A stretch of 64,000 nt of DNA, from NCBI GenBank assembly GCA_963738405.1, contig CAVTWJ010000009.1, forward strand, positions 4,793 through 68,792, written 5' to 3'. Position 1 is the stretch's first letter. The number at the start of each line of letters is the position of its first letter. A model generated the notes under the pieces. The model made no database searches and had not been told where the DNA came from. It saw nothing but the letters and a program-made list of their open reading frames with translations. The translations under genes and the position numbers were made by a program. Shown piece after piece: positions 1-64,000 of this stretch. This stretch comes from a candidate division FCPU426 bacterium. Its GTDB lineage: Bacteria; Oederibacteriota; Muellerivitia; Muellerivitales; Muellerivitaceae.

Positions 1-10
1 CGCGGCCGCG

Positions 11-1000
11 GTGGCCTCGACGCGGTTTGCGCCGCTGCCCGGGCTTGCCGCAACCGGGGAGCAGCGGCTGCGGGCGGGCCAGGTGGGTGAGCTGCATGAG
101 GTGTACGGGGGATTGGGGTCGGGGCGGCTGGTGATCGCGGGCGGCCCCGGATCGGGGAAGAGCAGCGCGGCTGTACTGCTGATCCTGGCCGCCCTGCGCT
201 ACCGGCGGAGCGTCGCGGAGAAGGTCCGGCCCGAGGTGCCGGTGCCGGTGATGTTCACCTTGCAGGGGTGGGACCCCGGCACTCAGCGGGTTCGGGACTG
301 GCTGGCTGAGCGCCTGTGGCGGACCTACCCGCTGTTCGCGGGCAAGCAAGGGGCAGGGGCGGCACGTGACATGCTCGATGAGGGCCGGATCGCGGTGATC
401 CTGGACGGGCTGGATGAGATCCCTGAGGATCTGCGGCCAGCCGTGCTGCGGGCGCTTAGCCAGCAGGCAACCTTCCGGCTGGTCCTTTTGACCCGCAGCG
501 CCGAGATGGCTGATGCCGCGGCCCGGGCCATGCTGCAGGGCGCGGCGGCCATCGAGTTGCAAGACATCGACCCGGGTACCGCCGCCGGTTACCTCACCCG
601 CACCCAGCTCGACCCCCCGCCGCAAGGCTGGCATGAGCTGACCAGCCGCCTGCGGTTGGAACCGGGCAGCCCGCTGGCGCCGGCCTTGAACAACCCGCTG
701 ATGCTCACCCTGGTCCGCGACACCTACCACGCCGGAGACGACGCAGGTGAGCTCCTCGGCTTGCGCGGCGCGGCCGGGCAGCCCGCCTCGAGCGGGGACA
801 TCACCGGCTATCTCCTGGACCGGGTACTGCCCGCCGCCTATACCCAGCAGCCGGGCGAACCACCGCCCCGCTATGACCTGCTGACCGCGGAACGCGCGCT
901 GCGGTGCATCGCCGCGCGGATGAACACAGACGGCACCCGGGACCTGCGATGGTGGCACGTTCCTGCCTGGGCCCATGCCGCCCCTCGCGTCATCGCGACC
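11..1000 (+). CDS. NACHT/STAND-type P-loop NTPase, N-terminal NTPase portion; downstream frame degenerates into repeats/frameshifts (fragments continue in ORFs 975-1451 and 1509-1943)
   Basis: Walker A GGPGSGKSS and Walker B VILDGLDEI in the translated ORF. GC about 70% with strong GC3 bias. From about nt 1000 the protein becomes low-complexity, and other frames carry GLVxGLVx hydrophobic segments and a YQFRHARLQDRL-type motif. Confidence 0.5.
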
Positions 1001-1429
1001 TGGCTCGGCGCCGTATTCGCGGCCGGGATCGCGGCCACGATCGCAGGGGGATCGCGCTCGCCTCCGTGGCCGGGCGCGGGCGGGGATAGCGGACGGGATC
1101 GCGGTCGGGCTCGTGGCCGGGATAGCGGCCGGGATAGCGTTCGGGCGGGGAAACAAGATCCCCAAACGGATGGCGCCCGTGCGGTGGCGACAACTTTTTC
1201 GACGCAGGCCGGTTGTGGTGGGCGTCCTGGCCGGGCTCGTGGCCTGGCTCGCTGTTCGGGTTCGCGGGCGGGCAGGCCGCGGGCTGCGCGGGCGGGCTCG
1301 AGCCCGGGGTCGTGGTCGGGACTTGTGGCCTGGCTTGGGGCCGGGGTTGTCACCGGGATGTCCCGGCCAGGAACTGACAACATCAGTCCCCTTAGTCCAC
1401 TCTCCTCATGGCGCAGTGATCGAGCGTTC

Positions 1430-1612
1430 GGGCTCGTGGTCGGGTTCGTAGTCGGGCTCGTGGTCGGGCTCGGCGTTCGGGTTCGTCGGCTCGGGCTCGG
1501 GTTCGATCGTGGGCGAGTCCCTGTTCGGGCTCACGAGCGGGCTCGTGGCCGGGCTCGTGGGCGGGCTCGTGGTCGGGCTCGTGGCCGGGCTCGCGGTCGG
1601 GCTCGTGTATCC
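1430..1612 (+). repeat. 12-nt tandem repeat (GGGCTCGTGGYC)n, about 15 units, encoding (G-L-V-x)n hydrophobic repeats; related degenerate copies at 1096-1320
   Basis: Direct reading of the sequence gggctcgtggtcgggctcgtggccgggctcgcggtc... In the 1509-1943 frame it translates to GLVAGLVGGLVVGLVAGLAVGLV. Confidence 0.7.
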
Positions 1613-1935
1613 CCAGTCGTGGTCATCCTCCCTCGCGTTTGCACAGCTCGCTGCATCTGACCGGACTCCGGTTCGCCTCATGCGGTTCCTCGAAGACGCC
1701 CGCAGCCGCAACGTCTTGCGCACGGTCGGGCCGGTCTACCAGTTCCGCCACGCCCGCCTGCAAGACCGCCTGGCCGCCCAGGAATCGGCAACTGGAAAGG
1801 GGCCCGGCAAGCCCGGCCTAGCGGCAGGAGGCGCCATGTTCACCATGATCACTCTACGCTGCCCCGGGGGAAGCGGAGACATGTCGAGCGGTCCGCCAAT
1901 GCTATCGAATATCGAGAATCCGACATTCCCATACT

Positions 1936-3883
1936 TCAACTGAAGCGTGGTAAGATTAAATGTGGTTTGCCCCAAATTATAAAGCGTGTCGTATGCGACG
2001 TTTGAGAGCCCCACTGATCCAGCACGCCAAGATTATTAAGCGGCGGCTTGATGCTATCGATCTGCGGCTTATAGATACTGGTGACGACCGTGAGGTTTCC
2101 TGCTACGTCATAGATATCCATTATCAGCTCTGCGGGTTTTGTCGGATCGGTGGGATACATCCAATAATCGCTGGTATCGATTCCGGCGCCTTCGATAAAG
2201 TTTGGATCGATGATATAGGACATATTATAGGAGGTATCTGCCTGGATCGCAGAAAGTAAGGACTGCTGGTTAACTCCATCCGGCAGGAGACCGGAATCGC
2301 TCACATGTACATAGGCATTCAAACACTCACCAACGGTATCGACTTTCGGCGCCACGGTATCCGGCGAGTGAAATGTACCGGTTGCGAACGGTCCAGACCA
2401 GTGCGTAGGACTCGTCATATCCATAACCATAGACATATACCCCACGCCATCCGTATCGCCATTGATAATATGCGCGCCCGGAGCGATCTGCGGAATGTTA
2501 AAGATCTCGAAGGTATCGTCAATGCACTGGCTCGTCTTGCCTAAAATGCTTTGGCCATCGAACTTCGTATTCTTCTCATCGTTCACATTGATAATGATAT
2601 TCGCATAGTTCACGTAAGGAACGATATTACCGACGCTTTGCGGCGTTTGGAAGAGCACGGTCTTGGTAAATTGCTCTTTCGGATTGATAACGCACTCGGC
2701 AGGATCGCCGAGGCCGTTGTTATGATCCGGATAGGTTGAGCTATTGATGTACCATACACAGAGGAACGGTTCTTTGCTCCAGAATTTTTGACCGAGTTCA
2801 AGCTCATCCCAATAGATACCGTATTGATTATCGATAATGCACTCGGTATGCTGGCCGGTTTGGCAATCCTGACGATAGATCGTCTGTCCTGGCACGGAAG
2901 AAATGAAGAGATACCGCGCAAAATCATGGCCCGGCATTCCCGGCGGCTGGATGGGGTTCGTGGCGTAATAGGTTTCTGCCCAGGTACGAATCGGGGGGAG
3001 CATATCCTCGACGTGATCGCAATAAGGGAAGTCGGCAGGGATATTCGGACAGCCCGATCCGCCGGAAACACCGACGGGCTGGTTCGAATGGACGATCGTG
3101 CCGGTCATATCGAAATTATCGCCATCGGATGCGCGAACCGGCATCATCTGAACATCTTGTCCGCGGTTAAGCGTGAAGATGCCGGTTGCCCTTGTGGATA
3201 CACTACGATGCCTGAATTGGCATCGCCACTGACGTTTCCAGACGTGCATTGACGGCAATCGCACGAAGGGGTGATGGTGACCTGCGTATTATCCTGATCT
3301 GCGGTGATCGACCATCGTCGATGGAAGATCGTAGACATACGTGCCGAATCCCTCGAAGAGCGAACCATAGGCTCCGCAAACGTAATCGGTACCCCAGCCG
3401 ATCGTGGGAATGATATAGGAACCGTCCGACGTGTACGGATTGTGGGACATATCATAGACTGTGATGTCCGCCGTTGGCGAATACACATGAATCGCTTTGT
3501 TTTCTACTTCACCGCTCGACTCCAGCTCCCAGAATTCCGGGATCTTGAAGCTGCCGATCTTATACGCCTGGATCGGAACGGGTAGTTCTGCTGCCGTTCG
3601 ACTCGACGAAGGCCGTGCAGTTTTCGGCGGACGTGATATAAATACGCATGTATTTACCGCCCAAGTCCTCGCCCCAGTAATTGGACATCATGGAGAACCA
3701 GAAATCGCGGCCGGAATGCGGCGGATGCTGCGGGTTCTTGACGATCGTGTGATGGATCAGCGCATTCTGTGCCGATACCGTGCCGCTTGGAAGCAGCACC
3801 ACCGAGCAAAGGACGACAAGCGCCGCCCAGAATGCCGCACGGATCTTCAAAGACGAAGAAACGAAAGAGTTAGAATGTGTCAT
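1936..3883 (-). pseudogene. secreted protein gene disrupted by at least two frameshifts (pieces 3560-3883, 3289-3486/3144-3488, 1936-3264); function unknown
   Basis: The N-terminal piece has a signal peptide (MTHSNSFVSSSLKIRAAFWAALVVLCSVVLLPSGTVSA). Three consecutive minus-strand ORFs in different frames tile the region without gaps. GC about 47%. Confidence 0.45.
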
Positions 3884-4268
3884 GGTCTTATTTGAAAAAG
3901 AAAACAACGAATAAATAAGCAGAAGTTGTAAGTAAAACCTAATTCCGATGCCAGAAGTAGCTGCGATTAAGTGCAACCGCCAAAAGCATGTTTTGATTCA
4001 TGGGGTCCGGAAAACCGATTGCGTAATCTTAGTTTGAAAGCTATTTTGCTCCCAAATGAAAGATCGCATTCTATAAGACCCAATAATCTCTGTTGAAATT
4101 ACCAGATCTCGGCTCTTGCCGAATCCCTCCTAATGTTTAAAACGCGCTGGGTCGCTCGGGTTACAAAAAAAAATTATGAATAATTTTACAGTGGCATCGT
4201 ATTTTTCATGAAAGCCTTAAAGAAAAGTACATTTTGCCACTTTTTCGCCATTATTGATACATTTGCAA

Positions 4269-6179
4269 TTATGGGTTCGAATCGAGAGGGGTTTCTACAA
4301 GAACCTGAACCGTCCTGTTATAGTACCTTCCTTCAGGAAGCTCGTTCGGATAGAGCGGCTGTGTTTTCCCATAGCCATGCGCAACCAGCGACTTAACTTT
4401 GCCCTTGATGTGCCCCGCAATATCCATCTTAACAGCATTTGCGCGGTTCGTCGAGAGCTTGGTATTGTAATCCTCGGTGCCTAAGATATCCGTGTAGCCA
4501 TTGACGGAAACATCCGAATTCGGCTGGATGCGATTATAAACGTAAGAATCCAAGATCTTGTGATTCCACTTGCCCATATCGGACTTGTTATAGGTGAAAA
4601 GGATAAGATTGTAAGTCTCACGGGTCTTATCGGCCAAATGCTCCGCAACAACGTTGCTAACGGAGAACTGCTTGACACTGATCTTATCGACATTGGAAGA
4701 AACCGTGCGGCCGGTCTTATCCGTGACATTGAGCTGAACGGACATCATATCCTCACCAGATGGAAGTTTGCCATCGGAGGAGCGCCAGTTATAACCATTG
4801 TAATCCATCTTCGATAGCGATCCAAGATCGGTGATCTCCGCCCATTTCTTGCCTTGATAACCAATCTCCAGTGCACGGCTTTGGATCGTCTCGTCTCGGA
4901 GTCCGTTCTCCCATTTGAATCCCCCTGTCGGCGCATCGGGGCGCTTCACATTGCTGTTGTGCAACACAGGATGAATGATCTCCCATGAATCGCTCGTAAG
5001 CTCTACGCGGCGATTCTCAGCAATGCCTTCGGGAGTAGTTGGAAGTGTTGGGCTTTCCGGAAGTTTGCGTGCTTCAACGGAAATGCGTTCTGGATTAATA
5101 CCCCAGATCTCGACCAGATATTTCTTGACCGATTCTGCGCGCTGGCGGGAAAGATCGATCGACATCTCATTATCGACATCCTGCGAGTTCGTACCCGTCA
5201 GGCCGATCTTCGTATCCGGATTGTTCCGCATCCGAAGTCCAACGATATTAAGATAATTATAGTAAGCATTTAACGTACCGCTGATCGTATCTTCCGTGAA
5301 ACCCTTCGTCTGATCCGGGCTGGTAAACATCACATATCGCGATGGGAGCGTGCCAGTTCCAGCATCGTAGAACACCATCGGCAGCAGTGCATACAAATCG
5401 ATCGTCTTTTGCTCGCGAATGATAACGCCTTTGAAATTCGGGAAAAGCGAGGGTTTTTCCTTGACGAGCTGAGGATCCTGAGTCACCCAATGCACGACCG
5501 GTGGATTCTCGTTATTCATCGGAATATCGTGTGTGATGCTGCGGGAGGAATCGTTGCGCAACGGGATCACTTCCGAGGTCGGGCCATAATTAAAGTGGTT
5601 CGATTCTGTCGCGCTAATGATATAGGTACCCCCAAGGTTGCCATCGGCATCGCTCGGAAGAATAGCAAGATACTCTCCAGTGGAGCTGTTCGTAGTCTTA
5701 TTATAGATCGTGTCCTTCGTGCGCGAATCGATAATTACGACGTGCGCGGTCAGGTTCTCCTTTGTATTGATATCATACGCACGACCATGCAGCACAAGGG
5801 TTGGCTTGGGCGCCGGAGGATTTGTTGCAACATATACATCGAGCTTGCCACTTCCGCCAGGGCGGCTGCTGCTGAAAAAGAGTACGTTACCGGAGGCCGG
5901 AACAGAAAGAAAGAAATCGTCAGAAGGAGAATTGATCGGAGCAGGAAGCCGAACGGGGGTGGTCCAATCTGTATCGCTGGGTCCTTTCCATTCCGATTGA
6001 TAAATATCCAGCCCGCCAAGTCCAGGATGATTAGGATCGCGGCTGGGGGCATCAGATGCAAAATAGAGCGTCGTACCATCGGCTGCCATAAATGGGGATC
6101 CTTCATAGCCACCGGTATTTATCTTCGTACCAAGATTAACGGGGTCACTCCAGCGACCATCGGGAACACTTAGACGACA
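4269..6179 (-). CDS. OmpA-family protein with PD40/TolB-like beta-propeller repeats, 5'-truncated (frame stays open up to the composition junction at about 6180)
   Basis: C-terminal OmpA-like domain (NGYTDILGTEDYNTKLSTNRANAVK...RTVQVLVE). N-terminal PD40-like repeats (DGTTLYFASD, LDIYQSEW, GKLDVYVA). No signal peptide or start context; the in-frame ORF runs to about 6179, just before a stop. Confidence 0.6.
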   Translation of the reverse strand, partial: CRLSVPDGRWSDPVNLGTKINTGGYEGSPFMAADGTTLYFASDAPSRDPNHPGLGGLDIYQSEWKGPSDTDWTTPVRLPAPINSPSDDFFLSVPASGNVLFFSSSRPGGSGKLDVYVATNPPAPKPTLVLHGRAYDINTKENLTAHVVIIDSRTKDTIYNKTTNSSTGEYLAILPSDADGNLGGTYIISATESNHFNYGPTSEVIPLRNDSSRSITHDIPMNNENPPVVHWVTQDPQLVKEKPSLFPNFKGVIIREQKTIDLYALLPMVFYDAGTGTLPSRYVMFTSPDQTKGFTEDTISGTLNAYYNYLNIVGLRMRNNPDTKIGLTGTNSQDVDNEMSIDLSRQRAESVKKYLVEIWGINPERISVEARKLPESPTLPTTPEGIAENRRVELTSDSWEIIHPVLHNSNVKRPDAPTGGFKWENGLRDETIQSRALEIGYQGKKWAEITDLGSLSKMDYNGYNWRSSDGKLPSGEDMMSVQLNVTDKTGRTVSSNVDKISVKQFSVSNVVAEHLADKTRETYNLILFTYNKSDMGKWNHKILDSYVYNRIQPNSDVSVNGYTDILGTEDYNTKLSTNRANAVKMDIAGHIKGKVKSLVAHGYGKTQPLYPNELPEGRYYNRTVQVLVETPLDSNP

Positions 6180-6211
6180 TCAACCTGACCTACGCTCCCC
6201 AGCTGGTTAAT

Positions 6212-7285
6212 TTTTTCGGAGGCAACAGTTCCGCCTTCTTAAATTCTTACTATCAAATCAGCCCTGTGGTCTCCCTGTCAGTCCCCCTCTTCAAGGATTT
6301 CGGAGGCGCCCAAACCAATGCCGGGGTGAAGGCCGTCCAGTACGGCTTGGAATCGGCGCAAAAACTTTCGGCCTTCCAGCGCGAAGGCGTCCTCTATAAC
6401 GCCAAGGTCGCCTATTGGAACCTGGCCCTCACCCGGGAAGAAGTGGATATCCGCCAAGACACCCTGGACCGCAGCCAAAAGATATGGGACTGGACCAAAC
6501 GCCGGGTCGCGCGCAACCTGGCCGACCCCCCGGATGCCCTGCAGGCCGAGGCCTCGGTGCGGGAAGCAGAGCTTGATTTACAAACCGCCGAAAACCGCGA
6601 GCGCTCTGCCCGGCTGGCCTTTAACCGTTTCCGCAACGGCGCCACCGAGGATGTGCCCGAACAGCTGGAGGCCCTGGAAGATTCGCTGACCCTGGTGAAG
6701 GTGGATTTTCCCGCCGACTTACCCCAGCGCATCGACCTTCAGGCTGTGGAGGCCCAAACCCGCCAGGCTAAGGCCACCTACGACGAAACCTACCAGAACA
6801 TTTACCCCGACATCACGGCCATCGCCTCCTGGCGGGGCAACGGCTTGGATCCCAATTTTTCCAACGCCAACACCACCGCTTTCGGCACCGACCATCCCAC
6901 CTGGATGCTGGGGGCGCAGTTCAACCTGTCGCTGGATGTCTTCACGGCGCAGCGCACCGCCGAAGGCTACCAGAAGGAATACGAAAGCTCTCTCCTCACC
7001 CTCAAGGACAAAAAACTGGAAGTGGACCAGGACTGGCGGGATATCCAGGCCAGGCTGGTCGATGTGGATAAGCGCCTGGCCATGTCCACCGATATCGAGG
7101 CCCTTCAAAAGCAAAACGCGGACGAGGAAAAACAACAGCTCGACCTGGGACGAACCACCCAGTTCCAGCTTCTCTCCATCGAGAACCAATATTCGCTGGC
7201 GCGGCTTAGCCGGCTCTCATTGGTTGCTGAAAAGCTGGGGCTCCTGGCCCAGGCCCAATGGTGGCTTACCAAGGAAAAGGAATAG
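6212..7285 (+). pseudogene. TolC-family outer-membrane efflux protein, 5'-truncated (about the C-terminal 355 codons only)
   Basis: Coiled-coil/beta-barrel repeat typical of outer-membrane factor proteins (LQAEASVREAELDLQTAENRERSARL, LLSIENQYSLARL). No signal peptide or N-terminal repeat. The frame is open from the stop at about 6209-6211. Confidence 0.6.
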
Positions 7286-7303
7286 AAAAAAGAGGAAGTT
7301 GAC

Positions 7304-7732
7304 GTCATTGCGAGGAGCCATGCCGATAGGCATGGTTGGCGACGTGGCAATCTCAGGTTTTAGGGCTTGGGCCGGGATTAAACATGGATAAAAACGGATA
7401 CGTTTATATTCTTGCCAACAAAAACAACACGACCCTTTATACAGGGGTCACTAACGATCTAAAACGCAGAGTTTATGAACACAAAGAGAAGCTGTTTGAA
7501 GGTTTTTCGAAAAAGTTTAACTTAACGAAGTTGGTTTATTACGAAGTTTTGGACGGCATGTTGGAAGCCATTGAAAGAGAAAAACAGATTAAAAAATATT
7601 CCAGGATAAGGAAGATTGAGCTGATTCGGATTAAGAATGAAACGTGGAAGGATTTGTATGAAGGGTTATAGAAGCACAACTAAGATTGCAACGTCGCTAA
7701 ACGCACCTATCGGTGCAGCTCCTCGCAATGAC
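7304..7732. mobile_element. small palindromic element with about 50-bp terminal inverted repeats carrying a GIY-YIG nuclease gene (MITE-like family, copy A)
   Basis: Left arm GTCATTGCGAGGAGCCATGCCGATAGGCATGGTTGGCGACGTGGCAATCTCAGG (7304-7357). Right arm AGATTGCAACGTCGCTAAACGCACCTATCGGTGCAGCTCCTCGCAATGAC (7683-7732) is its reverse complement with few mismatches. Confidence 0.75.
7384..7671 (+). CDS. GIY-YIG nuclease superfamily protein (YhbQ/UPF0213-like)
   Basis: MDKNGYVYILANKNNTTLYTGVTNDLKRRVYEHK matches the GIY-YIG core (YVYIL...LYTG.T.DL.RR..EH). The ORF-track start at 7336 lies inside the left inverted repeat, so the ATG at 7384 is preferred. Confidence 0.75.
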   Translation: MDKNGYVYILANKNNTTLYTGVTNDLKRRVYEHKEKLFEGFSKKFNLTKLVYYEVLDGMLEAIEREKQIKKYSRIRKIELIRIKNETWKDLYEGL

Positions 7733-7749
7733 AAAATGAGGCAAGGAAA

Positions 7750-10700
7750 ATGAACCTTCCCAAACTCGCCATCGAGCGCCCGGTTTTCATGAGCTGTGTG
7801 GTCATCCTCATCATGGTGCTGGGGATCATGGGCTACCGCTCACTCGGCGTGGATCTCTTCCCTGACGTGTCATTCCCCTTCGTCTTCGTGACGGTTCCTT
7901 ATCAAGGCGCCAGCCCCGAAGAAATCGAAAGCCAAATTTCCAAGCCGCTTGAAGACGAGCTTAGCTCCATTCAGGGAGTCAAAAAGGTCATGTCCACCAA
8001 CCAGGAAGGCTTCGGGGTTGTGACGGTTCAGTTCACGCTGGAAACCGACGCCAAGGACGCCGAACAACAGGTGCGCGACCGGGTGGCCTTCGTGAGGCCC
8101 AAACTGCCCAAGGGCGTGGATGAACCCATCATCCGCCGCTTTGACCCTACTGACCAGGCGGTGGCCATCCTGAGCCTCCAGGCCCCGGGCCTAACGGATG
8201 CTGAAATTTACGACCTGGCGGACCAGTACATCAAACCGAGACTCGCCGAGGTTCCCGGCGTGGGGGTCGTTAATATCATCGGGGGGCACAAGAGGGAAAT
8301 TCAGGTTCAGCTGGACCGCGCCCAGCTCAACCGCTACCGCTTAAGCTCCGGCCAGGTGGCCGACAAAATCGGCTTGAACGGCATGAACGTGCCGGTGGGC
8401 AAGGTAGACCTGGGGGTGAGCGAGCTTCTGTTTCGCTCCGTGGGCGAATACAACGACCTGGATCGCATCAAACGCACGCCCGTCAACTTTTTCGGCTCCG
8501 ATGTTTCCGTGACCGTGGACAAACTGGGCCAGGTGGTCGACACGGTGGTCGACCCGGACAGCTTCAGCTTCGTCAACGGCAAGCCCACCCTGGTGCTGGA
8601 AGTTTATAAGCAGTCCAAAGCCAATACGGTGGCCGTGGTCGACGGCGCCTTGAAACAAATGAACACGATCAACGAGTACCTCAAAACGAAAACCGGCTCG
8701 CCTGAACTTTCCCTCATCCAGGAACTGGCCCGCCCGGTGCGCATGAACCTGAAGGATGTGCAGTTCACCATCATGCAGGGCATCATCCTGACCATCCTGG
8801 TGGTGCTCCTCTTCTTAGGCAGCTTCCGTTCCACCCTCATCACCATCACGTCCCTTCCGGTTTCCCTTCTCGGCGCCTTTTTTCTGATGAACACCCAGGG
8901 CTATACCCTGAACGTCATGACGCTTTTGGCCCTTTCCCTGGCGGTGGGGCTCTTGATCGACGATGCCATCGTGGTGCGGGAAAACATCTGGCGGCATATC
9001 GAGGAGGGCGTAGACCCTAAAAAAGCCGCCGTGGACGGCGCGATGGAAGTGGCACTCGCCGTCGTGGCCACCTCCTCGGTGATCATCGCGGTCTTTTTGC
9101 CCATCGCTTTCCTTAAAGGAATCGTGGGCCAGTTTTTTCGCGAGTTCGGTATGACGGTTTGTTTCGCCATGGCCATCTCCCTTTTCGAAGCCATGGTCAT
9201 GGGGCCTTTGCTTTCGGCCTATTGGGCCAAAAAAAGTGTTCCCGGAAAAGACGAGGTTCCCTTCATAAGCCCGATCCTCAAGAGCTTCGACCGATTCCAA
9301 ACCTTTTTAGAAGCGAAGTACGCGGTTCTCATCAATTGGTGTCTCGGGAACCGCAAGAAGGTGATCGGCTCGGCGGTTTTCCTTTTTATCTTCTCCATGG
9401 TGGGGCTGGGGCCCCACATCAAATTCACCTTCCTTCCCACGGCGGACGTGGGGGAATTCGTGGTGCTTTTGAAGGCGGCGCCCGGCACCTCGCTGGATGA
9501 AATGAAAACTATGACGGAAACCGCGGCGCAGGTGATTCAAAAACACCCCGAAGTGGTGGTGCTTTCCGGTTCCATCGGGGGAACCGACGCCTCGGGCGCC
9601 ACCTCGGGCGTCAACAAGGCGAGGCTCTATATCCGCCTCAAGCCCTATCAGGAGCGCAGCATCACGACCAGCCAGCTCATGGCCACCGTGCGAAAAGAAC
9701 TGGACCCCTACCGGGATTCCCTCCAGCCCCAGGTGGCGGAAGCGGGCGCCTTCGGGGACGCGGCGCCGTTTAATTTGAATTTGGTCGGGGAGGATTACGC
9801 CACCCTGATTCCCTTCGCAAGCCAAGTCGCGGATAAGATCCGGGAGGTGAAAGACCTGGCCGATGTGCAATCCACCTACGACGGGGGCAAGCCCGAGTTT
9901 CAGGCGGTGCTGGACCCGGAGCGCATGAAGGTGCTGGGGGTTTCCGGCGTGGACGCCGGGGAGGAACTGCGAACCCAAGTGGAAGGATTGGTGGCGGCCA
10001 AACTGCGCCAGCACGGGGAAGACTACGACATCCGGGTGCGTCTACAGGAAAACCAGCGCAACCTGGAACAGCAATACCCGGTCATCCTGGTGCCCAACCA
10101 AAACCATAACATGGTGCGCTTGTCTGAAATTTCCCACCCCGTCACCACCGAGGGCCCTTCCCGCATCGACCGGCAGGACCGCGCCCGCTACATCATGATC
10201 TCGGGCCAGTTGGCGCCCGGCGGCGCCTTGGGCGGGGCCATCGATAAGGCCAAGGACATCATGAAGAACATCCAGATGCCCCCCGGCGTCACCTACTCGT
10301 TCGTGGGCCAGGCCCAGGACCTGCAAGATTTGATGGTGAGCATGATGGAGGCGGTAGGTTTGGCCATTCTCTTTACCTACATGATCCTGGCCAGCCTCTA
10401 CGAATCGCCCATCATCCCCTTCACCATCATGCTGGCCATTCCGCTGGCGGTGGTGGGGGCCTTCTTCGCGCTCTTCATCGGGCAGATCTTTGTTCCAACC
10501 CTCTCGCTCAATATCTTCAGCATGATCGCCTTGATCATGCTTTTGGGGCTGGTGACGAAAAATTCAATCCTTCTCGTGGACTACACCCTTCAGATGATGC
10601 GAAAAGGCCACCCGAGGGATGAGGCCCTGAAGATGGCGGGCAAGGTGCGTCTGCGCCCCATCCTCATGACCACCTTCGCCCTCATTGCCGGGATGCTTCC

Positions 10701-10920
10701 GGTAGCGCTGGCCCTGACCGAAGTGGGCAAGTTTCGGCAGTCTATGGGCGTGGCTATCGAGGGGGGCCTCATCAGCTCGCTCCTCTTGACCCTGGTCATC
10801 GTGCCCTCGGTGTTCGGCTATGTGGATGATTTCAGGCTTTGGCTGAGGAAACTATTCGGTACCAAAGCGGACGAGCTGTCCCCTGTTAAGGTGCCCGTAA
10901 AGGTACGCCGAAAGAAGTAA
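7750..10920 (+). CDS. RND-family efflux transporter permease (AcrB/HAE1-like, 12 TMS, 1056 aa)
   Basis: N-terminus MNLPKLAIERPVFMSCVVILIMVLGIMGYRSLGVDLFPDVSFPFVFVTVPYQGASPEEIE plus the full length are typical of RND permeases. Confidence 0.9.
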   Translation: MNLPKLAIERPVFMSCVVILIMVLGIMGYRSLGVDLFPDVSFPFVFVTVPYQGASPEEIESQISKPLEDELSSIQGVKKVMSTNQEGFGVVTVQFTLETDAKDAEQQVRDRVAFVRPKLPKGVDEPIIRRFDPTDQAVAILSLQAPGLTDAEIYDLADQYIKPRLAEVPGVGVVNIIGGHKREIQVQLDRAQLNRYRLSSGQVADKIGLNGMNVPVGKVDLGVSELLFRSVGEYNDLDRIKRTPVNFFGSDVSVTVDKLGQVVDTVVDPDSFSFVNGKPTLVLEVYKQSKANTVAVVDGALKQMNTINEYLKTKTGSPELSLIQELARPVRMNLKDVQFTIMQGIILTILVVLLFLGSFRSTLITITSLPVSLLGAFFLMNTQGYTLNVMTLLALSLAVGLLIDDAIVVRENIWRHIEEGVDPKKAAVDGAMEVALAVVATSSVIIAVFLPIAFLKGIVGQFFREFGMTVCFAMAISLFEAMVMGPLLSAYWAKKSVPGKDEVPFISPILKSFDRFQTFLEAKYAVLINWCLGNRKKVIGSAVFLFIFSMVGLGPHIKFTFLPTADVGEFVVLLKAAPGTSLDEMKTMTETAAQVIQKHPEVVVLSGSIGGTDASGATSGVNKARLYIRLKPYQERSITTSQLMATVRKELDPYRDSLQPQVAEAGAFGDAAPFNLNLVGEDYATLIPFASQVADKIREVKDLADVQSTYDGGKPEFQAVLDPERMKVLGVSGVDAGEELRTQVEGLVAAKLRQHGEDYDIRVRLQENQRNLEQQYPVILVPNQNHNMVRLSEISHPVTTEGPSRIDRQDRARYIMISGQLAPGGALGGAIDKAKDIMKNIQMPPGVTYSFVGQAQDLQDLMVSMMEAVGLAILFTYMILASLYESPIIPFTIMLAIPLAVVGAFFALFIGQIFVPTLSLNIFSMIALIMLLGLVTKNSILLVDYTLQMMRKGHPRDEALKMAGKVRLRPILMTTFALIAGMLPVALALTEVGKFRQSMGVAIEGGLISSLLLTLVIVPSVFGYVDDFRLWLRKLFGTKADELSPVKVPVKVRRKK

Positions 10921-11055
10921 ACGAGCGTCAAAGTTCCCGCCCCGCAAATTTTCCTTTTGCCGTTTAAAAAGGATATTTGCACATGGCCGGTTCTCCTTTT
11001 AAGGTTCAAAGGTTAACCGGCCGCCCTGAGGGGCGCGGAACCGCGGAAGGAGAGA

Positions 11056-11089
11056 GGGAGCCGGTTATCCGGCTCCCTTTTCTGTTTTC
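11056..11089 (+). terminator. rho-independent terminator after the RND gene
   Basis: GGGAGCCGG-ttat-CCGGCTCCC followed by TTTTCTGTTTT. Confidence 0.7.
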
Positions 11090-11184
11090 AGCCGTATTAA
11101 GCCTTTTCCCTTTTTTGCCTGGATGTTTCTTTACACCCCATCGGAAGCATCGAATAATGGCGCCTACAACAAAGGGGGAGTTTT

Positions 11185-12189
11185 ATGCGATATTTTTTGT
11201 TATTCGTTTTTCTGGCCGGGGGATGTTTTCTTTTCCAATCGGGGTGCAGCAACAGCAATAGCGCCAGCGGTCCCACGACTATCTACCAAAACAATTCGCC
11301 TGCCTATGGAAGCCTTTGGAACAGGGCTACGGGCAGCGCCGGGTTCTCCCAACGAGATGGAATGGCTTCGGTGGTTTTTAACAATCAAATGTGGAGTCTG
11401 GGCGGATACGACACGACCCAAGAAGGGGATGCCTGGTCCTCCTCCGATGGGGTTTCCTGGAGCCAGCAGGGGGCGGCGGGAGCCACCTTCACGGCGCGGG
11501 CCTTTGCCTCGGCCGTCACCTTCAACAACAAAATATGGGTCATGGCGGGGTTGGGCGGTTCCGGCGGTTTGGCGGATACCTGGTCCTCCTCGGACGGCGC
11601 CCATTGGACCCAATCCGCCAGCGGGGCCTCGACCTTTACCAGCCGTTTCGGCCAAGCCAGTCTGGTCTTCAACAACAAGATATGGGTCATTGGAGGCTAC
11701 GGGGCTAGCGGGGTCTTAAATGACGTCTGGTCCTCCTCCGACGGAGTCAGTTGGGCTTCCGTCACAACAGCCCCCTTTGCCGGCAGGGAATTCATGGGAG
11801 CTGCGGTTTACAACAACGCCATGTGGGTCGTCGCGGGGGAAAACGCCGATACCTACGCCCTTTACAACGATGTTTGGAATTCCACCGACGGATCCACTTG
11901 GACCCGGGTCGCGGCCCATACCGGCTTCGCTCCACGGGGCGGGCCTGGCCTGGTGGTTTACAACAACGCTCTTTGGCTGATCGCGGGGACCCACATCGGA
12001 TCGAGCCTTATTCTCTACAATGACGTCTGGACCTCGACCGATGGGATCGCCTGGACCCAGGTGGTAGACCAGGCCAGTTTCCCCGGCCGGGACAGTTTTG
12101 GTTTGCTCGCCTTAAACAACCGGCTCTATCTCTTCGGAGGGGACGGCTCGACCACCGGATTGTTTAACGACGTCTGGAATACCCCCTAA
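11185..12189 (+). CDS. Kelch-like beta-propeller lipoprotein (six internal repeats of about 47 aa)
   Basis: Lipobox LAGGC after a signal peptide. Repeats of the form NDVWSSSDGVSW...F..R....VVFNNKIWVIGG. RBS AAGGGGGAG upstream. Confidence 0.7.
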   Translation: MRYFLLFVFLAGGCFLFQSGCSNSNSASGPTTIYQNNSPAYGSLWNRATGSAGFSQRDGMASVVFNNQMWSLGGYDTTQEGDAWSSSDGVSWSQQGAAGATFTARAFASAVTFNNKIWVMAGLGGSGGLADTWSSSDGAHWTQSASGASTFTSRFGQASLVFNNKIWVIGGYGASGVLNDVWSSSDGVSWASVTTAPFAGREFMGAAVYNNAMWVVAGENADTYALYNDVWNSTDGSTWTRVAAHTGFAPRGGPGLVVYNNALWLIAGTHIGSSLILYNDVWTSTDGIAWTQVVDQASFPGRDSFGLLALNNRLYLFGGDGSTTGLFNDVWNTP

Positions 12190-12372
12190 TAGGTTTTAAA
12201 GATGATGCTTAAAAATGGGCGGGTCTCTTTTGGGGATTCAAAAACCAAACCGGCCTATTCATATTGAATATCCCCGGTCTTTCTTACAAAACCCGTAACC
12301 TCTATCAATTTCCAAAACTACTTTATAATGTGCCGCCTACAGGAAGCTTGACCTCACCCCTCAGGAGAAACC

Positions 12373-13086
12373 ATGGTTCATCCGCGCCTCTATTGGATTC
12401 CCTTTCTTATCTTGGCCCCAATGGGTTTCACCCCTCCATCCGTCCTTCGGGCCGGAACCATCGAGGGAACCGTCACGGTCACCGCGCCCCCGCGCAAAGA
12501 AATCCAAAACCATGACGATGGTGCGGAGAAGCCCGTGGACAGTTATTACGGGCGAGCCAAGCCCGAAGTCATGCCCGCCACCACGCCCCTGCCAGAAGAA
12601 ATCGTCGTTTACTTAAGCAAGGTCCCGGGGCATTTCCACCCGCCCTCTCAACACGCCCAGCTGGATCAAAAGTTCGACCAATTCACCCACCGGGTACTTC
12701 CGATTTTGGCGGGCACGACGGTGGATTTCACCAACCACGACCCCATCTACCACAATATTTTTTCCAACTCTTTTGAAAACGAGAAGTTCGATCTCGGTCG
12801 GCGCAAAAGCGGCGAGACGGCCTCCGTTACCTTCGACCAGCCGGAAGTCCCTGTGAAGCTCTATTGCGAAATTCACCCCAAGATGCAAAGCAATATCCTG
12901 GTGTTGCAGAATCCCTTCTTCGCGGTGGTCCAGCCGGAAGGAACCTTTAAGTTTGACAAGGTCCCGGCGGGAACCTATACGCTCCGGGCATGGCACGATT
13001 ACTGGTCGCCTGTATCCAAGAAGATCAAGGTCAAGAAAAAGGGAACCACCCGGGCGGATCTGACTCTTTCCTCCGTTAAGGATTAA
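12373..13086 (+). CDS. periplasmic cupredoxin-like (type-1 copper site-like) domain protein
   Basis: Signal peptide. TNHDPIYHN and CEIHPKM provide a His...Cys-x2-His-x2-Met ligand pattern. The C-terminal GTYTLRAWHD beta-sandwich is carboxypeptidase-regulatory-like. Confidence 0.5.
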   Translation: MVHPRLYWIPFLILAPMGFTPPSVLRAGTIEGTVTVTAPPRKEIQNHDDGAEKPVDSYYGRAKPEVMPATTPLPEEIVVYLSKVPGHFHPPSQHAQLDQKFDQFTHRVLPILAGTTVDFTNHDPIYHNIFSNSFENEKFDLGRRKSGETASVTFDQPEVPVKLYCEIHPKMQSNILVLQNPFFAVVQPEGTFKFDKVPAGTYTLRAWHDYWSPVSKKIKVKKKGTTRADLTLSSVKD

Positions 13087-13088
13087 AA

Positions 13089-13823
13089 ATGGTTTCCCCG
13101 AGATTCCAAACTTTTTTCCTGACGGGAATCGTTTTTTTTGCGTTGGGCGGGTTTGGCTCAGGCCTTTGGGGGCAGGAGAACCCCTCCAACGGCACCGGCA
13201 CCATCGAGGGGACCCTTCAAGTGACGGCCCCGGCCAGGGCCGAGGAAACTGACTCCACGGGAAATGATTACAACCCCTTCGGCTCTTCCGCCTACAGCTG
13301 GGCCTCCTCCCATAAGGTCCACGCGGCGCTTCCGGAAGAGATCGTGGTTTACCTGGAGGCGGTGAAGGGCTACTGGAAACCGCCCCAAGAACACGCCAAG
13401 CTGGACCAGAAATACACCCAGTTCACCCATCGGGTGCTTCCCATCCTCGCGGGAACGATTGTCGATTTCACGAACCACGATCCCATCTACCACAATGTTT
13501 TTTCCAATTCCAAAAAGAACGCCTTCGACCTGGGAAAACGCAAGAAGGGCGAGACAGCCTCAGCGAACCTGAACCATCCGGAAATTCCGGTCAAGGTCTT
13601 TTGCGAGATCCACGACAAGATGCGGAGCAACATTTTGGTTTTGCAAAACCCATTTTTCACCGTCGTCACCCCTGGCGGAACCTTTAAATTGGAATCGGTG
13701 CCCTGCGGTACCTATACCCTGGTAGCCTGGCACGACTTTTGGCAGCCGGTGAGAAAATTAATTACGGTCACGAAAAACGGCACGGTGGAAGCGGATATCG
13801 TTTTGGATAAGGTTCAAGACTAA
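13089..13823 (+). CDS. periplasmic cupredoxin-like domain protein (tandem paralog of the previous gene)
   Basis: Same motifs: TNHDPIYHNVFS, FCEIHDKMRSNILVLQNPFF, GTYTLVAWHD. Starts 3 nt after the previous stop. Confidence 0.5.
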   Translation: MVSPRFQTFFLTGIVFFALGGFGSGLWGQENPSNGTGTIEGTLQVTAPARAEETDSTGNDYNPFGSSAYSWASSHKVHAALPEEIVVYLEAVKGYWKPPQEHAKLDQKYTQFTHRVLPILAGTIVDFTNHDPIYHNVFSNSKKNAFDLGKRKKGETASANLNHPEIPVKVFCEIHDKMRSNILVLQNPFFTVVTPGGTFKLESVPCGTYTLVAWHDFWQPVRKLITVTKNGTVEADIVLDKVQD

Positions 13824-13839
13824 ACCCAAAGGCGGAGTT

Positions 13840-14943
13840 ATGAAAAAAACGATCGGGGTACAAAGTCTTCTCTTGCCGATCCTGCTGACGCTGCTGCCGG
13901 TTGGGGCCTCGGCGGATGCCGGAAGGCAGGATTTCACCTTGGGGTTCGACGGCCTCTTTTTAGGCCAGGCTGCTTCCGATTCCCCCCAGCCTTCACAGTT
14001 TGCTTTTCAACAAGCCGACCTGACCCTTTCCGGCACCGTGGACCCTACTTGGAACCTCTTTGGGGACCTGAGGATCAATTCCGGAGGGTTGAGCCCTGAG
14101 GAAGTTTTCGCCGTCGCCAACCCCTTGCCTTGGCTACGCCTCCGGGCGGGGGAGATGTATGTGCCTGTCGGTAAGCAAGCCCTTCTTCGCCCATACGCCT
14201 ATCCCTTCGTCCGTGAGCCCCTGGCCGTGGAAAACACCCTGGGAGATGACGGGCTGAATGAAGCCGGTGTGGAGGCCACCGTGACCGCGCCTTTCCCCTG
14301 GGATTGCGAGTTGGTACTGGGCGGCTACCAGGAAGCCGGGGCAAAAGGCGACAGCCCCTTGGATTTGGGGGGCACTTCATATGACAACTTCCCTTACCTT
14401 CTTCATTTGAAAAACCAGTTCGACCTGGGCGACGACACCACCCTGGAGGCTGGCGGGTCTTCCCTGACGGGCATGGGATCGAACGGCATCCACAACGCCG
14501 TTTACGGGGCGGATCTGACCTTTCAGTTTCTGTCCACGGGGGATGACGCGGCCGGGGGAGTGATCGTGCAAACTGAATACCTGAACCGCCTTTCTTATGA
14601 TTCAACCGGGACTTACGCTCCGGGTTCGGACGGCTGGTACGCTTCCCTGCAATACCGCTGGACCCCCATTTGGTGGTCGGGCGTGAGGGCGGAAGAAGAA
14701 TTCCACGGGTCCACCAATGATCTGGAAGAAGACAGCAATGCCGGAAGCCAGCCCGGCCACCTGCAAAGACTTTGCGTGAACCTGGCCTGGGTTCCTTCCG
14801 ATTCTTCCTTTATACGGGTGGAATACGACCTGACCCGGGAAGACCCAGATGGGGGCGGAGCGACACTTTGGGATCACCGGATCCTGATCCAGCTCAATAC
14901 CAGCATCGGATTGCATTTTTCCAACCCCGCCTCGAAGGGTTGA
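13840..14943 (+). CDS. secreted protein, putative outer-membrane beta-barrel/porin-like (hypothetical)
   Basis: Signal peptide MKKTIGVQSLLLPILLTLLPVGASA. Alternating hydrophobic beta-strand-like segments. No recognisable catalytic motifs. Confidence 0.4.
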   Translation: MKKTIGVQSLLLPILLTLLPVGASADAGRQDFTLGFDGLFLGQAASDSPQPSQFAFQQADLTLSGTVDPTWNLFGDLRINSGGLSPEEVFAVANPLPWLRLRAGEMYVPVGKQALLRPYAYPFVREPLAVENTLGDDGLNEAGVEATVTAPFPWDCELVLGGYQEAGAKGDSPLDLGGTSYDNFPYLLHLKNQFDLGDDTTLEAGGSSLTGMGSNGIHNAVYGADLTFQFLSTGDDAAGGVIVQTEYLNRLSYDSTGTYAPGSDGWYASLQYRWTPIWWSGVRAEEEFHGSTNDLEEDSNAGSQPGHLQRLCVNLAWVPSDSSFIRVEYDLTREDPDGGGATLWDHRILIQLNTSIGLHFSNPASKG

Positions 14944-14962
14944 AGTTGTGTTAGGGTTTGAT

Positions 14963-15096
14963 GTCATTCCGAGGAGCAGAGCCGATAGGCTCGACTTGCG
15001 ACGTGGGAATCACAGGTTTTGCGGTAGTTTTTAAGTCATCACACTGAGATTGCCACGGTTCAAAACGCCCCGATTGGGGCTGAACCTCGCAATGAC
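14963..15096. repeat. empty copy (B) of the palindromic element family seen around the GIY-YIG gene
   Basis: GTCATTCCGAGGAGCAGAGCCGATAGGCTCGACTTGCGACGTGGGAATCACAGG ... ACTGAGATTGCCACGGTTCAAAACGCCCCGATTGGGGCTGAACCTCGCAATGAC. Confidence 0.75.
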
Positions 15097-15219
15097 GGCT
15101 TTTGAAAATTTATTTTAAAACTTTAAAACACAGGATTGATTTACCCTTGAAAAGCGGGCTCTATACCGGCTAAGGTTCTAGCGTTTCCCGTGCCGTTTTT
15201 TAAAACCCAAAGGTTGTCC

Positions 15220-17055
15220 ATGGCGAACGTCACGATTTTCAAACTCCGCGACAAGCTCCTGGCCGTCATCACCCTCTTGGTGGTGGTGCTGGTGGGGGGC
15301 GTCCTCTTTACCCTCAACGCGCGCTTAGGGCCGGTGGGCATCGAGGCCCTGAACGCGGACCTGGACCGTACCCGCACCGTCTTTAACAGCTTCATCGAGG
15401 AACGCGCCGCCAACCTGAAAGACAAAGCGGTTTTGATCGCAGGTCTCCCCCGCCTCACCGCGGCCCTGGACGTGAAACACCCCCAGTTCGACACCATCGC
15501 CGCCACCGTCACCGAGCTCTGCCTGGACTTAAACGACACGGTAAGGGTCCCCCTTTTTATCGTGACCGATAAAGAAGGCCGGGCGCTTTTTAACGACTTC
15601 CACATCCCTGAAGTGAACCTGGCCCTCATGGAAGGCCGGGAGCCGGACCCGGCCCGCATGAAATCTTCTCCTCCCGAATCCTTCGCCGACCGCCCGGCGG
15701 TCAAAAAAGCCTTGAACGGCGAAGCCAGCCGGGGCGGGTTTATCTATCACCTCAAGCCCGACGATCCCAAAGTGCCGGAAGCTGACCTGGCCTTCCAGGC
15801 GGTGGCGGTGCCTATCGGTAGCCACGGGCGCATCTTGGGTGTACTCCTTCTAGGCTTCGCCCTCGACGACAAGCTGGCCATCCAGATGAACAAGATGACC
15901 GACAGCGAAATCGCTTTCGACCTGGACGGCAAGATCTACGGCTCCACCCAGAACCTTAGCCACATGGCCAGCCTGGCCCAGGATCTTTCGCCCATCCAGG
16001 CCTCGGCCTCCGAATGGATGAAGTCGAACGAATCCCCCAAATCTTTTTCCGTAGTGTTGGGCGGAAAAAACTACCTGTCTCTCTTTTCCCCCTTCCAAGA
16101 CATGAACCAAACCAAGCTGGGGGATTACGTGCTGTTACGCCCGCAGGAAAAGGCCCTGGCCGTCCAGGAAACCATCCAGGCTTCGATTCTCTCTTTCGGC
16201 ATCGTGGGCGTGCTCTTGGCTTTTATCCTTTCCCTGGTCATCGCCCAGCGCATCACAGCCCCCCTGAATACTCTGCTCAAAGGCGTGCAGGAAGTCGGCA
16301 AGGGAAACCTGGGCGTCCGGGTAGATGTGAAAAGCCGGGACGAGCTGGGTGTTCTGGCCAGGGCGTTTAACGAGATGATCATCGGCTTAAGCGAGAAGGA
16401 AAGGGTCACGAAGATTTTGGGCAAGTACGTGGCGCCCCAGGTGGCCAAGAAGCTTTTGGCTTCCGACGAGCAAATGACCCTGAAGGGCGAACGCCGGGAA
16501 TGCGCCATCATGTTCACAGACATCCGGGGCTTCACGGCCCTGAGCGAAAACATGGCGCCGGAAAAATTGGTCACCGAACTCAACGAATATTTCACCCAGA
16601 TGGTCGACGTGGTCTTCAAGTACGAGGGAACGCTGGATAAGTTTATCGGCGACGCCATCATGGCGGTCTGGGGCGCGCCCGTGCCCTTTGAGGACAAGGA
16701 ATTCCGATCCGTCAAATGCGCGCTGGAAATGATGGCGGCCCTGAACCATTTGAACATGGAGCGGTTGAAGAAAAACCAGGTGCCCCTCACCATGGGCATC
16801 GGCCTCAATACCGGCGTGGTGGTTTCGGGAAACCTGGGCAGCGACAAGCACTCGGACTACACCGTCATCGGGGAAGAGGTCAACTTGGCTTCTCGGTTAT
16901 GTTCGAAGGCCGCGCCGGGGCAGATTTTGATTTCCGAATCCATGTACCGCAAGCTCAAGGGCCTGGTAGAAGTAAAGGCCCTGGAACCTATTCTTCTCAA
17001 GGGATTCACCGACCCTGCCAAGGTTTACGAAGTCACGGGCTTAACTTCCGTTTAA
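15220..17055 (+). CDS. membrane sensor adenylate/guanylate cyclase (periplasmic sensor, HAMP, class III cyclase domain)
   Basis: Two TM segments flank a periplasmic domain of about 280 aa. HAMP-like linker (LNTLLKGVQEVGKGNLGVRVD...LARAFNEMI). Cyclase motifs FTDIRGFTALSE, FIGDAIMAVWGAP, GLNTGVVVSGNLGS. Confidence 0.8.
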   Translation: MANVTIFKLRDKLLAVITLLVVVLVGGVLFTLNARLGPVGIEALNADLDRTRTVFNSFIEERAANLKDKAVLIAGLPRLTAALDVKHPQFDTIAATVTELCLDLNDTVRVPLFIVTDKEGRALFNDFHIPEVNLALMEGREPDPARMKSSPPESFADRPAVKKALNGEASRGGFIYHLKPDDPKVPEADLAFQAVAVPIGSHGRILGVLLLGFALDDKLAIQMNKMTDSEIAFDLDGKIYGSTQNLSHMASLAQDLSPIQASASEWMKSNESPKSFSVVLGGKNYLSLFSPFQDMNQTKLGDYVLLRPQEKALAVQETIQASILSFGIVGVLLAFILSLVIAQRITAPLNTLLKGVQEVGKGNLGVRVDVKSRDELGVLARAFNEMIIGLSEKERVTKILGKYVAPQVAKKLLASDEQMTLKGERRECAIMFTDIRGFTALSENMAPEKLVTELNEYFTQMVDVVFKYEGTLDKFIGDAIMAVWGAPVPFEDKEFRSVKCALEMMAALNHLNMERLKKNQVPLTMGIGLNTGVVVSGNLGSDKHSDYTVIGEEVNLASRLCSKAAPGQILISESMYRKLKGLVEVKALEPILLKGFTDPAKVYEVTGLTSV

Positions 17056-17075
17056 TCCTCCCTAAAGAGAAACCC

Positions 17076-17987
17076 ATGCCCGCCCAAACCCTGATCCAAT
17101 CAAAAAACCTTGTCAAAAAATACGGCGATTTTACCGCCGTCAACGGCGTGGATTTTGAGGTCAAAAGCGGGGAATGTTTCGGCTTTTTGGGCCCTAACGG
17201 CGCGGGCAAATCGACCCTGATGAAAATGATCTACTGCTTTTCCCCCCGCACCAGCGGGGAATTATCCGTCTTTGGCCTGGACCCGAAAGATAAAGCCGCC
17301 GCAATCAAGAACCGTTTAGGGGTGGTGGCCCAAAGCGACAACCTGGACGACGAAGTTACTCCCGCCCAAAACCTTGAAATCTACGGACGGTTTTTCGGGC
17401 TAGGCGGAAAAATCCTAAAAGAAAAGATAAAGACGCTTCTTCAGTTTATGGCCCTGGAAACCCGCGCCGACGCCAACGTGCGGGCCCTCTCGGGCGGCAT
17501 GAAACGCCGCCTGGTCATTGCCCGGTCCCTCCTGAACGACCCCGATCTCTTGATTCTCGACGAACCCACTACGGGGCTGGACCCACAGGTGCGCCACCTG
17601 ATCTGGGCGAAGCTAAGGGAATTGAAAGCTCAGGGCGTTACGCTTCTCCTCACCACCCACTATATGGAAGAGGCCCAACAGCTTTGCGACCGGCTTCTCG
17701 TGATCGACCACGGCAAGGTCTTGGCCCAGGGCAAGCCCGCCGAATTGATCAAGAAACACCTAGAACCCTTTGTGATGGATGTTCCTAAACAGTGCAAGCT
17801 TCCCAAAGCTTCCCTCAAGCAAGTGCGGTCCGAAACCCACGGCGACCGGGTTTTCCTCTATGCCCGCTCGGCGTCTTCCCTTGAAAAAATCGCCGCTTCC
17901 TCAAAGGTGGATTTCCAAATCCGCCCCACAGGGCTTGAGGACCTGTTTCTAAAACTCACGGGGAGGGACCTGCGTGAATCCGACTGA
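17076..17987 (+). CDS. ABC transporter ATP-binding protein (ABC-2/NodI-like)
   Basis: Walker A GPNGAGKST, signature LSGGMKRRL, Walker B LLILDEPT. True start MPAQTLIQ at 17076, not the ORF-track start 16716. Confidence 0.85.
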   Translation: MPAQTLIQSKNLVKKYGDFTAVNGVDFEVKSGECFGFLGPNGAGKSTLMKMIYCFSPRTSGELSVFGLDPKDKAAAIKNRLGVVAQSDNLDDEVTPAQNLEIYGRFFGLGGKILKEKIKTLLQFMALETRADANVRALSGGMKRRLVIARSLLNDPDLLILDEPTTGLDPQVRHLIWAKLRELKAQGVTLLLTTHYMEEAQQLCDRLLVIDHGKVLAQGKPAELIKKHLEPFVMDVPKQCKLPKASLKQVRSETHGDRVFLYARSASSLEKIAASSKVDFQIRPTGLEDLFLKLTGRDLRESD

Positions 17988-18789
17988 GCCTTCGGCTCTT
18001 TCCATTAAACCGGGGGTTAGGGTGGTTCCCACCCTGGTTCAACGACTTTGGGCGGTTTTCATGCGCCACTACCGGGTCTACACCAACGACTTCTGGACCA
18101 ACACCTTTCCCACGGTCTTCGAGCCCCTCATTTTCATCCTAGCGGTGGGATGGGGCTTGTCGGCGGCCATCGGTTCCATCAACGGGGTGGATTACCTCAG
18201 CTTCATCACCCCGGCCCAGATCATGATGTCGGCGGTTTTCGCCTCCGCCTTCGACGCTTCCTACGGCACCTATTTAAGAATGGAGATGGACCACAACTAC
18301 GACGCCATGATTTCCACTCCCGTGAGCGTGGACGAGGTTTTCTGGGGGGAACTGATCTTCATCTCGGTGAAGGGCATCTTCTACACTGCCGTCATGCTGG
18401 GGGTGCTTTCCCTTTTCCATACCGTCCATTCGCCGCTGGCCTTTTTGCTTCCCCTGGTGGGGTTCCTGACTGCCATGACCTTCGGCAGTTTGGGTTATTT
18501 CGCCAACGCGGTGGTGAAGAGCATCAACCAGTTCAACTTTTTCGTTTCCGGCATCATTTCGCCCCTCATGCTTTTTTCGGGCACCCTTTTCCCCATCGAA
18601 AAACTGCCCCCGGTCATCCAGCAGATCGCCTATGTGCTGCCCCTTTACCATTTCGTCCATCTATCACGCATGTTCACCACTGGCATCATCGCCCCCGATT
18701 GGGGCTTTAGTTTGGCTTATGTGCTCATCGTGCCCTTCGTGATGGGCTTTTTCGCGGTAAGATCCATGAGGCCTAAGTTGATACAGTAG
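17974..18789 (+). CDS. ABC-2 family transporter permease
   Basis: GTG start overlapping the ATPase stop. Six TM segments. ABC-2 permease-like profile. Confidence 0.75.
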   Translation: MNPTEPSALSIKPGVRVVPTLVQRLWAVFMRHYRVYTNDFWTNTFPTVFEPLIFILAVGWGLSAAIGSINGVDYLSFITPAQIMMSAVFASAFDASYGTYLRMEMDHNYDAMISTPVSVDEVFWGELIFISVKGIFYTAVMLGVLSLFHTVHSPLAFLLPLVGFLTAMTFGSLGYFANAVVKSINQFNFFVSGIISPLMLFSGTLFPIEKLPPVIQQIAYVLPLYHFVHLSRMFTTGIIAPDWGFSLAYVLIVPFVMGFFAVRSMRPKLIQ

Positions 18790-18877
18790 TTTTCACCTTC
18801 TCCCCTGGAGGGAGAAGGTTGGGATGAGGGGGAAATTACCAATCTCGTATGGGTCGATTATAATTATACGTATCATG

Positions 18878-19063
18878 AAACCAACCAAAGTGAAGATCAT
18901 GCGGAAACCTAAGCGACGACAAGAAGCGAAAATCACTCCTCTCATCCGGGAATTATCCGGCGTCGCCCCGATGAAAAAAGGGACGGATGAAAAAAAGCTC
19001 TACGCCAGCTACCTCGTGGGAAAGTATTCAACTAAGAGATCATCAAGGCCGTTGAAAAGCTGA
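18878..19063 (+). CDS. small basic hypothetical protein
   Basis: ORF only (MKPTKVKIMRKPKRRQEAK...). No recognisable domain. Confidence 0.2.
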   Translation, partial: KPTKVKIMRKPKRRQEAKITPLIRELSGVAPMKKGTDEKKLYASYLVGKYSTKRSSRPLKS

Positions 19064-19135
19064 GTTCAGTCGCCCTGTCACATTCGCGTCCGTAGTTCCT
19101 TTTTCGTTCTAACGTCGGAAAGTGGGGAGGCGGGG

Positions 19136-19789
19136 ATGGATGCAAGCAGGCTCGACGAGCGCCACGCCATGGTCAAAGATCAGCTTCAGGCCCGGGGTGT
19201 CCGCAACCCCTGGGTGCTCCAAGCGATGCTTGATATTCCCCGGCACCTTTTCGTATCTGAGGACCAAAGCCCCAAGGCCTACCAGGACGGCCCCCTTCCC
19301 ATCGGCTGTAACCAAACCATCAGCCAGCCCTATATCGTGGCTTCCATGATCGAACTGCTGGACCCCCAAAAGACCCACCGGGTGCTGGAAGTGGGCTTAG
19401 GGAGCGGCTATTTGGCCGCGGTTTTATCCGGTCTGGTGGGGGAAGTGTACGCGGTGGAGAGGGAATCCCAGTTGCTGGATCAGGCCAAGGCCCGGCTTGC
19501 CGCACTTGGCCTTCTAAACATCCAAACCCAAGAGGGGGATGGCAGTTTGGGTTGGAAGGAACAAGCTCCCTTTGATTCCATCCTGGTCTCGGCGGGCAGC
19601 CCTAAACTTTCCCAAAGCCTCCTGGCCCAGCTGAAGATTGGTGGGACTTTGCTGGCTCCCATTGGAAGCAGGGAGGAACAAAAGCTGGTGAGGGTTGTGA
19701 AAAGGTCCGAAACCCATTTCCAGGAGAAGGAACTGTACAAGGTGAAGTTTGTGCCCCTTATCGGCAAAGAGGGCTGGCCGCAAAGGTAA
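19136..19789 (+). CDS. pcm: protein-L-isoaspartate O-methyltransferase
   Basis: ISQPYIVASMIELL, VLEVGLGSGYLAAVL, IGGTLLAPIG motifs. RBS GGGAGG upstream. Confidence 0.9.
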   Translation: MDASRLDERHAMVKDQLQARGVRNPWVLQAMLDIPRHLFVSEDQSPKAYQDGPLPIGCNQTISQPYIVASMIELLDPQKTHRVLEVGLGSGYLAAVLSGLVGEVYAVERESQLLDQAKARLAALGLLNIQTQEGDGSLGWKEQAPFDSILVSAGSPKLSQSLLAQLKIGGTLLAPIGSREEQKLVRVVKRSETHFQEKELYKVKFVPLIGKEGWPQR

Positions 19790-19967
19790 TTACCCCGTCC
19801 GGGGTTGAAAGTGTTGAAAATTTGTCCGATTTTGCCCCCCTTTTTACCTCCCGCCGTAAAAAATCGGTAAAAGTTCACAAACGTATATTGCCCGGTTCTC
19901 AATTTTGAAAATAATATTTCTTGTTGGGGCCGTCTGGGCCAAACCCGTCCTTCGGTACCCTCAACCC

Positions 19968-20146
19968 GGTAAACAAAATCCACAAGTGGGTAAACAGTTC
20001 GGATAACCGGGTAAACAACAATCTCAACTAGGTAAACAAGGTCCGTAACCCGGTAAACAACCCACGCCAACCGGGTAAACAGGGACCCATAACTGGGTAA
20101 ACAGCCACTCTCAACCGGGTAAACAAGATTTCCCCGGGTAAACAAA
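19968..20146 (+). repeat. array of 9 direct repeats CGGGTAAACA at 21-22-bp spacing (iteron-like), preceded by an AT-rich segment (19895-19925)
   Basis: GGTAAACA occurrences start at 19968, 19989, 20010, 20031, 20052, 20074, 20096, 20118, 20137. Confidence 0.85.
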
Positions 20147-20156
20147 GGATTTTGCC

Positions 20157-22322
20157 GTGCCCCAACCTACGCCCGAATCAAAGGCCTGGATGGAAAGTTT
20201 GTCCGACCTGGCCGCCGACATTGAAAAACATCAAAAAGTTAAACATGCCGATCGGGCGGACGCCCTCGACCTTCACCCTACCAAGTTATCCTTCCTTTTG
20301 GCACTCCACCGGTGTTTGGACCCTGCGGCCCTTGCGAAAATCCGTCAGGCCGCCCAGGGGGATCACCCCTTTACCCTATCCTTTAAAAGCGCCAAGGCCT
20401 TGGCAGAGCTAGAGGGCCGGGTTCCTGATCTGTCAAAGGCGGTCCATGAGGCCTTAGACCAGATTCTGCCCCACCACCTAGCCACCCTGCAGATCAAAGC
20501 CCTGGTGGACCATATGGCCAGCGGCAAACCCGCCCAGGAATTTGACCCGACCCAGGTTAAAAAGACCCCCAAGGGTGGCCTTTCCCTCCAATCCCCAAGC
20601 CCTGACCCACCCCAAGAAGCCGAAGAGGATTCGGAGGATGAAGAACCGGAAGAAGAACCAACCAACCCAAAGGCCAAAAAGAAGACCTCTGCCCTGAGGT
20701 TTCAAACCGAGGGGCAAGGTTTGAGTGTACCCATTCCCAAAAAAGGAATGGGTAAGGCCAAAGGTCCCAACCTAAAACCCGCCAAGAAGGCCCTCAAAGG
20801 CGGGTTTAAAGACCTCCTCAAATACATTCACGAATATGTCAAAGCGGGCAGTAAGGCTGTGGCCGATTATTTCATTCCCTTGCACTCCCGTTCTAGCGGT
20901 AAGCGGGGAGGGGCCCAGTCCCTGCCCAACCTCTTCCGCTTTGCGGGCCATTGGGGGCTCTACTGGTTTTGCGTCCTGTTTATGTATGGCGGTAGCATCA
21001 GCTTCGTGGGGCACTTTATCCCCGGGGTGGGCCCCTGGATCGACGGCCTTCGGCTGGCTTTTTTCCACTTCATCCTTCACCTGCCTCTATGGCTCCTGGC
21101 ACAGGCGCTGGCCAAGCCCTGGGTGGTTCTAGTGCTAGGCGTTGCTCTGGTCTGGTGGATTCACAAGGAATTCCACGCCGGGTTGATGGCCACCCTCATC
21201 GTCGCGGCGGTTTTGGGCGCGGGATGGTATTTCCGGGGCTGGGTAATGGAACATCTACCAAATTTGACAAACCCATTTTCACCACCAAGTCTCCAAGACA
21301 CCAAGAACGACCAAGCCTTGGATAACAGCAAAACCCAAAGCCCCATAACCTCACCACCCAAGGCGGCCGGTTCCCCTATGGAACCGGCACAGCCAAGTCA
21401 TGGGCCTCGACCTGTCGTCTCGGCCCAGGCGCCCTCTGCCCGGAGGTCTCAAACCGACGGGCGTGACTTGAGTGCACCAATTCCGGAAAAAGGAATTGGT
21501 GTACAGGCCATGCCCAAAGAAGACCGGGCCTCTTTAGAAGCAGAAATCGCCGCCCTGCCCCGGCCCTGCCGGGTCAAAGATTTTCCCATCGAACCCGACC
21601 CCAATATAGGCGCCGAAATGGCAGGCCGCCGCCTCTCGGATATCCAGGACCCGGAAAAATATTCGCTTCGCGTGGGGCCCGATGAAAAAAAGATTACATC
21701 GGCGGTGGTGAATGGCTCCGGTTTCAACATGGAAATCCAAGGCGGCTTTTCGCTGGGGGACATCAACAGCGTCTTGGGCGATTCATCAAAAAAGGGAATG
21801 GCGTTTTATTGGGAAGACGTGCGGGCCATCCATTGTTGCGAGGTGGATGTGCTGGGGGATCACCCCCGTACCCTTTACCAATGCGGTTTGCTGATTGCGG
21901 GTTTGAAAAAGCCCATCACCGTGCAATGCGCAAGTGTTGAGGACTTGGGGCACCTGGTTTCGGGGCTGGAATTTTGGGTGCGAAACGCGCAGGGGGGCAA
22001 GAACGCGCCGATTGGCGGTTTGCCCTATCTGTACCAGGGCCTTCTGTTGGGCAGTGAAGGGGAAGTGATAGGTACTTGGGATAACAGCCCCATCGCGAAA
22101 ACGGGTTTTATGCCGGGCGATCATATATGGTCTGTGGATTCGAACCCCGGCATGCGCATGGGCAACGAGGAATTGCTTTCGAGTCTGCAAGACCTGTCGC
22201 CGGGCCCGCACGCGCTGTTTGTGGTGGACCCGGGTGAATGGGTGAAGGGAATGACGGGCCCAAGAAACAGAACCTGGGTTTTCAACCCGAAAAGAGTGAA
22301 GCTTCAATTGCTGGTTCAGTAA
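20157..22322 (+). CDS. large hypothetical protein, function unknown (acidic/Pro-rich linker, central 4-5 TM helices, internal SxPIPxKGxG repeat, possible C-terminal PDZ-like segment)
   Basis: 721-aa ORF with a GTG start directly after the repeat array (an alternative ATG lies at about 20186). Low-complexity EEDSEDEEPEEEP. Hydrophobic core LYWFCVLFMYGGSISFVGHF...VVLVLGVALVWWI. Confidence 0.5.
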   Translation: MPQPTPESKAWMESLSDLAADIEKHQKVKHADRADALDLHPTKLSFLLALHRCLDPAALAKIRQAAQGDHPFTLSFKSAKALAELEGRVPDLSKAVHEALDQILPHHLATLQIKALVDHMASGKPAQEFDPTQVKKTPKGGLSLQSPSPDPPQEAEEDSEDEEPEEEPTNPKAKKKTSALRFQTEGQGLSVPIPKKGMGKAKGPNLKPAKKALKGGFKDLLKYIHEYVKAGSKAVADYFIPLHSRSSGKRGGAQSLPNLFRFAGHWGLYWFCVLFMYGGSISFVGHFIPGVGPWIDGLRLAFFHFILHLPLWLLAQALAKPWVVLVLGVALVWWIHKEFHAGLMATLIVAAVLGAGWYFRGWVMEHLPNLTNPFSPPSLQDTKNDQALDNSKTQSPITSPPKAAGSPMEPAQPSHGPRPVVSAQAPSARRSQTDGRDLSAPIPEKGIGVQAMPKEDRASLEAEIAALPRPCRVKDFPIEPDPNIGAEMAGRRLSDIQDPEKYSLRVGPDEKKITSAVVNGSGFNMEIQGGFSLGDINSVLGDSSKKGMAFYWEDVRAIHCCEVDVLGDHPRTLYQCGLLIAGLKKPITVQCASVEDLGHLVSGLEFWVRNAQGGKNAPIGGLPYLYQGLLLGSEGEVIGTWDNSPIAKTGFMPGDHIWSVDSNPGMRMGNEELLSSLQDLSPGPHALFVVDPGEWVKGMTGPRNRTWVFNPKRVKLQLLVQ
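22158..22322 (+). repeat. direct repeat copy 1 (the 3' end of the 721-aa gene); copy 2 at 23100-23264
   Basis: About 165 bp with about 95% identity: atgggcaacgaggaattgctttcgag...caacccgaaaag. Confidence 0.85.
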
Positions 22323-22449
22323 TTGGAGTCCTCAAACCGTGGCATTCGTCTTGTGAACGAATGCCAGAGATGAAATTAACTGTGACGACCAAGTCGTCTT
22401 CTTGAGTTGATTTAAAATAGATGGTATAACAGTTATACCTGGAGCATGG

Positions 22450-22728
22450 ATGCGGTTTAAATTCGACAGGAACAAGAGCCATAAACTCCGCCGAAACCCC
22501 GCGCGCGGCATTGGTTTCGAGGAAGCCCAAAGAATATGGGAAAGCCCTTACTACCTCGACCAACGTTCCGACTTTCCGGAACAATGGAGGGCCATTGGCT
22601 GGGTGGGAGATAGGCTTTATTCCGTGATCTATGAAGAAAGAAGGGACCGGGAAGGGGATTACATCCACTTGGTCACTCTTTGGAAATCCACCAAGGAAGA
22701 AAGGAAATTATATGAAACCCATTCTTAA
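22450..22728 (+). CDS. brnT: BrnT-family toxin (DUF497) of a type II toxin-antitoxin pair
   Basis: MRFKFDRNKSHKLRRNPARGIGFEEAQRIW...YSVIYEERRDREGDYIHLVTLWKSTKEERKLY fits the BrnT pattern. Confidence 0.7.
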   Translation: MRFKFDRNKSHKLRRNPARGIGFEEAQRIWESPYYLDQRSDFPEQWRAIGWVGDRLYSVIYEERRDREGDYIHLVTLWKSTKEERKLYETHS

Positions 22729-22996
22729 GACAAAAAAAGTTCTGACGGCGGAACAAATAGCCCAAATGGCCGACAAGGGTAAGGATGTTTCCAAGCATTT
22801 CACGAACCATGGAAAAATGATGCCCGCCATCCGCCGGGTCAATGTGGATTTCGCCGAAAACATGCTGCGGGAATTGGACGGTTTGGTCCGCGAGATGAAC
22901 GTAAGCCGTCAGGCGGTCATCAAAGCTTTCCTGCGCCAGGGATTGGATCAGCACTACTTAGCCAAGAAAAAACGCCCGCATCCAACCGCTCATTAA
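22712..22996 (+). CDS. brnA: BrnA-like antitoxin (ribbon-helix-helix)
   Basis: Overlaps brnT by 17 nt. C-terminal RHH-like NVSRQAVIKAFLRQGLDQH. Confidence 0.6.
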   Translation: MKPILKTKKVLTAEQIAQMADKGKDVSKHFTNHGKMMPAIRRVNVDFAENMLRELDGLVREMNVSRQAVIKAFLRQGLDQHYLAKKKRPHPTAH

Positions 22997-23099
22997 CTCT
23001 TTAGTCCGATCCGGAAAACACAGGATGTAGTGGTGCCTTAAAAGGGGTGTATTAGAGTGGATCTGAAATTTTCTTTTTTCAGGCCTGACCCCTTTTACA

Positions 23100-23264
23100 C
23101 ATGGGCAACGAGGAATTGCTTTCGAGGCTGCAAGACCTGTCGCCGGGCCCGCACGCGCTGTTTGTGGTGGACCCGGGCGAATGGGTGAAGGGAATGACGG
23201 GCCCAAGAAACAGAACCTGGGTCTTCAACCCGAAAAGGACGAAGCTTGAATTGGATGTGCCGTA
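23100..23264 (+). repeat. direct repeat copy 2 (duplicated 3' end of the 721-aa gene; remnant ORF MGNEELLSRLQDLSPGPHALFVVDPGEWVKGMTGPRNRTWVFNPKRTKLELDVP)
   Basis: Aligned by eye to 22158-22322. Confidence 0.85.
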
Positions 23265-23284
23265 AAAGAGGTATATAAAGGGAA

Positions 23285-24283
23285 ATGAATTTGGATTACG
23301 TAGTCTGTAATTTTCTTTTTTCAGATCTGCCCCCTTTTACGATAATTAACGAATCGTTTGAACTTAAGGATATAAATTCGATGTTTTTAAAACCGAAAAC
23401 TTTAAAAATAAAACTTTACGAAGTGCCAACAACCAGCGAAAAAAATGTTATTGCAAAACTCCGAAAGGAGCTATTCCCAAAAGCTAATAAAGAAATGTTT
23501 TGGGGCATTGTCGCTGAATGGTATTCCTGGCTCAAACCAAACTGCAATCAAATTTCTATTTCAGACGCAGGCTATAAAACCAAATACGGGAAGGTTAATG
23601 TCAAAGAAATCGCTATTGCTCTTAACCGCCATCCAATAATTCTTCATGACAGTCAGTATCTCGAAACAACTTTTGTTCTATTACCTTGCTACCGATTTCT
23701 TTTTGACAACACCCTTGAGCCGTTGAGAATTTCGAAAGAACTTTTCGAAGCATTGAAAGAAATTAAAGAAAGAGATGCAAAAGAACATACTTCTATTTCA
23801 TATAAGGCTGACGAGCTGACCAAACGACTTGGTATGAAAGTAGATGAACCTTTCGAGGAAAAAATCCGTATGTTGTGCGATATAGGATTATTACACTGCT
23901 CTTCTTGGTCTTCAGGTTCCTCATTATTTGAAAATGCAACACTCAACATCAGCATTAAACCAACGGAAGAATATGAAGAGTGGTATAGAAATTTAATTTC
24001 TAATTTTGAGCGAGACGTAAATGACAACAAGAGAGAATTCTGGAAAAAAAACAAATTTTTACGTTGGCTCTCAGGGAAGGAATCCCTGACTGATAATGTT
24101 CTTGTTCCTGGTGAAATTTCCATTCAGGCTCAAAAACCAAGAATTTTACAAATTTCTATCCTTATACTTTTTATCCCACTCCTGGGCACAACCATCTATT
24201 TTGCTTCTCAAGCTAATTGGCCAGCCTGTGGAATATTTTTAACAGCAATATTAGCTTTATTGAATCTCGCCAAAGGGATGTAG
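23285..24283 (+). CDS. hypothetical protein with C-terminal double TM anchor (low-GC cassette, gene A)
   Basis: GC about 34%. C-terminal ILQISILILFIPLLGTTIYFASQANWPACGIFLTAILALLNL. Confidence 0.5.
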   Translation: MNLDYVVCNFLFSDLPPFTIINESFELKDINSMFLKPKTLKIKLYEVPTTSEKNVIAKLRKELFPKANKEMFWGIVAEWYSWLKPNCNQISISDAGYKTKYGKVNVKEIAIALNRHPIILHDSQYLETTFVLLPCYRFLFDNTLEPLRISKELFEALKEIKERDAKEHTSISYKADELTKRLGMKVDEPFEEKIRMLCDIGLLHCSSWSSGSSLFENATLNISIKPTEEYEEWYRNLISNFERDVNDNKREFWKKNKFLRWLSGKESLTDNVLVPGEISIQAQKPRILQISILILFIPLLGTTIYFASQANWPACGIFLTAILALLNLAKGM

Positions 24284-24285
24284 AA

Positions 24286-25500
24286 ATGTCGAATTCCGAA
24301 ATTCCAATCTCCAAAAATTATTTCTCGGCCAAAGGCAAAAATGCAGAAAGTTTTTTATACGAGCTTTCTAAGAAATCTTTTTTTGTAGATTGGTGTTATT
24401 TAAACCCTCTGTTACCAGACGGAAAAGAATTATGTGATCTGTTAATTGTGTTTGACGAAATTGCAATTATTTGGCAAATAAAGGATTTGAAGCCCAATAA
24501 AGACGGAGGAATTAAAGAGTCCGATTTTGAAAAAAACATAAAACAACTGTCCGGCGCACGCCGTACCCTTTTCGACCTTAAAACTCCAATTAAGTTGAAT
24601 AATCCAAGACGAGGGGAAGAAATATTCAACCCTGAAAAAATCAAAGAAATATATTTAATTGCAGTTTTCATCGGTGATTTTCAATCAAGCATTCCTTTAA
24701 TTGATTCAATCAAAAAATATTTGGTCCATATTTTCATAATGCCTTTTTTAGAAATAGTTTTGAACGAGCTAGATACCATTACTGATTTTATAGAATACTT
24801 AAGGTGCAAAGAAAAATTCATTACTTCTTTTAATCAACGGATAATTACTCTTTCCGGCGAAGAAGATTTTCTCGGTCTTTATCTTTTAAATGATAGAAAT
24901 TTAGACAAATTCAATAATGCTATTTTATTAACCGTTGCGGATGATATTTGGAAAGGATTTTCCACTTCTGAAAATTACAACCGCCGAGAAAAGGCTGATA
25001 AGAAAAGTTATTTTTGGGACAATCTGATTAATAGAGCCCATGAAGCAGAAACGGGAGAATACGAAATAATAGCTCGTGAATTGGCTCGTTTAAATCGCTT
25101 TGAAAGAAGATTGGCAAGTAACAGTTTTATTGAAGCCCATTTGTCGCTAAAGAATGATCCGAATAAATTATTCAAACGAACAATAGCAATTAAAGGCGTT
25201 TCTTATTGTTTTTTATTCGCTGGTGAAGCTGAAAAAGATATCGAGGAACGAAAAAATCTCTTGTTTCATACTTGTATGATTGTACGGATGCTTAAGCCTG
25301 AAAACAAAACCGTAATCGGCATTTCTACAAGTGCTGCGTATGGCCCAACATTTGGATATGAGTTTTTTTATATAAATATTCCAGAACTTTCTCAAAGTGA
25401 TATTGATGAAATCAAACAATACCAAAATAAGTTAGGGATCTACACCAAACCAGAAGAACACTTCAAGCAAGAATGGGAATATCCAAAAGATAAATCTTAA
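24286..25500 (+). CDS. NERD (nuclease-related, PD-(D/E)xK-like) domain protein (gene B)
   Basis: GKNAESFLYELSKKSFFVDWCYLNPLLPDGKELCDLLIVFDEIAIIWQIKDLK resembles the NERD core (G..E..v..L.kl...v..n.......EiDhlvi...gifvIEvKn). Start MSNSEIP at 24286 preferred over 24217. Confidence 0.45.
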   Translation: MSNSEIPISKNYFSAKGKNAESFLYELSKKSFFVDWCYLNPLLPDGKELCDLLIVFDEIAIIWQIKDLKPNKDGGIKESDFEKNIKQLSGARRTLFDLKTPIKLNNPRRGEEIFNPEKIKEIYLIAVFIGDFQSSIPLIDSIKKYLVHIFIMPFLEIVLNELDTITDFIEYLRCKEKFITSFNQRIITLSGEEDFLGLYLLNDRNLDKFNNAILLTVADDIWKGFSTSENYNRREKADKKSYFWDNLINRAHEAETGEYEIIARELARLNRFERRLASNSFIEAHLSLKNDPNKLFKRTIAIKGVSYCFLFAGEAEKDIEERKNLLFHTCMIVRMLKPENKTVIGISTSAAYGPTFGYEFFYINIPELSQSDIDEIKQYQNKLGIYTKPEEHFKQEWEYPKDKS

Positions 25501-25514
25501 GCTCTAAAAACACC

Positions 25515-26297
25515 ATGGAGGCTATTAAAATGCCATCCGAAATCCACACAGAAAATTCCGTAAAAGATAAATATAAAATCATGTATAAAAATTCTTACGC
25601 CTCAACTTTGCGAGACATTGCTGATTACGATTACATTTCGGCTCGACTTCTTCTTAGAAACCATTGCAAAGACCAATTTTTATATCTTGCCTACCAATCT
25701 CTAGAAAAGTACATGAAGTCCATTTTACTTTTTCATCTCCGAAAAAACAAAATCGGACATGATATTACAAAACTATTTGGTGAAATTTGTAAAATCACTG
25801 AGTTTGAGATCGGAAATAATCCAAGAATAAAGACCTTTATTGAAAGGTTTGATAATACTTTCGGGGACCCAAGATATTTATCGCTAGGATTTGCCGGTGA
25901 TTATAAGTATCTATTCGAACTAGATTATGCAGTTTGGAAACTTAGGATTTATTGTCAGCCTGAGAGAAACAGAATCTCTTTATTGGAAAAGGCGGACGAA
26001 AAAATATTGAAAAAATCATTCTTGAAAGGGACATTCTTACTTTGGTCGGGAGTATTAGAAGATGTTCATAAGGAAAAGAAAAAGGGCTTATATCAGAGTT
26101 TGGTTTGGTTTAATTCTTACTTTGGTCGTTTCAAAGGGAATGAAATGTCTCTCATGGGATATTGGTTTAAAAATTCTCCGTTGTTTTCAGGCAATGAAGA
26201 AAGACGCCTCTTAACTTACGAATCCATAAAGGACTATGTTCACATACCCCCGAAAATAAAAAACTACTTTGAAGATTTGAAAAAAAGGAACTCCTGA
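25515..26297 (+). CDS. HEPN-like protein (Rx5H motif) (gene C)
   Basis: DYDYISARLLLRN...FLYLAYQSLEKYMKSILLFHLRKNKIGHDITKLF. The R-x5-H and helical pattern resemble HEPN. Confidence 0.4.
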   Translation: MEAIKMPSEIHTENSVKDKYKIMYKNSYASTLRDIADYDYISARLLLRNHCKDQFLYLAYQSLEKYMKSILLFHLRKNKIGHDITKLFGEICKITEFEIGNNPRIKTFIERFDNTFGDPRYLSLGFAGDYKYLFELDYAVWKLRIYCQPERNRISLLEKADEKILKKSFLKGTFLLWSGVLEDVHKEKKKGLYQSLVWFNSYFGRFKGNEMSLMGYWFKNSPLFSGNEERRLLTYESIKDYVHIPPKIKNYFEDLKKRNS

Positions 26298-26465
26298 ACT
26301 GGTATGGAAGAAACGGACGGGGTCAGGCATGAAAAAAGAAAATTAAAGTTAATCGCACAACAATTACTAACATCACTTATATCCACGTCCTGAATCAGTT
26401 CGAACAAGACCTTAAGTTGTGTCTCCGTTAGTGGTAAAAGTCGCTTTTAATTAAATGGATAAATA

Positions 26466-27869
26466 ATGGAACCAAATCCTATCGAACAGCCATCATCCGA
26501 ACGGCAGGTTTACTATCCTGAAACGCTAAAGGGTTCAAAAGCCCTTTGGCCCTTAATTTTATTTGCTTCATTTGTTCCTTTGGGGTTCCTTTTTATATTT
26601 CTAAGCATTTATTTCCATACGGGAAGGCTTTATTTCCCCTGGTGGTCACCACGAATCCGTTCTTTGTATGTATTTTGGGTTTTTAATTTACTGGTTGTCT
26701 TTTTGAGGTTGAAAAGTCAAAAAGCTCATGCCGAAACATCACCGGAGGGTCTTGCGCAAGTGAATGCTTTTGGGAAACAGGTCGATATTCCCTGGGATGA
26801 AATCGGCCAGGTTTTGGTGGATGAGGGCGGTATTGTTCGGGTTAAGGACAAAACCGGTAAAAAAACCATCAACCTTTCGAAGTTTTATAAAAATTTTGAC
26901 CAACTGAAGAAAAGGGTTTTAGAAGAATACGAAACAAAAAGAATTCCCCAGGCGAAAGAAGCCGCCCTTTATGGCATGGCCTCGAAAGTCGGCATTATTT
27001 ATTTTTGGGGTGGGTTATTTATTCTGATTCTTGGTCTGACATCGGTAGTAGGCGGTGTTATGACCCTCATGGGTTATGGTGACACGAAAGTTAATCCATT
27101 GGTCAATGAGATCATCTTTTTAGTCTTCGGCCCAGCCTTCATTGCCCTTGCGGTTTACTGTCTTTGGTGGGGTGTGAGAGTTAAATACAGCAAAATCGAA
27201 ATTACTCAATCGGGAATCGCCAGGCTAGAGAAAGCTGGAAACCGGGTTTTTATTAAATGGGAGGATGTAGCCCGGTTGACCAAAAGGGAACGGATGAAAG
27301 ACATAGTGGTTACCAGCTTGGACCCATCTAAAAAAATCATGGTGGATTATCAATTTGAAGGGTTCGAGCAGATTCGAGACAGAGTTTTTATGGAATTCGA
27401 GAAAAGGCTGTCCTTGCCAGTGGTGGCCACGACCTACGGCCCAAAATGGATTCATCCCAACTTTGTCTTGATGGGATTTATGGGAGCTTTTATTGGACTA
27501 TTGTGTTTCGCCCGATTCAGCCAAAAAACCACAGGCGATACGAGCGGGTTTAACTTCTTAATTATCCTTTTAGTGGGTTTTTATTTGTTCATTCTTTTCG
27601 CGGAAACAAAAGCGGTGAAGGCCCTGACCTTAAACGGAAATGAAATTATCCTTCGCAAACTTTTTGGAAAGAAAATTCTACAAGGACGTGAAGTGGCGGA
27701 CATTTCCATGGATAGTATCGCGGGCCAACACGGGACTTTTTATTACCGAATTCAACTGACTGCCGAAGATGGGAAGAAATACATCTTCGCCAATGATCTT
27801 GGAACAGAAGTGGGTGTTTATCCGGTCCTCAAGAAATGGCTGGAGAAACAAAAAGGCGGACGAGGCTAG
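26466..27869 (+). CDS. YdbT-like membrane protein with three tandem [2 TM + bacterial PH (bPH_2)-like] modules (gene D)
   Basis: Three repeats of a hydrophobic hairpin followed by a soluble segment of about 90 aa (e.g. VDIPWDEIGQVLVDEGGIVRVKDKTGKK; VFIKWEDVARLTKRERMKDIVVT; LTLNGNEIILRKLFGKKILQGREVADISMD). Confidence 0.5.
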   Translation: MEPNPIEQPSSERQVYYPETLKGSKALWPLILFASFVPLGFLFIFLSIYFHTGRLYFPWWSPRIRSLYVFWVFNLLVVFLRLKSQKAHAETSPEGLAQVNAFGKQVDIPWDEIGQVLVDEGGIVRVKDKTGKKTINLSKFYKNFDQLKKRVLEEYETKRIPQAKEAALYGMASKVGIIYFWGGLFILILGLTSVVGGVMTLMGYGDTKVNPLVNEIIFLVFGPAFIALAVYCLWWGVRVKYSKIEITQSGIARLEKAGNRVFIKWEDVARLTKRERMKDIVVTSLDPSKKIMVDYQFEGFEQIRDRVFMEFEKRLSLPVVATTYGPKWIHPNFVLMGFMGAFIGLLCFARFSQKTTGDTSGFNFLIILLVGFYLFILFAETKAVKALTLNGNEIILRKLFGKKILQGREVADISMDSIAGQHGTFYYRIQLTAEDGKKYIFANDLGTEVGVYPVLKKWLEKQKGGRG

Positions 27870-28019
27870 GCCTGAAAAAATCTGTTTTACGACGTCCATT
27901 CAACTAAATCCCTTTTGAGTTAAGCCCTAATAAAAATAATGACTATGTCAATTTGGCAGGCTTTTTCCTACACTTCCCTTCGTTAGCAGGTGTTTTGAGG
28001 CGAAGAAAAACAGGGGAGA

Positions 28020-28976
28020 GTGAACATGAAGCATTTGAGCCAATTGGCAGGGATTGTTTTGTTACTTACCAGTTTTGTGGCGGTTTCCAATGCGGATACG
28101 CTTTTTGAACCCGTGAATTCCAACCAATCTTCCGCTTACCAACGGGACCCATCCAACTTATTGCAGTTCGCCAAGGCCGTTAAACCCACAAAGCACACCG
28201 AAGACGCCGCCGACGAAACCATCAACTTGTTCGATGGTTCGGGAACCTTCGTACAGCTTTACACTGGCTACGACTATTCCATCATGGGCGACATCAGCAA
28301 CGGTTTTAATAACCTCAAGCCGGCCTTCCTCAACGGCAGCCCAAGCCTATCGGCCGCGGGTGGGAGTTTTCAAAACAGCGGTATCCGCACGGGGGTGCTT
28401 TACGGCATCCACTTGGATTCCTCCAGCAGTTTTGCCTTGGATATCAGCAACGTCACGACCGTGCCTAGCAGTTTGACGTTTTCTACCGGGACGACGCAGG
28501 TGGCCAGCTTCAACCTGTTGCCTTCACTTTTTAGCGCCTCCATCGACTATTCCCTCAACCTCATCCAGGGACCGGGAAGCCGGACCTACGTGGCCCTGGG
28601 GGCCGGCTATTACCATGGAGCCGTGGCTTATTACGGCAGTGGGGGCGGGTACGGCAGTGGAACCTTCACGGGCGACAATATCGGTGGGACCTTGGGGATT
28701 GGGGAAGAGATCGCCCTAGGTTCGAATTTTGGGTTCAATTTTTCCTTGAACGGCCGTTACGCTTACTTCAGCCGGGCCAGTTCTAGCAATGCTGCCGGCT
28801 ACGCTGGCGGATCGGGCACCATTTCCCTGGCGCTCATCCAGCAAGGCCCGACCGGCCGGTTCCTGGTGCCGATTGCGAACAACCTGATCGATGCGAATCC
28901 CAACATCGTTTCCTACGCCGGGATGGACTTTTCGGGCATCGACGCCAACGCGGCGGTGGAATACCACTTTTTCTAA
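28020..28976 (+). CDS. outer-membrane beta-barrel protein (Gly/Ser/Asn-rich; C-terminal aromatic residue)
   Basis: Signal peptide MNMKHLSQLAGIVLLLTSFVAVSNA. Terminal ...NAAVEYHFF. Confidence 0.55.
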   Translation: MNMKHLSQLAGIVLLLTSFVAVSNADTLFEPVNSNQSSAYQRDPSNLLQFAKAVKPTKHTEDAADETINLFDGSGTFVQLYTGYDYSIMGDISNGFNNLKPAFLNGSPSLSAAGGSFQNSGIRTGVLYGIHLDSSSSFALDISNVTTVPSSLTFSTGTTQVASFNLLPSLFSASIDYSLNLIQGPGSRTYVALGAGYYHGAVAYYGSGGGYGSGTFTGDNIGGTLGIGEEIALGSNFGFNFSLNGRYAYFSRASSSNAAGYAGGSGTISLALIQQGPTGRFLVPIANNLIDANPNIVSYAGMDFSGIDANAAVEYHFF

Positions 28977-29020
28977 AAGCTTTTCGAAGGTCAGAATTTA
29001 TTTAGTTCGTTTTTCTAAAC

Positions 29021-29095
29021 GCGGTCCCCGGCACCACTTCCCAATGGGTGGAGCCGGGGTGCATCCAGATCAAAGGTAGGGCCATCCAATCCCCT
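29021..29095. repeat. about 75-bp repeat, copy 1, derived from the 3' coding region of the PA14-fusion gene; copy 2 at 30591-30662
   Basis: Identical 37-bp core ACTTCCCAATGGGTGGAGCCGGGGTGCATCCAGATCA at 29036-29072 and 30603-30639, with similar flanks. Confidence 0.8.
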
Positions 29096-29204
29096 TTAGC
29101 GCTCAAAACCTATCAGATAATATTGGGTTATTGTTGGTTAATGTTTGGTTGATAACTGGAAAATACCGGATAGAATGCGTAAACTTACTTAGAGGGAGGC
29201 GACC

Positions 29205-29573
29205 ATGTCCACGCCGCTTTTAGATCTGCCAAAAGACCATCTTTCGTTATTTAAAAAAAACAAACCCGACTATGAGAACATCGTGGATTTCCTACATCTC
29301 AAAAGGGTGGATGTGGCAAAGGCAACGGGGCTGGCGACCTCTTCAGTCCGTTTTGATGGGAAAATACCTCAGGAATTATCCGAGATACTTCTTCAATGGG
29401 CGGTTTTGTTCAATAAAGTAGCGGAATTTTTTAAGGGCGATGTTTATAAAACGAATCTTTGGTTCAATGTTCCGAATCCTTTGTTGGGAAATATAACTCC
29501 AAAAGATATGATCCGGCTGGGCCGCTATAAAAAACTTTATAGTTTTGTTTCACAGGCTATCGAAGACAATTAA
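29205..29573 (+). CDS. Xre/MbcA/ParS-like antitoxin (DUF2384 toxin-binding domain)
   Basis: C-terminal NLWFNVPNPLLGNITPKDMIRLGRYKKL matches the DUF2384 pattern (A..W...PN..LGG.TPL....T). Confidence 0.6.
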   Translation: MSTPLLDLPKDHLSLFKKNKPDYENIVDFLHLKRVDVAKATGLATSSVRFDGKIPQELSEILLQWAVLFNKVAEFFKGDVYKTNLWFNVPNPLLGNITPKDMIRLGRYKKLYSFVSQAIEDN

Positions 29574-29587
29574 AACAGGTATTTAAG

Positions 29588-30505
29588 ATGGATAAGAGCC
29601 GGCGAAAAAAGAAACTTGATTCCCGCGCCTTATCCTTTCTCCTCCCGACCTATTTACCTCTGGATCAATTCAATGTTCTTGACGTGCAGCGTTGGCAATC
29701 CGGCCAACAAAAGCTCAAGGATTTTTATGGGCAATGGTATTTCGAATTAGCCAGGCAACGTTCCCGGGCGAAAGAATCAATCAATCGCTCACTTCAGAAG
29801 GCAAGCACACCCTATTCTTTCTCCCCTTGTTATAGGGTATTTCGCTTTAAATGGGCCTTGGGCCCGCTTTCTTCCAAAGGAAGCCTTAAGGTTCCGGGTG
29901 GACGTTTCAATATCGGTGACATCGACGAGAGCTTATTTCAGAAATTTCCCGCCCTTTATTTGGCTGAAGACGCAGATACGGCTCTCTGTGAAATGATAGG
30001 ACCGAGACGAAATCCTTTGGAAACATTCAACCAATTTGATTTGGCTTCGATTAATGAGAAATCATTATCAATTGTGGCAACTTATGGGGAACTTGAATCG
30101 GTGGTGGATTTGACCAATCGGGAATGCCTGAAAGAATTTATTGATGTAGTTAAAACTTTTACCGTTTCCAAAAGTCTTGAAAAATTGGCCCAGGAAGTGC
30201 GGATCAATCTAAATGGCGGCACGGTTAATAGCGTGGATCTTCTTATGGAAACCCTCATGAATCCTAATTGGAGACAATTTCCAATGCATGTCGATGTACC
30301 CGCAAATTCTCAAATATTTGGACAGCTTGTTTGGGACGCAGGAATCGAAGGGGTTGTCTATTCCTCGAAATACACTAATAAAAAGTGTTTTGCGATTTTC
30401 CCGAATAACCTCAAGGGCGGCGATTCATTTGTGGAAATTATGGATGATGTTCCCAAAGGCGCAATTAAGCGTTTAGACTCCAAAACGTGGGAAAAACTTA
30501 TTTAA
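29588..30505 (+). CDS. RES-domain toxin (NAD-targeting toxin family) with N-terminal extension
   Basis: CYRVFRFKW, GGRFNIGD, FPALYLAEDADTALCEM, VVYSSKYTN supply RES-domain R/E/S positions. The gene is 15 nt downstream of the antitoxin. Confidence 0.6.
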   Translation: MDKSRRKKKLDSRALSFLLPTYLPLDQFNVLDVQRWQSGQQKLKDFYGQWYFELARQRSRAKESINRSLQKASTPYSFSPCYRVFRFKWALGPLSSKGSLKVPGGRFNIGDIDESLFQKFPALYLAEDADTALCEMIGPRRNPLETFNQFDLASINEKSLSIVATYGELESVVDLTNRECLKEFIDVVKTFTVSKSLEKLAQEVRINLNGGTVNSVDLLMETLMNPNWRQFPMHVDVPANSQIFGQLVWDAGIEGVVYSSKYTNKKCFAIFPNNLKGGDSFVEIMDDVPKGAIKRLDSKTWEKLI

Positions 30506-30556
30506 ACAATAGTGGAAATAAAGTTATAAGACCCGAAAAATTTTTAAGTCCAAGAC

Positions 30557-32701
30557 TCAAAGCTTACGTTGGTTGATCTTCCCGAAAGTAGAGGCTGGCA
30601 CAACTTCCCAATGGGTGGAGCCGGGGTGCATCCAGATCAGATTCACGGCCATCGAATCCCCGCCCGTCTTAATAAATTCCACTTTGATCGAATGTTCTCC
30701 CTTATGAAGGTTCAGTTTTTTATCTGAAGGCATTCCCGCTCCATAAATCTTTTTCCCATCCAAGAAAATAGTCCCTTGGTCCTGGGTCAGGCATTCAAAT
30801 TGATATTCGCCTGAAGCTGGAATTTCCAAATGGCCCTTCCAGCGGATGCTGAAGGGGGGCGGGTTGGTGAAGGGAAAGTCCTGCTTGCTGGTGAAATTCA
30901 AAAGAGGGTCGCTCTTTACCGTCACGGGAGTCCCCAAAAAGAAGCTGGTGTTCCAATAGGTTCCCGTCAGGCCCTTATCCCAACCCTTGAAAGAATTGAC
31001 CGTTAGATTGGATATGGCGTAGCAGGAGACAAGGGTTCGTCCATCCGGGCTTTGCAAAGCATCCTCTGTGCCTCCAGGAAAAATAGTTTTGAGAAGGTCC
31101 AAAACCCCGGCCTTGCCCTCCTCCGTGAAAAAAACCGCGTCCTTGTCCTTAGCTAAATTTCCGGCGGCCAGATCGTTGAGATTGAAACGAACGATGGCCG
31201 CCCCCGAGGCATCGGCGAGGAACCGGGTGGTATGGTTTTCGTAGTAAAGGGGCGGGAGATAAAAGCGGTAGCGGCCCGGATATAGTTTTTCCAGGTTTTC
31301 AACGCCCCGGCCGATGTAAGTCTGCTCTAACCCAAATGAGGTCTGGCAGGCGGGGTCTTGGTCCATCTTCTCGAAATAGATCAGGTAGTTTTGAACCGCG
31401 ATGGGGGCAATCAGGGCAAAACCCAAAAAAGGAATAAGCCATTTCGTTTTATTGGAAAGGGCTAAGCGCCGCCAGAATTCTTCCATCGTGGTTCCGGCGA
31501 AATAGGCGGCAAAGACCGAGAGAATCCAAAGCCGGTTGGAATTGGCGGGGTCATTCGCCAGCGTCCCTACGGCGAGGAAGATCAGAAAACCCGCCAGGGG
31601 ATAAAACCCGCCCCTTTCTTTGCGCCGCAACCAAGCCAGGCCCAGCCCCAAAACAAAACAGACCCCGGTGATGTCATCCAGCATCCGGGTTCCCGGCAGA
31701 TTATGGCGGGGGTTGGGGTCGCCTTGGCGGTTGAACATCAAAATATTCGAAACCGCCTGGTCCCAGAGGGGTTTCAAACTGTGCTGGGCTTTGATGTTGT
31801 TGCCGATGAAGATGTCGCTCTCCCGGTTTCCCGCCGTGTGGTTCAAGACCAAATAGGCCAAGAGGGGCAGGGCCAAAAGCAAAAAGAGCCCCGCCCAAAG
31901 AGCCAGAGCCCTGGCCTTCTTTGATCCCCTGCGAAACTCGTAAAACCCGAAGAGCAAAAAGAGAAGGGGAACCACTTTGAAGATTTGGTAGGTATAGAGC
32001 CCCAGTCCCAAAAAGAGCGCCGAAGGGTAAAAAGAAGATTTCTGGTTCTTCATGACCCAATGGAGCCAAAAGGCCAGCCCGGCGAAAAGAAAAAAGCCGG
32101 TTTGGCAGGAAGGATACCCGGTGCGGGGCTCAATCCAGTTCCACCGCATGAGCCCCAATAATAGAAACGAAAGGAGGGCGGTTCGGGGGCCCGCTAACTG
32201 CCGAATGGCCCAATAGATGAAAGGGAAAGAAGCCATGGCGAGGGTTACGAAGAACAGGTGGAAGGACAGGTAGGAAGAACCGAAAAGCCAAAACCAACCC
32301 GCCAGGAAATAGGGAATCAGCAGTTCGGGAACCGGGTAGCTGTAAATGTCGTAAAAGGGCCGCCAGCCCTTCAAAACCCAAAGGCCGTATTCCCCTTCCA
32401 GCCCCTGGTCGGTGTGCATCCCATCGGGCATGGAATCCAGTTGATAGACCCGAAGGAAGAGGGCGATCAGGAAAATAAAAACAAAGGCAACCGTTTCGAC
32501 ATCAAGAGAAAGGGGCTCGAAAGCCGGGGAGCCGATCTGGGGGTCCCGAAACAACAGCCAAAGGGCCAGGCCGTAAAAAAATAATCCGGGAGCCAAGGTC
32601 CAGGGTGCGCCGGACTGGGCCATCCAGAACTGCCCCAAGGCCGCCGATAGAAGCGGCGCCCAACATTTCATCCAGGAAGGGCGTGTGGTTGAAGGGGGCA
32701 A
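30557..32701 (-). CDS. polytopic membrane glycosyltransferase-like protein (GT39/ArnT/PMT-like, about 12 TM) fused to a C-terminal PA14 domain
   Basis: N-terminal two-thirds is multi-TM. C-terminus GTYWNTSFFLGTPV...SIRWKGHLEIPASGEYQFECLTQDQGTIFLDGKKIY is PA14-like. Confidence 0.55.
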   Translation of the reverse strand: MPPSTTRPSWMKCWAPLLSAALGQFWMAQSGAPWTLAPGLFFYGLALWLLFRDPQIGSPAFEPLSLDVETVAFVFIFLIALFLRVYQLDSMPDGMHTDQGLEGEYGLWVLKGWRPFYDIYSYPVPELLIPYFLAGWFWLFGSSYLSFHLFFVTLAMASFPFIYWAIRQLAGPRTALLSFLLLGLMRWNWIEPRTGYPSCQTGFFLFAGLAFWLHWVMKNQKSSFYPSALFLGLGLYTYQIFKVVPLLFLLFGFYEFRRGSKKARALALWAGLFLLLALPLLAYLVLNHTAGNRESDIFIGNNIKAQHSLKPLWDQAVSNILMFNRQGDPNPRHNLPGTRMLDDITGVCFVLGLGLAWLRRKERGGFYPLAGFLIFLAVGTLANDPANSNRLWILSVFAAYFAGTTMEEFWRRLALSNKTKWLIPFLGFALIAPIAVQNYLIYFEKMDQDPACQTSFGLEQTYIGRGVENLEKLYPGRYRFYLPPLYYENHTTRFLADASGAAIVRFNLNDLAAGNLAKDKDAVFFTEEGKAGVLDLLKTIFPGGTEDALQSPDGRTLVSCYAISNLTVNSFKGWDKGLTGTYWNTSFFLGTPVTVKSDPLLNFTSKQDFPFTNPPPFSIRWKGHLEIPASGEYQFECLTQDQGTIFLDGKKIYGAGMPSDKKLNLHKGEHSIKVEFIKTGGDSMAVNLIWMHPGSTHWEVVPASTFGKINQRKL

Positions 32702-32836
32702 GAGCGATCCTTGAGTTGAAATCAGCCACTATCATAACCCATCCGAGGGCTTGGCCGCCGTTGACGGTCCTTCAGCCCGGCCCTAGGATAGGTCTTGCTG
32801 AAAAGTACCGGCAGTGGCTCAGTTTGAATTAACGCC

Positions 32837-32960
32837 GTCATTGCGAGGCCCAGCCCCAATCGGGGTGGTTTGAGCCGTGGCAATCTCAGTTAAAAGCCGA
32901 AAAAAACCTGGGATTCCCACGTCGCAAACCAAGCCTATCGGCTTTGCTCCTCGGAATGAC
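32837..32960. repeat. empty copy (C) of the palindromic element family
   Basis: GTCATTGCGAGGCCCAGCCCCAATCGGGGTGGTTTGAGCCGTGGCAATCTCAG ... GGGATTCCCACGTCGCAAACCAAGCCTATCGGCTTTGCTCCTCGGAATGAC. Confidence 0.75.
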
Positions 32961-33016
32961 AAACAGACCTAAAATCTGTTTTATCTTTTTTAAAATTAGT
33001 TTCCCCCGGAGGGAAC

Positions 33017-33520
33017 TTGAAAGCCGCCTCTTGGATCTTGACTGGACTTTTCGCGCTTCTCCTCGTCTGGTCCCTTTCCCAAATGCCCTCACCCGGCGAT
33101 CCTACCGCCCCCCTCTCCGTCCATATCAGTTCCCGATACGCCTCCCAATCGGCCTCCGAAACGGGTTTTAACAACCCCTTGTCCGCGGTGCTGGGCGACT
33201 ACCGGTCTTTCGACCTTGTCCTCTTATCCCTTCTTTCCCTGGGGGCCTGCCTGGTGGGTTGGGGAAGCGCCCGGGAACAGGAATCCCAACTGCCCCCCCT
33301 GCGCCGTCTCTTTTTCGTTCTTTGCGTCCTGGGAAGCCTGGCCCTCATCGGCCTGGGTTTCTACACCCTCTTCAAGGGATGCCGTTTCCTCGACTATGAA
33401 TGCTGGGTGCAATTCGCGCCGCCCGCGGCGGCCAGGGTATTAGGCGCCGAATGGTCACTGGGACTGGCCCTACTGGTATTTTTTCTTTCTTTCTTTGTCC
33501 GTTCCAAAGGGAAACCATGA
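33017..33520 (+). CDS. MnhB/MrpB-like cation:proton antiporter subunit
   Basis: Small 4-TM protein in front of NuoK-like and NuoN-like genes, overlapping the next start. Confidence 0.45.
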   Translation: MKAASWILTGLFALLLVWSLSQMPSPGDPTAPLSVHISSRYASQSASETGFNNPLSAVLGDYRSFDLVLLSLLSLGACLVGWGSAREQESQLPPLRRLFFVLCVLGSLALIGLGFYTLFKGCRFLDYECWVQFAPPAAARVLGAEWSLGLALLVFFLSFFVRSKGKP

Positions 33521-33852
33521 CCCCCCACATTCCCCTTATCTTTCAGTACATTCTGCCGTTCGGTTTGGCGGTTTTAGGTTTTTGGGGCCTGACTTCCTTC
33601 ACCCGCCTGGACCAAAAAGCGGGAGCTTGGTTGATGCTCCAATTGGCCGTTGGGGTTTTCCTCCTTCAACTCGCTTTTGAAAACCCTGCCGCAGGCTCCA
33701 CAGGCGCCAATCCCTTTGTTCTTTCTTTAGGTGTGATGGTCGCCTTAACCGGTCTTTTGGTTTTCTCGCTTCTTTTGGGGCTGGCCATTTTTTTAAAGAG
33801 GCAGAACGGCAGTTGGGACGGGGATGAAATCAACCGGAGGCTGAAACCTTGA
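33517..33852 (+). CDS. MrpC/NuoK-like membrane subunit
   Basis: About 111 aa with 3 TM. Start overlaps the previous stop. Confidence 0.5.
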   Translation: MTPHIPLIFQYILPFGLAVLGFWGLTSFTRLDQKAGAWLMLQLAVGVFLLQLAFENPAAGSTGANPFVLSLGVMVALTGLLVFSLLLGLAIFLKRQNGSWDGDEINRRLKP

Positions 33853-35360
33853 ATCCTAACGGGCCGATCCTACTCCTTCTTCTGCCCTGGGTGGGCGCCT
33901 TGCTGACCCTGGGGGCGGCTTTTCTTTCCCGCCGATTATGTTCCCTGATTTATCTCGCGGCCTTGGGGCTGGACGGCTGGATTCTTTTTCAAACCTTTAC
34001 TCCGGTTCTTACGAACGGATTTTTGAATTACCAGTTAGGAGGATGGGCCCCGCCCTGGGGGATTGAGCTGGTGGAAACCCCCTTCAACGCCTTGCTTTGC
34101 GGTTTTGTCCTGCTGGTAGCTTTCTCAGCCTGGTTTTACGCCCGAAGGCTCCGCCTGCCGGGGCCCACGGGGGCAAGACGCGAACGATGGCTCCTTTCCC
34201 TCTTTTTGTTTCTTACCGGGACCGCCTTGGGGCTTTTGCTTTTACGGGACGCCTTTTCCCTTTACCTGCTGTTGGAAGCCCTGGTGATTTTTGGAGCGGG
34301 GACGATCCTCCTCCTCAACCCTAAGGGCGCGCTGGACGCCTACCGGCTTTTGCTTTGGGGCAGCGCCGCCGCCACGCTTTATCTTTTGGGAGTGGTTTTT
34401 CTCGCAGCCTCGGCGGGAACCGTCCAACTGGATGACATTCTTGCCCAGCTCTTTACCTCCAAGACCCCGGGCGTGGCCCTGGCCGCAGGGTTTTTAACGG
34501 TCTTTGCCTGGGCCTTCCCGGCCCTATTCCCCGCGCCGGCCCTCTATAGCCGCCTCTTAAACCACACCCCCTCTTTCGTCACCGGCTTTCTGGTTTCCTT
34601 GGGGGCTAGGGCTACGGGCTACCTTTTATTCGTGTTGTGTTTCTTCACCCTGAATGTGCCGGGGCTTCTTTTACCCCTCGGGGCCGAGGCGCTTCTTTAC
34701 GGCCTCGTTCTCTTTTTCTTTTCCGGATTTGTCTTGGCCCCGCGCCAGAAAGATTTTCAACAGGCCATGGCCTACTTGGCCGTGGCGCAGGGCGGATACC
34801 TTTTGGCGGGTTTTATTTTGGGCAACAAGAGCGGCCTGGCGGGAAGCCTGCTGGAATTGTTAAGCCAAACCCTGGCCGTGGCCGGGTTGTTCTTCGTGTC
34901 GGAGAGCCTGCGCCAGGGCGCGGGGCCCCACCCCCTTTCCCGGATGATCGGCCTGGCCCGGCACCGCTTCTGGACCTGGACGGCGCTGATGGTTTTTCTG
35001 GCCTCGGCGGTGGGCGTCCCGCCCACGGGCGGGTTCTTCGCGAAGTTCTATTTATTCCAAGGCGCCCTGGAAAAACACGACTGGGTCCTGCTGGCGATTC
35101 TTTCCGCGGCGGCCATCTTTAATCTTTATTACCTGGGCAAATTTACCTTTTACCTTTGCGAGCACCGGCCTTCGGTGCCCGACCTGCCGCCCCCCTCTTT
35201 TTCATCCCTGTTCCCCATCATGGTTTTGGCGGCGGGGGTTTTGTTGCTGGGGGTTCTGCACCAGGAAGTGCTTCAAACTTTTGTGGAGCCGGCCCTGCCC
35301 AGGGCCTTCCAAAACCTGCCGGTGCCCAATGTGCCCTTCCTGGGCAAGGCTGTTGAATAA
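33849..35360 (+). CDS. MrpD/NuoN/NuoL-family proton-translocating antiporter-like subunit
   Basis: 503 aa with about 14 TM and a NuoN-like N-terminus; overlapping start. Confidence 0.65.
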   Translation: MNPNGPILLLLLPWVGALLTLGAAFLSRRLCSLIYLAALGLDGWILFQTFTPVLTNGFLNYQLGGWAPPWGIELVETPFNALLCGFVLLVAFSAWFYARRLRLPGPTGARRERWLLSLFLFLTGTALGLLLLRDAFSLYLLLEALVIFGAGTILLLNPKGALDAYRLLLWGSAAATLYLLGVVFLAASAGTVQLDDILAQLFTSKTPGVALAAGFLTVFAWAFPALFPAPALYSRLLNHTPSFVTGFLVSLGARATGYLLFVLCFFTLNVPGLLLPLGAEALLYGLVLFFFSGFVLAPRQKDFQQAMAYLAVAQGGYLLAGFILGNKSGLAGSLLELLSQTLAVAGLFFVSESLRQGAGPHPLSRMIGLARHRFWTWTALMVFLASAVGVPPTGGFFAKFYLFQGALEKHDWVLLAILSAAAIFNLYYLGKFTFYLCEHRPSVPDLPPPSFSSLFPIMVLAAGVLLLGVLHQEVLQTFVEPALPRAFQNLPVPNVPFLGKAVE

Positions 35361-35409
35361 TCCTCCAACCGCGCCTCAAATCTCCCCTAAAAGCTCAATA
35401 ACCGCTCCC

Positions 35410-35441
35410 TTGACTCTAGACTATACTCTAGAGTCTATACT
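35410..35441 (+). promoter_or_regulatory. MerR-type promoter: TTGACT -35, 20-bp spacer containing the dyad CTCTAGA-N6-TCTAGAG, TATACT -10
   Basis: ttgactctagactatactctagagtctatact, 19 bp upstream of the MerR-family gene start. Confidence 0.7.
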
Positions 35442-35459
35442 TTCTTCAGGGAGAGCCCC

Positions 35460-35849
35460 ATGGAACAAATCCAAGTCAGCCTGCAGATCGGCGAGGTCGC
35501 CAAGGCCAGCGGACTTTCTATCCATACCATCCGCTATTACGAAAAGGAGGGGCTGCTCAAAGAGCCTTTTCGAAGCGGGGGCGGTTTCCGGCTTTACCCT
35601 GGTGAAACCGTAGATCAACTGCTTTTCATCCAGAAGGCCCAGGGTTTCGGGCTGACCCTGAATGAGATCAAGCAAATCATGTGCTGCGGGGACCAGGGGC
35701 TGGGCCCCTGCTGCGATCTGACGGTGGACCTGTTCGCGAAAAAAATTGACGAGTTCGAGGCCAAGATCAAGGAACTGCAGGGCATGAAGAAGAAATTGAA
35801 GACCGTGTTGGGAAGCTGGGTGGGAAAGAAAAAAAGTAAGGGAGGCTGA
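35460..35849 (+). CDS. MerR-family transcriptional regulator with vicinal cysteine pairs (C75 C76 ... C84 C85)
   Basis: HTH IGEVAKASGLSIHTIRYYEKEGLL. MCCGDQGLGPCC precedes the coiled-coil. No C-terminal metal loop. Confidence 0.8.
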   Translation: MEQIQVSLQIGEVAKASGLSIHTIRYYEKEGLLKEPFRSGGGFRLYPGETVDQLLFIQKAQGFGLTLNEIKQIMCCGDQGLGPCCDLTVDLFAKKIDEFEAKIKELQGMKKKLKTVLGSWVGKKKSKGG

Positions 35850-35850
35850 T

Positions 35851-36291
35851 ATGGCGCAAAAGGTCTTGATTCTCTGCACAAAAAACTCCTGCCGGTCCCA
35901 AATGGCGGAAGGGGTTTTAAAACATTACGGCGGCGATAAGTTCATCGTCGAGAGCGCGGGCTTGGAGCCCACCCACGTCAACAAGAACGCCATCAAGGTG
36001 ATGGCGGAAATCGGCATCGACATTTCGGGGCAACATTCAAAAGACGTAGTCGATTTTCTCGGGGATTACTTCGGCTACATCATCACCGTCTGCTCCGACG
36101 CGGATCAAAGATGCCCTATCTTCCCTGGGGTATCCAGGAGGCTCTATTGGCCCTTTAACGACCCGCCCCAGACGGAAGTGGAAACGCCGGAGATTCTGGA
36201 TGAGTTCCGGAAGGTGAGGGACGAGATCGTCGTAAAGTTCAAGGAAGTCGCTGAGAAGGGCTTCCCGCTTATCGCCGAGTCGAAGGGTTAA
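35851..36291 (+). CDS. arsC: arsenate reductase, LMW-PTP/thioredoxin-coupled type
   Basis: CTKNSCRSQMAEG P-loop; ITVCSDADQRCP. Confidence 0.8.
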   Translation: MAQKVLILCTKNSCRSQMAEGVLKHYGGDKFIVESAGLEPTHVNKNAIKVMAEIGIDISGQHSKDVVDFLGDYFGYIITVCSDADQRCPIFPGVSRRLYWPFNDPPQTEVETPEILDEFRKVRDEIVVKFKEVAEKGFPLIAESKG

Positions 36292-36312
36292 AAATTCGAG
36301 GAGGAGTCTGGA

Positions 36313-37161
36313 ATGGAAAATCATCCCGCCGAGTCTGAAAAGATCAAATCCGCCGTGAGGGAAAGATACGGCAAGATCGCCGAATCAGCCCAGCCGACCT
36401 CCTGCTGCGGGATGGAAGAATCCCAAACGCCTTCTTCCTGCTGCGGGGGAGGGGAAGAGAAGGGCGGGTTCTCCTACAGCTTCATCGGGGAAGATTACCA
36501 GAAGCTTCCGGGCTACCAGCCCGAGGCGGACCTGGGGCTGGGCTGCGGCCTTCCCACCGAATTGGCGGTTATCCAGGAGGGGGACCATGTCCTTGACCTG
36601 GGGAGCGGGGCCGGCAACGACGCCTTCGTGGCCCGCCGGATCGTGGGGGAAAAGGGCCGGGTGACCGGCGTGGATATGACGCCCCAAATGATCGAAAAGG
36701 CGAAAGCCAACAGCCAAAAGCTGGGTTATGCCAATGTGGATTTTCTTCTAGGTGAAATCGAAAAACTTCCCTTAGCTGACGGCACGGTGGATGTGGTGAT
36801 CAGCAATTGCGTCCTGAACCTGGTGCCTGACAAGGCGCAAGCCTTTAAGGAAATCTTCCGGGTGCTCAAACCCGGGGGCCATTTCAATGTTTCGGATATC
36901 GTGCTGGACCGGGAATTGCCCGAAAAACTCCGCAGGGAAGCCGAACTTTACGTGGGTTGCGTTTCGGGAGCCAGCCGGCGGAGTGAATATTTGGAATTGA
37001 TTCAAAGCGCGGGTTTTAAAGATGTCCGGGTTCAAAAAGACCGCCGGGTGGATGTTCCGCAGGAAATCCTGAAGAAGTACCTGAGCCAAGCTGAATTGCG
37101 GGAAATGGAAGCGTGGGGCTTAGGCATCGCCAGCATCACGGTTTGGGGCGTGAAGCCTTGA
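36313..37161 (+). CDS. arsM: arsenite S-adenosylmethionine methyltransferase
   Basis: N-terminal cysteine pairs SCCGMEESQTPSSCCGGG. SAM motif VLDLGSGAGNDAF. VISNCVLNLVPDK. Confidence 0.8.
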   Translation: MENHPAESEKIKSAVRERYGKIAESAQPTSCCGMEESQTPSSCCGGGEEKGGFSYSFIGEDYQKLPGYQPEADLGLGCGLPTELAVIQEGDHVLDLGSGAGNDAFVARRIVGEKGRVTGVDMTPQMIEKAKANSQKLGYANVDFLLGEIEKLPLADGTVDVVISNCVLNLVPDKAQAFKEIFRVLKPGGHFNVSDIVLDRELPEKLRREAELYVGCVSGASRRSEYLELIQSAGFKDVRVQKDRRVDVPQEILKKYLSQAELREMEAWGLGIASITVWGVKP

Positions 37162-37217
37162 AACCGGCGGCCCCAATAGCCGGCAAGGGGAAGAACGCCA
37201 CGGGCCTAGCCGCCAAG

Positions 37218-38255
37218 ATGAACATTTTCGAGCGGTACCTATCCCTATGGGTCGCTCTTTGCATGGGTTTAGGCATCCTCATCGGAAAATTTTTTCCCCA
37301 GGTCGTTACCTCCCTTCAAGGCATGGAATTCGGCACTGGAAGCCATATCAACATTCCCATCGCCATTCTCATCTGGCTGATGATCTACCCCATGATGTTG
37401 AAGATTGATTTTGCGTCCCTCAAAGGCGTGGGGAAGAAGCCGAAGGGTTTGCTGGTGACCCTTTTCGTCAATTGGCTGGTCAAACCCTTTTCCATGGCCC
37501 TCTTCGGATGGTTGTTCCTCAAAGTTCTCTTCGTCCCCTGGCTGGGGCCCGAGATGGCCAACCAATATCTGGCGGGGGTCATTATCCTGGCCGCCGCTCC
37601 CTGCACGGCCATGGTTTTTGTCTGGTCCTATTTGGCGGGCGGGGACGCGGCCTATACCCTGGTTCAGGTTTCCGTGAACGACCTCATCATGTTGGTGGCT
37701 TTCGCCCCGATCGTGCGGTTCCTTGTGTCGGGCGCCTCGGGGTTGGAAGTGCCTTTCCAGGTTCTTTTATATTCGGTGGTCATCTTTGTGGTGATCCCCT
37801 TAAGTCTAGGGGCTTTGAGCCGTTGGACCCTTATTCGGGCCAAGGGCGCCAGATGGTTTAATGAAAAATTCATGACCTTCTTTCATCCCCTCACCATCCT
37901 GGCCCTGTTGGCCACACTGGTTTTAATTTTCGCCTTTCAGGCCGGGAACATCACGAACCGCTGGGTCGATGTGTTCCTCATCGCCATCCCGATCCTGATC
38001 CAGGTCTATTTCAACGCGGGTTTGGCCTACGGTTTGATGAAACTTTTTAAAGTGCCCTATCCGGTGGCGGCGCCGGGCGCGTTGATTGGCGCCTCGAATT
38101 TCTTTGAGTTGGCGGTGGCGACCGCCATCGCGCTTTACGGGCCCGGAAGCGGGGCCGCTTTGGCGACGGTGGTGGGGGTCCTAGTGGAGGTTCCGGTCAT
38201 GCTATCGGTTTGTTCCATTTGCGTTTCGAGTAAAAAATGGTTTGAAAAGGGCTGA
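37218..38255 (+). CDS. acr3: ACR3-family arsenite efflux transporter
   Basis: MNIFERYLSLWVALCMGLGILIGKFFP is a typical ACR3 N-terminus; 10 TM. Confidence 0.8.
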   Translation: MNIFERYLSLWVALCMGLGILIGKFFPQVVTSLQGMEFGTGSHINIPIAILIWLMIYPMMLKIDFASLKGVGKKPKGLLVTLFVNWLVKPFSMALFGWLFLKVLFVPWLGPEMANQYLAGVIILAAAPCTAMVFVWSYLAGGDAAYTLVQVSVNDLIMLVAFAPIVRFLVSGASGLEVPFQVLLYSVVIFVVIPLSLGALSRWTLIRAKGARWFNEKFMTFFHPLTILALLATLVLIFAFQAGNITNRWVDVFLIAIPILIQVYFNAGLAYGLMKLFKVPYPVAAPGALIGASNFFELAVATAIALYGPGSGAALATVVGVLVEVPVMLSVCSICVSSKKWFEKG

Positions 38256-38275
38256 CCCCGAAAGTGTTTTTTGTT

Positions 38276-38313
38276 CCAAGACCCTGCGGGTCTTTGGTTT
38301 TGACTTTCTCTTT
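38276..38313 (+). terminator. rho-independent terminator after acr3
   Basis: CCAAGACCC-tgc-GGGTCTTTGG followed by TTTTGACTTTCTCTTT. Confidence 0.5.
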
Positions 38314-38442
38314 CCGCCGGTCAGGTTTGCGGGGCCCACTGGAACGGGCAGCTCCACCCGTAAGTCCTGGCCGGGGAAGGAGTTTTCAACCGCTTGATTT
38401 ACGATGGCGCTCGTCTCAAATTAAATCATGAAGGAATAACCC

Positions 38443-38844
38443 ATGAAAAAAATCCTTTTTCTCTGCGTGGCCAATTCGGCCCGGAGCCAAATGGCCGAAG
38501 GGTTAGCCAAGGCTTACTTTGGGGATCAGGCCCTCGTTCAAAGCGCCGGATCCAAACCCTCGAAGGTGAATCCCTACGCCGTCATGGCGATGGCTGAAAT
38601 CAACATCGACATTTCCAAAAACCGGTCCAAGTCGGTGGAAGAGATCGACCCTTCCACCGTGGACACGGTCATCACCCTTTGCGCCGAGGAGGAATGCCCG
38701 GTCTTTTTAGGAAAGGCCGAAAGGTTCCATTGGGGCCTTCCAGACCCGGGCGTGGGAAAAAACACCGATGAAGAAAAGCTTCAAAGCTTCCGGGAAGTCC
38801 GCGATGAAATAAAAAAAAGAATTGAAGCGCGATTTCCCAAATAA
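38443..38844 (+). CDS. arsC: second LMW-PTP-type arsenate reductase
   Basis: [13 protein letters not shown]; [10 protein letters not shown]. Confidence 0.75.
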
Positions 38845-38851
38845 AAAGGGA

Positions 38852-39094
38852 TTACAGAGTCTTGTGGGTGCCGTCGCAGTAGGGCTTGTTCTTGGAATGC
38901 TTGCACTGGCACAAGAAGGCGGTCTTGGTTTCCTCGGCCTTGAATACGATAGGCGCAAAACCCTCGTGTTCCTTATGGCTTCCGTCGCAAAAGGGCTGGC
39001 TCTTGGAATAACCGCAGGCGCACCAGGCGTAGGTTTTTCCGGATTCCAACTCGACCTTGGCGGGGAATTTGGCGGCGATATTCGGCTCGGACAT
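38852..39094 (-). CDS. CDGSH iron-sulfur domain protein (two CDGSH motifs)
   Basis: CDGSHKEHEG and CDGTHK. Confidence 0.8.
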   Translation of the reverse strand: MSEPNIAAKFPAKVELESGKTYAWCACGYSKSQPFCDGSHKEHEGFAPIVFKAEETKTAFLCQCKHSKNKPYCDGTHKTL

Positions 39095-39331
39095 AGGGGC
39101 TCTCCTAAAATTTTTTCGACAAACTCAACAGTCCCTTCATGCTAGGGAGCCTGCCTGTTAAATACAACCTCCCGGCTTTTATTGCGGTTACGAAAGGGTA
39201 ACAATCTTTCATCTTTCTTTTGAAACCTGAAAAAACCTATTGGTGTGGGTAAAACCCATTGTTAGAGTTAAAGTAGTGTTTAGCCCTGCGTTCATACATT
39301 CCCAGGGCGGCAACAACGCCAAGGATCACTT

Positions 39332-41248
39332 ATGACCGACGCCACAAACCGGGAACTGGAATGGCTGGAAACGGACGGCCTAGGGGGCTTTGCTTCCGGG
39401 ACGGCCCTGGGGCTCCGCACCCGCAGGTACCATTCCCTCCTTCTAACCGCTACCACACCCCCGACAGGGCGCATGGCCCTGATCAAGGGCGTGGATGCCT
39501 GGGTGGAAACGGGCGACGATTTTAATTTCTTGAATCCCCAGGCCTATTATCCCGATGTGTTGGTTCCCGAAAAAACCGATGCCCTGGTTTCCTTTGAGGC
39601 CAAGCCCTGGCCCCGCTGGGTTTACAAGCTCAGCAACGGGCTTTTGTTGGAATACGAATTTTTCGTGCCCCATGGAAAACCCATGGCCGTGCTTTCTTTC
39701 AAATTGCTTTCCGAATCGGGCTCGGTTCGGCTTTCCTTAAGGCCCCTTTTGGCGGGCTGCGATTACCATTCCCTTCACCACGAAAACCCCGATTTCCGGT
39801 TTGAGGCCGATGTGTTCGATAAGTTGGTCCAGTGGAGGCCCTATCCGGGATTGCCGGTGATCTCCGCATTGCACAACGGCCATTACCATCACAAACCCGA
39901 CTGGTACCGCCAATTCCTTTATGAAAAGGAAAGGGAAAGGGGCCTGGACCATCTGGAAGACCTGGCCTCCCCGGGGCTCTTTCAATGGACCATCACCAAG
40001 ACCCGCGCGGTCATCCTTTTTTCAGCCAACGGCATCCGCCCCGCCGGGGAACAGGACCTGCCCCAGGTTGAGGAGATGTACGACTCGCTCCGGAGTGCCG
40101 AGGAAGAAAGGCGAAAATGCTTCGCCTCCCCGCTTCAAAAAAGCTCCGAATCCTATTTCGTGAAAAGAGGAAAGGGAAAATCCATCGTGGCGGGCTATCC
40201 CTGGTTTACCGATTGGGGAAGGGACACCTTTATCGCGCTGAGGGGTCTGGGCATTGCCCAAGGTCGGATGGAGGAAAGCCGGGATATATTGCTCGAATGG
40301 TCCCGCACTCTCGACCCCCAAGGCATGCTGCCCAACCGTTTCCCCGACAAGGGGGAAGACCCCGATTACAATTCCGCCGATTCGGCCCTTTGGTTCATCC
40401 AGGCGGTGAGGGAATATTTCCTCGCGGGGGGGAAGGGCGGGGAAAAGGAACTGGCCGAGGCGGTGTGGAAGATTTTGGAAGGTTATAAGGCTGGGATCCG
40501 TGTGGGAATCGGGGTGGATCATGACGGCCTCCTGTGGGTCGGGGAAGGCGACAGCTCCCTGACTTGGATGGACGCGAGGGTCAACGGCGGCGCGGTCACG
40601 CCCCGGGTGGGGAAACCCGTCGAAGTGGAGGCCCTTTGGCTCAACGCGATCTTCTTCGCCCTCACGCTGACGAAGACTCCCCATCCCGAATGGAAAGAGC
40701 TTTTCGACCGGGGGATGAAATCTTTCCAGGAAAAATTCTGGTATGAGCGGGGCGGCTACCTTTATGACGTGGTGGACCGGGACCGGTTTCCCAATTCGGT
40801 CGACACTCGCTTTCGACCCAATCAAATATTCGCGGCCGGCGGCCTTCCCTTGACGCTGGTGCCGCCGGATCAGGCCCGCCGGGTCGTGGAGCAAGTTGAA
40901 AAGAGGCTTTGGACTCCCGGCGGTTTGAGAACCTTGGCGCCCGGGGAACCGGGCTACCAGCCCCATTACCGGGGAAGCGTCATCGAGAGGGACAGCGCCT
41001 ACCACCAAGGCCCGGCTTGGCCCTGGCTTCTGGGACCCTTCGTGGAGGCTTGGTTGAAAGTTGAGGGGGCGGATAAAACCGAAGCGAAGAAAAAATTCCT
41101 GGATCCCTTGATGGAGCGCCTGAAGGAAACGGAAACGAACCACCTGCCTGAACTTTTTGACGGGGAAGAACCGTTCCAAGCCGGAGGTTGTCCCTTCCAG
41201 GCATGGTCCCTGGGAGAACTATTACGGTTGGAAAAAATCCTTTCCTAA
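39332..41248 (+). CDS. amylo-alpha-1,6-glucosidase / glycogen debranching enzyme family protein (GDE_N + GDE_C type)
   Basis: N-terminal LEWLETDGLGGFASGT...RRYHSLL plus length and composition. Confidence 0.65.
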   Translation: MTDATNRELEWLETDGLGGFASGTALGLRTRRYHSLLLTATTPPTGRMALIKGVDAWVETGDDFNFLNPQAYYPDVLVPEKTDALVSFEAKPWPRWVYKLSNGLLLEYEFFVPHGKPMAVLSFKLLSESGSVRLSLRPLLAGCDYHSLHHENPDFRFEADVFDKLVQWRPYPGLPVISALHNGHYHHKPDWYRQFLYEKERERGLDHLEDLASPGLFQWTITKTRAVILFSANGIRPAGEQDLPQVEEMYDSLRSAEEERRKCFASPLQKSSESYFVKRGKGKSIVAGYPWFTDWGRDTFIALRGLGIAQGRMEESRDILLEWSRTLDPQGMLPNRFPDKGEDPDYNSADSALWFIQAVREYFLAGGKGGEKELAEAVWKILEGYKAGIRVGIGVDHDGLLWVGEGDSSLTWMDARVNGGAVTPRVGKPVEVEALWLNAIFFALTLTKTPHPEWKELFDRGMKSFQEKFWYERGGYLYDVVDRDRFPNSVDTRFRPNQIFAAGGLPLTLVPPDQARRVVEQVEKRLWTPGGLRTLAPGEPGYQPHYRGSVIERDSAYHQGPAWPWLLGPFVEAWLKVEGADKTEAKKKFLDPLMERLKETETNHLPELFDGEEPFQAGGCPFQAWSLGELLRLEKILS

Positions 41249-41288
41249 AGACTCTTGTTCCCTTTTATATTTCCTATAATACGCCCTC

Positions 41289-41948
41289 ATGAAAAACCTC
41301 CTAACCCTCCTCCTCTTTTCCGGAGCTCTTCTTTCCTTTTTTTCCACCCCGGCTTGGTCGGATGACGCCGACCCGAGGCTTCGGGTGCTTGATTGCGTGG
41401 GGAATGTGACCGTATTACGAGACCAAACGGAAGAAACCACCCGATTGCGCGCAGATCTGCACGTGGATGACGGTGACAGGATCGTCACCGGCCCCAAGTC
41501 CGAGGCGGTTTTGAGGCTGAAGAACCGGGTTTACCTCCACCTGGCTGAAAACACCCGCCTTTCCATCAGCCGCCTCCGCTATTTCGAGGGACGGGGACTG
41601 ACCTTTCGAGTGACACTCCTGTCGGGAAAATTAGTGGCCCAGATGGACCAAAAACCCGACTACCCCTTTGAAATTTACGCCGGAGATGTCGTCTGCCAGG
41701 CCCACGGCACCTTGGTGGAGGTGGTGAAGCAGGGCGACCAGGTGAAGGTCTATTCCCACCAGGGGGCCTTCGTGACCAGCAGTAAGGGAAGGACCGAAAT
41801 CGCCAAAAAGGGCCAGGTGGTGGTTTATACGGGTGGAATATTTAAGGATAAGTACTCTATTTCCACCGAGGACGAAGCGGATTTAACCGAGTGGCGGGAG
41901 CATTTGCACGACATTCGCACCGGCCATTCCCACGGCGGGCCCCATTAA
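41289..41948 (+). CDS. secreted FecR-like domain protein
   Basis: Signal peptide. GNVTVLRDQTEETTRLRADLHVDDGDRIVTGPKSEAVLRL pattern. Confidence 0.4.
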   Translation: MKNLLTLLLFSGALLSFFSTPAWSDDADPRLRVLDCVGNVTVLRDQTEETTRLRADLHVDDGDRIVTGPKSEAVLRLKNRVYLHLAENTRLSISRLRYFEGRGLTFRVTLLSGKLVAQMDQKPDYPFEIYAGDVVCQAHGTLVEVVKQGDQVKVYSHQGAFVTSSKGRTEIAKKGQVVVYTGGIFKDKYSISTEDEADLTEWREHLHDIRTGHSHGGPH

Positions 41949-42080
41949 TTTACCCCGACGTTGAGGGGCATTGATGCTTGACTCCCCACGCGAAACCCCC
42001 GACAATTACGCCTCCCCAGGGGGCCTTCCGGACCATACCCGGCAAGGATTTCCCACCAAGAAAGGCATAGAGACCCACAG

Positions 42081-43748
42081 ATGATTTCAGCGAAAGAAGT
42101 AACCCTCCGCTTCGGCAAGAAAACCCTATTCGACAAGGTCACGGTCAAGTTCAACCCGGGCTATTGCTATGGCCTGATCGGCGCCAACGGCGCGGGTAAA
42201 TCCACCTTCATGAAAATCCTGGCCGGCCAGCTCAAGCCCGACGAGGGAGAAATCGCGGTGGACCGGGGCGTCAAGGTGGCTATGCTCAAGCAGGACCAGT
42301 ACGCCTTCGATGAGTACACGGTTCTCGATACGGTCTTGATGGGGCAAGAAGAGCTCTGGAAAATCCAGCAGGAAAAGGACGCTCTCTACGCCAAACCCGA
42401 GATGACCCACGACGAGGGCCTGAGGGCCGCCGAATTGGAAGCCCAGTTCGGGGACATGGACGGCTACGCCTACGCCGCCGCCGCGGGCGAGCTGTTGGAA
42501 GGCTTGGGGATTGAGACTGCCCGGCACGAAACCAAGATGAAACTTTTGACCGGCGGTTGGAAGGTGCGGGTGCTGTTAGCCCAGGTGCTTTACGCCAAGC
42601 CGGGGGTGCTGCTCCTCGACGAACCCACCAACAATCTGGATATCCGAACTATCGACTGGCTTGAGGATTACCTGAATTCTTATGAAGGAACCATCATCGT
42701 CATTTCCCATGACCGCCATTTTCTAAACCACATCTGTACCCATATCGCCGACGTGGACCGGGAAAAGGTGACCGTCTATACCGGCAACTACGATTTCTTC
42801 GTGCACGCCTCCCAGCAGAACCTGGACGCCAAGATGACCGAGAACGCCCGCAAGGAAAAACAAATCTCCGAACTGAAAGCCTTTGTGGCCCGGTTTTCGG
42901 CCAACGCCTCCAAGAGCGCCCAAGCCACCAGCCGTGCCCGGCTCCTGGAAAAAATCGAACTGGAACAAATCATCCCCTCGACCCGGCAATATCCCCGCTT
43001 GTTCTTCAAGGAAAAGCAGGGTGCGGGCAAGGACATCCTCAACGTCAAAAGCATCAGCAAGGGATTTGGCGATTTGAAAGTGCTGAGAAAAGTCAGCTTC
43101 ATCGTGGGCAACGGCGACAAGGTGGCCATCATCGGCCCCAACGGCGTGGGCAAGACCACCCTGATCAAGTGTCTGGTCGGGGCCTTTCAAAACGAGGGGT
43201 CCAACCTGGCCCAGTGGGGCTTGAAGATCGACGAGGGGCAGATCGCCTGGGGCTCCACGGTGAAACTTTCCAGCATGCCCCAGGACGTGAAGGAAGAATT
43301 GACCACCGACATGACGGCCCTGGAATGGCTGCGACAGTTCGCGCCATTGGAAGAGGGCCAGGTAATCCGCGGTATGCTCGGGCGAATGCTTTTTACCGGC
43401 GAAGAGCAGGACAAGAGCGTGAAGGTGCTATCGGGCGGTGAGTGCCAACGCATGGTGCTATCCCGCCTGATGATCGAAGGCGGAAACGTTCTGATTTTGG
43501 ACGAACCCACCAACCACATGGACCTGGAATCCATCGAGTCCATGAGCAAGTCGCTGGAAGAGTACACGGGCACGGTGATTTTCTCATCCCATGACCAGGA
43601 TTTGATCGGCAAGGTGGCCAACCGGATTTTCGAACTGAGACCCGACGGTACCTACTCGGACTTCAAGGGAAGTTACGCCGAATATGAGGATTGGTCGGCC
43701 CGGGAAGTCAAAAAGGCCAAAGAAGCGGCGAAAAGCGCCAAAAAATAA
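42081..43748 (+). CDS. ABC-F family ATPase (tandem ABC domains; YbiT/EttA-like)
   Basis: Two Walker A motifs (GANGAGKST; GPNGVGKTT), two LSGG signatures, about 555 aa, no TM. Confidence 0.85.
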   Translation: MISAKEVTLRFGKKTLFDKVTVKFNPGYCYGLIGANGAGKSTFMKILAGQLKPDEGEIAVDRGVKVAMLKQDQYAFDEYTVLDTVLMGQEELWKIQQEKDALYAKPEMTHDEGLRAAELEAQFGDMDGYAYAAAAGELLEGLGIETARHETKMKLLTGGWKVRVLLAQVLYAKPGVLLLDEPTNNLDIRTIDWLEDYLNSYEGTIIVISHDRHFLNHICTHIADVDREKVTVYTGNYDFFVHASQQNLDAKMTENARKEKQISELKAFVARFSANASKSAQATSRARLLEKIELEQIIPSTRQYPRLFFKEKQGAGKDILNVKSISKGFGDLKVLRKVSFIVGNGDKVAIIGPNGVGKTTLIKCLVGAFQNEGSNLAQWGLKIDEGQIAWGSTVKLSSMPQDVKEELTTDMTALEWLRQFAPLEEGQVIRGMLGRMLFTGEEQDKSVKVLSGGECQRMVLSRLMIEGGNVLILDEPTNHMDLESIESMSKSLEEYTGTVIFSSHDQDLIGKVANRIFELRPDGTYSDFKGSYAEYEDWSAREVKKAKEAAKSAKK

Positions 43749-43818
43749 ACCGCGGACCTGCCTTCTTTAGGGGCGGCCGTTATAATCATCCAAAAGTTGT
43801 TTAAAGGCGGAGGAATCA

Positions 43819-44127
43819 ATGGCGGAACAAACCTGGCAGGAAAGAATCAAGACGGGGCGCAACGAAGATTGTCCCTGCGGATCGAAAAAGAAATACAAGA
43901 AGTGCCATTTGCAGGCCGACGAAAAGGCCGAAAGCGAGGCCCTGGCGAATGTGAACGCCGCCGCGGCCGCCGAGGCGAAGAAGCACGAGGACGAGCATGA
44001 CCACGAGCACCATGACCATGAGCATCCCCACGCTCACAAGCATGAGAAGGGCGGTCCGGCCAGGCCCCATACTTCCACGAATACCTCCAAACAGACGAGC
44101 GCTCCCCGCAAGGTAGGATCGTCTTAA
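43819..44127 (+). CDS. SEC-C motif metal-binding protein with His-rich tail
   Basis: CPCGSKKKYKKCH; HEDEHDHEHHDHEHPHAHKHE. Confidence 0.6.
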   Translation: MAEQTWQERIKTGRNEDCPCGSKKKYKKCHLQADEKAESEALANVNAAAAAEAKKHEDEHDHEHHDHEHPHAHKHEKGGPARPHTSTNTSKQTSAPRKVGSS

Positions 44128-44265
44128 GGCTTTCAAAACATAATTTTCACCACCAAGGCACAAAGACACCAAGGACAACGAAGTTTTCTTGATTTTAAGC
44201 TTTTTTAACCTGTCTTTCTTGGTGACTTGGCGTCTTGGTGGTAAAGATGGTTTAAAGGAGTTGTT

Positions 44266-44652
44266 ATGCCGAGGGAAAACATCAGCACGGGCTCGAAGTG
44301 GGAGCCGATTTTAGGCTATTCTCGCGCGGTCAAGGTAGGTTCCCATTTGTTCGTATCCGGCACCACCGGCACGGGACCGGACGGCAAAATTGTGGGCGTC
44401 GGCGACGCCTACGCCCAAACGGTGCAGGCCCTGAAGAATCTGAAGGCCGGGCTGGAGAAGGCGGGTTTTTCAGCGTCCGACGTGGTGCGCACCCGGCTTT
44501 TCGTGACCGAAGCCGCCGAATGGGAAAAATACGGCAAGGCTCACGGCGAGGTTTTTGGCGAGATCCGCCCCGCCATGACGCTGGTGGAAGTTTCCCGGCT
44601 GATCGATCCGGACATGATGGTCGAGATCGAAGCGGATGCTTATAAAGCCTGA
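44266..44652 (+). CDS. RidA/YjgF-family protein
   Basis: Family-typical sequence of about 128 aa (VRTRLFVT...[15 protein letters not shown]). Confidence 0.75.
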
Positions 44653-44735
44653 CGCCTTGCCTGAGAACCGGTTTTAAAACCAAGCCTCTTTCCCATACGG
44701 GCAAGGGGCTTTTTGTTTTTTGAAAGGAAATAAGA

Positions 44736-45212
44736 ATGGAACATTTATGGATGCCCGACATTCCGCTGGCCGAAAAAATATTGCGTTCGGTAGTGGTTTA
44801 TCTTTTTCTTCTTTTGGCTTTCCGCTTCACGGGCAAGCGCCAAGTGGGATCCATGACGCCCTTCGACCTGGTAGTGCTATTGATCATCTCCAATGTGGTG
44901 CAAAACGCCGTGATCGGAAACGACAATTCCCTGGGCGGGGGGCTGATCGGGGCGGTGACCATCCTTCTCTTGAACTGGGGCGTGGTGGAACTGGCCTACC
45001 GCTTCAAGGGCGCCCGCCGGACTTTGGAAGGAGAGCCCACCCTTTTGGTGCATAACGGGAAAATACTTCAACATCGTTTAGAAAGAGAGCGCATTACCCA
45101 CGATGATCTGGAGGGGGCCTTGCGCAAAAGCGGGGTGGTGAATGTTTCTGAAGTGCGCTTTGCGGTGCTGGAAGAAAACGGGCAGATTTCGGTGATACCC
45201 AAAGGAAAGTGA
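44736..45212 (+). CDS. DUF421 (YetF-like) membrane protein
   Basis: N-terminal TM helices followed by LLVHNGKILQHRL...ISV. Confidence 0.6.
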   Translation: MEHLWMPDIPLAEKILRSVVVYLFLLLAFRFTGKRQVGSMTPFDLVVLLIISNVVQNAVIGNDNSLGGGLIGAVTILLLNWGVVELAYRFKGARRTLEGEPTLLVHNGKILQHRLERERITHDDLEGALRKSGVVNVSEVRFAVLEENGQISVIPKGK

Positions 45213-45222
45213 ATCCGAGAAG

Positions 45223-47460
45223 TTAGGTTCCCTTCAATTGTTTCAAAATTAACCGCGAGGGCGTAAGGTCCAGCGGAGCCTGGCGGGCTTTTTCATAAGA
45301 TTTTATGGCTTCCGCGTTCATTCCCTTGGTCTGGTATAAATTCCCCAGTTCAAAACAAATCGCCGCGGTGGGGTAACCCTCACTTACTGCATTTTGAAGC
45401 GCCGCCAGGTGGGCCGGGTAGTCCAGCTTGCCGTATTCGAAGGCCGCCACCTTGTCCCAATAGACCGATTCCAAAAAAGGATCGCCCTTCGCCAGTTCTT
45501 CTCCCTTTGAGAGTTCTTGTAAAAGCACGTCCCAATCCTCATGCGGTTGCCAGAGCCTGTCGCCATCCACTTCCCGCAGGAGTGCGTTTAGATCTCTCCA
45601 CCGGTACCAAAATTCATCTTTTTCATCCTCAATGGGAATCACCGCCAAAACCAAGCCTCCATCAGGTTTTTTCAAATCCTGTCCCACCCAAAACCATTGG
45701 GTCTCCGGGAATCTTTTTTCCAAAAAAGGCTGATAGTGGACGTTCACATAGAGGGCTGCCCAGCCGATTTTCCCGGGAAGCTTGAGGCTATCCCACTCGC
45801 CGGAGAGAGGCCTCGAAAAGAGGGAAAGGGTGGCGTCATTCTGGGCTTCGGTATCGAAATCAGCCAGGATCAAGCCTGGGCCCTTTTCTTTCCAGGTTTG
45901 TTCTAAGACCCGGTAGGCGCGAAGTTTTTCCACCGATTTGACGGGGCGGTCGAAGTTTTCTGGTTGTGCTTCGCAATCGGCCCAGGGTTCCACCAGGCGG
46001 GAAAAATCGAAAACCAGGGAAATCAAAAGCAATAAACCCAGGTAGGGCCAGCGCCGTGGCGGATTCAACCCTTCCAAAAGATAATGAAGGCCTAGGGCGG
46101 AAACGAATAGAAGCGGGGGAAGCACTTGAACGACCCGAAAAGCTTCCAGGTTCATAGATAGGAGCCCGGGAAGTAAAAGAATTGGAAAAGATAGAAGAAC
46201 CCATCCCGCCCATGATTCTTTGCGACGTTGGATAACTTGAACCAACCCCAGGAAAAAACACGCTCCAAGGAGGGGGTTAAGGAAACCGCCCTCAACAGGG
46301 CTATAGGCTGCTTCCCGGTCGAAAGCTCCCCAAAATAAAACGGTCAGGTAATGCCAATCCACTTCCACCTGGTGCGCCCAGGGAAACCATCCGCTCCAGG
46401 GGGTCAAGGAAGCCAAATGATTCCCAAAACCCTCGGTGAGAACCGCCCAAAGGAATGGAAAAGCCCCCAAACCAAGCCCCAAAGCAAACCAAAGCCATAA
46501 TTTGCGGGGTTCCAAATTTTTCCAATAATTCCAGGCTGCGAAGAGAACGCACAAAAGCGCTGCTGAAACCCAAGAAGTGAAAGAAAGAAATCCCAAACCC
46601 GCCGTAAAACCAAAAATAAAAATCTTTAAAAAAGCACCTGCTGTGTTTGGAAGATGGAGAACCCAGGCTAGGGCAATAAGAATTAAGAATTCGAAAAGAG
46701 GTAGTGTCATGCCTTCATGGCAGTGTCGTCCCATATAGAGGGGCCAGAAGGAGAATGCCAGGAGGGCGAAAAAAACCAAGGCCAGGGAGGATGAAAAGAG
46801 CCGCCGGGCGGATATATACCCTATTCCCAAAGTCAAAACTGAAACGATGGCCGGGGGAAGCCAAAGGCTAAGAAAAGGATTAAACCCCAATCGAACGGCC
46901 CAAGCGGTCAGGAAGAAGGTCAGAGGCGGGGTTTGGGCAAAGGAATAAAAGAAACGGTGCGGCCATTGCTGGCTAATTCTTAAGGCTAGGGTACCGATAC
47001 CGCCCTCGTCCGAGTTAGGCCAAGCGGGAAGGGATTGGATGGCGGTTAAGCGGAAGGCTAGGGCAAGAACGATGAATAACAGCCAAGCCCAAGGGGAAAG
47101 GGGTGAGAGGATTTCAATTTTCCAAGGGAGCGGAGAGGGAGCTAGTGGTTTCCGCCAAGCGTTATAAATCGGTATTCCGAATCCGCCCAGTACAAGCGCC
47201 AACTGAACAAACCCGTTCATGGGGAGAAAGGTCAGCGCCGAACCCAAAATCAAAAACCACCCGAACCAGAGGAACCTGCCATCGAGAGGACTGGTTGAAT
47301 TGGATTCGGTCAAGGAAACCTCGTGTTTTTCGGATGAACGCCCCTTCATCATAAAGGCGAAAAGCTTCTTTACGAAGCCTTCAAATGAGTGGGACTGGGA
47401 ATACAGGGAAAGGATCGGGACAGCTTCGCGGAAGGGATTCGGGCAATAAAAAAGCCGCAC
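45223..47460 (-). CDS. polytopic membrane protein, putative GT39-like glycosyltransferase with C-terminal TPR region
   Basis: About 12 TM in the N-terminal 450 aa. C-terminal ELGNLYQTKGMNAEAIKSYEKARQ is TPR-like. Confidence 0.45.
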   Translation of the reverse strand: MRLFYCPNPFREAVPILSLYSQSHSFEGFVKKLFAFMMKGRSSEKHEVSLTESNSTSPLDGRFLWFGWFLILGSALTFLPMNGFVQLALVLGGFGIPIYNAWRKPLAPSPLPWKIEILSPLSPWAWLLFIVLALAFRLTAIQSLPAWPNSDEGGIGTLALRISQQWPHRFFYSFAQTPPLTFFLTAWAVRLGFNPFLSLWLPPAIVSVLTLGIGYISARRLFSSSLALVFFALLAFSFWPLYMGRHCHEGMTLPLFEFLILIALAWVLHLPNTAGAFLKIFIFGFTAGLGFLSFTSWVSAALLCVLFAAWNYWKNLEPRKLWLWFALGLGLGAFPFLWAVLTEGFGNHLASLTPWSGWFPWAHQVEVDWHYLTVLFWGAFDREAAYSPVEGGFLNPLLGACFFLGLVQVIQRRKESWAGWVLLSFPILLLPGLLSMNLEAFRVVQVLPPLLFVSALGLHYLLEGLNPPRRWPYLGLLLLISLVFDFSRLVEPWADCEAQPENFDRPVKSVEKLRAYRVLEQTWKEKGPGLILADFDTEAQNDATLSLFSRPLSGEWDSLKLPGKIGWAALYVNVHYQPFLEKRFPETQWFWVGQDLKKPDGGLVLAVIPIEDEKDEFWYRWRDLNALLREVDGDRLWQPHEDWDVLLQELSKGEELAKGDPFLESVYWDKVAAFEYGKLDYPAHLAALQNAVSEGYPTAAICFELGNLYQTKGMNAEAIKSYEKARQAPLDLTPSRLILKQLKGT

Positions 47461-47737
47461 GCTCCGGAAGCCCGGAGATCAGGGGCTCACCCTGTAATTA
47501 AAGTGGGAGTGGCCCATACTCTGATTGGCAGCGCGGCGTGGGACTATCCTTCACTCCGAGCCTAGACGATTCAAGACTTCGTTCGTTCCAGAAAAAATTT
47601 AACGGCGCATAAAATAAGCCAAGTTCATCGGTTGTTTTATCCACGGAATTCGATTTCCGTTTTGAATCAAAAGGGATAAACGAAGAACCTTAATTGAAAT
47701 TTAATCTTTAAAATTTTGGAATGTAAACGGACTTTAT

Positions 47738-49447
47738 CTAAACGTAACTGACCCGGCTTTTGGGGGGCTCGGGTTCTTTCTTTACCTTTTTGGGCTTGCG
47801 GCGGGAGGGTTTGGAGTCCGACTTTTGCTTGTAGTGAAGGATCAACAAGACGCCCCCCACCAGAAAATAAACCAGGCCGAATTGCGGGGCGGCGAAAAGG
47901 CCGAACTTATTTTGCAATCCCGTGTCGGTCAGCCGATAGGCATGGATGAGGCCCGTCATGGCAAGGGCCGCACCGGCGAAGGACCAATAGGCGGCCCGCT
48001 CGAATTTGCGGTCGATGATGTAAACCATCATGGAGGCGAACACCATGGAGGTCAGAAGAAAACCCTGGCTGAGAAAAACCACTCCCCGGATATAGAGAAG
48101 GCTTCCGAATTTATCCCAAGCCGTGAAGAGTGTCGCGCCCGATACCTGTAGGGTAGGGAGAATCACCATTTGAAGCACGAAGGCGGCGAAGGCGGGGATC
48201 AGGCCAAAGGCAACCGCCAAACCGTGTTCCTTCGGGATTTCCGTAAAGGCCTGGGCCGTGATGATGATGGCGATCCAAAGCAGGATTCCCAAAATGCATT
48301 CCTGGGGAATCACCTGCAGGAAAAGGGTCACGCCCCCGAAGAGGCACAAAAGGGCGATGATCACTCCGTTCAAGATGGAATAACCGTGGCGGGCGCCCAG
48401 GGCTTTCCAGCCCGGATGTCCGATGTAAATGGTGGTCGGGAATGCGCTTCCGAAAAATCCCGCGGCAATGGTGGCTATGCCGTTGGTCAGAAGAGAGGGT
48501 TTGGTGGGGTAACGGTCGCCCCCCGCTTCGGCGCTTTCAAGATTTTGCAGGGAGCCGATGACGTTGAAGAGGCCCATGGGGAATATGACCGCTAGGTATT
48601 TCCAACCGGAGGAACTAAACATCAAGGCCACGAGGTCTTTCGGAACAGCGTGGGGCGGGTAAAAGCCCCATTGGATGGGGTCGGTCGAAACGTTTAAGGT
48701 GATGACGTGGAGGCTATAGAGGGCCCAGGCGATCAGGCTTCCCAAGAGCACCGCCAAAAAGCCGCCCGGCAGGGAATAGGGCCATTTGATTTTGGAACCG
48801 TAGGAAATCAGGATCAACATCATGGGGAAAAGCCCCACTAGAGGATTGGCGAAGATTTGAAAGATGAATCCCATGGCGATAAAGGTAATGGCCACTCCGG
48901 CCAGGGCGCAAAGCATGGCGGCCCGGGGAGTGTTTTGCCTCAACCAGTCGCCCGCGTAAGCCCCGCCGATTTCCATCAATCCATTTAAAAAACAAGCGAA
49001 GAGCCCGACCTGCCAAGCAAGGTGGTAATCATGGGTGTCCTGATAGACCGGTGCGATCACCAGAAAGATAAAGGCGATCAGGCTAGGAGTATTGATGCCG
49101 AAGGGAAGGGCCGTCACGTCAGTGCGGCCGGTTTGAAGGGCCAGCCTGCGGGCCTGCCAAGCGTAAAAAAGATTCCCGATGAGGATAGACAAGGCGGCGC
49201 CGGGCAGGATCTGGCCGGTGATAAATTCCGTCGGGAAACCGCAAAAGACCTTGCAGAGCCCGCCTACCAGCATCAGTTGAAGAAGATTGTCGATAAAGAG
49301 CCCAAAGAAACCGTCCAGGTCGCCCCGGGTGAACCAGGGCAAATCCCCGCCGGGAATATAATCTTTGGAATGCACGAGAAAGCGCAAAAAGGCAGGATTT
49401 TTTTGGAACGAGAGGGGCTTTTTAAGGAAATCCATGAGCTTGGACAT
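47738..49447 (-). CDS. permease, possibly NCS2/AzgA-like purine permease family
   Basis: About 12-14 TM with a basic C-terminal tail. The family call is uncertain. Confidence 0.4.
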   Translation of the reverse strand: MSKLMDFLKKPLSFQKNPAFLRFLVHSKDYIPGGDLPWFTRGDLDGFFGLFIDNLLQLMLVGGLCKVFCGFPTEFITGQILPGAALSILIGNLFYAWQARRLALQTGRTDVTALPFGINTPSLIAFIFLVIAPVYQDTHDYHLAWQVGLFACFLNGLMEIGGAYAGDWLRQNTPRAAMLCALAGVAITFIAMGFIFQIFANPLVGLFPMMLILISYGSKIKWPYSLPGGFLAVLLGSLIAWALYSLHVITLNVSTDPIQWGFYPPHAVPKDLVALMFSSSGWKYLAVIFPMGLFNVIGSLQNLESAEAGGDRYPTKPSLLTNGIATIAAGFFGSAFPTTIYIGHPGWKALGARHGYSILNGVIIALLCLFGGVTLFLQVIPQECILGILLWIAIIITAQAFTEIPKEHGLAVAFGLIPAFAAFVLQMVILPTLQVSGATLFTAWDKFGSLLYIRGVVFLSQGFLLTSMVFASMMVYIIDRKFERAAYWSFAGAALAMTGLIHAYRLTDTGLQNKFGLFAAPQFGLVYFLVGGVLLILHYKQKSDSKPSRRKPKKVKKEPEPPKSRVSYV

Positions 49448-49632
49448 GGGGAAAGCCTAAACGCCGTTTCAAAACCGGTCAAGGCAATTTAGGAAGCTAA
49501 AAGACCGCGGAAAAAGATTTTAGGCCCTGGGTAACGAAAATCGATAGCCTTTGGGCGTCGGGCCGGGATTCCACCCTTGGAAGCAATCGTCCGATCCCAT
49601 TTAACAAGAGGGTAAAAATTTGATTCGGGGGA

Positions 49633-49665
49633 TTGACACTCTTTCGGATAATCAGTATTACTGAT
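49633..49665 (+). promoter_or_regulatory. TTGACA -35 plus perfect 15-bp palindrome ATCAGTATTACTGAT overlapping the -10 (putative MarR operator)
   Basis: gattgacactctttcggataatcagtattactgat, 34 bp upstream of the MarR gene start. Confidence 0.55.
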
Positions 49666-49698
49666 GATCACAACCATGACGATAAGGAAAAACAATTA

Positions 49699-50196
49699 AT
49701 GGTCACCAAAACCCATTTTGAAAAATCCAATCTCCCGGATGGGATACCCGAAGCTCTTTTGGGCCGAATGGGTTTTTTGCTCAATAAGGGAGCCCAAAAG
49801 ATCCGGGACGCCTACCAAGAGGCGCTGGAACCCCTGGGGATCGACGGAAAACAATACGGTGTCCTTCTGGTCTTGAGCTCCAAAGGGCCGGTGAGCCAGC
49901 ATGAGATCGGTCTTTGCACCCGAATCGATCGAACCACCATGGTGGCCATCATCGACGATTTGGAGCAAAAGGGACTTGTGGAGCGGCAGGAACATCCCAC
50001 CGACCGGCGGACCCACGCGCTAGTAATAACGGCCAAGGGAAAAGAAGTTATCCCGAAGGCCCATAAGCTGGGCGAGGCAGCCGATAAAAAGTTTTTAGCG
50101 GGGCTGTCGGCCCGCGAGCAAAAAGAAGTTTTACAACTTTTGAAAAAGCTGGTTTTGTCCCATCTTGCCGTTGACGCGAATCGAGGAACGCCATGA
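49699..50196 (+). CDS. MarR-family transcriptional regulator
   Basis: wHTH SQHEIGLCTRIDRTTMVAIIDDLEQKGLVERQEHPTDRR. Confidence 0.8.
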   Translation: MVTKTHFEKSNLPDGIPEALLGRMGFLLNKGAQKIRDAYQEALEPLGIDGKQYGVLLVLSSKGPVSQHEIGLCTRIDRTTMVAIIDDLEQKGLVERQEHPTDRRTHALVITAKGKEVIPKAHKLGEAADKKFLAGLSAREQKEVLQLLKKLVLSHLAVDANRGTP

Positions 50197-51599
50197 GACG
50201 ACTGACTTTATTGTGGACCCTGTTGTTAATGGGAAGTTTGGCCCGGCTGGCCCATAGCCAAGGAATGGAAAAAACGGCTACCGCCACTCCGCTACCCGCC
50301 ACTTCACCAGCCGTGACAACGGCACCTTCGGCCCAGCTGGATCTTTCTACGGCGGAACAGGAAGCCCTTCAGCATTCTCCCGAATATCAAAAAGCCGTGA
50401 ATTTCGAAAGGGAGACCTCCTGGGGCCAAGTGGAAGCCATCTCGAATGGTTTTATTCCCCATCTTTCCATCGGGGGTAAATATTTCTTCGACAATCAATA
50501 CGCCCAGGAGCAGGTGTCCTTCGCGGGTCCCCTCGAACCCTTCCTGCAAAATTTTCCCATCGCTTCCCTATCCTTGGACGCAAGTTTCGACCTTTTCGAC
50601 GGATTTAAGAACATCCATAAGCTCGATTCGGCCAACAACATTCACGATTCGGCCAAACTGCTTTCGGACTGGGAATCCTTTCAACTGCAGGAACAAGTCC
50701 GGCTTGCCTTTTACAAAGCCCAAGCCGCTAAGGAACTTTCCGATATGGCGGATCAAAACGTGAAGACCCTGGAAGACCACCAGCGCATCGTTAAGGACCA
50801 GCTGGACAACGGACAAGCCACCCAATACGACCTCTTGCGGGTGGAGGTCCAGCTTTCGGAAGCCAAGTCGGACCAAATCTCTGCCAACGACGACGTCGTC
50901 TTGGCCCGGGAGGCTTTGGCCCAGGCTATGGGGCTTCCAAGCGACGATAGGAACCTCACGGGAGACCTTCCGGTTTTAAACGCGGATGGCATACTCGCGG
51001 CCATGGCCCCCGCCGACTTTGAAAACAGGCCGGATTTAAAGGCCAAGGAACTTCAAACGAAAGCCGCGGAAGACGACAATGCCGCCAAGGCTGCTTTTTG
51101 GTTCCCCCGGGTTTCGCTCATCGGTGAATACGAATGGTACGACGCCCAGAATTATTTCTTGGGAGCCCCCAGCCCGGTTGAGAATACGGGCAATTTCAAC
51201 AGCAGCTATTTCCTAGGCGCCGCCGCCACCTGGGACCTCTTGGATGGCGGGGAATCCTTCGCGAAAGCCAACGAGGCTGGCGAAAAGGCCCTTGAAGCCC
51301 GAAATGATTTCGACAGCGCCAGGCTGCAGGCGCCCTACGACTTCGACCTATGGAAGCGCCGCCTGGTTTCCAAGGTCTCCCTGTACCAGGCGAAACTCAC
51401 CGACATCGACAAGGCGAAGGAAAGCGCGCGGCTGGCCACCCTGGGGTTCAAGGCTGGCACCCGCACTACCACCGACGTTTTGGACGCCGAATTAGAGGAA
51501 TTTCGCGCGGAGGCTGGCTTGGTCCAAGCCCAAGTCGACGCGCTGGAAGCCCTCATCCACCTTGAAACCGCCGTGGGAAAAAGGATCAGCCATGAGTAA
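50193..51599 (+). CDS. TolC-family outer-membrane efflux protein
   Basis: Signal peptide; two OEP repeats; 468 aa. Confidence 0.8.
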   Translation: MRRLTLLWTLLLMGSLARLAHSQGMEKTATATPLPATSPAVTTAPSAQLDLSTAEQEALQHSPEYQKAVNFERETSWGQVEAISNGFIPHLSIGGKYFFDNQYAQEQVSFAGPLEPFLQNFPIASLSLDASFDLFDGFKNIHKLDSANNIHDSAKLLSDWESFQLQEQVRLAFYKAQAAKELSDMADQNVKTLEDHQRIVKDQLDNGQATQYDLLRVEVQLSEAKSDQISANDDVVLAREALAQAMGLPSDDRNLTGDLPVLNADGILAAMAPADFENRPDLKAKELQTKAAEDDNAAKAAFWFPRVSLIGEYEWYDAQNYFLGAPSPVENTGNFNSSYFLGAAATWDLLDGGESFAKANEAGEKALEARNDFDSARLQAPYDFDLWKRRLVSKVSLYQAKLTDIDKAKESARLATLGFKAGTRTTTDVLDAELEEFRAEAGLVQAQVDALEALIHLETAVGKRISHE

Positions 51600-52446
51600 C
51601 GAAAAAAAGTCGCTCTTAATCAAAATTGTCCTAGCTGTGGCAGTAGGATCGGTGCTTTATTTCGGCATCCACGCTTACTTCTACGAATCCACCGACGACG
51701 CTTATGTGCAGGCCCATGCCTTGATGCTTTCTTCCCGCATCGGGGGAACGGTGCAAAAGGTGCTGGTGAACGAGAACGACCAGGTCAAGGCCGGTCAACT
51801 CTTGGCCCAGATTGACGACCAGGATTATTCGGCGGCCTATAACCAGGCCGTCGCCGACCAGTCTTCCGTGCAGGCGGATTTGGTCCAAGCGGCCCAAAAC
51901 TACGACCGCATCAGCCAGCTGTACCAGGAACAGGCCGTTTCCAAGGCCGATTTTGACAAGGCGGTGGCTCTCTACCGCAACTTGCAGGCCCGGCTGAAGG
52001 CGGACCAATTCAAGGCCGATCAGGCCAAGCTGAACCTAAGCTACACCCAGATCACCGCCCCCGAGGATGGGGCCATCGCCAAGAAGTCGGTGGAGCCCGG
52101 CATGGTGATCCCCCCCGGTCAGGCCCTTTTTGGTTTTGTTTCCTCCCGGGAGAGGTGGGTGACCGCCAACTTCAAAGAAACCCAGCTCGCGGTCATCAAA
52201 CCCGGCGAAAAGGTGGAAGTGGATGTGGACGCGGTGAAGGGAAAGAAATTCGAGGGAACGGTGGATTCGATCGGTTCGGCCACCGGTTCCATTTTCACTC
52301 TTTTGCCGCCTGATAATTCCACGGGCAATTTCACCAAAGTGGTCCAAAGGGTGCCGGTGAAGATCTACCTATTAAACCTAACCGCCGAGGATATTGAACG
52401 CCTAGCGGCGGGGCTGTCTGCGGTGGTGGATGTGAGAGTCCACTAA
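51592..52446 (+). CDS. emrA: HlyD/EmrA-family membrane fusion protein
   Basis: N-terminal TM, YVQAHALMLSSRIGGTVQKVLVNENDQVKAGQLL biotinyl-lipoyl-like, coiled coil. Confidence 0.8.
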   Translation: MSNEKKSLLIKIVLAVAVGSVLYFGIHAYFYESTDDAYVQAHALMLSSRIGGTVQKVLVNENDQVKAGQLLAQIDDQDYSAAYNQAVADQSSVQADLVQAAQNYDRISQLYQEQAVSKADFDKAVALYRNLQARLKADQFKADQAKLNLSYTQITAPEDGAIAKKSVEPGMVIPPGQALFGFVSSRERWVTANFKETQLAVIKPGEKVEVDVDAVKGKKFEGTVDSIGSATGSIFTLLPPDNSTGNFTKVVQRVPVKIYLLNLTAEDIERLAAGLSAVVDVRVH

Positions 52447-52530
52447 GGACTCCGTTCCTAACTTTTAATTTCTTAACATTTAAACCTCACGGCCCCTCAA
52501 AAGGGGCCCCCAAGAGTTCGAGGAATCCAG

Positions 52531-54177
52531 ATGGCGAAGTTTTCTTCCAAAACCCCCAGCACTCCCGTCCGCCCGCAGGGCCAAGCAGCACAAGCCGCGC
52601 CTGAAAAAGGTATTTCGCGGGAGGCCCTGATGATCGTCATCACGGCGGGTCTGGCTTCGATGCTCGAAATCGTCGATACCTCCATCGTAAACGTGGCCAT
52701 CCCCACCATGATGGGCAACCTGGGCGCCACCTTAGATGAGATCGGCTGGGTGGTGACAGGCTACATCATTTCCAACGCCATCGTGCTGCCCATCTCGGGC
52801 TGGCTGGGGGTGCGCTTCGGCCGCCGCCGCTATTACCTCACCTGCATCATGCTGTTTGTGGCCTCCTCCGTGGCCTGCGGCCTGGCGCCCAACCTGTCCA
52901 CCCTCGTTGTTTTCCGGGTCATCCAGGGCATGGCGGGGGGGGCCCTGCTTCCCACTTCCCAAGCGCTGATACAGGAGGCCTTTCCGGGAAGATCGGGCCT
53001 AGGGTCGGCCCTTTACGGCATGGTGGTCATCATCGGGCCCACTTTGGGCCCGCCCTTGGGCGGCTACCTAACCGATCACTTCGGCTGGCGGATGATCTTC
53101 AACATCAATATTCCCCTGGGGATCTTGGCGGCCTTTCTCGCCTCCATTTACATTAAGGACCACAAGGTGGAAAGCCACCACGCGGAACACCATGAGCGGA
53201 TGAAGAGCGCTCCCGTGGACGCCGTAGGGTTGGGCCTGCTCGTGGCCGCAGTGGGATGCCTGCAGTTCGTATTGGAACGGGGTGAGGCGGACGACTGGTT
53301 TTCCTCCGGCACTATCTTGATCATGACCCTACTCGCGGGCATTTGCGCCCCGGCCTTCATCTGGTGGGAACTGAAGACCGAGCATCCGATCGTGGACCTG
53401 AGGCTGTTCAAGAATATGGCCCTCGCTAACGGGACCTTTCTGATGGCTTCCGTCGGGGGAATGCTCTATTCCCTCATCTTCTTCGTCCCCATCTACTGCC
53501 AAAATATCCTGAATATGAACGCTTCCCAGACGGGGAACATATTTATGCCGGGGGCGATCCTTTCGGGTCTCATGATGCCGGTCATCGGCATGCAGCTGCA
53601 GAAAAGGGACCCGCGGCTTTTTATTGTCTACGGGCTCTCCTGCATCGAAATCTGTCTCTTTATGATCGCCCACTTCTCCCCCCAATCGACCTATTGGAAC
53701 CTCTATTGGCCGCTATTGATCCGCGGGGCCGGGATGGCGGCCCTCTTCGTGCCTATCAACGCGGTGGTGCTGGGACAATTTACCGGGCCCAACCTGGGCC
53801 AGGCGGCGGGCATCATGAACCTGTCCCGCCAAATCGGCGGCAGTGTGGGCATCGCGGTGCTTTCCACCATGTTCAAACAATCCCAGGACCGGGTGTACCA
53901 CAACATGGTTAAATACATCAGCCCCTTAAATTTGGGCTTTAACCAGTGGGCCCAATCCGCCAAGGCCCTGGGGTATCGGTTCTCCAACGAGGTGGGCATG
54001 ATGAATCCCAATATCCTTTTGGCCAAGGAAGCCTATTTCAGGGTCCAGAAACAGTCCTTCGTGGTCAGTTTTGATTTCATGATGTGGGTGATGGTGTTGG
54101 TTTTTGGGTTGACCCTGATTCCCACCTTTCTTCTCAAGCGTCCGCCCAAGATGGGCGGGCCGATGGACGCCCATTAA
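52531..54177 (+). CDS. emrB: MFS DHA2 (EmrB/QacA-type, 14 TM) efflux transporter
   Basis: GWVVTGY and LPISGWLGVRFGRRR motifs; 548 aa. Confidence 0.85.
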   Translation: MAKFSSKTPSTPVRPQGQAAQAAPEKGISREALMIVITAGLASMLEIVDTSIVNVAIPTMMGNLGATLDEIGWVVTGYIISNAIVLPISGWLGVRFGRRRYYLTCIMLFVASSVACGLAPNLSTLVVFRVIQGMAGGALLPTSQALIQEAFPGRSGLGSALYGMVVIIGPTLGPPLGGYLTDHFGWRMIFNINIPLGILAAFLASIYIKDHKVESHHAEHHERMKSAPVDAVGLGLLVAAVGCLQFVLERGEADDWFSSGTILIMTLLAGICAPAFIWWELKTEHPIVDLRLFKNMALANGTFLMASVGGMLYSLIFFVPIYCQNILNMNASQTGNIFMPGAILSGLMMPVIGMQLQKRDPRLFIVYGLSCIEICLFMIAHFSPQSTYWNLYWPLLIRGAGMAALFVPINAVVLGQFTGPNLGQAAGIMNLSRQIGGSVGIAVLSTMFKQSQDRVYHNMVKYISPLNLGFNQWAQSAKALGYRFSNEVGMMNPNILLAKEAYFRVQKQSFVVSFDFMMWVMVLVFGLTLIPTFLLKRPPKMGGPMDAH

Positions 54178-54543
54178 ATGGCTGAGTTCATCCATCAAGC
54201 CTCGATCGTGGAGGCGGCGGGAAATAAACCCAAACGCATTGAGGAATTTTTTGGCCTTGTCAATTCGAAGGAGGGGGCTGTCAGCATTGCCCGTATGAAA
54301 AGCCCCGAGGGCTGGGTGGAGCCGGGGCAAACGCCAGAATTTGAGGAATATACGGTGGTGTTGTCGGGCTTGTTGAGAGTGGAAACGAAAACGGGAGTAT
54401 TGGAAATTAAACCAGGGCAAGGAGTTCATCTTTTGAAAGGGGAATGGGTCAAATACAGTACCCCTCATGGCGGGGGCGCCGAATATATCTCGGTCTGTCT
54501 TCCGGCCTTTTCCCCCGCGACGGTCCATCGGGATCCTTCCTAG
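54178..54543 (+). CDS. cupin-domain protein
   Basis: Small beta-barrel with a GQGVHLLKGEWVKY pattern. Confidence 0.5.
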   Translation: MAEFIHQASIVEAAGNKPKRIEEFFGLVNSKEGAVSIARMKSPEGWVEPGQTPEFEEYTVVLSGLLRVETKTGVLEIKPGQGVHLLKGEWVKYSTPHGGGAEYISVCLPAFSPATVHRDPS

Positions 54544-54591
54544 GAGAGAGGAAGGGGTCTCTGGGGGGCGGTACCCTGAACCGCCCTCGAA

Positions 54592-54630
54592 TAAAAAAAG
54601 GCTGAGCCCAAAGGCTCAGCCTTTTTGTTT
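54592..54630. terminator. bidirectional rho-independent terminator between the cupin (+) and MarR (-) genes
   Basis: AAAAAAAG-GCTGAGCC-caaa-GGCTCAGCC-TTTTTGTTTT. Confidence 0.75.
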
Positions 54631-55083
54631 TAAAAGGGCCGATTGAATTTTATTTTTGGTTCCCATTTTGACCGGCGTGATCGATTCCGCCACCTTGTCG
54701 AGGAGGGACAAGAGGGTATTTCGTTCCTCGGTGTTCAAGGGAGCGACAAGGACTTCGGCCACCCGGCCATAAATCTGGTCGATTTCCGCGGCCATTTTAC
54801 GGCCCTTCTCGGTCAGCAAAACCTGCCAGCAGCGGTGGTCGGTTTCATGTTCCTGCCGATGGATCAGCCCGCGGGAAATCATGGAGGCGACCGCCCGGTT
54901 CACCGCGGCGGGGTCCGTGGCCGTGGCGCGCGATAAATCCGCCAGGGAGCATTTGCCGGTGGAGTCGATAAACCGCAGCATGACCGCCTGCTTGGGGCCT
55001 ATTTCCAGGTGTTTCAAATTTTGGGTAAAGATAAGGTTGAGTTGGCGTCGGACCGTCCTGAATTTTTCATAGGCAATCACCAT
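54616..55083 (-). CDS. MarR-family transcriptional regulator
   Basis: CSLADLSRATATDPAAVNRAVASMISRGLIHRQEHETDHR. Confidence 0.75.
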   Translation of the reverse strand: MVIAYEKFRTVRRQLNLIFTQNLKHLEIGPKQAVMLRFIDSTGKCSLADLSRATATDPAAVNRAVASMISRGLIHRQEHETDHRCWQVLLTEKGRKMAAEIDQIYGRVAEVLVAPLNTEERNTLLSLLDKVAESITPVKMGTKNKIQSALLKQKG

Positions 55084-55197
55084 TCTTCAAACCCTCCCCT
55101 TAATTCTTTGAGGCCGTTCATGACGGCTTCGGACCTGATCGACTCAGGAATCATTTGAGAAGTTCCAAAGATTGATAAGTCCTGTAATATGGACGAC

Positions 55198-55218
55198 AGT
55201 AACTAGTTAAAAGTTACT
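55198..55218. promoter_or_regulatory. palindrome AGTAACTAGTTAAAAGTTACT in the divergent MarR/cytochrome c intergenic region (putative operator)
   Basis: AGTAACT...AGTTACT inverted repeat with a nested TAACTAGTTA palindrome. Confidence 0.4.
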
Positions 55219-55277
55219 TTTTCAACGGAAGAAACGTCAAAAGCTAGGCAAACGAAGCATCTTGAAGGGAAAAATTC

Positions 55278-55808
55278 ATGATAAAGGCATACATTTGGGG
55301 ATGCGTCACGGTTCTTTTGGTGTTATTGGGCGGGGGATACTGGTTTATCTCAACGGGCATGATGCCCGCCAATGCCGACAGCAAACCTCCCGCCCTGGAG
55401 CAATGGGCGGCTCACGCTTCTTTGCGGGCGTCCATACAAAGGGAAGCGCCCCAGGGGCCCAATCCCATGGCTTTGACCAACCCCAATTTAATCGAGGGTA
55501 TTCATCTTTACGCGCAAAACTGCGCGGTTTGCCACGGCGCTTCCGACGCGAAACCTTCCAACATCGCGGTGGGGCTGTACCAGCACGCGCCCCAATTAGC
55601 GGATGACGGGGTAGAGGATGACCCGGAGGGAAAGATATTTTGGAAAATCAAACACGGCATCCGGCTCACCGGCATGCCGGGGTTCAGCGGCACACTCAGC
55701 GACGATAAAATTTGGAAAATCACCCTTTTCTTAAAGCACATGGATAACCTGACGCCGGGCGCGAAGCTTGAATGGCAAAAGGTTCCCAGCCAAGGGCCGC
55801 TTACTTAA
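55278..55808 (+). CDS. membrane-anchored c-type cytochrome (single CxxCH)
   Basis: CAVCHG. N-terminal TM. GMPGF and KIWKITLFL are class I-like. Confidence 0.7.
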   Translation: MIKAYIWGCVTVLLVLLGGGYWFISTGMMPANADSKPPALEQWAAHASLRASIQREAPQGPNPMALTNPNLIEGIHLYAQNCAVCHGASDAKPSNIAVGLYQHAPQLADDGVEDDPEGKIFWKIKHGIRLTGMPGFSGTLSDDKIWKITLFLKHMDNLTPGAKLEWQKVPSQGPLT

Positions 55809-55812
55809 AGCG

Positions 55813-56661
55813 TCAGCCGAACTCCACGCAGCGCATGGAAAGGGTTCCATAGTCAAAACCCTCATAAGGGTAGCGAATCTTTGGCGTTCCCTGGGCTTCG
55901 GCGGCTGCGGCCGCGGCGACCAAAGGGATATAGTGGTCATCCGTGGGATGGGAAAGGGCGCCTCCCGGCGCCTCCCGGTATCGGGTTAGCTGTTCCAAAT
56001 CAAACTGATTCAAAGCTTTTACCGCCCAAGCGTCAAAATCCGCCGCCCAGGCCTCGGGCTTCGCTTCCCGGTCGGCGAAGTTGACTTGGCGGAGGTTGTG
56101 GGTCACGTTTCCGCTTCCGAGGATGAAAATGCCCTCGTCCCTCAAGGGCGCCAGCGCCCGCCCTAAGGCCAGATGTTCCGATAGGGGAACCCGAGTAGGC
56201 AGGGAAACCTGGAAGGCCGGGATATCCGCATTCGGAAACATTTTCATCAAAGGCACCCAAGCGCCGTGGTCCAATCCTCTTTGAGGGGCGGGCGAGGGCC
56301 TGAACCCCGCAGAACGTAAAAGCTCCAACGCCTTATTTATTTCCTCGACGGCCGCCGGGGGAGCGTATTGGACGCGATAGAGCTCATCGGGGAATCCGTA
56401 GAAGTCATAGAGAAGAGGTTGTGGGGTTAAGGGACCTACTTGGGGTTGAGGGGACAACCAGTGGGCCGAGAGCACCAGAATGGCCTTGGGTTTCGGGAAA
56501 GTTTGGGCCCAACGATGCCAAGCCTGGGTGATGGCATTGTTTTCCAAACCCAGGGTCGGGGCCCCGTGGCCCACGAATCCTACCGGCATTCGGCGATTTT
56601 TTGAGGTTGTTTCAGCTGGTACAGCCATGGTTTGTCCCTTCTCAACTTGAAAACCATTCAA
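55813..56661 (-). CDS. extradiol ring-cleavage dioxygenase class III subunit B / 4,5-DOPA dioxygenase (YgiD-like); start uncertain (56661, 56628 or 56589)
   Basis: VGFVGHGAP, LSAHW, GSGNVTHNL motifs. Confidence 0.7.
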   Translation of the reverse strand: MNGFQVEKGQTMAVPAETTSKNRRMPVGFVGHGAPTLGLENNAITQAWHRWAQTFPKPKAILVLSAHWLSPQPQVGPLTPQPLLYDFYGFPDELYRVQYAPPAAVEEINKALELLRSAGFRPSPAPQRGLDHGAWVPLMKMFPNADIPAFQVSLPTRVPLSEHLALGRALAPLRDEGIFILGSGNVTHNLRQVNFADREAKPEAWAADFDAWAVKALNQFDLEQLTRYREAPGGALSHPTDDHYIPLVAAAAAAEAQGTPKIRYPYEGFDYGTLSMRCVEFG

Positions 56662-56734
56662 GCTTTAAGATAGGACAAAGCCGGGAAAAACAAAGACCTT
56701 TGCAGTAAAGAAAAGACTTTGTCGCGAAGGGGCG

Positions 56735-57247
56735 TTATCTCAGGGTGAGGGGTTTGCGAAACAACTGAATTTCAACAAAAGTCACATCCACCAGAACCTT
56801 GCAGACGGCGTCCGGTTCCTGATTTTGAAATTCTTTGGGTATTCCAGGCTGGATTTCGGGAGCTTCAATCAAGGCCGTTCCCAGGCAAAGGCGGGCCATC
56901 CTTTGGGTGAATTCCACGGCCAGCCGGTCAAAGAGGGCTCCGCCGACACGGGATAGGGGGCTGGCATTTTCCTGGAGAAAGTTTTCAAGCCTGGGTGAGG
57001 TCCGAACCACGCAGACCAGGCCCTTTTCGCCGCCTACCCGCAGGGTGCGGGCCAGGTTCATGTCGGACGATTGAATGCGGAAGGTATTGAGCCAATGGAT
57101 GGGAATCTCGCCGATGTTTTTGAGGGACTGAGCAAACTGGATGAAACATTCCTCCGGCTTGGGGGTCCAGGGAAAGGGCAGCGGCGGAGGGCTTTTCTTG
57201 GATTTGGTACGAACGTCGTGGCGCGTTTTCGGCAGAGTCGAATTCAT
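56735..57247 (-). CDS. hypothetical protein
   Basis: ORF only. Confidence 0.3.
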   Translation of the reverse strand: MNSTLPKTRHDVRTKSKKSPPPLPFPWTPKPEECFIQFAQSLKNIGEIPIHWLNTFRIQSSDMNLARTLRVGGEKGLVCVVRTSPRLENFLQENASPLSRVGGALFDRLAVEFTQRMARLCLGTALIEAPEIQPGIPKEFQNQEPDAVCKVLVDVTFVEIQLFRKPLTLR

Positions 57248-57608
57248 TGGGGTCCCCGTTTCTCAATTTAAAATGTCCCTTCATGACAAAGCAAAGGACA
57301 TGCCAAGAGTTCTTTTTGGGAAAAGGACTAAAAAGGCCGGTTTGCGGCCTAAGGGTCATGATGAGAAAGGTTTGAGATGGGTAAAAGAAATCCAGGCCCT
57401 CTCACAATGGGTAATGACGGTTGTTCTGGATTTTGGGGAAAGCGAACCTAGAATGCTGAGAATGCTCAAGCGAACTTTAAAATATCTGATGGTTTTGGCG
57501 GGCCTCTGCGCCGGATGGGGAGTTCCCTTCCTTTGGGCCGAAGATGGGCTTACCCCTATCGCGACCAATGTCTGGTCCGCTCCCTCCAGACGGCTCACCA
57601 CAAACGGC

Positions 57609-58616
57609 TTAAGTCCGCTCCGCAAAAGCTGGAAGAAAAATCCGCCCATCCCCGTGAAGACGCCCGGCTTTATTCCACTTCATCCGCCGGGAAACGGAAA
57701 TGGGCAAGTGAACGCTCCCACTCGGGGGAATTTCTCGGCCCCCCGAAACCTCCCCAACGGCGCTTCCGGCCGTCCGGTTGTCGGAAGCCAGTTGATCCGC
57801 GGAGTTCCCTCCACCGTCCTGGGGCCCGGAAGCCCCCCTTTGAACAGCCTCTACCGGGATCCGATCCCTTAAGGCCTCCCATCCGGCGAAGAAAAGCTCC
57901 ATGGCTTTGGAGGTTTCATCGGCGAATTTTTGAAGCGCCTCAGGCGGGATGGCGATGTTCTCCTCGTAAATCATTACCCAGTCGCCCCTGCCTTGAAGGC
58001 GCCAATTGGGGTGTTCGAGCAGGTACTCCTGGAATTCCTTCGAGAAAACATTTTCATATTTCTGGGCGTTGTGGGTTTCTCCCCACAGATGATGCCGGGG
58101 TCTTTTAAAATCCCCCAATCCCTTCATTTCGATCCGGCCCATCGCCGGTCCGGCCACGATATCCCGGATGTCCAATTCCAAGAGCCGGTGAAATTTATCA
58201 AAGAGCCTCAAGGGCACCAGCTCGAAATAAGGAAGGCCCGCCCCGCGTTTTTGGAAGAGGGCCAGGGTTTCCATGGAGCCGTCCCTTTCCTGGGAAGGGG
58301 TTTCCAGGTAAAAAAGGATCCAGCCGTTTTTTTCTCCCCGCAGGATGTTTTGGGTGGCCGGCTCCAAACCCAGCCGGCCGCGGGTCAATCCCGCCTGCCG
58401 GGGCCTTAAGGGATAGGGGAGGTCGTAACCGGCGTTAGCGAGGTCGGAGGAAAAAACAAAATATCCGAATCCCATTTGATGGGCTTGGAAACGGAAAGCC
58501 TCCCTTTTGCGGAGAACCTTGCGGATATAACGGAAGGCGCTGAGGCCGAAGTAGAGGACAAAGCCGATGACGAACCAAACAAGGATGGAAGGATTCAAGA
58601 AAGGCGAATCACTCAT
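57609..58616 (-). CDS. hypothetical N-terminally membrane-anchored protein
   Basis: N-terminal TM ILVWFVIGFVLYFGLSAF; no known motifs. Confidence 0.4.
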   Translation of the reverse strand: MSDSPFLNPSILVWFVIGFVLYFGLSAFRYIRKVLRKREAFRFQAHQMGFGYFVFSSDLANAGYDLPYPLRPRQAGLTRGRLGLEPATQNILRGEKNGWILFYLETPSQERDGSMETLALFQKRGAGLPYFELVPLRLFDKFHRLLELDIRDIVAGPAMGRIEMKGLGDFKRPRHHLWGETHNAQKYENVFSKEFQEYLLEHPNWRLQGRGDWVMIYEENIAIPPEALQKFADETSKAMELFFAGWEALRDRIPVEAVQRGASGPQDGGGNSADQLASDNRTAGSAVGEVSGGREIPPSGSVHLPISVSRRMKWNKAGRLHGDGRIFLPAFAERT

Positions 58617-58736
58617 GGAACTAGTATGGTCCCATTTTGGAAAAAAATTTAATTTTCATGCGGATAGAAGAGGAAATTAACTCCGCCGTAACAGCTGCAG
58701 TTAGGAAAAAGATTTTCTTGGATCGTTTTTTTGTTT

Positions 58737-59267
58737 TTATTGCCCGTTTATTGTCGGCGGTTGGAGGGGGCGGCGCCATTCGGCCAAATCCTCAGGGAGG
58801 GGTGGGGAAGCCTGTTGAAAACCCACGACGGAAAAAAGCTCCTCCGTTGAGACCTTTCCCTTCGGTCCCAAAAACAAACCCTGAACATAGGCCCGCGCGC
58901 AGAGCTTTCCTTCCGACTCGAATTCCTGGCGCAGGTAAAGCCACTTCTCATCCCAGGCGATGAGCTGGGTTTTAAGCAGGTAGGACCGGAAGGGCCGTAG
59001 TGGGCGGAAATAGCTGATCCGGGCCGCGCCCAGCACGGGAAACCAATGGTTTTTCAGGATGGAGCGGAGAAACCCCGCCCGCACCACCAGGTCAAAACGG
59101 CCCAGGTCCATCAGGGTCAGGTACCGGCCATTATTCATGTGCAGGTTATTGTCCAGGTCCGTCGGCCAGACCCGGCCGGCCAGGAGGGAAGTTTCGTTCA
59201 ACCTCAATTTTCCGGGTTTTAAGAGAAGAATTAAAATGAGTTTTAAAAGTCTGAAATAGAGGTTCAT
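58737..59267 (-). CDS. thioesterase-superfamily (hotdog fold) protein
   Basis: WPTDLDNNLHMNNGRYLTLMDLGRFDL pattern. Confidence 0.5.
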   Translation of the reverse strand: MNLYFRLLKLILILLLKPGKLRLNETSLLAGRVWPTDLDNNLHMNNGRYLTLMDLGRFDLVVRAGFLRSILKNHWFPVLGAARISYFRPLRPFRSYLLKTQLIAWDEKWLYLRQEFESEGKLCARAYVQGLFLGPKGKVSTEELFSVVGFQQASPPLPEDLAEWRRPLQPPTINGQ

Positions 59268-60028
59268 GGATTCGACTTAACCGTGGTCGGTATGGGGAAA
59301 TCGACCGGCTGGGAAGAGGGCTTGAATTGACCGGCCCTTTTTTGCGCCTCGTGAATTTGATCGCCCGTCATGCGTTTTTCCAGCCACTCCAAATCATCAT
59401 GCAGATCGTTGGTTTTTTCCTCATCCAGGTCCGCCTGTTTCAGTGCGATTGAGAACCATTTGTAGGATTCTACAAAATCCTTAGGGTTTCCCTCGCCCAT
59501 GGAATACATCTGCCCCAGATTAACCTGGGCATCCTCATCCCCCTGGTTGGCGGCTTTTTGAAACCAGGAAAGGGCAAGGGTTAGATCCTTGGCTCTGCCC
59601 TCCCCGCGCGCGGCCATCAAAGCGAGGTTCATTTGGGCCGAAGCCAAACCCTGCGTCGCCGACTTGTTGAACCAATAGAGGGCTTTGGCGTCATCCCTTT
59701 TCACGCCCAGGCCCGAATGGTAGAGAAAACCCAGGTTGTTCTGCCCGCCCGGATCACCTTTGCGGGCGGACCGCTCAAACCAAATTTTCGCTTGGGTGTA
59801 ATCCTTCAGAATCCCGTAGCCGTTTTCATACATCAGCCCCAAGGCGCATTGGCCCGCCGGGTCGTCCTTTTGGGCGCTTCGGCGGAAATAACTCAGGGCG
59901 GCGGTGAAATCCCTGGCCCGTAAGGCCTCTTGGCCTAACCGGAGGGAATCCTCAGCCCAAAGGGGATTGCGAACCGCCGTGAAAAACAAAATCGCGGGCA
60001 ATATTAGAAGAATTGTTGTTCTGTTCAT
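59264..60028 (-). CDS. Sel1-repeat secreted protein
   Basis: Signal peptide. Repeated A.QG...AQ..LG.MY..G.GV..D...A..W motifs. Confidence 0.75.
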   Translation of the reverse strand: MNRTTILLILPAILFFTAVRNPLWAEDSLRLGQEALRARDFTAALSYFRRSAQKDDPAGQCALGLMYENGYGILKDYTQAKIWFERSARKGDPGGQNNLGFLYHSGLGVKRDDAKALYWFNKSATQGLASAQMNLALMAARGEGRAKDLTLALSWFQKAANQGDEDAQVNLGQMYSMGEGNPKDFVESYKWFSIALKQADLDEEKTNDLHDDLEWLEKRMTGDQIHEAQKRAGQFKPSSQPVDFPIPTTVKSNP

Positions 60029-60097
60029 TTAGAGGGGAAGCATAAGGAGAGCAAGGGCGAAGGGCAAGGGAAACCGGGAACGGGGAGGCGGAAGCGG

Positions 60098-60460
60098 TCA
60101 GACCTTAGAAGTAAATTCCCCGGTGATGGCTTCCTTACGGTCGGGGAAGGTTTCCAGGTTTTGACTCAATTCCATAAACTCAAAGCCATCCTGGACTTCA
60201 GGCTTGAGGCCGAACAATACCATTTTCCCTCCCGCGTTTTTCAACCGGTGCTGAAATTCCAAGATCTGGCTCCAAGCCCCGGTGCTCACATACTGCACCT
60301 CCGTCAAATCGAGCATCAGCCTGACCATGGAAGAAGGGGCGGATTGAAATGCATCAGCTAACTTTGTGAGGGTTCCAGCGTAAAGGAAACCTTTCAGTTC
60401 AAGGCAGAAAGTGTTCGTGAGTCGGGGAACGGCTTTTATTTCATACGTGAGCGAATCCAA
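60098..60460 (-). CDS. STAS-domain protein (anti-sigma-factor antagonist-like)
   Basis: LDLTEVQYVSTGAWSQILEF...GGKMVLFGLKPEVQ. Confidence 0.6.
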   Translation of the reverse strand: MDSLTYEIKAVPRLTNTFCLELKGFLYAGTLTKLADAFQSAPSSMVRLMLDLTEVQYVSTGAWSQILEFQHRLKNAGGKMVLFGLKPEVQDGFEFMELSQNLETFPDRKEAITGEFTSKV

Positions 60461-60637
60461 ATGAAAACTCCAACTCTTTAATACTTATTGGAGTTCACTA
60501 TAGAAACACTTTTGGCGATCTCTCTAGTGGAAAAGGACTTTAAAAGGGAAATCGATTGAGCGGTTCCCGGGCTCGAAACGGTCTCCGAGGCGGATTAACA
60601 CTTTCCGGGATCGGATGAAGAAAAAAGATCGAAGGTC

Positions 60638-61111
60638 TTATAACACCAAACGCATCAAAACCATGCAAAGCAGGATGACCAACAAAGCCACCAAGGGAAC
60701 AAGACTCATGGCATTCACCGTTTTTTCGGCGTTAGGGGCGAATTTGTTTCCGTCCCAGACTTTTTTGAGCAGGGTCGGGCCAATCCGGGGAGCGAAGATC
60801 AATAGGATCAAGGTGGCCGTCATGGCGATGGAGAAGGCGATCCCGTAGGGGGTGCCCATATCCTTGGCAGTGTGGATGGGCCCGAAGAGGGTTCCCCGGA
60901 GGATGCCCAGAAGAAAAGTCATTCCGCCTGAGGAAGCCATGAGGATACTGGTTTTCTTCAAAATACCCTCGTAGAAGGCCTTGGCCTCGGCTGAGGGCCT
61001 AGACAAGATGCCGGGCCAAAGCACGAAATGCATATAGACCGCGCTTCCGATCAAAATCGAACCGAACATCACGTGCAGGTATTGAACGACGATCAAGCCG
61101 ATATTGGACAT
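60638..61111 (-). CDS. hypothetical 4-TM membrane protein
   Basis: Four hydrophobic helices; no motifs. Confidence 0.4.
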   Translation of the reverse strand: MSNIGLIVVQYLHVMFGSILIGSAVYMHFVLWPGILSRPSAEAKAFYEGILKKTSILMASSGGMTFLLGILRGTLFGPIHTAKDMGTPYGIAFSIAMTATLILLIFAPRIGPTLLKKVWDGNKFAPNAEKTVNAMSLVPLVALLVILLCMVLMRLVL

Positions 61112-61190
61112 GGGACTCCCCTTTAATGTTTCGTGGCGGCGTTATTTTATGGGGTCCCCGGAGAATATCAACAGTGAATGGCGAAATGCC

Positions 61191-61784
61191 TTAGTGCTTC
61201 CCCTTGCCCCAAACCGAGTCCAGGTACTCGTCCCGGCCTGAGTTGGAGTGGTAAAGGTTGTAATGGAGCGGGTTCTTTTTGTAGAAGTCTTGGTGGTAGT
61301 CTTCGGCCGGATAAAAGTTTATGAACTTTTTGACCGGCACCACGATGGGCTGGGGGTACCGGCCCGATTTGTCCAGGTCCGCCTTTGATTTTTCCGCCAG
61401 CTTTTTCTGCTCCTCGCTGAGGTAAAAAACCGCGGCGCGGTACTGGGGGCCCCGGTCCACGAACTGGCCGTTCGGGTCGGTTGGGTTGATCTGTTTCCAG
61501 AAAACATCCACCAGCTGGGCGTAGGTGATCTTGGAGGGGTCGTAAGTGATGGAAACACCCTCGGTGAAACCCTTCTCAGCGTAGTCGTCGTAGGTGGGGT
61601 TTTCGCCGGTCCCGTCGGCATAACCCGCGGTCACCTTCAAGACGCCCTTGAGCTGTTCAAAGGGCGGGGTCATACACCAGAAACAGCCCCCGGCGAAGAC
61701 GGCGGATTGGGTTTGCGGCTGGGCGAAGGCAAGGGCGGCCGCTAGCATTCCCCCAGACAGGAATAAAAGAATCGATTTTTTCAT
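61191..61784 (-). CDS. msrA: peptide-methionine (S)-S-oxide reductase with signal peptide
   Basis: GGCFWC active-site motif. Start MKKSILLF preferred over the ORF-track start 62114. Confidence 0.85.
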   Translation of the reverse strand: MKKSILLFLSGGMLAAALAFAQPQTQSAVFAGGCFWCMTPPFEQLKGVLKVTAGYADGTGENPTYDDYAEKGFTEGVSITYDPSKITYAQLVDVFWKQINPTDPNGQFVDRGPQYRAAVFYLSEEQKKLAEKSKADLDKSGRYPQPIVVPVKKFINFYPAEDYHQDFYKKNPLHYNLYHSNSGRDEYLDSVWGKGKH

Positions 61785-61852
61785 GGTCTGCCTTTCGAGA
61801 GTTCTTGCTAAGAAATACGGCCCAAGGGGAAGGAAGTTACAAGAGGTGAAAC

Positions 61853-61890
61853 AAAAAAGGCCGCTCCCTATAAGGGAACGGCCTTTTCGA
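61853..61890 (-). terminator. rho-independent terminator after the minus-strand TPR/beta-barrel gene
   Basis: On the minus strand: GGCCGTTCCC-ttatag-GGAGCGGCC followed by TTTTTTG. Confidence 0.6.
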
Positions 61891-61899
61891 CACTTTATT

Positions 61900-63165
61900 T
61901 TAGAAGCTGTACCAATTGATGGAAGCGCCGATATCAAAACCAGTAAAATCAACCGTGGCGTAGGTTTCACCGTTCGTTCCGATATTGGCGGGGTTGTCGA
62001 TATCCACGGTACCGTCCGAAAACTTGGCCAGGACCCAGGAGTTGCCGTCGGAGAGAGAACCCCGGAAATTAGAAATCTTGGCGTACCGCCCCCTGGCGAA
62101 TAGTGAAACGCCAAAGTTTGGCCCTACCGCGAAATCCCGCCCGATGCCGAACTGGAAACCCACGGTACCGGCAGTCAAATCCCCGCTGGGGTTATTGAAG
62201 TCGTTGAAGTAATTGGGATCGCCGTTGGAGAATTCATAATTCACCACACTGTAGTTTTCCGCCACACTGACCGTACCCGCATAATAGCCGACCCCGGCTG
62301 TAAGGAAAAAACGGCCTCCCGAGTCGGGAAGGAACAAGTAATAATCGAGAGTAATGGGTACCACATAGGGGGTCAGGGTGGTGGACCAGGAATCTTGGTT
62401 AAGATTTCCATTGTTGTCATATTCGGTTGCGGGCGCGGAATCAGAAGCATTGAAGGTGTAATCATTGGCCTGGATATAGCGCACGCCGATGGCGATTCCG
62501 TTGTTGGGATTCAACAGGAATCCCAATTCCCCGCCGACGTTGAAACCTCCCGACTGCATGGAGGCGTTGCCATTGGTCATGCCAAAGAAATTCCCGGCGG
62601 CTACCTGGGCATTTTGGCTGTTGACGCTATTGGTCAAATCGCCCTGCTGGGAATAGGTATATCCAAAGTCAAAACGTGACCACATCTTGGCGTGATCCAT
62701 GGGGGCCAAGCCATCGTTGTAATTAACCGGCGTGGGTTCAACGATGACCGGGCGTCTGCGCTTGATAACAATGGTTTCCTGCGCGGGTTGTTCTTGGTTA
62801 TAAGAAGGCTGTTCGGGCTGGGTCTGCGCGGGGGCCGTATTGACGTTAGTGGAGCTCAGGTTGTCCACCATCACCTTCAGGGTTGGATTGTTGGGGTTAA
62901 GCTGAAGGCTCTTCTGGTAAGCCGCCACCGCGTCGGTTTGGTCGTTTTGCTTCATGTAGGCGTTGCCTAGGTCTTCAAAAGCCTGGGCATTGGCGGGGTC
63001 CGCTTGGGTGGCCTGCCGGAAATAACCCACGGCCTTATCGTAGAGGCCCTTTTGAAATACGGCCTGTCCCAAGGAATCGTATTCTTGGGATGTCATTTGT
63101 GCCCCGGCCAAGTAGGGGGTCAAAAAAAGAGAACAAAAGCTGAACAGCGTCAGGGTTTTCTTCAT
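61900..63165 (-). CDS. outer-membrane protein with N-terminal TPR and C-terminal beta-barrel-like domain
   Basis: Signal peptide; TPR (AQAFEDLGNAYMKQND); Asn/Gly-rich barrel ending ...INWYSF. Confidence 0.55.
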   Translation of the reverse strand: MKKTLTLFSFCSLFLTPYLAGAQMTSQEYDSLGQAVFQKGLYDKAVGYFRQATQADPANAQAFEDLGNAYMKQNDQTDAVAAYQKSLQLNPNNPTLKVMVDNLSSTNVNTAPAQTQPEQPSYNQEQPAQETIVIKRRRPVIVEPTPVNYNDGLAPMDHAKMWSRFDFGYTYSQQGDLTNSVNSQNAQVAAGNFFGMTNGNASMQSGGFNVGGELGFLLNPNNGIAIGVRYIQANDYTFNASDSAPATEYDNNGNLNQDSWSTTLTPYVVPITLDYYLFLPDSGGRFFLTAGVGYYAGTVSVAENYSVVNYEFSNGDPNYFNDFNNPSGDLTAGTVGFQFGIGRDFAVGPNFGVSLFARGRYAKISNFRGSLSDGNSWVLAKFSDGTVDIDNPANIGTNGETYATVDFTGFDIGASINWYSF

Positions 63166-63283
63166 GCGAGTCTCCTTAATGAATCTCTTAATTTGGACGT
63201 ATGGACAGCTTCAAACGTTACGAGCGTGGATAGTATTTAAAAAAGGCACGGGAAAAGATGAGATATCCAGCATATCAAGGTTT

Positions 63284-63955
63284 CTAAAGAGCCGCCATGA
63301 GGCTCATAACCCCGGGGCAGGAGGGGTTCAAGGCCAGAACCGATTGGTAGCAAAGCCGCGCCTTTGCCTTCTGGCCCAGTTTGGCGTAGGCCGAGGCCAG
63401 GTTGTAATAGATCTCGTAATAGCGCCCGCCGGACAAAACCAGTGCGCGGAAGAAAAAGTCCTTGGCCGTTTGGTAATCCCCCATCTCATAGGCCAAGCTT
63501 CCCAGCCTCATGCAGGGCATGGGGTAGCGCTGGGGAAAAAGAAAACCATCCAGCCAGTCGGCCAAGGCGTTGCGGGGCATGGTTTTGATTTCATTTAAGG
63601 TTTTATCTTCGTCCAGGGATGTTATGCCCCAATCCTTCTCCAAATCCCTGGGGGTGACCGTGGGAAGGTTCGACGCTCCGCCGGGAGTCGCCCAAACGGC
63701 GGCTAGGTCATCCAGATAAACCATCCGCCATCCCGGCATCGCTAAAAGTTGTTTCGTCCAGGGGATATCGGCCATGTGGTCGTAAACCACCGCTTGAAAG
63801 TTATAGCTTTGGGCAAGGGCCGAAAGCCCGCCTTCGGCGTAACTTTGGTAATACTGTCTGAAAAGATTCTCGCCCATGACTTCCAACCGTCCGTCGATAA
63901 AAACCGGGGCCTGGGTTTCCCATTCCAAGAATCCCCCAAAGGCCATGTTGTTCAA
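63284..63955 (-). CDS. TPR-containing protein, possibly 5'-partial (may extend beyond the window end)
   Basis: C-terminal TPR (YYNLASAYAKLGQKAKARLCYQSVLALNP). Confidence 0.5.
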   Translation of the reverse strand: MNNMAFGGFLEWETQAPVFIDGRLEVMGENLFRQYYQSYAEGGLSALAQSYNFQAVVYDHMADIPWTKQLLAMPGWRMVYLDDLAAVWATPGGASNLPTVTPRDLEKDWGITSLDEDKTLNEIKTMPRNALADWLDGFLFPQRYPMPCMRLGSLAYEMGDYQTAKDFFFRALVLSGGRYYEIYYNLASAYAKLGQKAKARLCYQSVLALNPSCPGVMSLMAAL

Positions 63956-64000
63956 TAGGGGCGCCTGGAAGCCGCTGTTTTTTAGGAATTCACCGGCCCT

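Follow-up and report, generated by a model that had tools for sequence, protein, structure and literature searches.

A RES-Xre toxin-antitoxin (TA) pair in the 64-kb window (the whole stretch of DNA analysed) is bracketed by a direct repeat, and the pair was probably acquired at the 3′ end of a neighbouring glycosyltransferase gene, perhaps through a homologous single crossover. The gene pair itself is ordinary, belonging to a kind that is already known (MbcT/MbcA, ParT/ParS, NatT/NatR). The architecture of the insertion is a modestly interesting variant, in that a tail-duplication scar found at about one in seven related loci hints at TA movement without a recombinase gene of its own. The features are collected in Table 1.

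Table 1. Features of the RES-Xre insertion, its surroundings and the second bracketed module, in window coordinates.
Feature	Position	Strand	Evidence or remarks
GT39 (PMT_2/ArnT-like) glycosyltransferase with C-terminal PA14, 714 aa (host gene)	30557..32701	-	Pfam, homologues, synteny
Variable island, 10.8 kb	19790..30556	.	Between PCMT (19136-19789) and the PA14 gene stop codon
Conserved mobile unit (promoter region, antitoxin, toxin)	29128..30506	+	DNA homology to closest cassettes
Promoter-like site TTGATA-16 nt-TAGAAT	29149..29176	+	10/12 consensus matches
Xre/MbcA/ParS-family antitoxin, 122 aa	29205..29573	+	Sub-cut-off family matches; orthologue profile
Long-form RES-domain toxin, 305 aa	29588..30505	+	PF08808, E 3.3e-12
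Upstream repeat copy, 65 nt	29030..29094	.	Core 29036-29072
Downstream repeat copy, 65 nt	30597..30661	.	Core 30603-30639; within the live gene's last 35 codons
Orphan 3′-end fragment of the GT39-PA14 gene	29002..29097	-	Translation, tblastn, alignment with orthologue 3′ ends
BrnT/BrnA locus, same architecture	22157..23341	+	Repeat, gene matches, mismatch pattern

The RES-Xre operon and its insertion site

The two genes almost certainly form a RES-Xre type II TA pair, and the operon appears intact. The toxin matches the RES profile well above the Pfam cut-off (47.1 bits vs 23.2) over aa 81-280, and R106, E135 and S260 are invariant across 33 RES homologues. An earlier reading made from the sequence alone (hereafter the sequence-only reading) had described an unusual N-terminal extension of about 85 aa. 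The extension exists, as a helical, conserved region of about 80-85 aa in which Q57 and R58 are invariant, but it is not unusual: more than 100 homologues of 285-338 aa keep it, and it is a trait shared throughout a populous, uncharacterised long-form subfamily of about 305 aa. The AlphaFold2 model of the toxin (pLDDT 82.6) finds its best Foldseek matches in MbcT (6fkg), the P. putida RES protein (9r35) and NatT (8qnq). By sequence, the RES family profile has no match among solved structures at E values up to 1.

As a single sequence, the antitoxin falls below the curated cut-offs of PF09722 (the former DUF2384; 19.5 bits), NF049845 (E 5e-7) and TIGR02293 (E 1e-5). A profile of 24 orthologous antitoxins (A4), in turn, matches MbcA (6fkg_C, E 9.4e-6) over nearly its full length, as well as the DUF2384 protein 8gug_B. 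The proposed pairing of DUF2384 and RES domains thus holds above cut-off for RES, and for DUF2384 at the profile level only. An antitoxin homologue lies directly upstream of the RES gene in 39/39 genome loci. The promoter-like site stands 29 nt upstream of the antitoxin start, in a region whose count of such sites is not above chance. By analogy with solved relatives, the toxin would be expected to consume NAD+ or ADP-ribosylate a target, and the upstream Xre-like protein to bind the toxin and repress the operon. No relatives of the pair were found among PLSDB plasmids or IMG/VR viral contigs.

The pair resembles known RES-Xre systems, ParT/ParS included, in being a two-gene operon with the antitoxin first and in the invariant R, E and S of its RES domain. 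Its closest counterparts, by the toxin's predicted fold and by the alignment of the antitoxin profile with MbcA, are MbcT/MbcA of M. tuberculosis (PMC6436930), Xre-RES of P. putida (PMC12204516) and NatT/NatR of P. aeruginosa (PMC11535050). It departs from them in the length of the toxin, which at 305 aa exceeds the 144-250 aa of solved RES relatives, in the conserved helical N-terminal region, and in an antitoxin that, taken singly, meets no curated cut-off.

The open reading frame of the GT39-PA14 host gene is still intact despite the insertion. Homologues of about 700 aa share its PMT_2 + PA14 architecture and the conserved tail GDWMALHLIWxxPGxxxWEVVPATAFGKI. A second PMT_2 gene lies elsewhere in the window (45223-47460). 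Three relatives (L041, L042 and L044) keep the flanking synteny and hold other content at the site; in L041 the island is absent, and PCMT and the PA14 stop codon are 40 nt apart. The GC content of the island is 0.447, against 0.545-0.561 in its flanks, and that of the cassette (29095-30596) is 0.414, against 0.533 for the window. The closest cassettes at other loci are homologous to it in DNA sequence between position 29128 and the RES stop codon, with blastn alignments to L048 (29145-30506, 73%) and L053 (29128-30066, 75%). Because of the low GC content, these homology limits and the differing content of the site in relatives, the cassette is very likely a foreign insertion at the 3′ end of the host gene.

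The direct repeat and the orphan tail

The sequence-only reading had described the pair as flanked by two copies of a stretch from the 3′ coding end of the PA14 gene, with an identical 37-bp core in both; both observations are confirmed, the latter to the nucleotide. Ungapped extension gives a repeat of 65 nt at 89% identity, shorter than the roughly 75 bp first estimated, at a spacing of 1567 nt; at the protein level, the similarity of the two tails is longer, about 31 codons. At up to 3 mismatches, the core occurs twice in the window (0 expected in 100 shuffles), and the repeat has no copy in the 127 fetched loci or in IMG/VR. Only 7 mismatches fall within the 65 nt, yet a perfect run of at least 37 nt is more than their random placement readily gives (permutation P=0.0135, a clustering statistic based on those 7 mismatches).

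The downstream copy is the live 3′ end of the minus-strand GT39-PA14 gene. The upstream copy reads KGDWMALPLIWMHPGSTHWEVVPGTAFRKTN* on the minus strand, that is, 31 codons with their own stop codon; stop codons precede it and no ORF lies upstream, in agreement with its earlier description as a non-coding fragment. In tblastn, the orphan peptide is 82% identical to the tail of the orthologue P0122 and 73% to the live tail. At the DNA level, the orphan's stretch 5′ of the core has 6/22 nt different relative to the live copy and only 3 relative to the L041 orthologue. Mismatches between the orphan and the live copy concentrate outside the core, a segment in which orthologues differ at 4-7 of 37 nt. 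The orphan ends 25 nt from a convergent ORF, a spacing like that at a normal gene end.

Judged by these comparisons, the repeat is a recombination mosaic and no simple duplicate of the gene's current end. Since the orphan is closer to the orthologue and occupies a normal gene-end position, it looks like the displaced original or an allelic tail, and the later arrival may be the live one. The earlier proposal that the repeats were copied from the PA14 gene therefore stands as to homology with its 3′ end but not as to simple copying, given that the orphan is nearer to the orthologue.

Being truly homologous to the live tail yet diverged from it, and having a stop codon of its own, the orphan might also be the last remnant of an adjacent paralogous GT39-PA14 gene, nearly all of it deleted, with a TA pair unrelated to the repeat; the PMT_2 gene at 45223-47460 would fit such a history. 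This origin is very improbable, however, as L041, L042 and L044 have a single gene at the locus and no orphan, the core is perfect even at synonymous sites, where orthologues show 4-7 differences, and the same bracket surrounds cassettes at many unrelated genes. It is scarcely credible that the duplication is an assembly artefact joining two strain variants. The contig behind the window was evidently assembled from a metagenome, and a k=31 assembly graph is indeed interrupted at the 37-nt repeat, but an assembler needs real k-mer links from the cassette end into the second tail copy. Moreover, the independent run ERR11718638 gives an identical cassette bounded by both core copies, and the same architecture recurs in numerous independent assemblies that span several projects and phyla.

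Routes of insertion

Homologous single crossover is the best-fitting mechanism, proposed tentatively and at slightly less than an even chance. The pair was very probably acquired horizontally as a cargo-only islet without a recombinase gene, entering at the 3′ end of a conserved gene, in a hotspot that holds other cargo in relatives, and integrating via the last ~100 nt of that gene. The donor would be a DNA as long as one repeat unit (1567 nt), either a small circle or an ends-in molecule, composed of the cassette and a diverged gene tail. One Campbell-type recombination between this DNA and the resident gene, within the identical 37 nt of the core and carried out by host homologous recombination, would leave the host gene an open reading frame with one tail and place the second tail (31 codons and stop) on the far side of the cassette. 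A crossover of this kind duplicates the homologous segment automatically.

The same repeats would allow scarless excision: recombination within the core would give back an in-frame gene with the end ...VVPGTAFRKTN*. The circle would be regenerated as well, so the unit could spread between alleles of the same gene. TA addiction would select against cells losing the pair, which would explain why repeat-flanked insertions persist mainly around TA and defence cargo. The perfect core could also arise if an unrelated duplication was followed by gene conversion between the copies. The analysis met with neither a circular form nor an empty-site allele nor a donor; a 1590-nt Logan contig that matches the cassette reflects only the breaking of the de Bruijn graph by the 37-nt repeat.

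When phages and ICEs target a tRNA or protein gene, they bring a replacement for its 3′ end. The cassette could likewise be a cargo-only, CIME-like satellite moved by a tyrosine or serine recombinase whose gene lies on a helper element or in another part of the genome, in which case the repeats would be attL and attR, the 37-nt core the crossover region, and the element the source of the replacement 3′ end. The geometry is att-like (gene 3′ end, perfect core, diverged arms, intact target ORF), arrays of three repeat copies and two cassettes at L003 and L026 resemble tandem accretion at one att site, and island ORFs without a detectable family (721, 332, 427, 318 and 467 aa) could conceal a recombinase. 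Against this, neither the cassette nor any large ORF in the 64-kb window, which covers part of a 375-kb contig, matches an integrase or transposase Pfam domain, and several repeat pairs, such as that of L002-574, have no long identical core. Furthermore, homologous cassettes in different genomes sit between repeats from unrelated genes with no common junction motif, so a different integrase specificity would be needed at each. A satellite is therefore unlikely.

The single-crossover route and a duplication made locally at insertion differ in what they predict for the second TA module in the window, BrnT/BrnA, which the sequence-only reading had correctly recognised as bracketed by a duplicated piece of its adjacent gene. 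Here the repeat is 166 nt long at 93% identity (22157-22322 and 23100-23265), and the tail of a 721-aa gene with its downstream spacer is present twice, head to tail. The cassette, with BrnT at 22450-22728 and BrnA at about 22712-22996, lies inside the first host-segment copy; the second copy (23100-23341) is uninterrupted, and the unit length equals the repeat spacing, 943 nt. The locus can be read as two alleles in head-to-tail order, an occupied one followed by an empty one, an arrangement predicted by single crossover and not by target-site duplication.

Local duplication could have come about in two ways, either through capture of a foreign fragment at a break, where filling in of long single-stranded overhangs yields a long target-site duplication, or through local tandem duplication followed by insertion; the mosaic would be a later product of gene conversion, of allelic recombination affecting the live gene or of an orphan decaying neutrally. 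In L081, which looks the youngest of the cases, the repeats agree at 98% over 107 nt, as expected of a fresh duplication, and the differences between the L002-574 repeats (11, 5 and 32 at codon positions 1, 2 and 3) fit one selected and one neutral copy about as well as two alleles. This history is nonetheless improbable, considering that the BrnTA insert lies within the first host-segment copy and not between copies, and that the PA14 orphan is nearer to the orthologue tail than to the live tail. Mismatch density is also strongly uneven, both in the BrnTA repeat (window-721; 3 in 138 nt vs 9 in 28 nt, p=5e-6) and in L002-574 (p=5e-7) and L002-620 (p=1e-6). Tail ends of such repeats are 32-42% diverged beside 2-12% in the rest, which excludes uniform decay; plain decay after duplication cannot yield such a pattern.

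Related loci and known mobile elements

About 13/95 unique RES-Xre loci, as against about 5/270 control positions, have flanking repeats of 50 nt or more (odds ratio ~8, p ~3e-5; the counts were compiled by hand and are approximate). The repeats are locus-specific and often derive from the 3′ ends of housekeeping genes, such as those for polA, an AcrB-type transporter and a cytochrome c assembly protein. Other cargo between such repeats includes PIN/RHH, a TIR protein, an Rce1/CPBP protein and BrnTA. The three closest cassettes found via the protein database (L045-L047) have no flanking repeats, which indicates that a scar of this kind is missing from most insertions of the TA family.

CIMEs are cis-mobilisable elements without an integrase of their own. 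Like these and other integrative elements that target gene 3′ ends, for which integrase-less derivatives and tandem accretion are described (PMC5704250; ICESt1/ICESt3), the cassette is flanked by direct repeats with an identical core and diverged arms, one of them over the 3′ end of an intact target ORF, and three-copy arrays exist at some loci. Unlike them, it is 1.5 kb long with two cargo genes, no integrase is found in the element or the 64-kb window, and loci with homologous cargo share no conserved att, the repeats coming from the local gene.

Minimal mobile elements (MMEs) of Neisseria are exchanged by homologous recombination in flanking core genes. The same vehicle underlies the TA-islet model of Belot et al. 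2026 (PMC13617665), in which one TA is flanked by a duplicated 24-bp res-like palindrome and not by gene tails. MMEs and TA islets share with the present cassette a cargo-only content without mobility genes, a hotspot between conserved genes, different cargo at the site in relatives and host recombination as the proposed vehicle. Double-crossover exchange gives no duplication, however; the duplicated part of the flanking gene at the present locus suggests a single-crossover or ends-in event instead.

CALIN arrays are clusters of attC sites without an integron integrase. The cassette differs from integron cassettes in that the repeats of the window do not fold as attC-like hairpins (z +0.5 to +1.5), one repeat copy is PA14-domain coding sequence, an IntI gene is absent and the repeats are locus-specific. 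It is similar to integron and CALIN cassettes in being a small, promoter-poor or self-promoted unit, often a TA pair, separated by repeats and arrayed at some related loci.

In polymorphic toxin loci (Rhs, CdiA), incoming toxin-immunity cassettes displace C-terminal modules and leave them as orphans downstream. The host gene here is instead a glycosyltransferase, no function is known for the swapped tail by itself, and the cargo forms a separate operon that converges on the host gene. Common to both is the gain of a new 3′ end and a linked protective pair through recombination in a conserved stretch, with the old end orphaned.

The RES toxin and its antitoxin

The only ORFs between the two repeat copies encode proteins of 122 and 305 aa and are separated by a 14-nt gap. 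The 305-aa protein contains a RES domain (PF08808, aa 81-280) at 47.1 bits against a cut-off of 23.2 (E 3.3e-12), and the profile match anticipated by an earlier, sequence-only reading thus lies above the Pfam threshold. Foldseek ranks MbcT (6fkg) first among PDB structures (E 9e-7, probability 1.0, target TM-score 0.60-0.65), followed by a P. putida RES protein (9r35) and NatT (8qnq); a sequence profile of the RES family retrieved no match from the PDB. Residues R106, E135 and S260 do not vary across a 33-sequence alignment (A3). Judged by order and context rather than by residue-by-residue superposition, they probably correspond to the catalytic R/E/S of MbcT or ParT.

The N-terminal extension, which the sequence-only reading had considered unusually long, is real, but it marks a large long-form subfamily and is not peculiar to this protein. 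Of 451 detectable homologues, the best 120 are almost all 285-338 aa in length, with 90-100% query coverage, and the first ~85 residues are conserved in the 33-sequence alignment, with Q57 and R58 invariant. In an AlphaFold2 model (pLDDT 82.6), this helical region packs against the core. To our knowledge, no member of the long-form subfamily has been studied so far. By analogy with the activities of other RES toxins, the protein may consume NAD+ or catalyse ADP-ribosylation (PMC6436930; PMC11535050). With more than 400 homologues, the subfamily is a ready target for NAD+-directed toxin work.

Taken alone, the 122-aa protein scores below every cut-off (PF09722, the former DUF2384, 19.5 vs 24.5; NF049845, 29.7 vs 90; TIGR02293, 25.3 vs 57). 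In contrast, a profile of 24 orthologues matches MbcA (6fkg_C, E 9.4e-6, profile positions 21-109 of 115) and a DUF2384 protein (8gug_B, E 9e-5). The DUF2384 assignment consequently holds for the profile and fails for the single sequence, and membership of the Xre/MbcA/ParS family, with a putative C-terminal toxin-binding domain, is supported at the profile level only. An antitoxin homologue lies immediately upstream of the RES gene in 39 of the 39 genome loci retrieved. Together, the RES domain, fold match, antitoxin profile and gene order bear out the proposed Xre(DUF2384)-RES pair, which on sequence and model evidence we assign as a RES-Xre type II toxin-antitoxin (TA) operon. The pair is a new member of a known family, within the long-form subfamily. 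PADLOC returned no match for it or for six other ORFs of the surrounding island (721, 332, 427, 467 and 318 aa, and a HEPN protein of 260 aa). Carriage by a phage or plasmid was considered and set aside, as relatives of the RES protein were looked for in IMG/VR and PLSDB and none was found.

An orphan gene tail at the edge of a variable interval

The 37-nt core of the bracketing repeat occurs exactly twice in the window, where chance would predict no repetition, and the direct repeat recognised from the sequence alone is thereby confirmed; its ungapped extension gives 65 nt instead of the about 75 bp first estimated. The 37-mer was absent from IMG/VR and from all 127 fetched loci, and in these sequences it shows no dispersal. 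The downstream copy falls within the final 35 codons of a gene for a PMT_2 (GT39) glycosyltransferase with a C-terminal PA14 domain (the PA14 or host gene), whose protein terminates ...GGDSMAVNLIWMHPGSTHWEVVPASTFGKINQRKL. The upstream copy, read on the minus strand, gives KGDWMALPLIWMHPGSTHWEVVPGTAFRKTN; with its own stop codon and further stop codons ahead of it, this is an orphan gene tail. The motif GDWMALHLIWxxPGxxxWEVVPATAFGKI is the tail conserved across the whole PA14-gene family, which makes the orphan a genuine homologous tail.

Coordinates of genes, repeats and modules, with the host-gene sources of repeats at related loci
Sequence	Feature	Coordinates (strand)	Details
Window	Antitoxin gene	29205-29573 (+)	122 aa
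Window	RES toxin gene	29588-30505 (+)	305 aa
Window	65-nt direct repeat	29030-29094 and 30597-30661	89% identity, 1567 nt apart; source, GT39-PA14 gene
Window	37-nt core	29036-29072 and 30603-30639	identical
Window	Orphan tail	29002-29097 (-)	
Window	PA14 gene (live copy)	30557-32701 (-)	
Window	DNA homologous to L048/L053	29145-30506 (L048); 29128-30066 (L053)	
Window	Island	19790-30556	PCMT to PA14-gene stop codon
Window	721-aa ORF	20157-22322	
Window	166-nt repeats (window-721)	22157-22322 and 23100-23265	
Window	BrnT gene	22450-22728	
Window	BrnA gene	~22712-22996	
Window	Decayed third tail end	~23036	after BrnA
Window	Homologous segments	23036-23099 and 23259-23341	after BrnA; after orphan tail
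Window	37-nt direct repeat	23062-23098 and 23304-23340	89%
Window	Low-GC block	23285-27869	33-43% GC, four ORFs
Window	HEPN-domain ORF	25515-26297	260 aa
Window	Iteron-like array	20043-20125	
L002	Iteron-like array	7198-7459	
L044	Iteron-like array	12161-12712	
L044	MNT/HepT and PIN/DUF6364 pairs	12885-13506 and 14412-15085	
L020	Repeat source		DNA polymerase I (polA)
L033	Repeat source		AcrB-type transporter, geometry as in window
L002	Repeat source		cytochrome c assembly protein
L081, L113	Repeat source		large ORFs without annotation
L026	Tail-type repeats	4011-4110, 5206-5346, 6818-6959	
L118	Tail-type repeats	345-422 and 1982-2059	
L119	Tail-type repeats	4310-4375 and 5947-6012	
L009	70-nt direct repeat	8119-8188 and 11712-11779	93% identity, 3.6 kb apart
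Window	54-nt repeat pairs	7303-7356 and 7679-7732; 14962-15015 and 15043-15096; 32836-32889 and 32907-32960	intergenic
Window	Arsenic-resistance-like cluster	35460-38844	
Window	GC-rich repeat	985-1620	within ORF 11-1660

Read in the orientation of the gene, the live and orphan copies differ at 6 of the 22 nt upstream of the core, at none of its 37 nt and at 1 of the last 6 nt; a perfect run of this length has a permutation P of 0.0135. Three orthologues differ from the core at 4-7 positions. Upstream of it, the orphan's 22 nt show 3 differences to the relative L041 and 6 to the live copy, and at the peptide level the orphan shares 82% identity with the tail of the orthologue P0122 vs 73% with the live tail. 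The proposal that the repeats were copied from the C-terminal coding region of the PA14-fusion gene therefore survives in that the orphan is a homologous tail with the family motif; its mosaic mismatches and closer resemblance to orthologues mean that it does not simply reproduce the current end of the gene. The distance from the end of the orphan to the stop codon of the convergent ORF, 25 nt, is the usual geometry for the end of a PA14 gene. On the simplest reading, the orphan carries the resident or allelic tail and the crossover occurred within the core. It is unlikely that the orphan was left by a deleted paralogue, or that the arrangement is an artefact of assembly. A 1590-nt Logan contig (L001) was examined as a candidate excised circle and rejected: it ends exactly k-1 = 30 nt into each core copy, and its ends overlap by only 23 nt, which marks an assembly-graph break at the repeat and not a circle.

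The GC content of the cassette is 41.4%, vs 53.3% for the window and 53.6% for the host gene. The homology to the closest cassettes elsewhere (L048 and L053) takes in a promoter-like site and both genes, with nothing past the toxin stop codon, and the genes around those cassettes are unrelated to the neighbours in the window. In three loci with host-gene relatives (L041, L042 and L044; 63-73% identity), synteny is kept on both flanks, with ACR_tran, ABC transporter and PCMT genes on one side and a 167-aa ORF, a 111-aa ORF and Proton_antipo_M on the other. The interval from PCMT to the PA14 gene spans 40 nt in L041, where it is empty, vs 10.8 kb in the window; in L044, this region holds MNT/HepT and PIN/DUF6364 pairs on either side of PCMT, around which no direct repeats were found. 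Since the flanking synteny is kept while the content of the interval varies among relatives, the cassette lies at the gene-proximal edge of an insertion hotspot, one that, by the same comparison, gathers TA modules in more than one lineage. As in minimal mobile elements, a cargo-only segment sits between conserved genes, with differing cargo at the same site in relatives. These relatives, including the empty-site evidence, were obtained through the protein database and contig look-ups; a scan of the PA14 protein against the genome collection found no relative. Short PA14 fragments in the PA14-protein cluster were considered as further orphans and look like frameshifted genes instead.

The island has other contents as well. 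A very low-GC block encodes proteins of 332 and 427 aa without family, the HEPN-domain protein and a 467-aa protein with weak DUF2207_C and STM3941 matches; it is probably a separate acquired module and possibly defence-related. Iteron-like arrays, whose repeats recur every 21-22 nt (42-43 nt in L002) and include motifs like CCGGTAAAC or CGGTAGAC, directly precede the 721-aa ORF and its homologues, the latter being a 620-aa protein in L002 (42% identity) and one in L044 with homology limited to the N-terminal ~165 aa. A family search with the 721-aa protein gave no match; by eye, conserved N- and C-terminal parts seem to enclose hydrophobic stretches. Variable islands in three genomes are marked by this protein, which could act as a regulator or as a DNA binder of the replication/partition type.

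Repeats around related cassettes and at the BrnT/BrnA locus

The flanks of the TA pair were compared in 39 genome and 80 metagenome loci. In ~13 of 95 unique testable loci, direct repeats of 50 nt or longer occur near the module boundaries, vs ~5 of 270 shifted control positions in the same sequences (odds ratio ~8, p ~3e-5), these counts being compiled by hand and approximate. The bracketing repeats are locus-specific, and frequently a large host gene, in either orientation, contributes its 3' end as one of the copies. In six loci, the downstream repeat starts 0-20 nt past the toxin stop codon; no junction motif common to the 13 repeat-flanked loci was found. L003 and L026 have three repeat copies and two different cassettes (PIN/RHH and a TIR protein), and in L002 brackets are nested, with a 6-kb island enclosed by a 207-nt repeat and an Rce1-like gene by one of 264 nt. 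The repeats of three independent loci (L026, L118 and L119) encode a tail ending ...LYGLTxEEI..VE (IDRLVYELYGLTEEEI..VE), and neither copy ends a large ORF; this tail may be similar to the C-termini found in some DNA methyltransferases and type IIG restriction enzymes. A 118-aa ORF adjoining the repeat in L026 has a weak HSDR_N match (E 7.6e-4) as its sole Pfam match. The L009 repeat pair was seen at a control position distant from the TA pair; it may enclose a further cassette of this type.

Mismatches are unevenly spread in the longer repeats: 3 in 138 nt vs 9 in 28 nt in window-721 (p=5e-6), 17 in 147 vs 31 in 73 in L002-574 (p=5e-7), and 18 in 198 vs 27 in 79 in L002-620 (p=1e-6). Uniform decay after duplication cannot yield 2% and 32% divergence within one repeat, and the copies are thus mosaics of diverged alleles. 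A codon-position test of synonymous and non-synonymous differences fitted 'two alleles' and 'one decayed copy' about equally, so the mosaic argument rests on the uneven mismatch density.

At the BrnT/BrnA (BrnTA) locus, the sequence after BrnA is homologous to that after the orphan tail; the locus therefore holds two head-to-tail copies of a host segment that comprises the tail and the spacer downstream. The first bears the cassette and a new tail end, the second is uninterrupted, and the unit length equals the repeat spacing, 943 nt. The decayed third tail end reads ...GTGGTGCCTTAA, and the 37-nt repeat that flanks the orphan copy of the 721-aa gene's tail is part of this tandem duplication of tail and downstream spacer. 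An occupied allele followed by an empty one is the outcome expected when a circularised fragment enters an empty allele through a single crossover. Target-site duplication is disfavoured here because the insert would then lie between the two copies. Repair of a break with a long duplication would explain the near-identical L081 repeats, but it accommodates neither the BrnTA structure nor the mosaics.

Candidate routes of movement and further repeats in the window

By analogy with the BrnTA locus, the RES-Xre unit would be a 1567-nt circle that recombines within the 37-nt core. A crossover between the two repeats would release the unit, and the gene that remained would be in frame and end ...VVPGTAFRKTN*; on the gene strand, the predicted empty-site hybrid is ...GATTCGATGGCCGTGAATCTGATCTGGATGCACCCCGGCTCCACCCATTGGGAAGTGGTGCCGGGGACCGCG... 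and the predicted circle junction ...GATTGGATGGCCCTACCTTTGATCTGGATGCACCCCGGCTCCACCCATTGGGAAGTTGTGCCAGCCTCTAC.... Judged from the mosaic repeats and the occupied/empty tandem alone, movement may depend on RecA and on flank homology. TA addiction would select against loss of the unit by excision, which may be why cargo between such repeats is TA or defence-like. A broader proposal, which we regard as conceivable though rather doubtful, is that recombinase-less TA or small defence units, each with a 60-290-nt 'homology handle' from a host-gene tail, are moved by host homologous recombination alone. Such a unit would alternate between a free small circle and insertion, flanked by repeats, at the 3' end of the conserved gene that supplied its handle; repeated integration would build integron-like arrays without an integrase, and addiction would lock each insertion against excision promoted by its own repeats.

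The insertion resembles att-flanked satellites, Neisseria-type minimal mobile elements and orphan modules of polymorphic toxins, with a full match to none. It shares with integrative elements the flanking direct repeats with an identical core, one overlapping the 3' end of the target gene, and this geometry would suit a recombinase acting in trans, as for CIME-like elements. Unlike integrase-mediated elements, however, the cassette has no recombinase gene, nor is one recognisable nearby in the window: the cassette holds only two ORFs, and the large ORFs of the window gave no integrase or transposase Pfam match. Locus-specific repeats do not fit a trans-acting recombinase either, and no att core or target is shared among related elements, homologous cassettes using repeats from unrelated genes (polA, AcrB-type transporter, cytochrome c assembly protein, LYGLTxEEI-tailed ORFs and GT39-PA14). 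The exclusion is incomplete, as five island ORFs are without family assignment. The alternative to the homology-handle proposal would be a trans-acting system, so far undiscovered, that places cassettes at gene 3' ends and makes long duplications as it does so.

Several familiar agents were rejected. A diversity-generating retroelement does not apply, with no reverse transcriptase domain in the window ORFs and seven mismatches that involve all base types and are not adenine-specific. Integron attC sites were dismissed on single-strand folds of both copies and strands (z +0.5 to +1.5, no hairpin), and no integrase was found. A transposon, IS or MITE is contradicted by the lack of inverted repeats at the cassette ends and of a transposase, and by a duplication that is 65 nt long and mosaic. 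For a tRNA, tmRNA or other RNA as att site, the window has no tRNA genes and 19000-33500 no Rfam match.

The usual accounts of how chromosomal TA and defence 'islets' without mobility genes enter a genome are double-crossover exchange and the decay of mobile elements. For TA islets, a recent study puts forward homologous recombination at the core genes on either side as the means of exchange; the duplication it describes is a single 24-bp res-like palindrome, with no duplicated gene tails (PMC13617665). The RES-Xre cassette differs in that its bracket is a duplicated gene tail. Such duplicated, mosaic host-gene tails are readable scars, found in many phyla at roughly one in seven of the loci of one TA family, and also around other addictive or defence cargo. 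If tiny handle-bearing circles do integrate by single crossover, TA modules could spread between alleles of conserved genes with RecA alone, essential genes, polA among them, could accommodate insertions at their ends, and an excess of TA cargo between such repeats would be expected, since addiction prevents the reverse reaction. The main value of the locus is a testable hypothesis on the movement of cargo-only islets.

Elsewhere in the window, three intergenic pairs of palindromic, REP- or MITE-like repeats begin CGTCATTGCGAGG... and finish ...CCTCGCAATGAC, one pair lying just upstream of the PA14-gene start. The arsenic-resistance-like cluster comprises a MerR-family regulator, two low-molecular-weight phosphatase (ArsC-like) genes, a SAM methyltransferase and an SBF/Acr3-like transporter. 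The GC-rich repeat has a 12-nt period (GGGCTCGTGGTC and similar) and lies in an ORF without a family match.

Follow-up and report, generated by a model that had tools for sequence, protein, structure and literature searches.

Regulators of the MerR family respond to Hg, Cd, Pb, Zn, Cu/Ag/Au, Co and Fe-related signals, with no metalloid listed among them, and the canonical activators use promoters with spacers of 19–20 bp (2024 Chem Rev review, PMC11672702). ZntR binds Zn(II) through Cys114, Cys115, His119 and Cys124 of a C-terminal loop, and the zntR gene is located apart from its target gene, whose Escherichia coli promoter, PzntA, reads TTGACT-ctggagtcgactccagagtg-TATCCT. The spacer of 20 bp is the ZntR variant; in MerR and CueR it is 19 bp. 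In Gram-positive mer operons, merR is the first gene of the operon that MerR activates. Of the three ligands of the Hg(II) sensor MerR, two come from the partner subunit, where they lie in the C-terminal loop. In PbrR and CadR the site also lies across subunits and consists of a helix-5 cysteine and two loop cysteines; in PbrR, three cysteines, the helix-5 cysteine among them, hold Pb(II) in a trigonal-pyramidal geometry with a stereo-active lone pair (PMC11672702). NmlR and AdhR are MerR-family members without a C-terminal sensor loop, in which cysteines elsewhere signal. They respond to carbonyl/nitrosative stress and control adh-type genes.

To our knowledge, all characterised bacterial regulators that directly bind As(III) are repressors of the ArsR/SmtB type, such as R773 ArsR, AfArsR and CgArsR. 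They have a winged-helix fold unrelated to that of the MerR family, and leave the DNA upon As(III) binding. Characterised As(III) sites are three-cysteine sites, and As(III) prefers a trigonal-pyramidal three-cysteine geometry, the geometry seen with Pb(II) in PbrR. Canonical ArsR sensors have a C-(V/A)-C motif (PMC11672702), and three cysteines within a short stretch of one chain bind As(III) in AfArsR (PMC11212059). No description of an arsenic-sensing MerR protein was found in the full-text literature searched, which covered journals other than subscription titles, and the term 'MerR' is absent from the text of a survey of ars clusters (PMC6205960).

The locus described here is found in a window of 64 kb, which is the whole stretch of DNA that was analysed. 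It carries a gene for a short MerR-family protein followed by ars genes. It is proposed, with a probability of roughly 0.6, that this regulator is a MerR-type activator of transcription which responds to arsenite and whose gene opens the ars operon that it controls. The features of the locus are as follows.

35410..35415, + strand: -35 hexamer TTGACT, read directly
35412..35435, no strand: operator, a perfect 9 bp inverted repeat, GACTCTAGA-N6-TCTAGAGTC, with reverse complementarity verified
35436..35441, + strand: -10 hexamer TATACT, 20 bp past the -35 hexamer
35449..35455, + strand: Shine-Dalgarno-like GGGAGAG, read directly
35460..35849, + strand: MerR-family regulator of 129 aa, short form (Pfam, NCBIfam, AF2, Foldseek)
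35682..35714, + strand: codons of Cys75-Cys76-GDQGLGP-Cys84-Cys85, proposed to bind As(III) at the helix 4–5 hinge (conservation, alignments)
35851..36291, + strand: arsC1, putative thioredoxin-type arsenate reductase of the LMW-phosphatase family (Pfam LMWPc; arsC_pI258_fam)
36313..37161, + strand: arsM, As(III) S-adenosylmethionine methyltransferase (NF008823, 342.9 bits, cutoff 263)
~37218..38255, + strand: acr3, arsenite efflux permease (TIGR00832, 371.7 bits, cutoff 282.8)
38278..38294, + strand: terminator-like hairpin in the acr3–arsC2 spacer (terminator scan)
38443..38844, + strand: arsC2, second putative arsenate reductase of the LMW-phosphatase family and last gene of the cluster (Pfam, NCBIfam)

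The gene order is regulator-arsC-arsM-acr3-arsC. The regulator heads an ars operon, as an earlier note on this DNA had stated. The position at the head of the operon is shared with ArsR-type regulators and with Gram-positive merR genes, and differs from that of zntR. All genes are co-oriented and are separated by gaps of 1, 21, ~56 and 187 nt, arsC1 starting 1 nt past the regulator stop codon. Both arsC genes have arsC_pI258_fam as the best NCBIfam match, at scores under its equivalog cutoff (133 bits against 174 for arsC1). Orthologues of arsC1 with 59–95% identity are present directly 3′ of the regulator in many loci, and an arsC2 orthologue closes the operon in most related loci. The acr3 open reading frame opens at GTG 37113, and its match to TIGR00832 begins at residue 36 of the frame, which corresponds to ATG 37218. 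The 187 nt spacer between acr3 and arsC2 (38256–38442) has a minimum free energy of -73.2 kcal/mol (z = -3.75), and the hairpin within it may be an internal attenuator or a processing site. Rfam and tRNA scans of the window gave no match. The operon is bordered by an antiporter-like gene on the same strand (33849–35360), which ends 50 nt ahead of the palindrome, and past arsC2 by a convergent CDGSH gene on the minus strand (38852–39094).

The regulator belongs to the MerR family, as had been proposed, and both Pfam and fold comparison agree on this. Pfam matches are to MerR_1 (1.7e-17), MerR (2.2e-16) and MerR-DNA-bind, with E-values that span 1.7e-17 to 2.5e-13. Those to MerR_1 and MerR exceed the gathering scores, so that a MerR-type N-terminal winged helix-turn-helix is present; MerR-DNA-bind spans residues 51–115 and, together with the long helix 5 of the model described next, points to the coiled-coil dimerisation helix that follows the DNA-binding domain in this family. 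The AF2 monomer has a pLDDT of 81.8 and displays helix 4 at residues 67–79, a loop at 80–83 and helix 5 at 84–120; confidence in this single-chain model is lowest at residues 71–90 (pLDDT 68–70). The top Foldseek matches are CadR, PbrR, CueR and MerR, with TM-scores of 0.71–0.77, PbrR and CadR (PDB 5gpe, 6jgx) being top structural neighbours, and the best sequence match among solved structures is Bacillus megaterium MerR (PDB 4ua1, E = 1.5e-19). There is no dedicated NCBIfam model for the protein, only sub-threshold matches to sensors of Hg, Zn, Cd and Cu. Scores are 87 bits for MerR (equivalog cutoff 150.85), 84.6 for CadR-PbrR (151.45), 82.2 for CueR (147.4) and 79.6–84.9 for the ZntR models (143–168), and 40.7 bits for NmlR, where the cutoff is 175. 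No ArsR-type winged-helix signature (HTH_20/HTH_5, NF033788) was detected in the regulator with Pfam and NCBIfam.

The protein differs from ZntR, MerR, PbrR and CadR at its C-terminal end. The tail past helix 5 is GSWVGKKKSKGG and has neither Cys nor His. In the alignment with ZntR, a C-terminal metal-binding loop with at least two Cys/His ligands was not found; Cys114, Cys115, His119 and Cys124 of ZntR align opposite SWVGKKKSKGG of the regulator, which stops where the loop would begin. The usual metal loop is thus missing, as the earlier note had stated, with the ZntR ligands falling on the tail or past the end of the protein.

The promoter elements previously reported, TTGACT, a 20 bp spacer with a dyad and TATACT, are all found in place. 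The spacer, CTAGACTATACTCTAGAGTC, is exactly 20 bp (35416–35435), and the dyad, with half-sites at 35412–35420 and 35427–35435, is centred within it. The over-long spacer had been called a hallmark of MerR-type activation; its length of 20 bp stands, and is more precisely that of the ZntR variant, as MerR and CueR have 19 bp. The -10 hexamer ends 18 nt ahead of the ATG of the regulator, and the leader must therefore be very short. With few exceptions, homologous loci have 16–19 nt at this place. A search of the 64 kb for the operator pattern gives this one site, where shuffled sequence leads one to expect 0.00. No second copy is found in the window, including ahead of arsC2, nor does a scan for standard sigma-70 promoters with 16–18 bp spacers find any between 34.8 and 39.6 kb.

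The arrangement is conserved. In all 51 loci aligned (the window and 50 homologues), TTGACx, with T, C or A in the last place, is at the same position, followed by a 20 bp spacer, an equally spaced TAnnnT and a centred palindrome, and the family consensus of the operator is CTGGAGTATACTCYAGAGTG. A close described counterpart is PzntA, which has the same TTGACT hexamer and a centred palindrome with CTGGAGT half-sites, and whose geometry and half-sites match those of the window operator; its spacer is identical at 17 of 20 positions to the spacers of loci L028 and L030. Judged from sequence, this promoter architecture implies activation by a regulator that would stay bound to DNA.

The regulator has four cysteines, at positions 75, 76, 84 and 85, and no others. 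Translation of 35460–35849 agrees with the positions given in the earlier note. The motif CC-x7-CC given there is present in the window protein; across homologues, however, it is C-x7-CC, consisting of Cys76, Cys84 and Cys85, that is conserved. Among 120 homologues, G80, L81, P83, C84 and C85 never vary, and C76 is kept in at least 90%. The G80-L81-x-P83-C84-C85 loop and C76 match the level of conservation of the DNA-binding residues. Cys75 is variable and is found in 85 of the 120. In almost all ars-type members the motif cysteines are the sole cysteines. All 26 ars-type proteins have C76, compared with 14 of the 24 long forms (Fisher p = 2e-4, a value without phylogenetic correction).

In the AF2 model, Cys76, Cys84 and Cys85 flank a four-residue turn that joins helices 4 and 5. 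The cysteines had been placed just before the dimerisation helix, which does not hold for Cys84 and Cys85, as these are the first residues of that helix. C84 aligns with Cys79 of Bacillus MerR (4ua1) and with the equivalent cysteine of PbrR and CadR, and C85 aligns with Cys79 of ZntR (MAFFT), the register relative to other sensors being ambiguous by one residue. The regulator thus has a cysteine where the dimerisation helix begins, as do ZntR and other MerR-type sensors of divalent metals. One of Cys84/85 corresponds to the canonical helix-5 cysteine, which makes the site non-canonical in part only, and the idea of an atypical cysteine placement, when followed up by alignment, applies to a part of the site. 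The proposed site lies within one subunit, at the helix 4–5 hinge, and differs in this from the PbrR and CadR sites.

Homologues of the short form are consistently linked to ars genes, and the proposal therefore withstands the refuting condition named in the earlier note, that such linkage is never seen. The set with downstream sequence comprises 31 loci, 25 from genomes and 6 from metagenome contigs found in an independent metagenome scan. ars genes adjoin the regulator in 25 of 25 and 6 of 6 of these, respectively, and start -15 to +135 nt from its stop codon. ArsC is encoded in every short-form locus that has enough downstream sequence. The 25 genome loci each encode either Acr3 (9 loci) or a MIP aquaporin-family channel (16 loci), never both, and ArsM is present in 4 of them and ArsI/CadI in 8. 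As ArsC with Acr3 or MIP is universal and ArsM and ArsI are occasional, the common denominator is inorganic As(V)/As(III). Genes for a P-type ATPase, CDF, MerT, MerC or MerA are found directly downstream in none of the 31 loci, and genes for aldehyde dehydrogenase, thioredoxin or peroxidase are absent from the short-form operons compared.

The ars-type proteins form one monophyletic clade that branches from within the long forms. Its immediate sister group, which is longer, keeps a C-terminal cysteine, in a tail that contains AVCPQIE, and heads MerT-HMA, MerC and CopZ-like genes; the mer neighbours and 19 bp spacer of MerR differ from the ars neighbours and 20 bp spacer of the regulator. Members of the ars-type and mer-type sister clades sometimes share one contig. 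The carriers of the regulator are uncultured MAGs throughout, including ones from peat and groundwater. The loci are phylogenetically related, and the count of 31 of 31 therefore overstates the number of independent events; the ars synteny of the short forms could be due in part to shared ancestry. Two Microcoleus loci, L075 and L077, in which a distant MerR has MIP and ArsC genes 2.3–4.4 kb away, were rejected as relatives. Their MerR proteins are at most 40% identical and of the canonical long form, the motif is missing from them, and their genes do not adjoin the ars-type genes.

The absence of ArsR, also proposed for this cluster, extends to the window but not to every related locus. A phmmer search with R773 ArsR, SmtB and CadC as seeds detected no ArsR/SmtB open reading frame in the 64 kb, within the reach of a search that very divergent or short genes could escape. 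The search has power, since the same seeds found ArsR-like open reading frames in four related loci (L005, L012, L020 and L022). Two of these, L020 and L022, are basal ars-type loci with an ArsR-family gene immediately upstream, so that in some members arsenic may be sensed mainly, or in part, by a protein other than the MerR-type one.

It is from gene neighbourhood and cysteine chemistry that As(III) is inferred as the effector, and a three-thiolate site of the kind proposed would also bind Hg(II), Cd(II), Sb(III) and Bi(III). The regulator might be a conventional sensor of Hg(II), Cd(II), Pb(II) or Zn(II) that drives or cross-regulates the ars genes, arsenite not being the physiological inducer. 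MerR, PbrR, CadR and ZntR are its nearest characterised relatives, Cys84/85 are at the conserved ligand position of those sensors, the sister clade heads mer-type genes and the operator is ZntR-like. Nonetheless, this is quite unlikely when set against the deletion of the loop that gives at least two ligands for those metals, the scores of about half the equivalog cutoff for each such sensor, and the 31 of 31 short-form loci that have ars genes, with a P-type ATPase, CDF, MerT, MerC or MerA gene directly downstream in none. A sensor of antimonite or of a trivalent organoarsenical such as methylarsenite, instead of inorganic As(III), is unlikely. ArsM and ArsI/CadI-family genes do occur in several operons, and some known ArsR variants are selective for MAs(III) or for Sb(III) (AntR; PMC12641948). 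However, besides the window, just 4 of the 25 genome loci have ArsM, and 8 of the 25 have ArsI, whereas ArsC and an As(III) exporter or channel are universal, and the three conserved thiolates are more than the two needed for MAs(III).

The missing sensor loop is a property shared with HiNmlR (5d8c), a structural neighbour, and vicinal and nearby cysteines are able to form disulfides. Both points would fit a thiol or redox-stress sensor that works by disulfide formation or alkylation, comparable to NmlR/AdhR, and senses arsenic only indirectly, through the depletion of thiols. Such a role is very unlikely, as the regulon is arsenic-specific (ArsC, Acr3 or MIP, ArsM, ArsI) and a rigid G-L-x-P turn with three cysteines that never vary, a pattern other than that of NmlR/AdhR, suits a three-thiolate metalloid site better than a two-cysteine redox switch. 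Lastly, the palindrome might be an intrinsic terminator of the antiporter-like gene, with the MerR-like protein regulating something else: a terminator scan flags 35412–35435 as a nine-pair stem followed by a T-rich stretch, 50 nt past the end of the co-oriented antiporter-like gene. This is extremely improbable, and the terminator reading was rejected because the register of the palindrome relative to the -35 and -10 hexamers is fixed in 51 loci (a comparison of the promoter regions), with no conserved T-run past the palindrome, and because the sequence matches the ZntR operator of PzntA. The stem is also AT-rich, with 4 GC pairs of 9.

The regulator is most likely an As(III)-activated activator with a three-thiolate site at the helix 4–5 hinge, as judged from its sequence and context. 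The apo dimer would sit on the operator and keep the mis-spaced promoter off. As(III), formed by ArsC reduction of As(V) or entering the cell directly, would be bound by three thiolates of one subunit, Cys76 at the end of helix 4 and Cys84 and Cys85 at the start of the dimerisation helix, with Cys75 of the window protein as a possible fourth ligand. Clamping of the hinge is envisaged to re-orient the DNA-binding domains relative to the coiled coil, and this shift would kink and under-wind the spacer as in MerR, CueR and ZntR, so that RNA polymerase can engage both hexamers. As the operon starts with the regulator gene itself, induction would be positively autoregulated. We know of no MerR-family member that switches from the hinge instead of the dimer-interface loop.

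With respect to origin, it is hypothesized that a mercury-type MerR used the vicinal Cys84/85 and one C-terminal cysteine, and that in this lineage the C-terminal loop was lost and Cys76 became fixed as third ligand. There is about an even chance that the full proposal is correct, i.e., that this is the first metalloid sensor of the MerR family, has replaced ArsR, binds As(III) at an intra-subunit Cys76/84/85 hinge site in place of the inter-subunit C-terminal loop on which all characterised metal-sensing MerRs rely, and arose by deletion of the loop from a mercury-type ancestor.

Within the MerR family, the short-form clade is a small branch that appears not to have been described before, and it is probably a new kind of arsenite sensor. 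If this is true, a metalloid would join the MerR repertoire, and arsenic sensing would have a second, independent evolutionary route. The regulator would also be a natural test of MerR switching from a hinge instead of a metal-binding loop. MerR-type switches usually have a lower background and a steeper response than ArsR de-repression circuits, and a compact 125-aa activator with a 32 bp promoter would become available for arsenic biosensors. The paired ars-type and mer-type sister clades provide a tractable system for the divergence of effector and operator specificity.

The regulator is a member of the MerR family, matching the Pfam models MerR_1, MerR and MerR-DNA-bind. Scores against the NCBIfam equivalog models MerR, ZntR, CadR/PbrR and CueR are near-equal (80-87 bits) and about half of each cutoff, which places it outside all of these groups; there is no dedicated NCBIfam model for its family. 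The gene heads an ars operon, and a convergent CDGSH gene ends the cluster. The features in the window are:

35410-35415, forward strand: -35 hexamer TTGACT, read from sequence
35412-35420 and 35427-35435, within the promoter spacer: operator, a perfect inverted repeat of GACTCTAGA and TCTAGAGTC centred at 35423/35424
35436-35441, forward strand: -10 hexamer TATACT, read from sequence, 20 bp from TTGACT
35449-35455, forward strand: Shine-Dalgarno-like GGGAGAG, 5' of the regulator ATG at 35460
35460-35849, forward strand: regulator, 129 amino acids
35851-36291, forward strand: first arsC, starting 1 nt past the regulator stop codon
36313-37161, forward strand: arsM (342.9 bits, cutoff 263)
about 37218-38255, forward strand: acr3 (371.7 bits, cutoff 282.8)
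38443-38844, forward strand: second arsC (arsC2), last of the four genes downstream of the regulator

The promoter sequence is exactly as the earlier note had it, with TTGACT, a 20-bp spacer containing a dyad, and TATACT; the cysteines are likewise located as described, at positions 75, 76, 84 and 85, and are the only ones in the protein. The operator pattern occurs once in the 64-kb window against 0.00 expected by chance, and a scan of the ars region found no conventional promoters with a 16-18 bp spacer.

Several other observations concern the same region. The acr3 open reading frame opens at a GTG (37113-37218 stretch), so that its first 49 nt lie within the end of arsM; similarity to the Acr3 family starts only at ATG 37218, and the longer call is thus probably an over-extension. 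The 187-nt acr3-arsC2 spacer (38256-38442) is strongly structured (MFE -73.2 kcal/mol, z = -3.75), contains a terminator-like hairpin at 38278-38294, and may represent an internal attenuator or processing site. In two related loci (L002 and L005) about 10-15 nt lie between acr3 and arsC2, so this spacer is a lineage-specific insertion. Gene calls of two database proteins (P0032, P0045) and window ORF 35281-35613 start upstream and translate the operator as '...LTLEYTP...', and therefore carry false N-terminal extensions. No tRNA genes and no Rfam families above gathering score were found in the whole window (1-64000).

Among 5.8 billion protein clusters searched, 148 relatives were found; databases label them generically, e.g., 'MerR family' or 'heavy metal-responsive'. 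Across the 120 that were aligned, there is no variation at G80, L81, P83, C84 or C85, and conservation of C76 reaches at least 90%; the DNA-binding residues are conserved to the same degree. The CC-x7-CC motif that had been proposed holds in part: Cys75 is found in only 85 of the 120, and as Cys76, 84 and 85 are kept, the conserved unit is C-x7-CC. Only three clusters reached E <= 1e-30 when phmmer was run exhaustively against 1.84 billion representatives at 50% identity, and below them scores drop to about 80 bits, as for generic metal-sensing MerRs; by these sequence comparisons the family is small and sharply delimited.

In the AF2 monomer model (pLDDT 81.8 overall, lowest at the cysteine motif, with 68-70 over residues 71-90), helix 4 spans residues 67-79, a four-residue GLGP turn residues 80-83 and helix 5 residues 84-120. 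The nearest structures are CadR, PbrR, CueR and MerR. In phmmer alignments the counterparts of Cys84 are Cys79 of Bacillus MerR (4ua1) and the matching cysteine in each of PbrR and CadR; a MAFFT alignment pairs Cys85 with ZntR Cys79. Either Cys84 or Cys85 thus corresponds to the helix-5 ligand that divalent-metal MerRs canonically use. The site had been suggested to be non-canonical, which is true of the loop but not of this ligand: ZntR loop ligands Cys114, Cys115, His119 and Cys124 align with a ligand-free tail, SWVGKKKSKGG.

Scanning one genome per species yielded 80 loci, of which all except three come from uncultured MAGs. Hosts of ars-type and mer-type loci include FCPU426, Firestonebacteria, Omnitrophota and Planctomycetota/Brocadiales. 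The loci separate cleanly into a short form (25) and a long form (24), and in a neighbour-joining tree the ars-type proteins are one clade nested among long-form proteins. Short-form proteins (121-134 amino acids) display C-x7-CC in all 25 loci and lack a C-terminal cysteine except in L020 and L022. The earlier note's idea would have been refuted had homologs never been linked to ars genes; in 25/25 short-form loci, ars genes begin -3 to +135 nt from the regulator stop codon. ArsC is present in all 25, with exactly one arsenite exit route per locus (Acr3 in 9, a MIP-family channel in 16), ArsM in 4 and an ArsI/CadI-family enzyme in 8 (143-144 bits, cutoff 116). An attempt to falsify the linkage on metagenome contigs found ArsI, ArsC, MIP or Acr3 directly downstream in 6/6 further short-form loci with downstream sequence, and MerT or MerC once more at long-form loci; the loci are related by descent and hence are not independent counts.

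Long-form proteins (135-160 amino acids; sister clade L024-L045, e.g., L024:6983-8937 and L036:2812-4462) begin helix 5 with a CC pair and have one cysteine in a conserved ...AVCPQIE... tail, which lands near ZntR Cys124. At least 17 of the 24 loci head genes for MerT-HMA fusions, MerC, a CopZ-N-terminal 2Fe-2S metallochaperone, thioredoxin-like proteins and DUF2703; ArsC is found in only one, L029, after MerTP-CopZ. The long form looks like an atypical mercury-type MerR with a ligand set unlike the classical Cys79/114/123. Cys76 is found in 26/26 ars-type proteins vs 14/24 long-form proteins (p = 2e-4, a statistic that ignores phylogeny).

The reported lack of an ArsR/SmtB repressor in the cluster is borne out across the 64-kb window, where phmmer with ArsR/SmtB/CadC seeds found no ArsR-like ORF; the same seeds pick up such ORFs in four related loci. 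An ArsR is possibly encoded beyond the window. The two ars-clade members that branch most basally have an ArsR/SmtB-family gene directly upstream of the MerR gene on the same strand (L022:6347-6778; L020:6294-6635). The L022 gene reaches 68.6 bits on NF033788, where the cutoff is 55, and encodes the CxC motif EICGCEF. Such pairs could reflect dual control or a transitional state.

TTGAC(T/C/A), exactly 20 bp and TAnnnT are found in 51/51 promoters (the window and 50 loci), with the palindrome centre always falling between positions 8 and 9 of the spacer; CTGGAGTATACTCYAGAGTG is the consensus. The geometry is the same as that of the E. coli zntA promoter, TTGACT-ctggagtcgactccagagtg-TATCCT (NC_000913.3), whose spacer shows 17/20 identity to those of L028 and L030. 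Canonical MerR activators use spacers of 19-20 bp and act by under-winding DNA (PMC11672702). A terminator scan flags the palindrome, yet it is conserved together with the promoter hexamers and no T-tail is conserved, which contradicts a terminator of the upstream gene. Only 18 nt separate the -10 element from the start codon in the window (16-19 nt in almost every locus; 35441-35460 and the equivalent region of 50 loci), so that mRNA must start at the Shine-Dalgarno sequence or only a few bases away from it, with a near-minimal leader. On contig JAJDCD010000008.1, 23 kb lie between an ars-type copy (L022) and a mer-type copy (L031), whose half-sites differ (TTAGAGTTAGCTCTAA vs CTGGAGTATACTCTAG), a divergence consistent with insulation of two regulons. 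Contig CAVRAL010000004.1 carries two ars-type copies, L003 and L006.

A conventional Hg, Cd, Pb or Zn sensor is disfavoured, as no heavy-metal transporter adjoins any short-form gene and the metal-binding loop is lost; the arsenic-specific regulon likewise disfavours an NmlR-type thiol or redox sensor. Methylarsenite or antimonite is a possible, if less likely, true inducer; ArsM and ArsI are facultative, whereas ArsC and an As(III) exit route are universal. The arsenite-sensor interpretation is supported and sharpened by sequence and comparative data from uncultured hosts, and the observation behind it is real.

By analogy, As(III) would be bound by Cys76, 84 and 85 as a pyramidal three-thiolate site. 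Three-cysteine sites that serve as precedents are known from ArsR proteins (PMC11212059, PMC11672702) and from PbrR, where Pb(II) is held in trigonal-pyramidal geometry (PMC11672702). Binding would stiffen the helix 4-5 hinge and lead to MerR-type distortion that aligns both hexamers; with the regulator as first gene of the operon, positive autoregulation would follow. Full-text literature searches and the 2024 Chem Rev metal-sensor survey (PMC11672702) revealed no arsenic- or metalloid-sensing MerR. The most economical reading is that the long-form ancestor held Hg(II) between subunits, with Cys84/85 from one and the tail cysteine from its partner, and that the ars-type lineage lost the tail and came to rely on Cys76, 84 and 85 within a single subunit. 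The regulator is rated a putative sensor of the MerR family whose effector class would be new and whose effector site would have moved.
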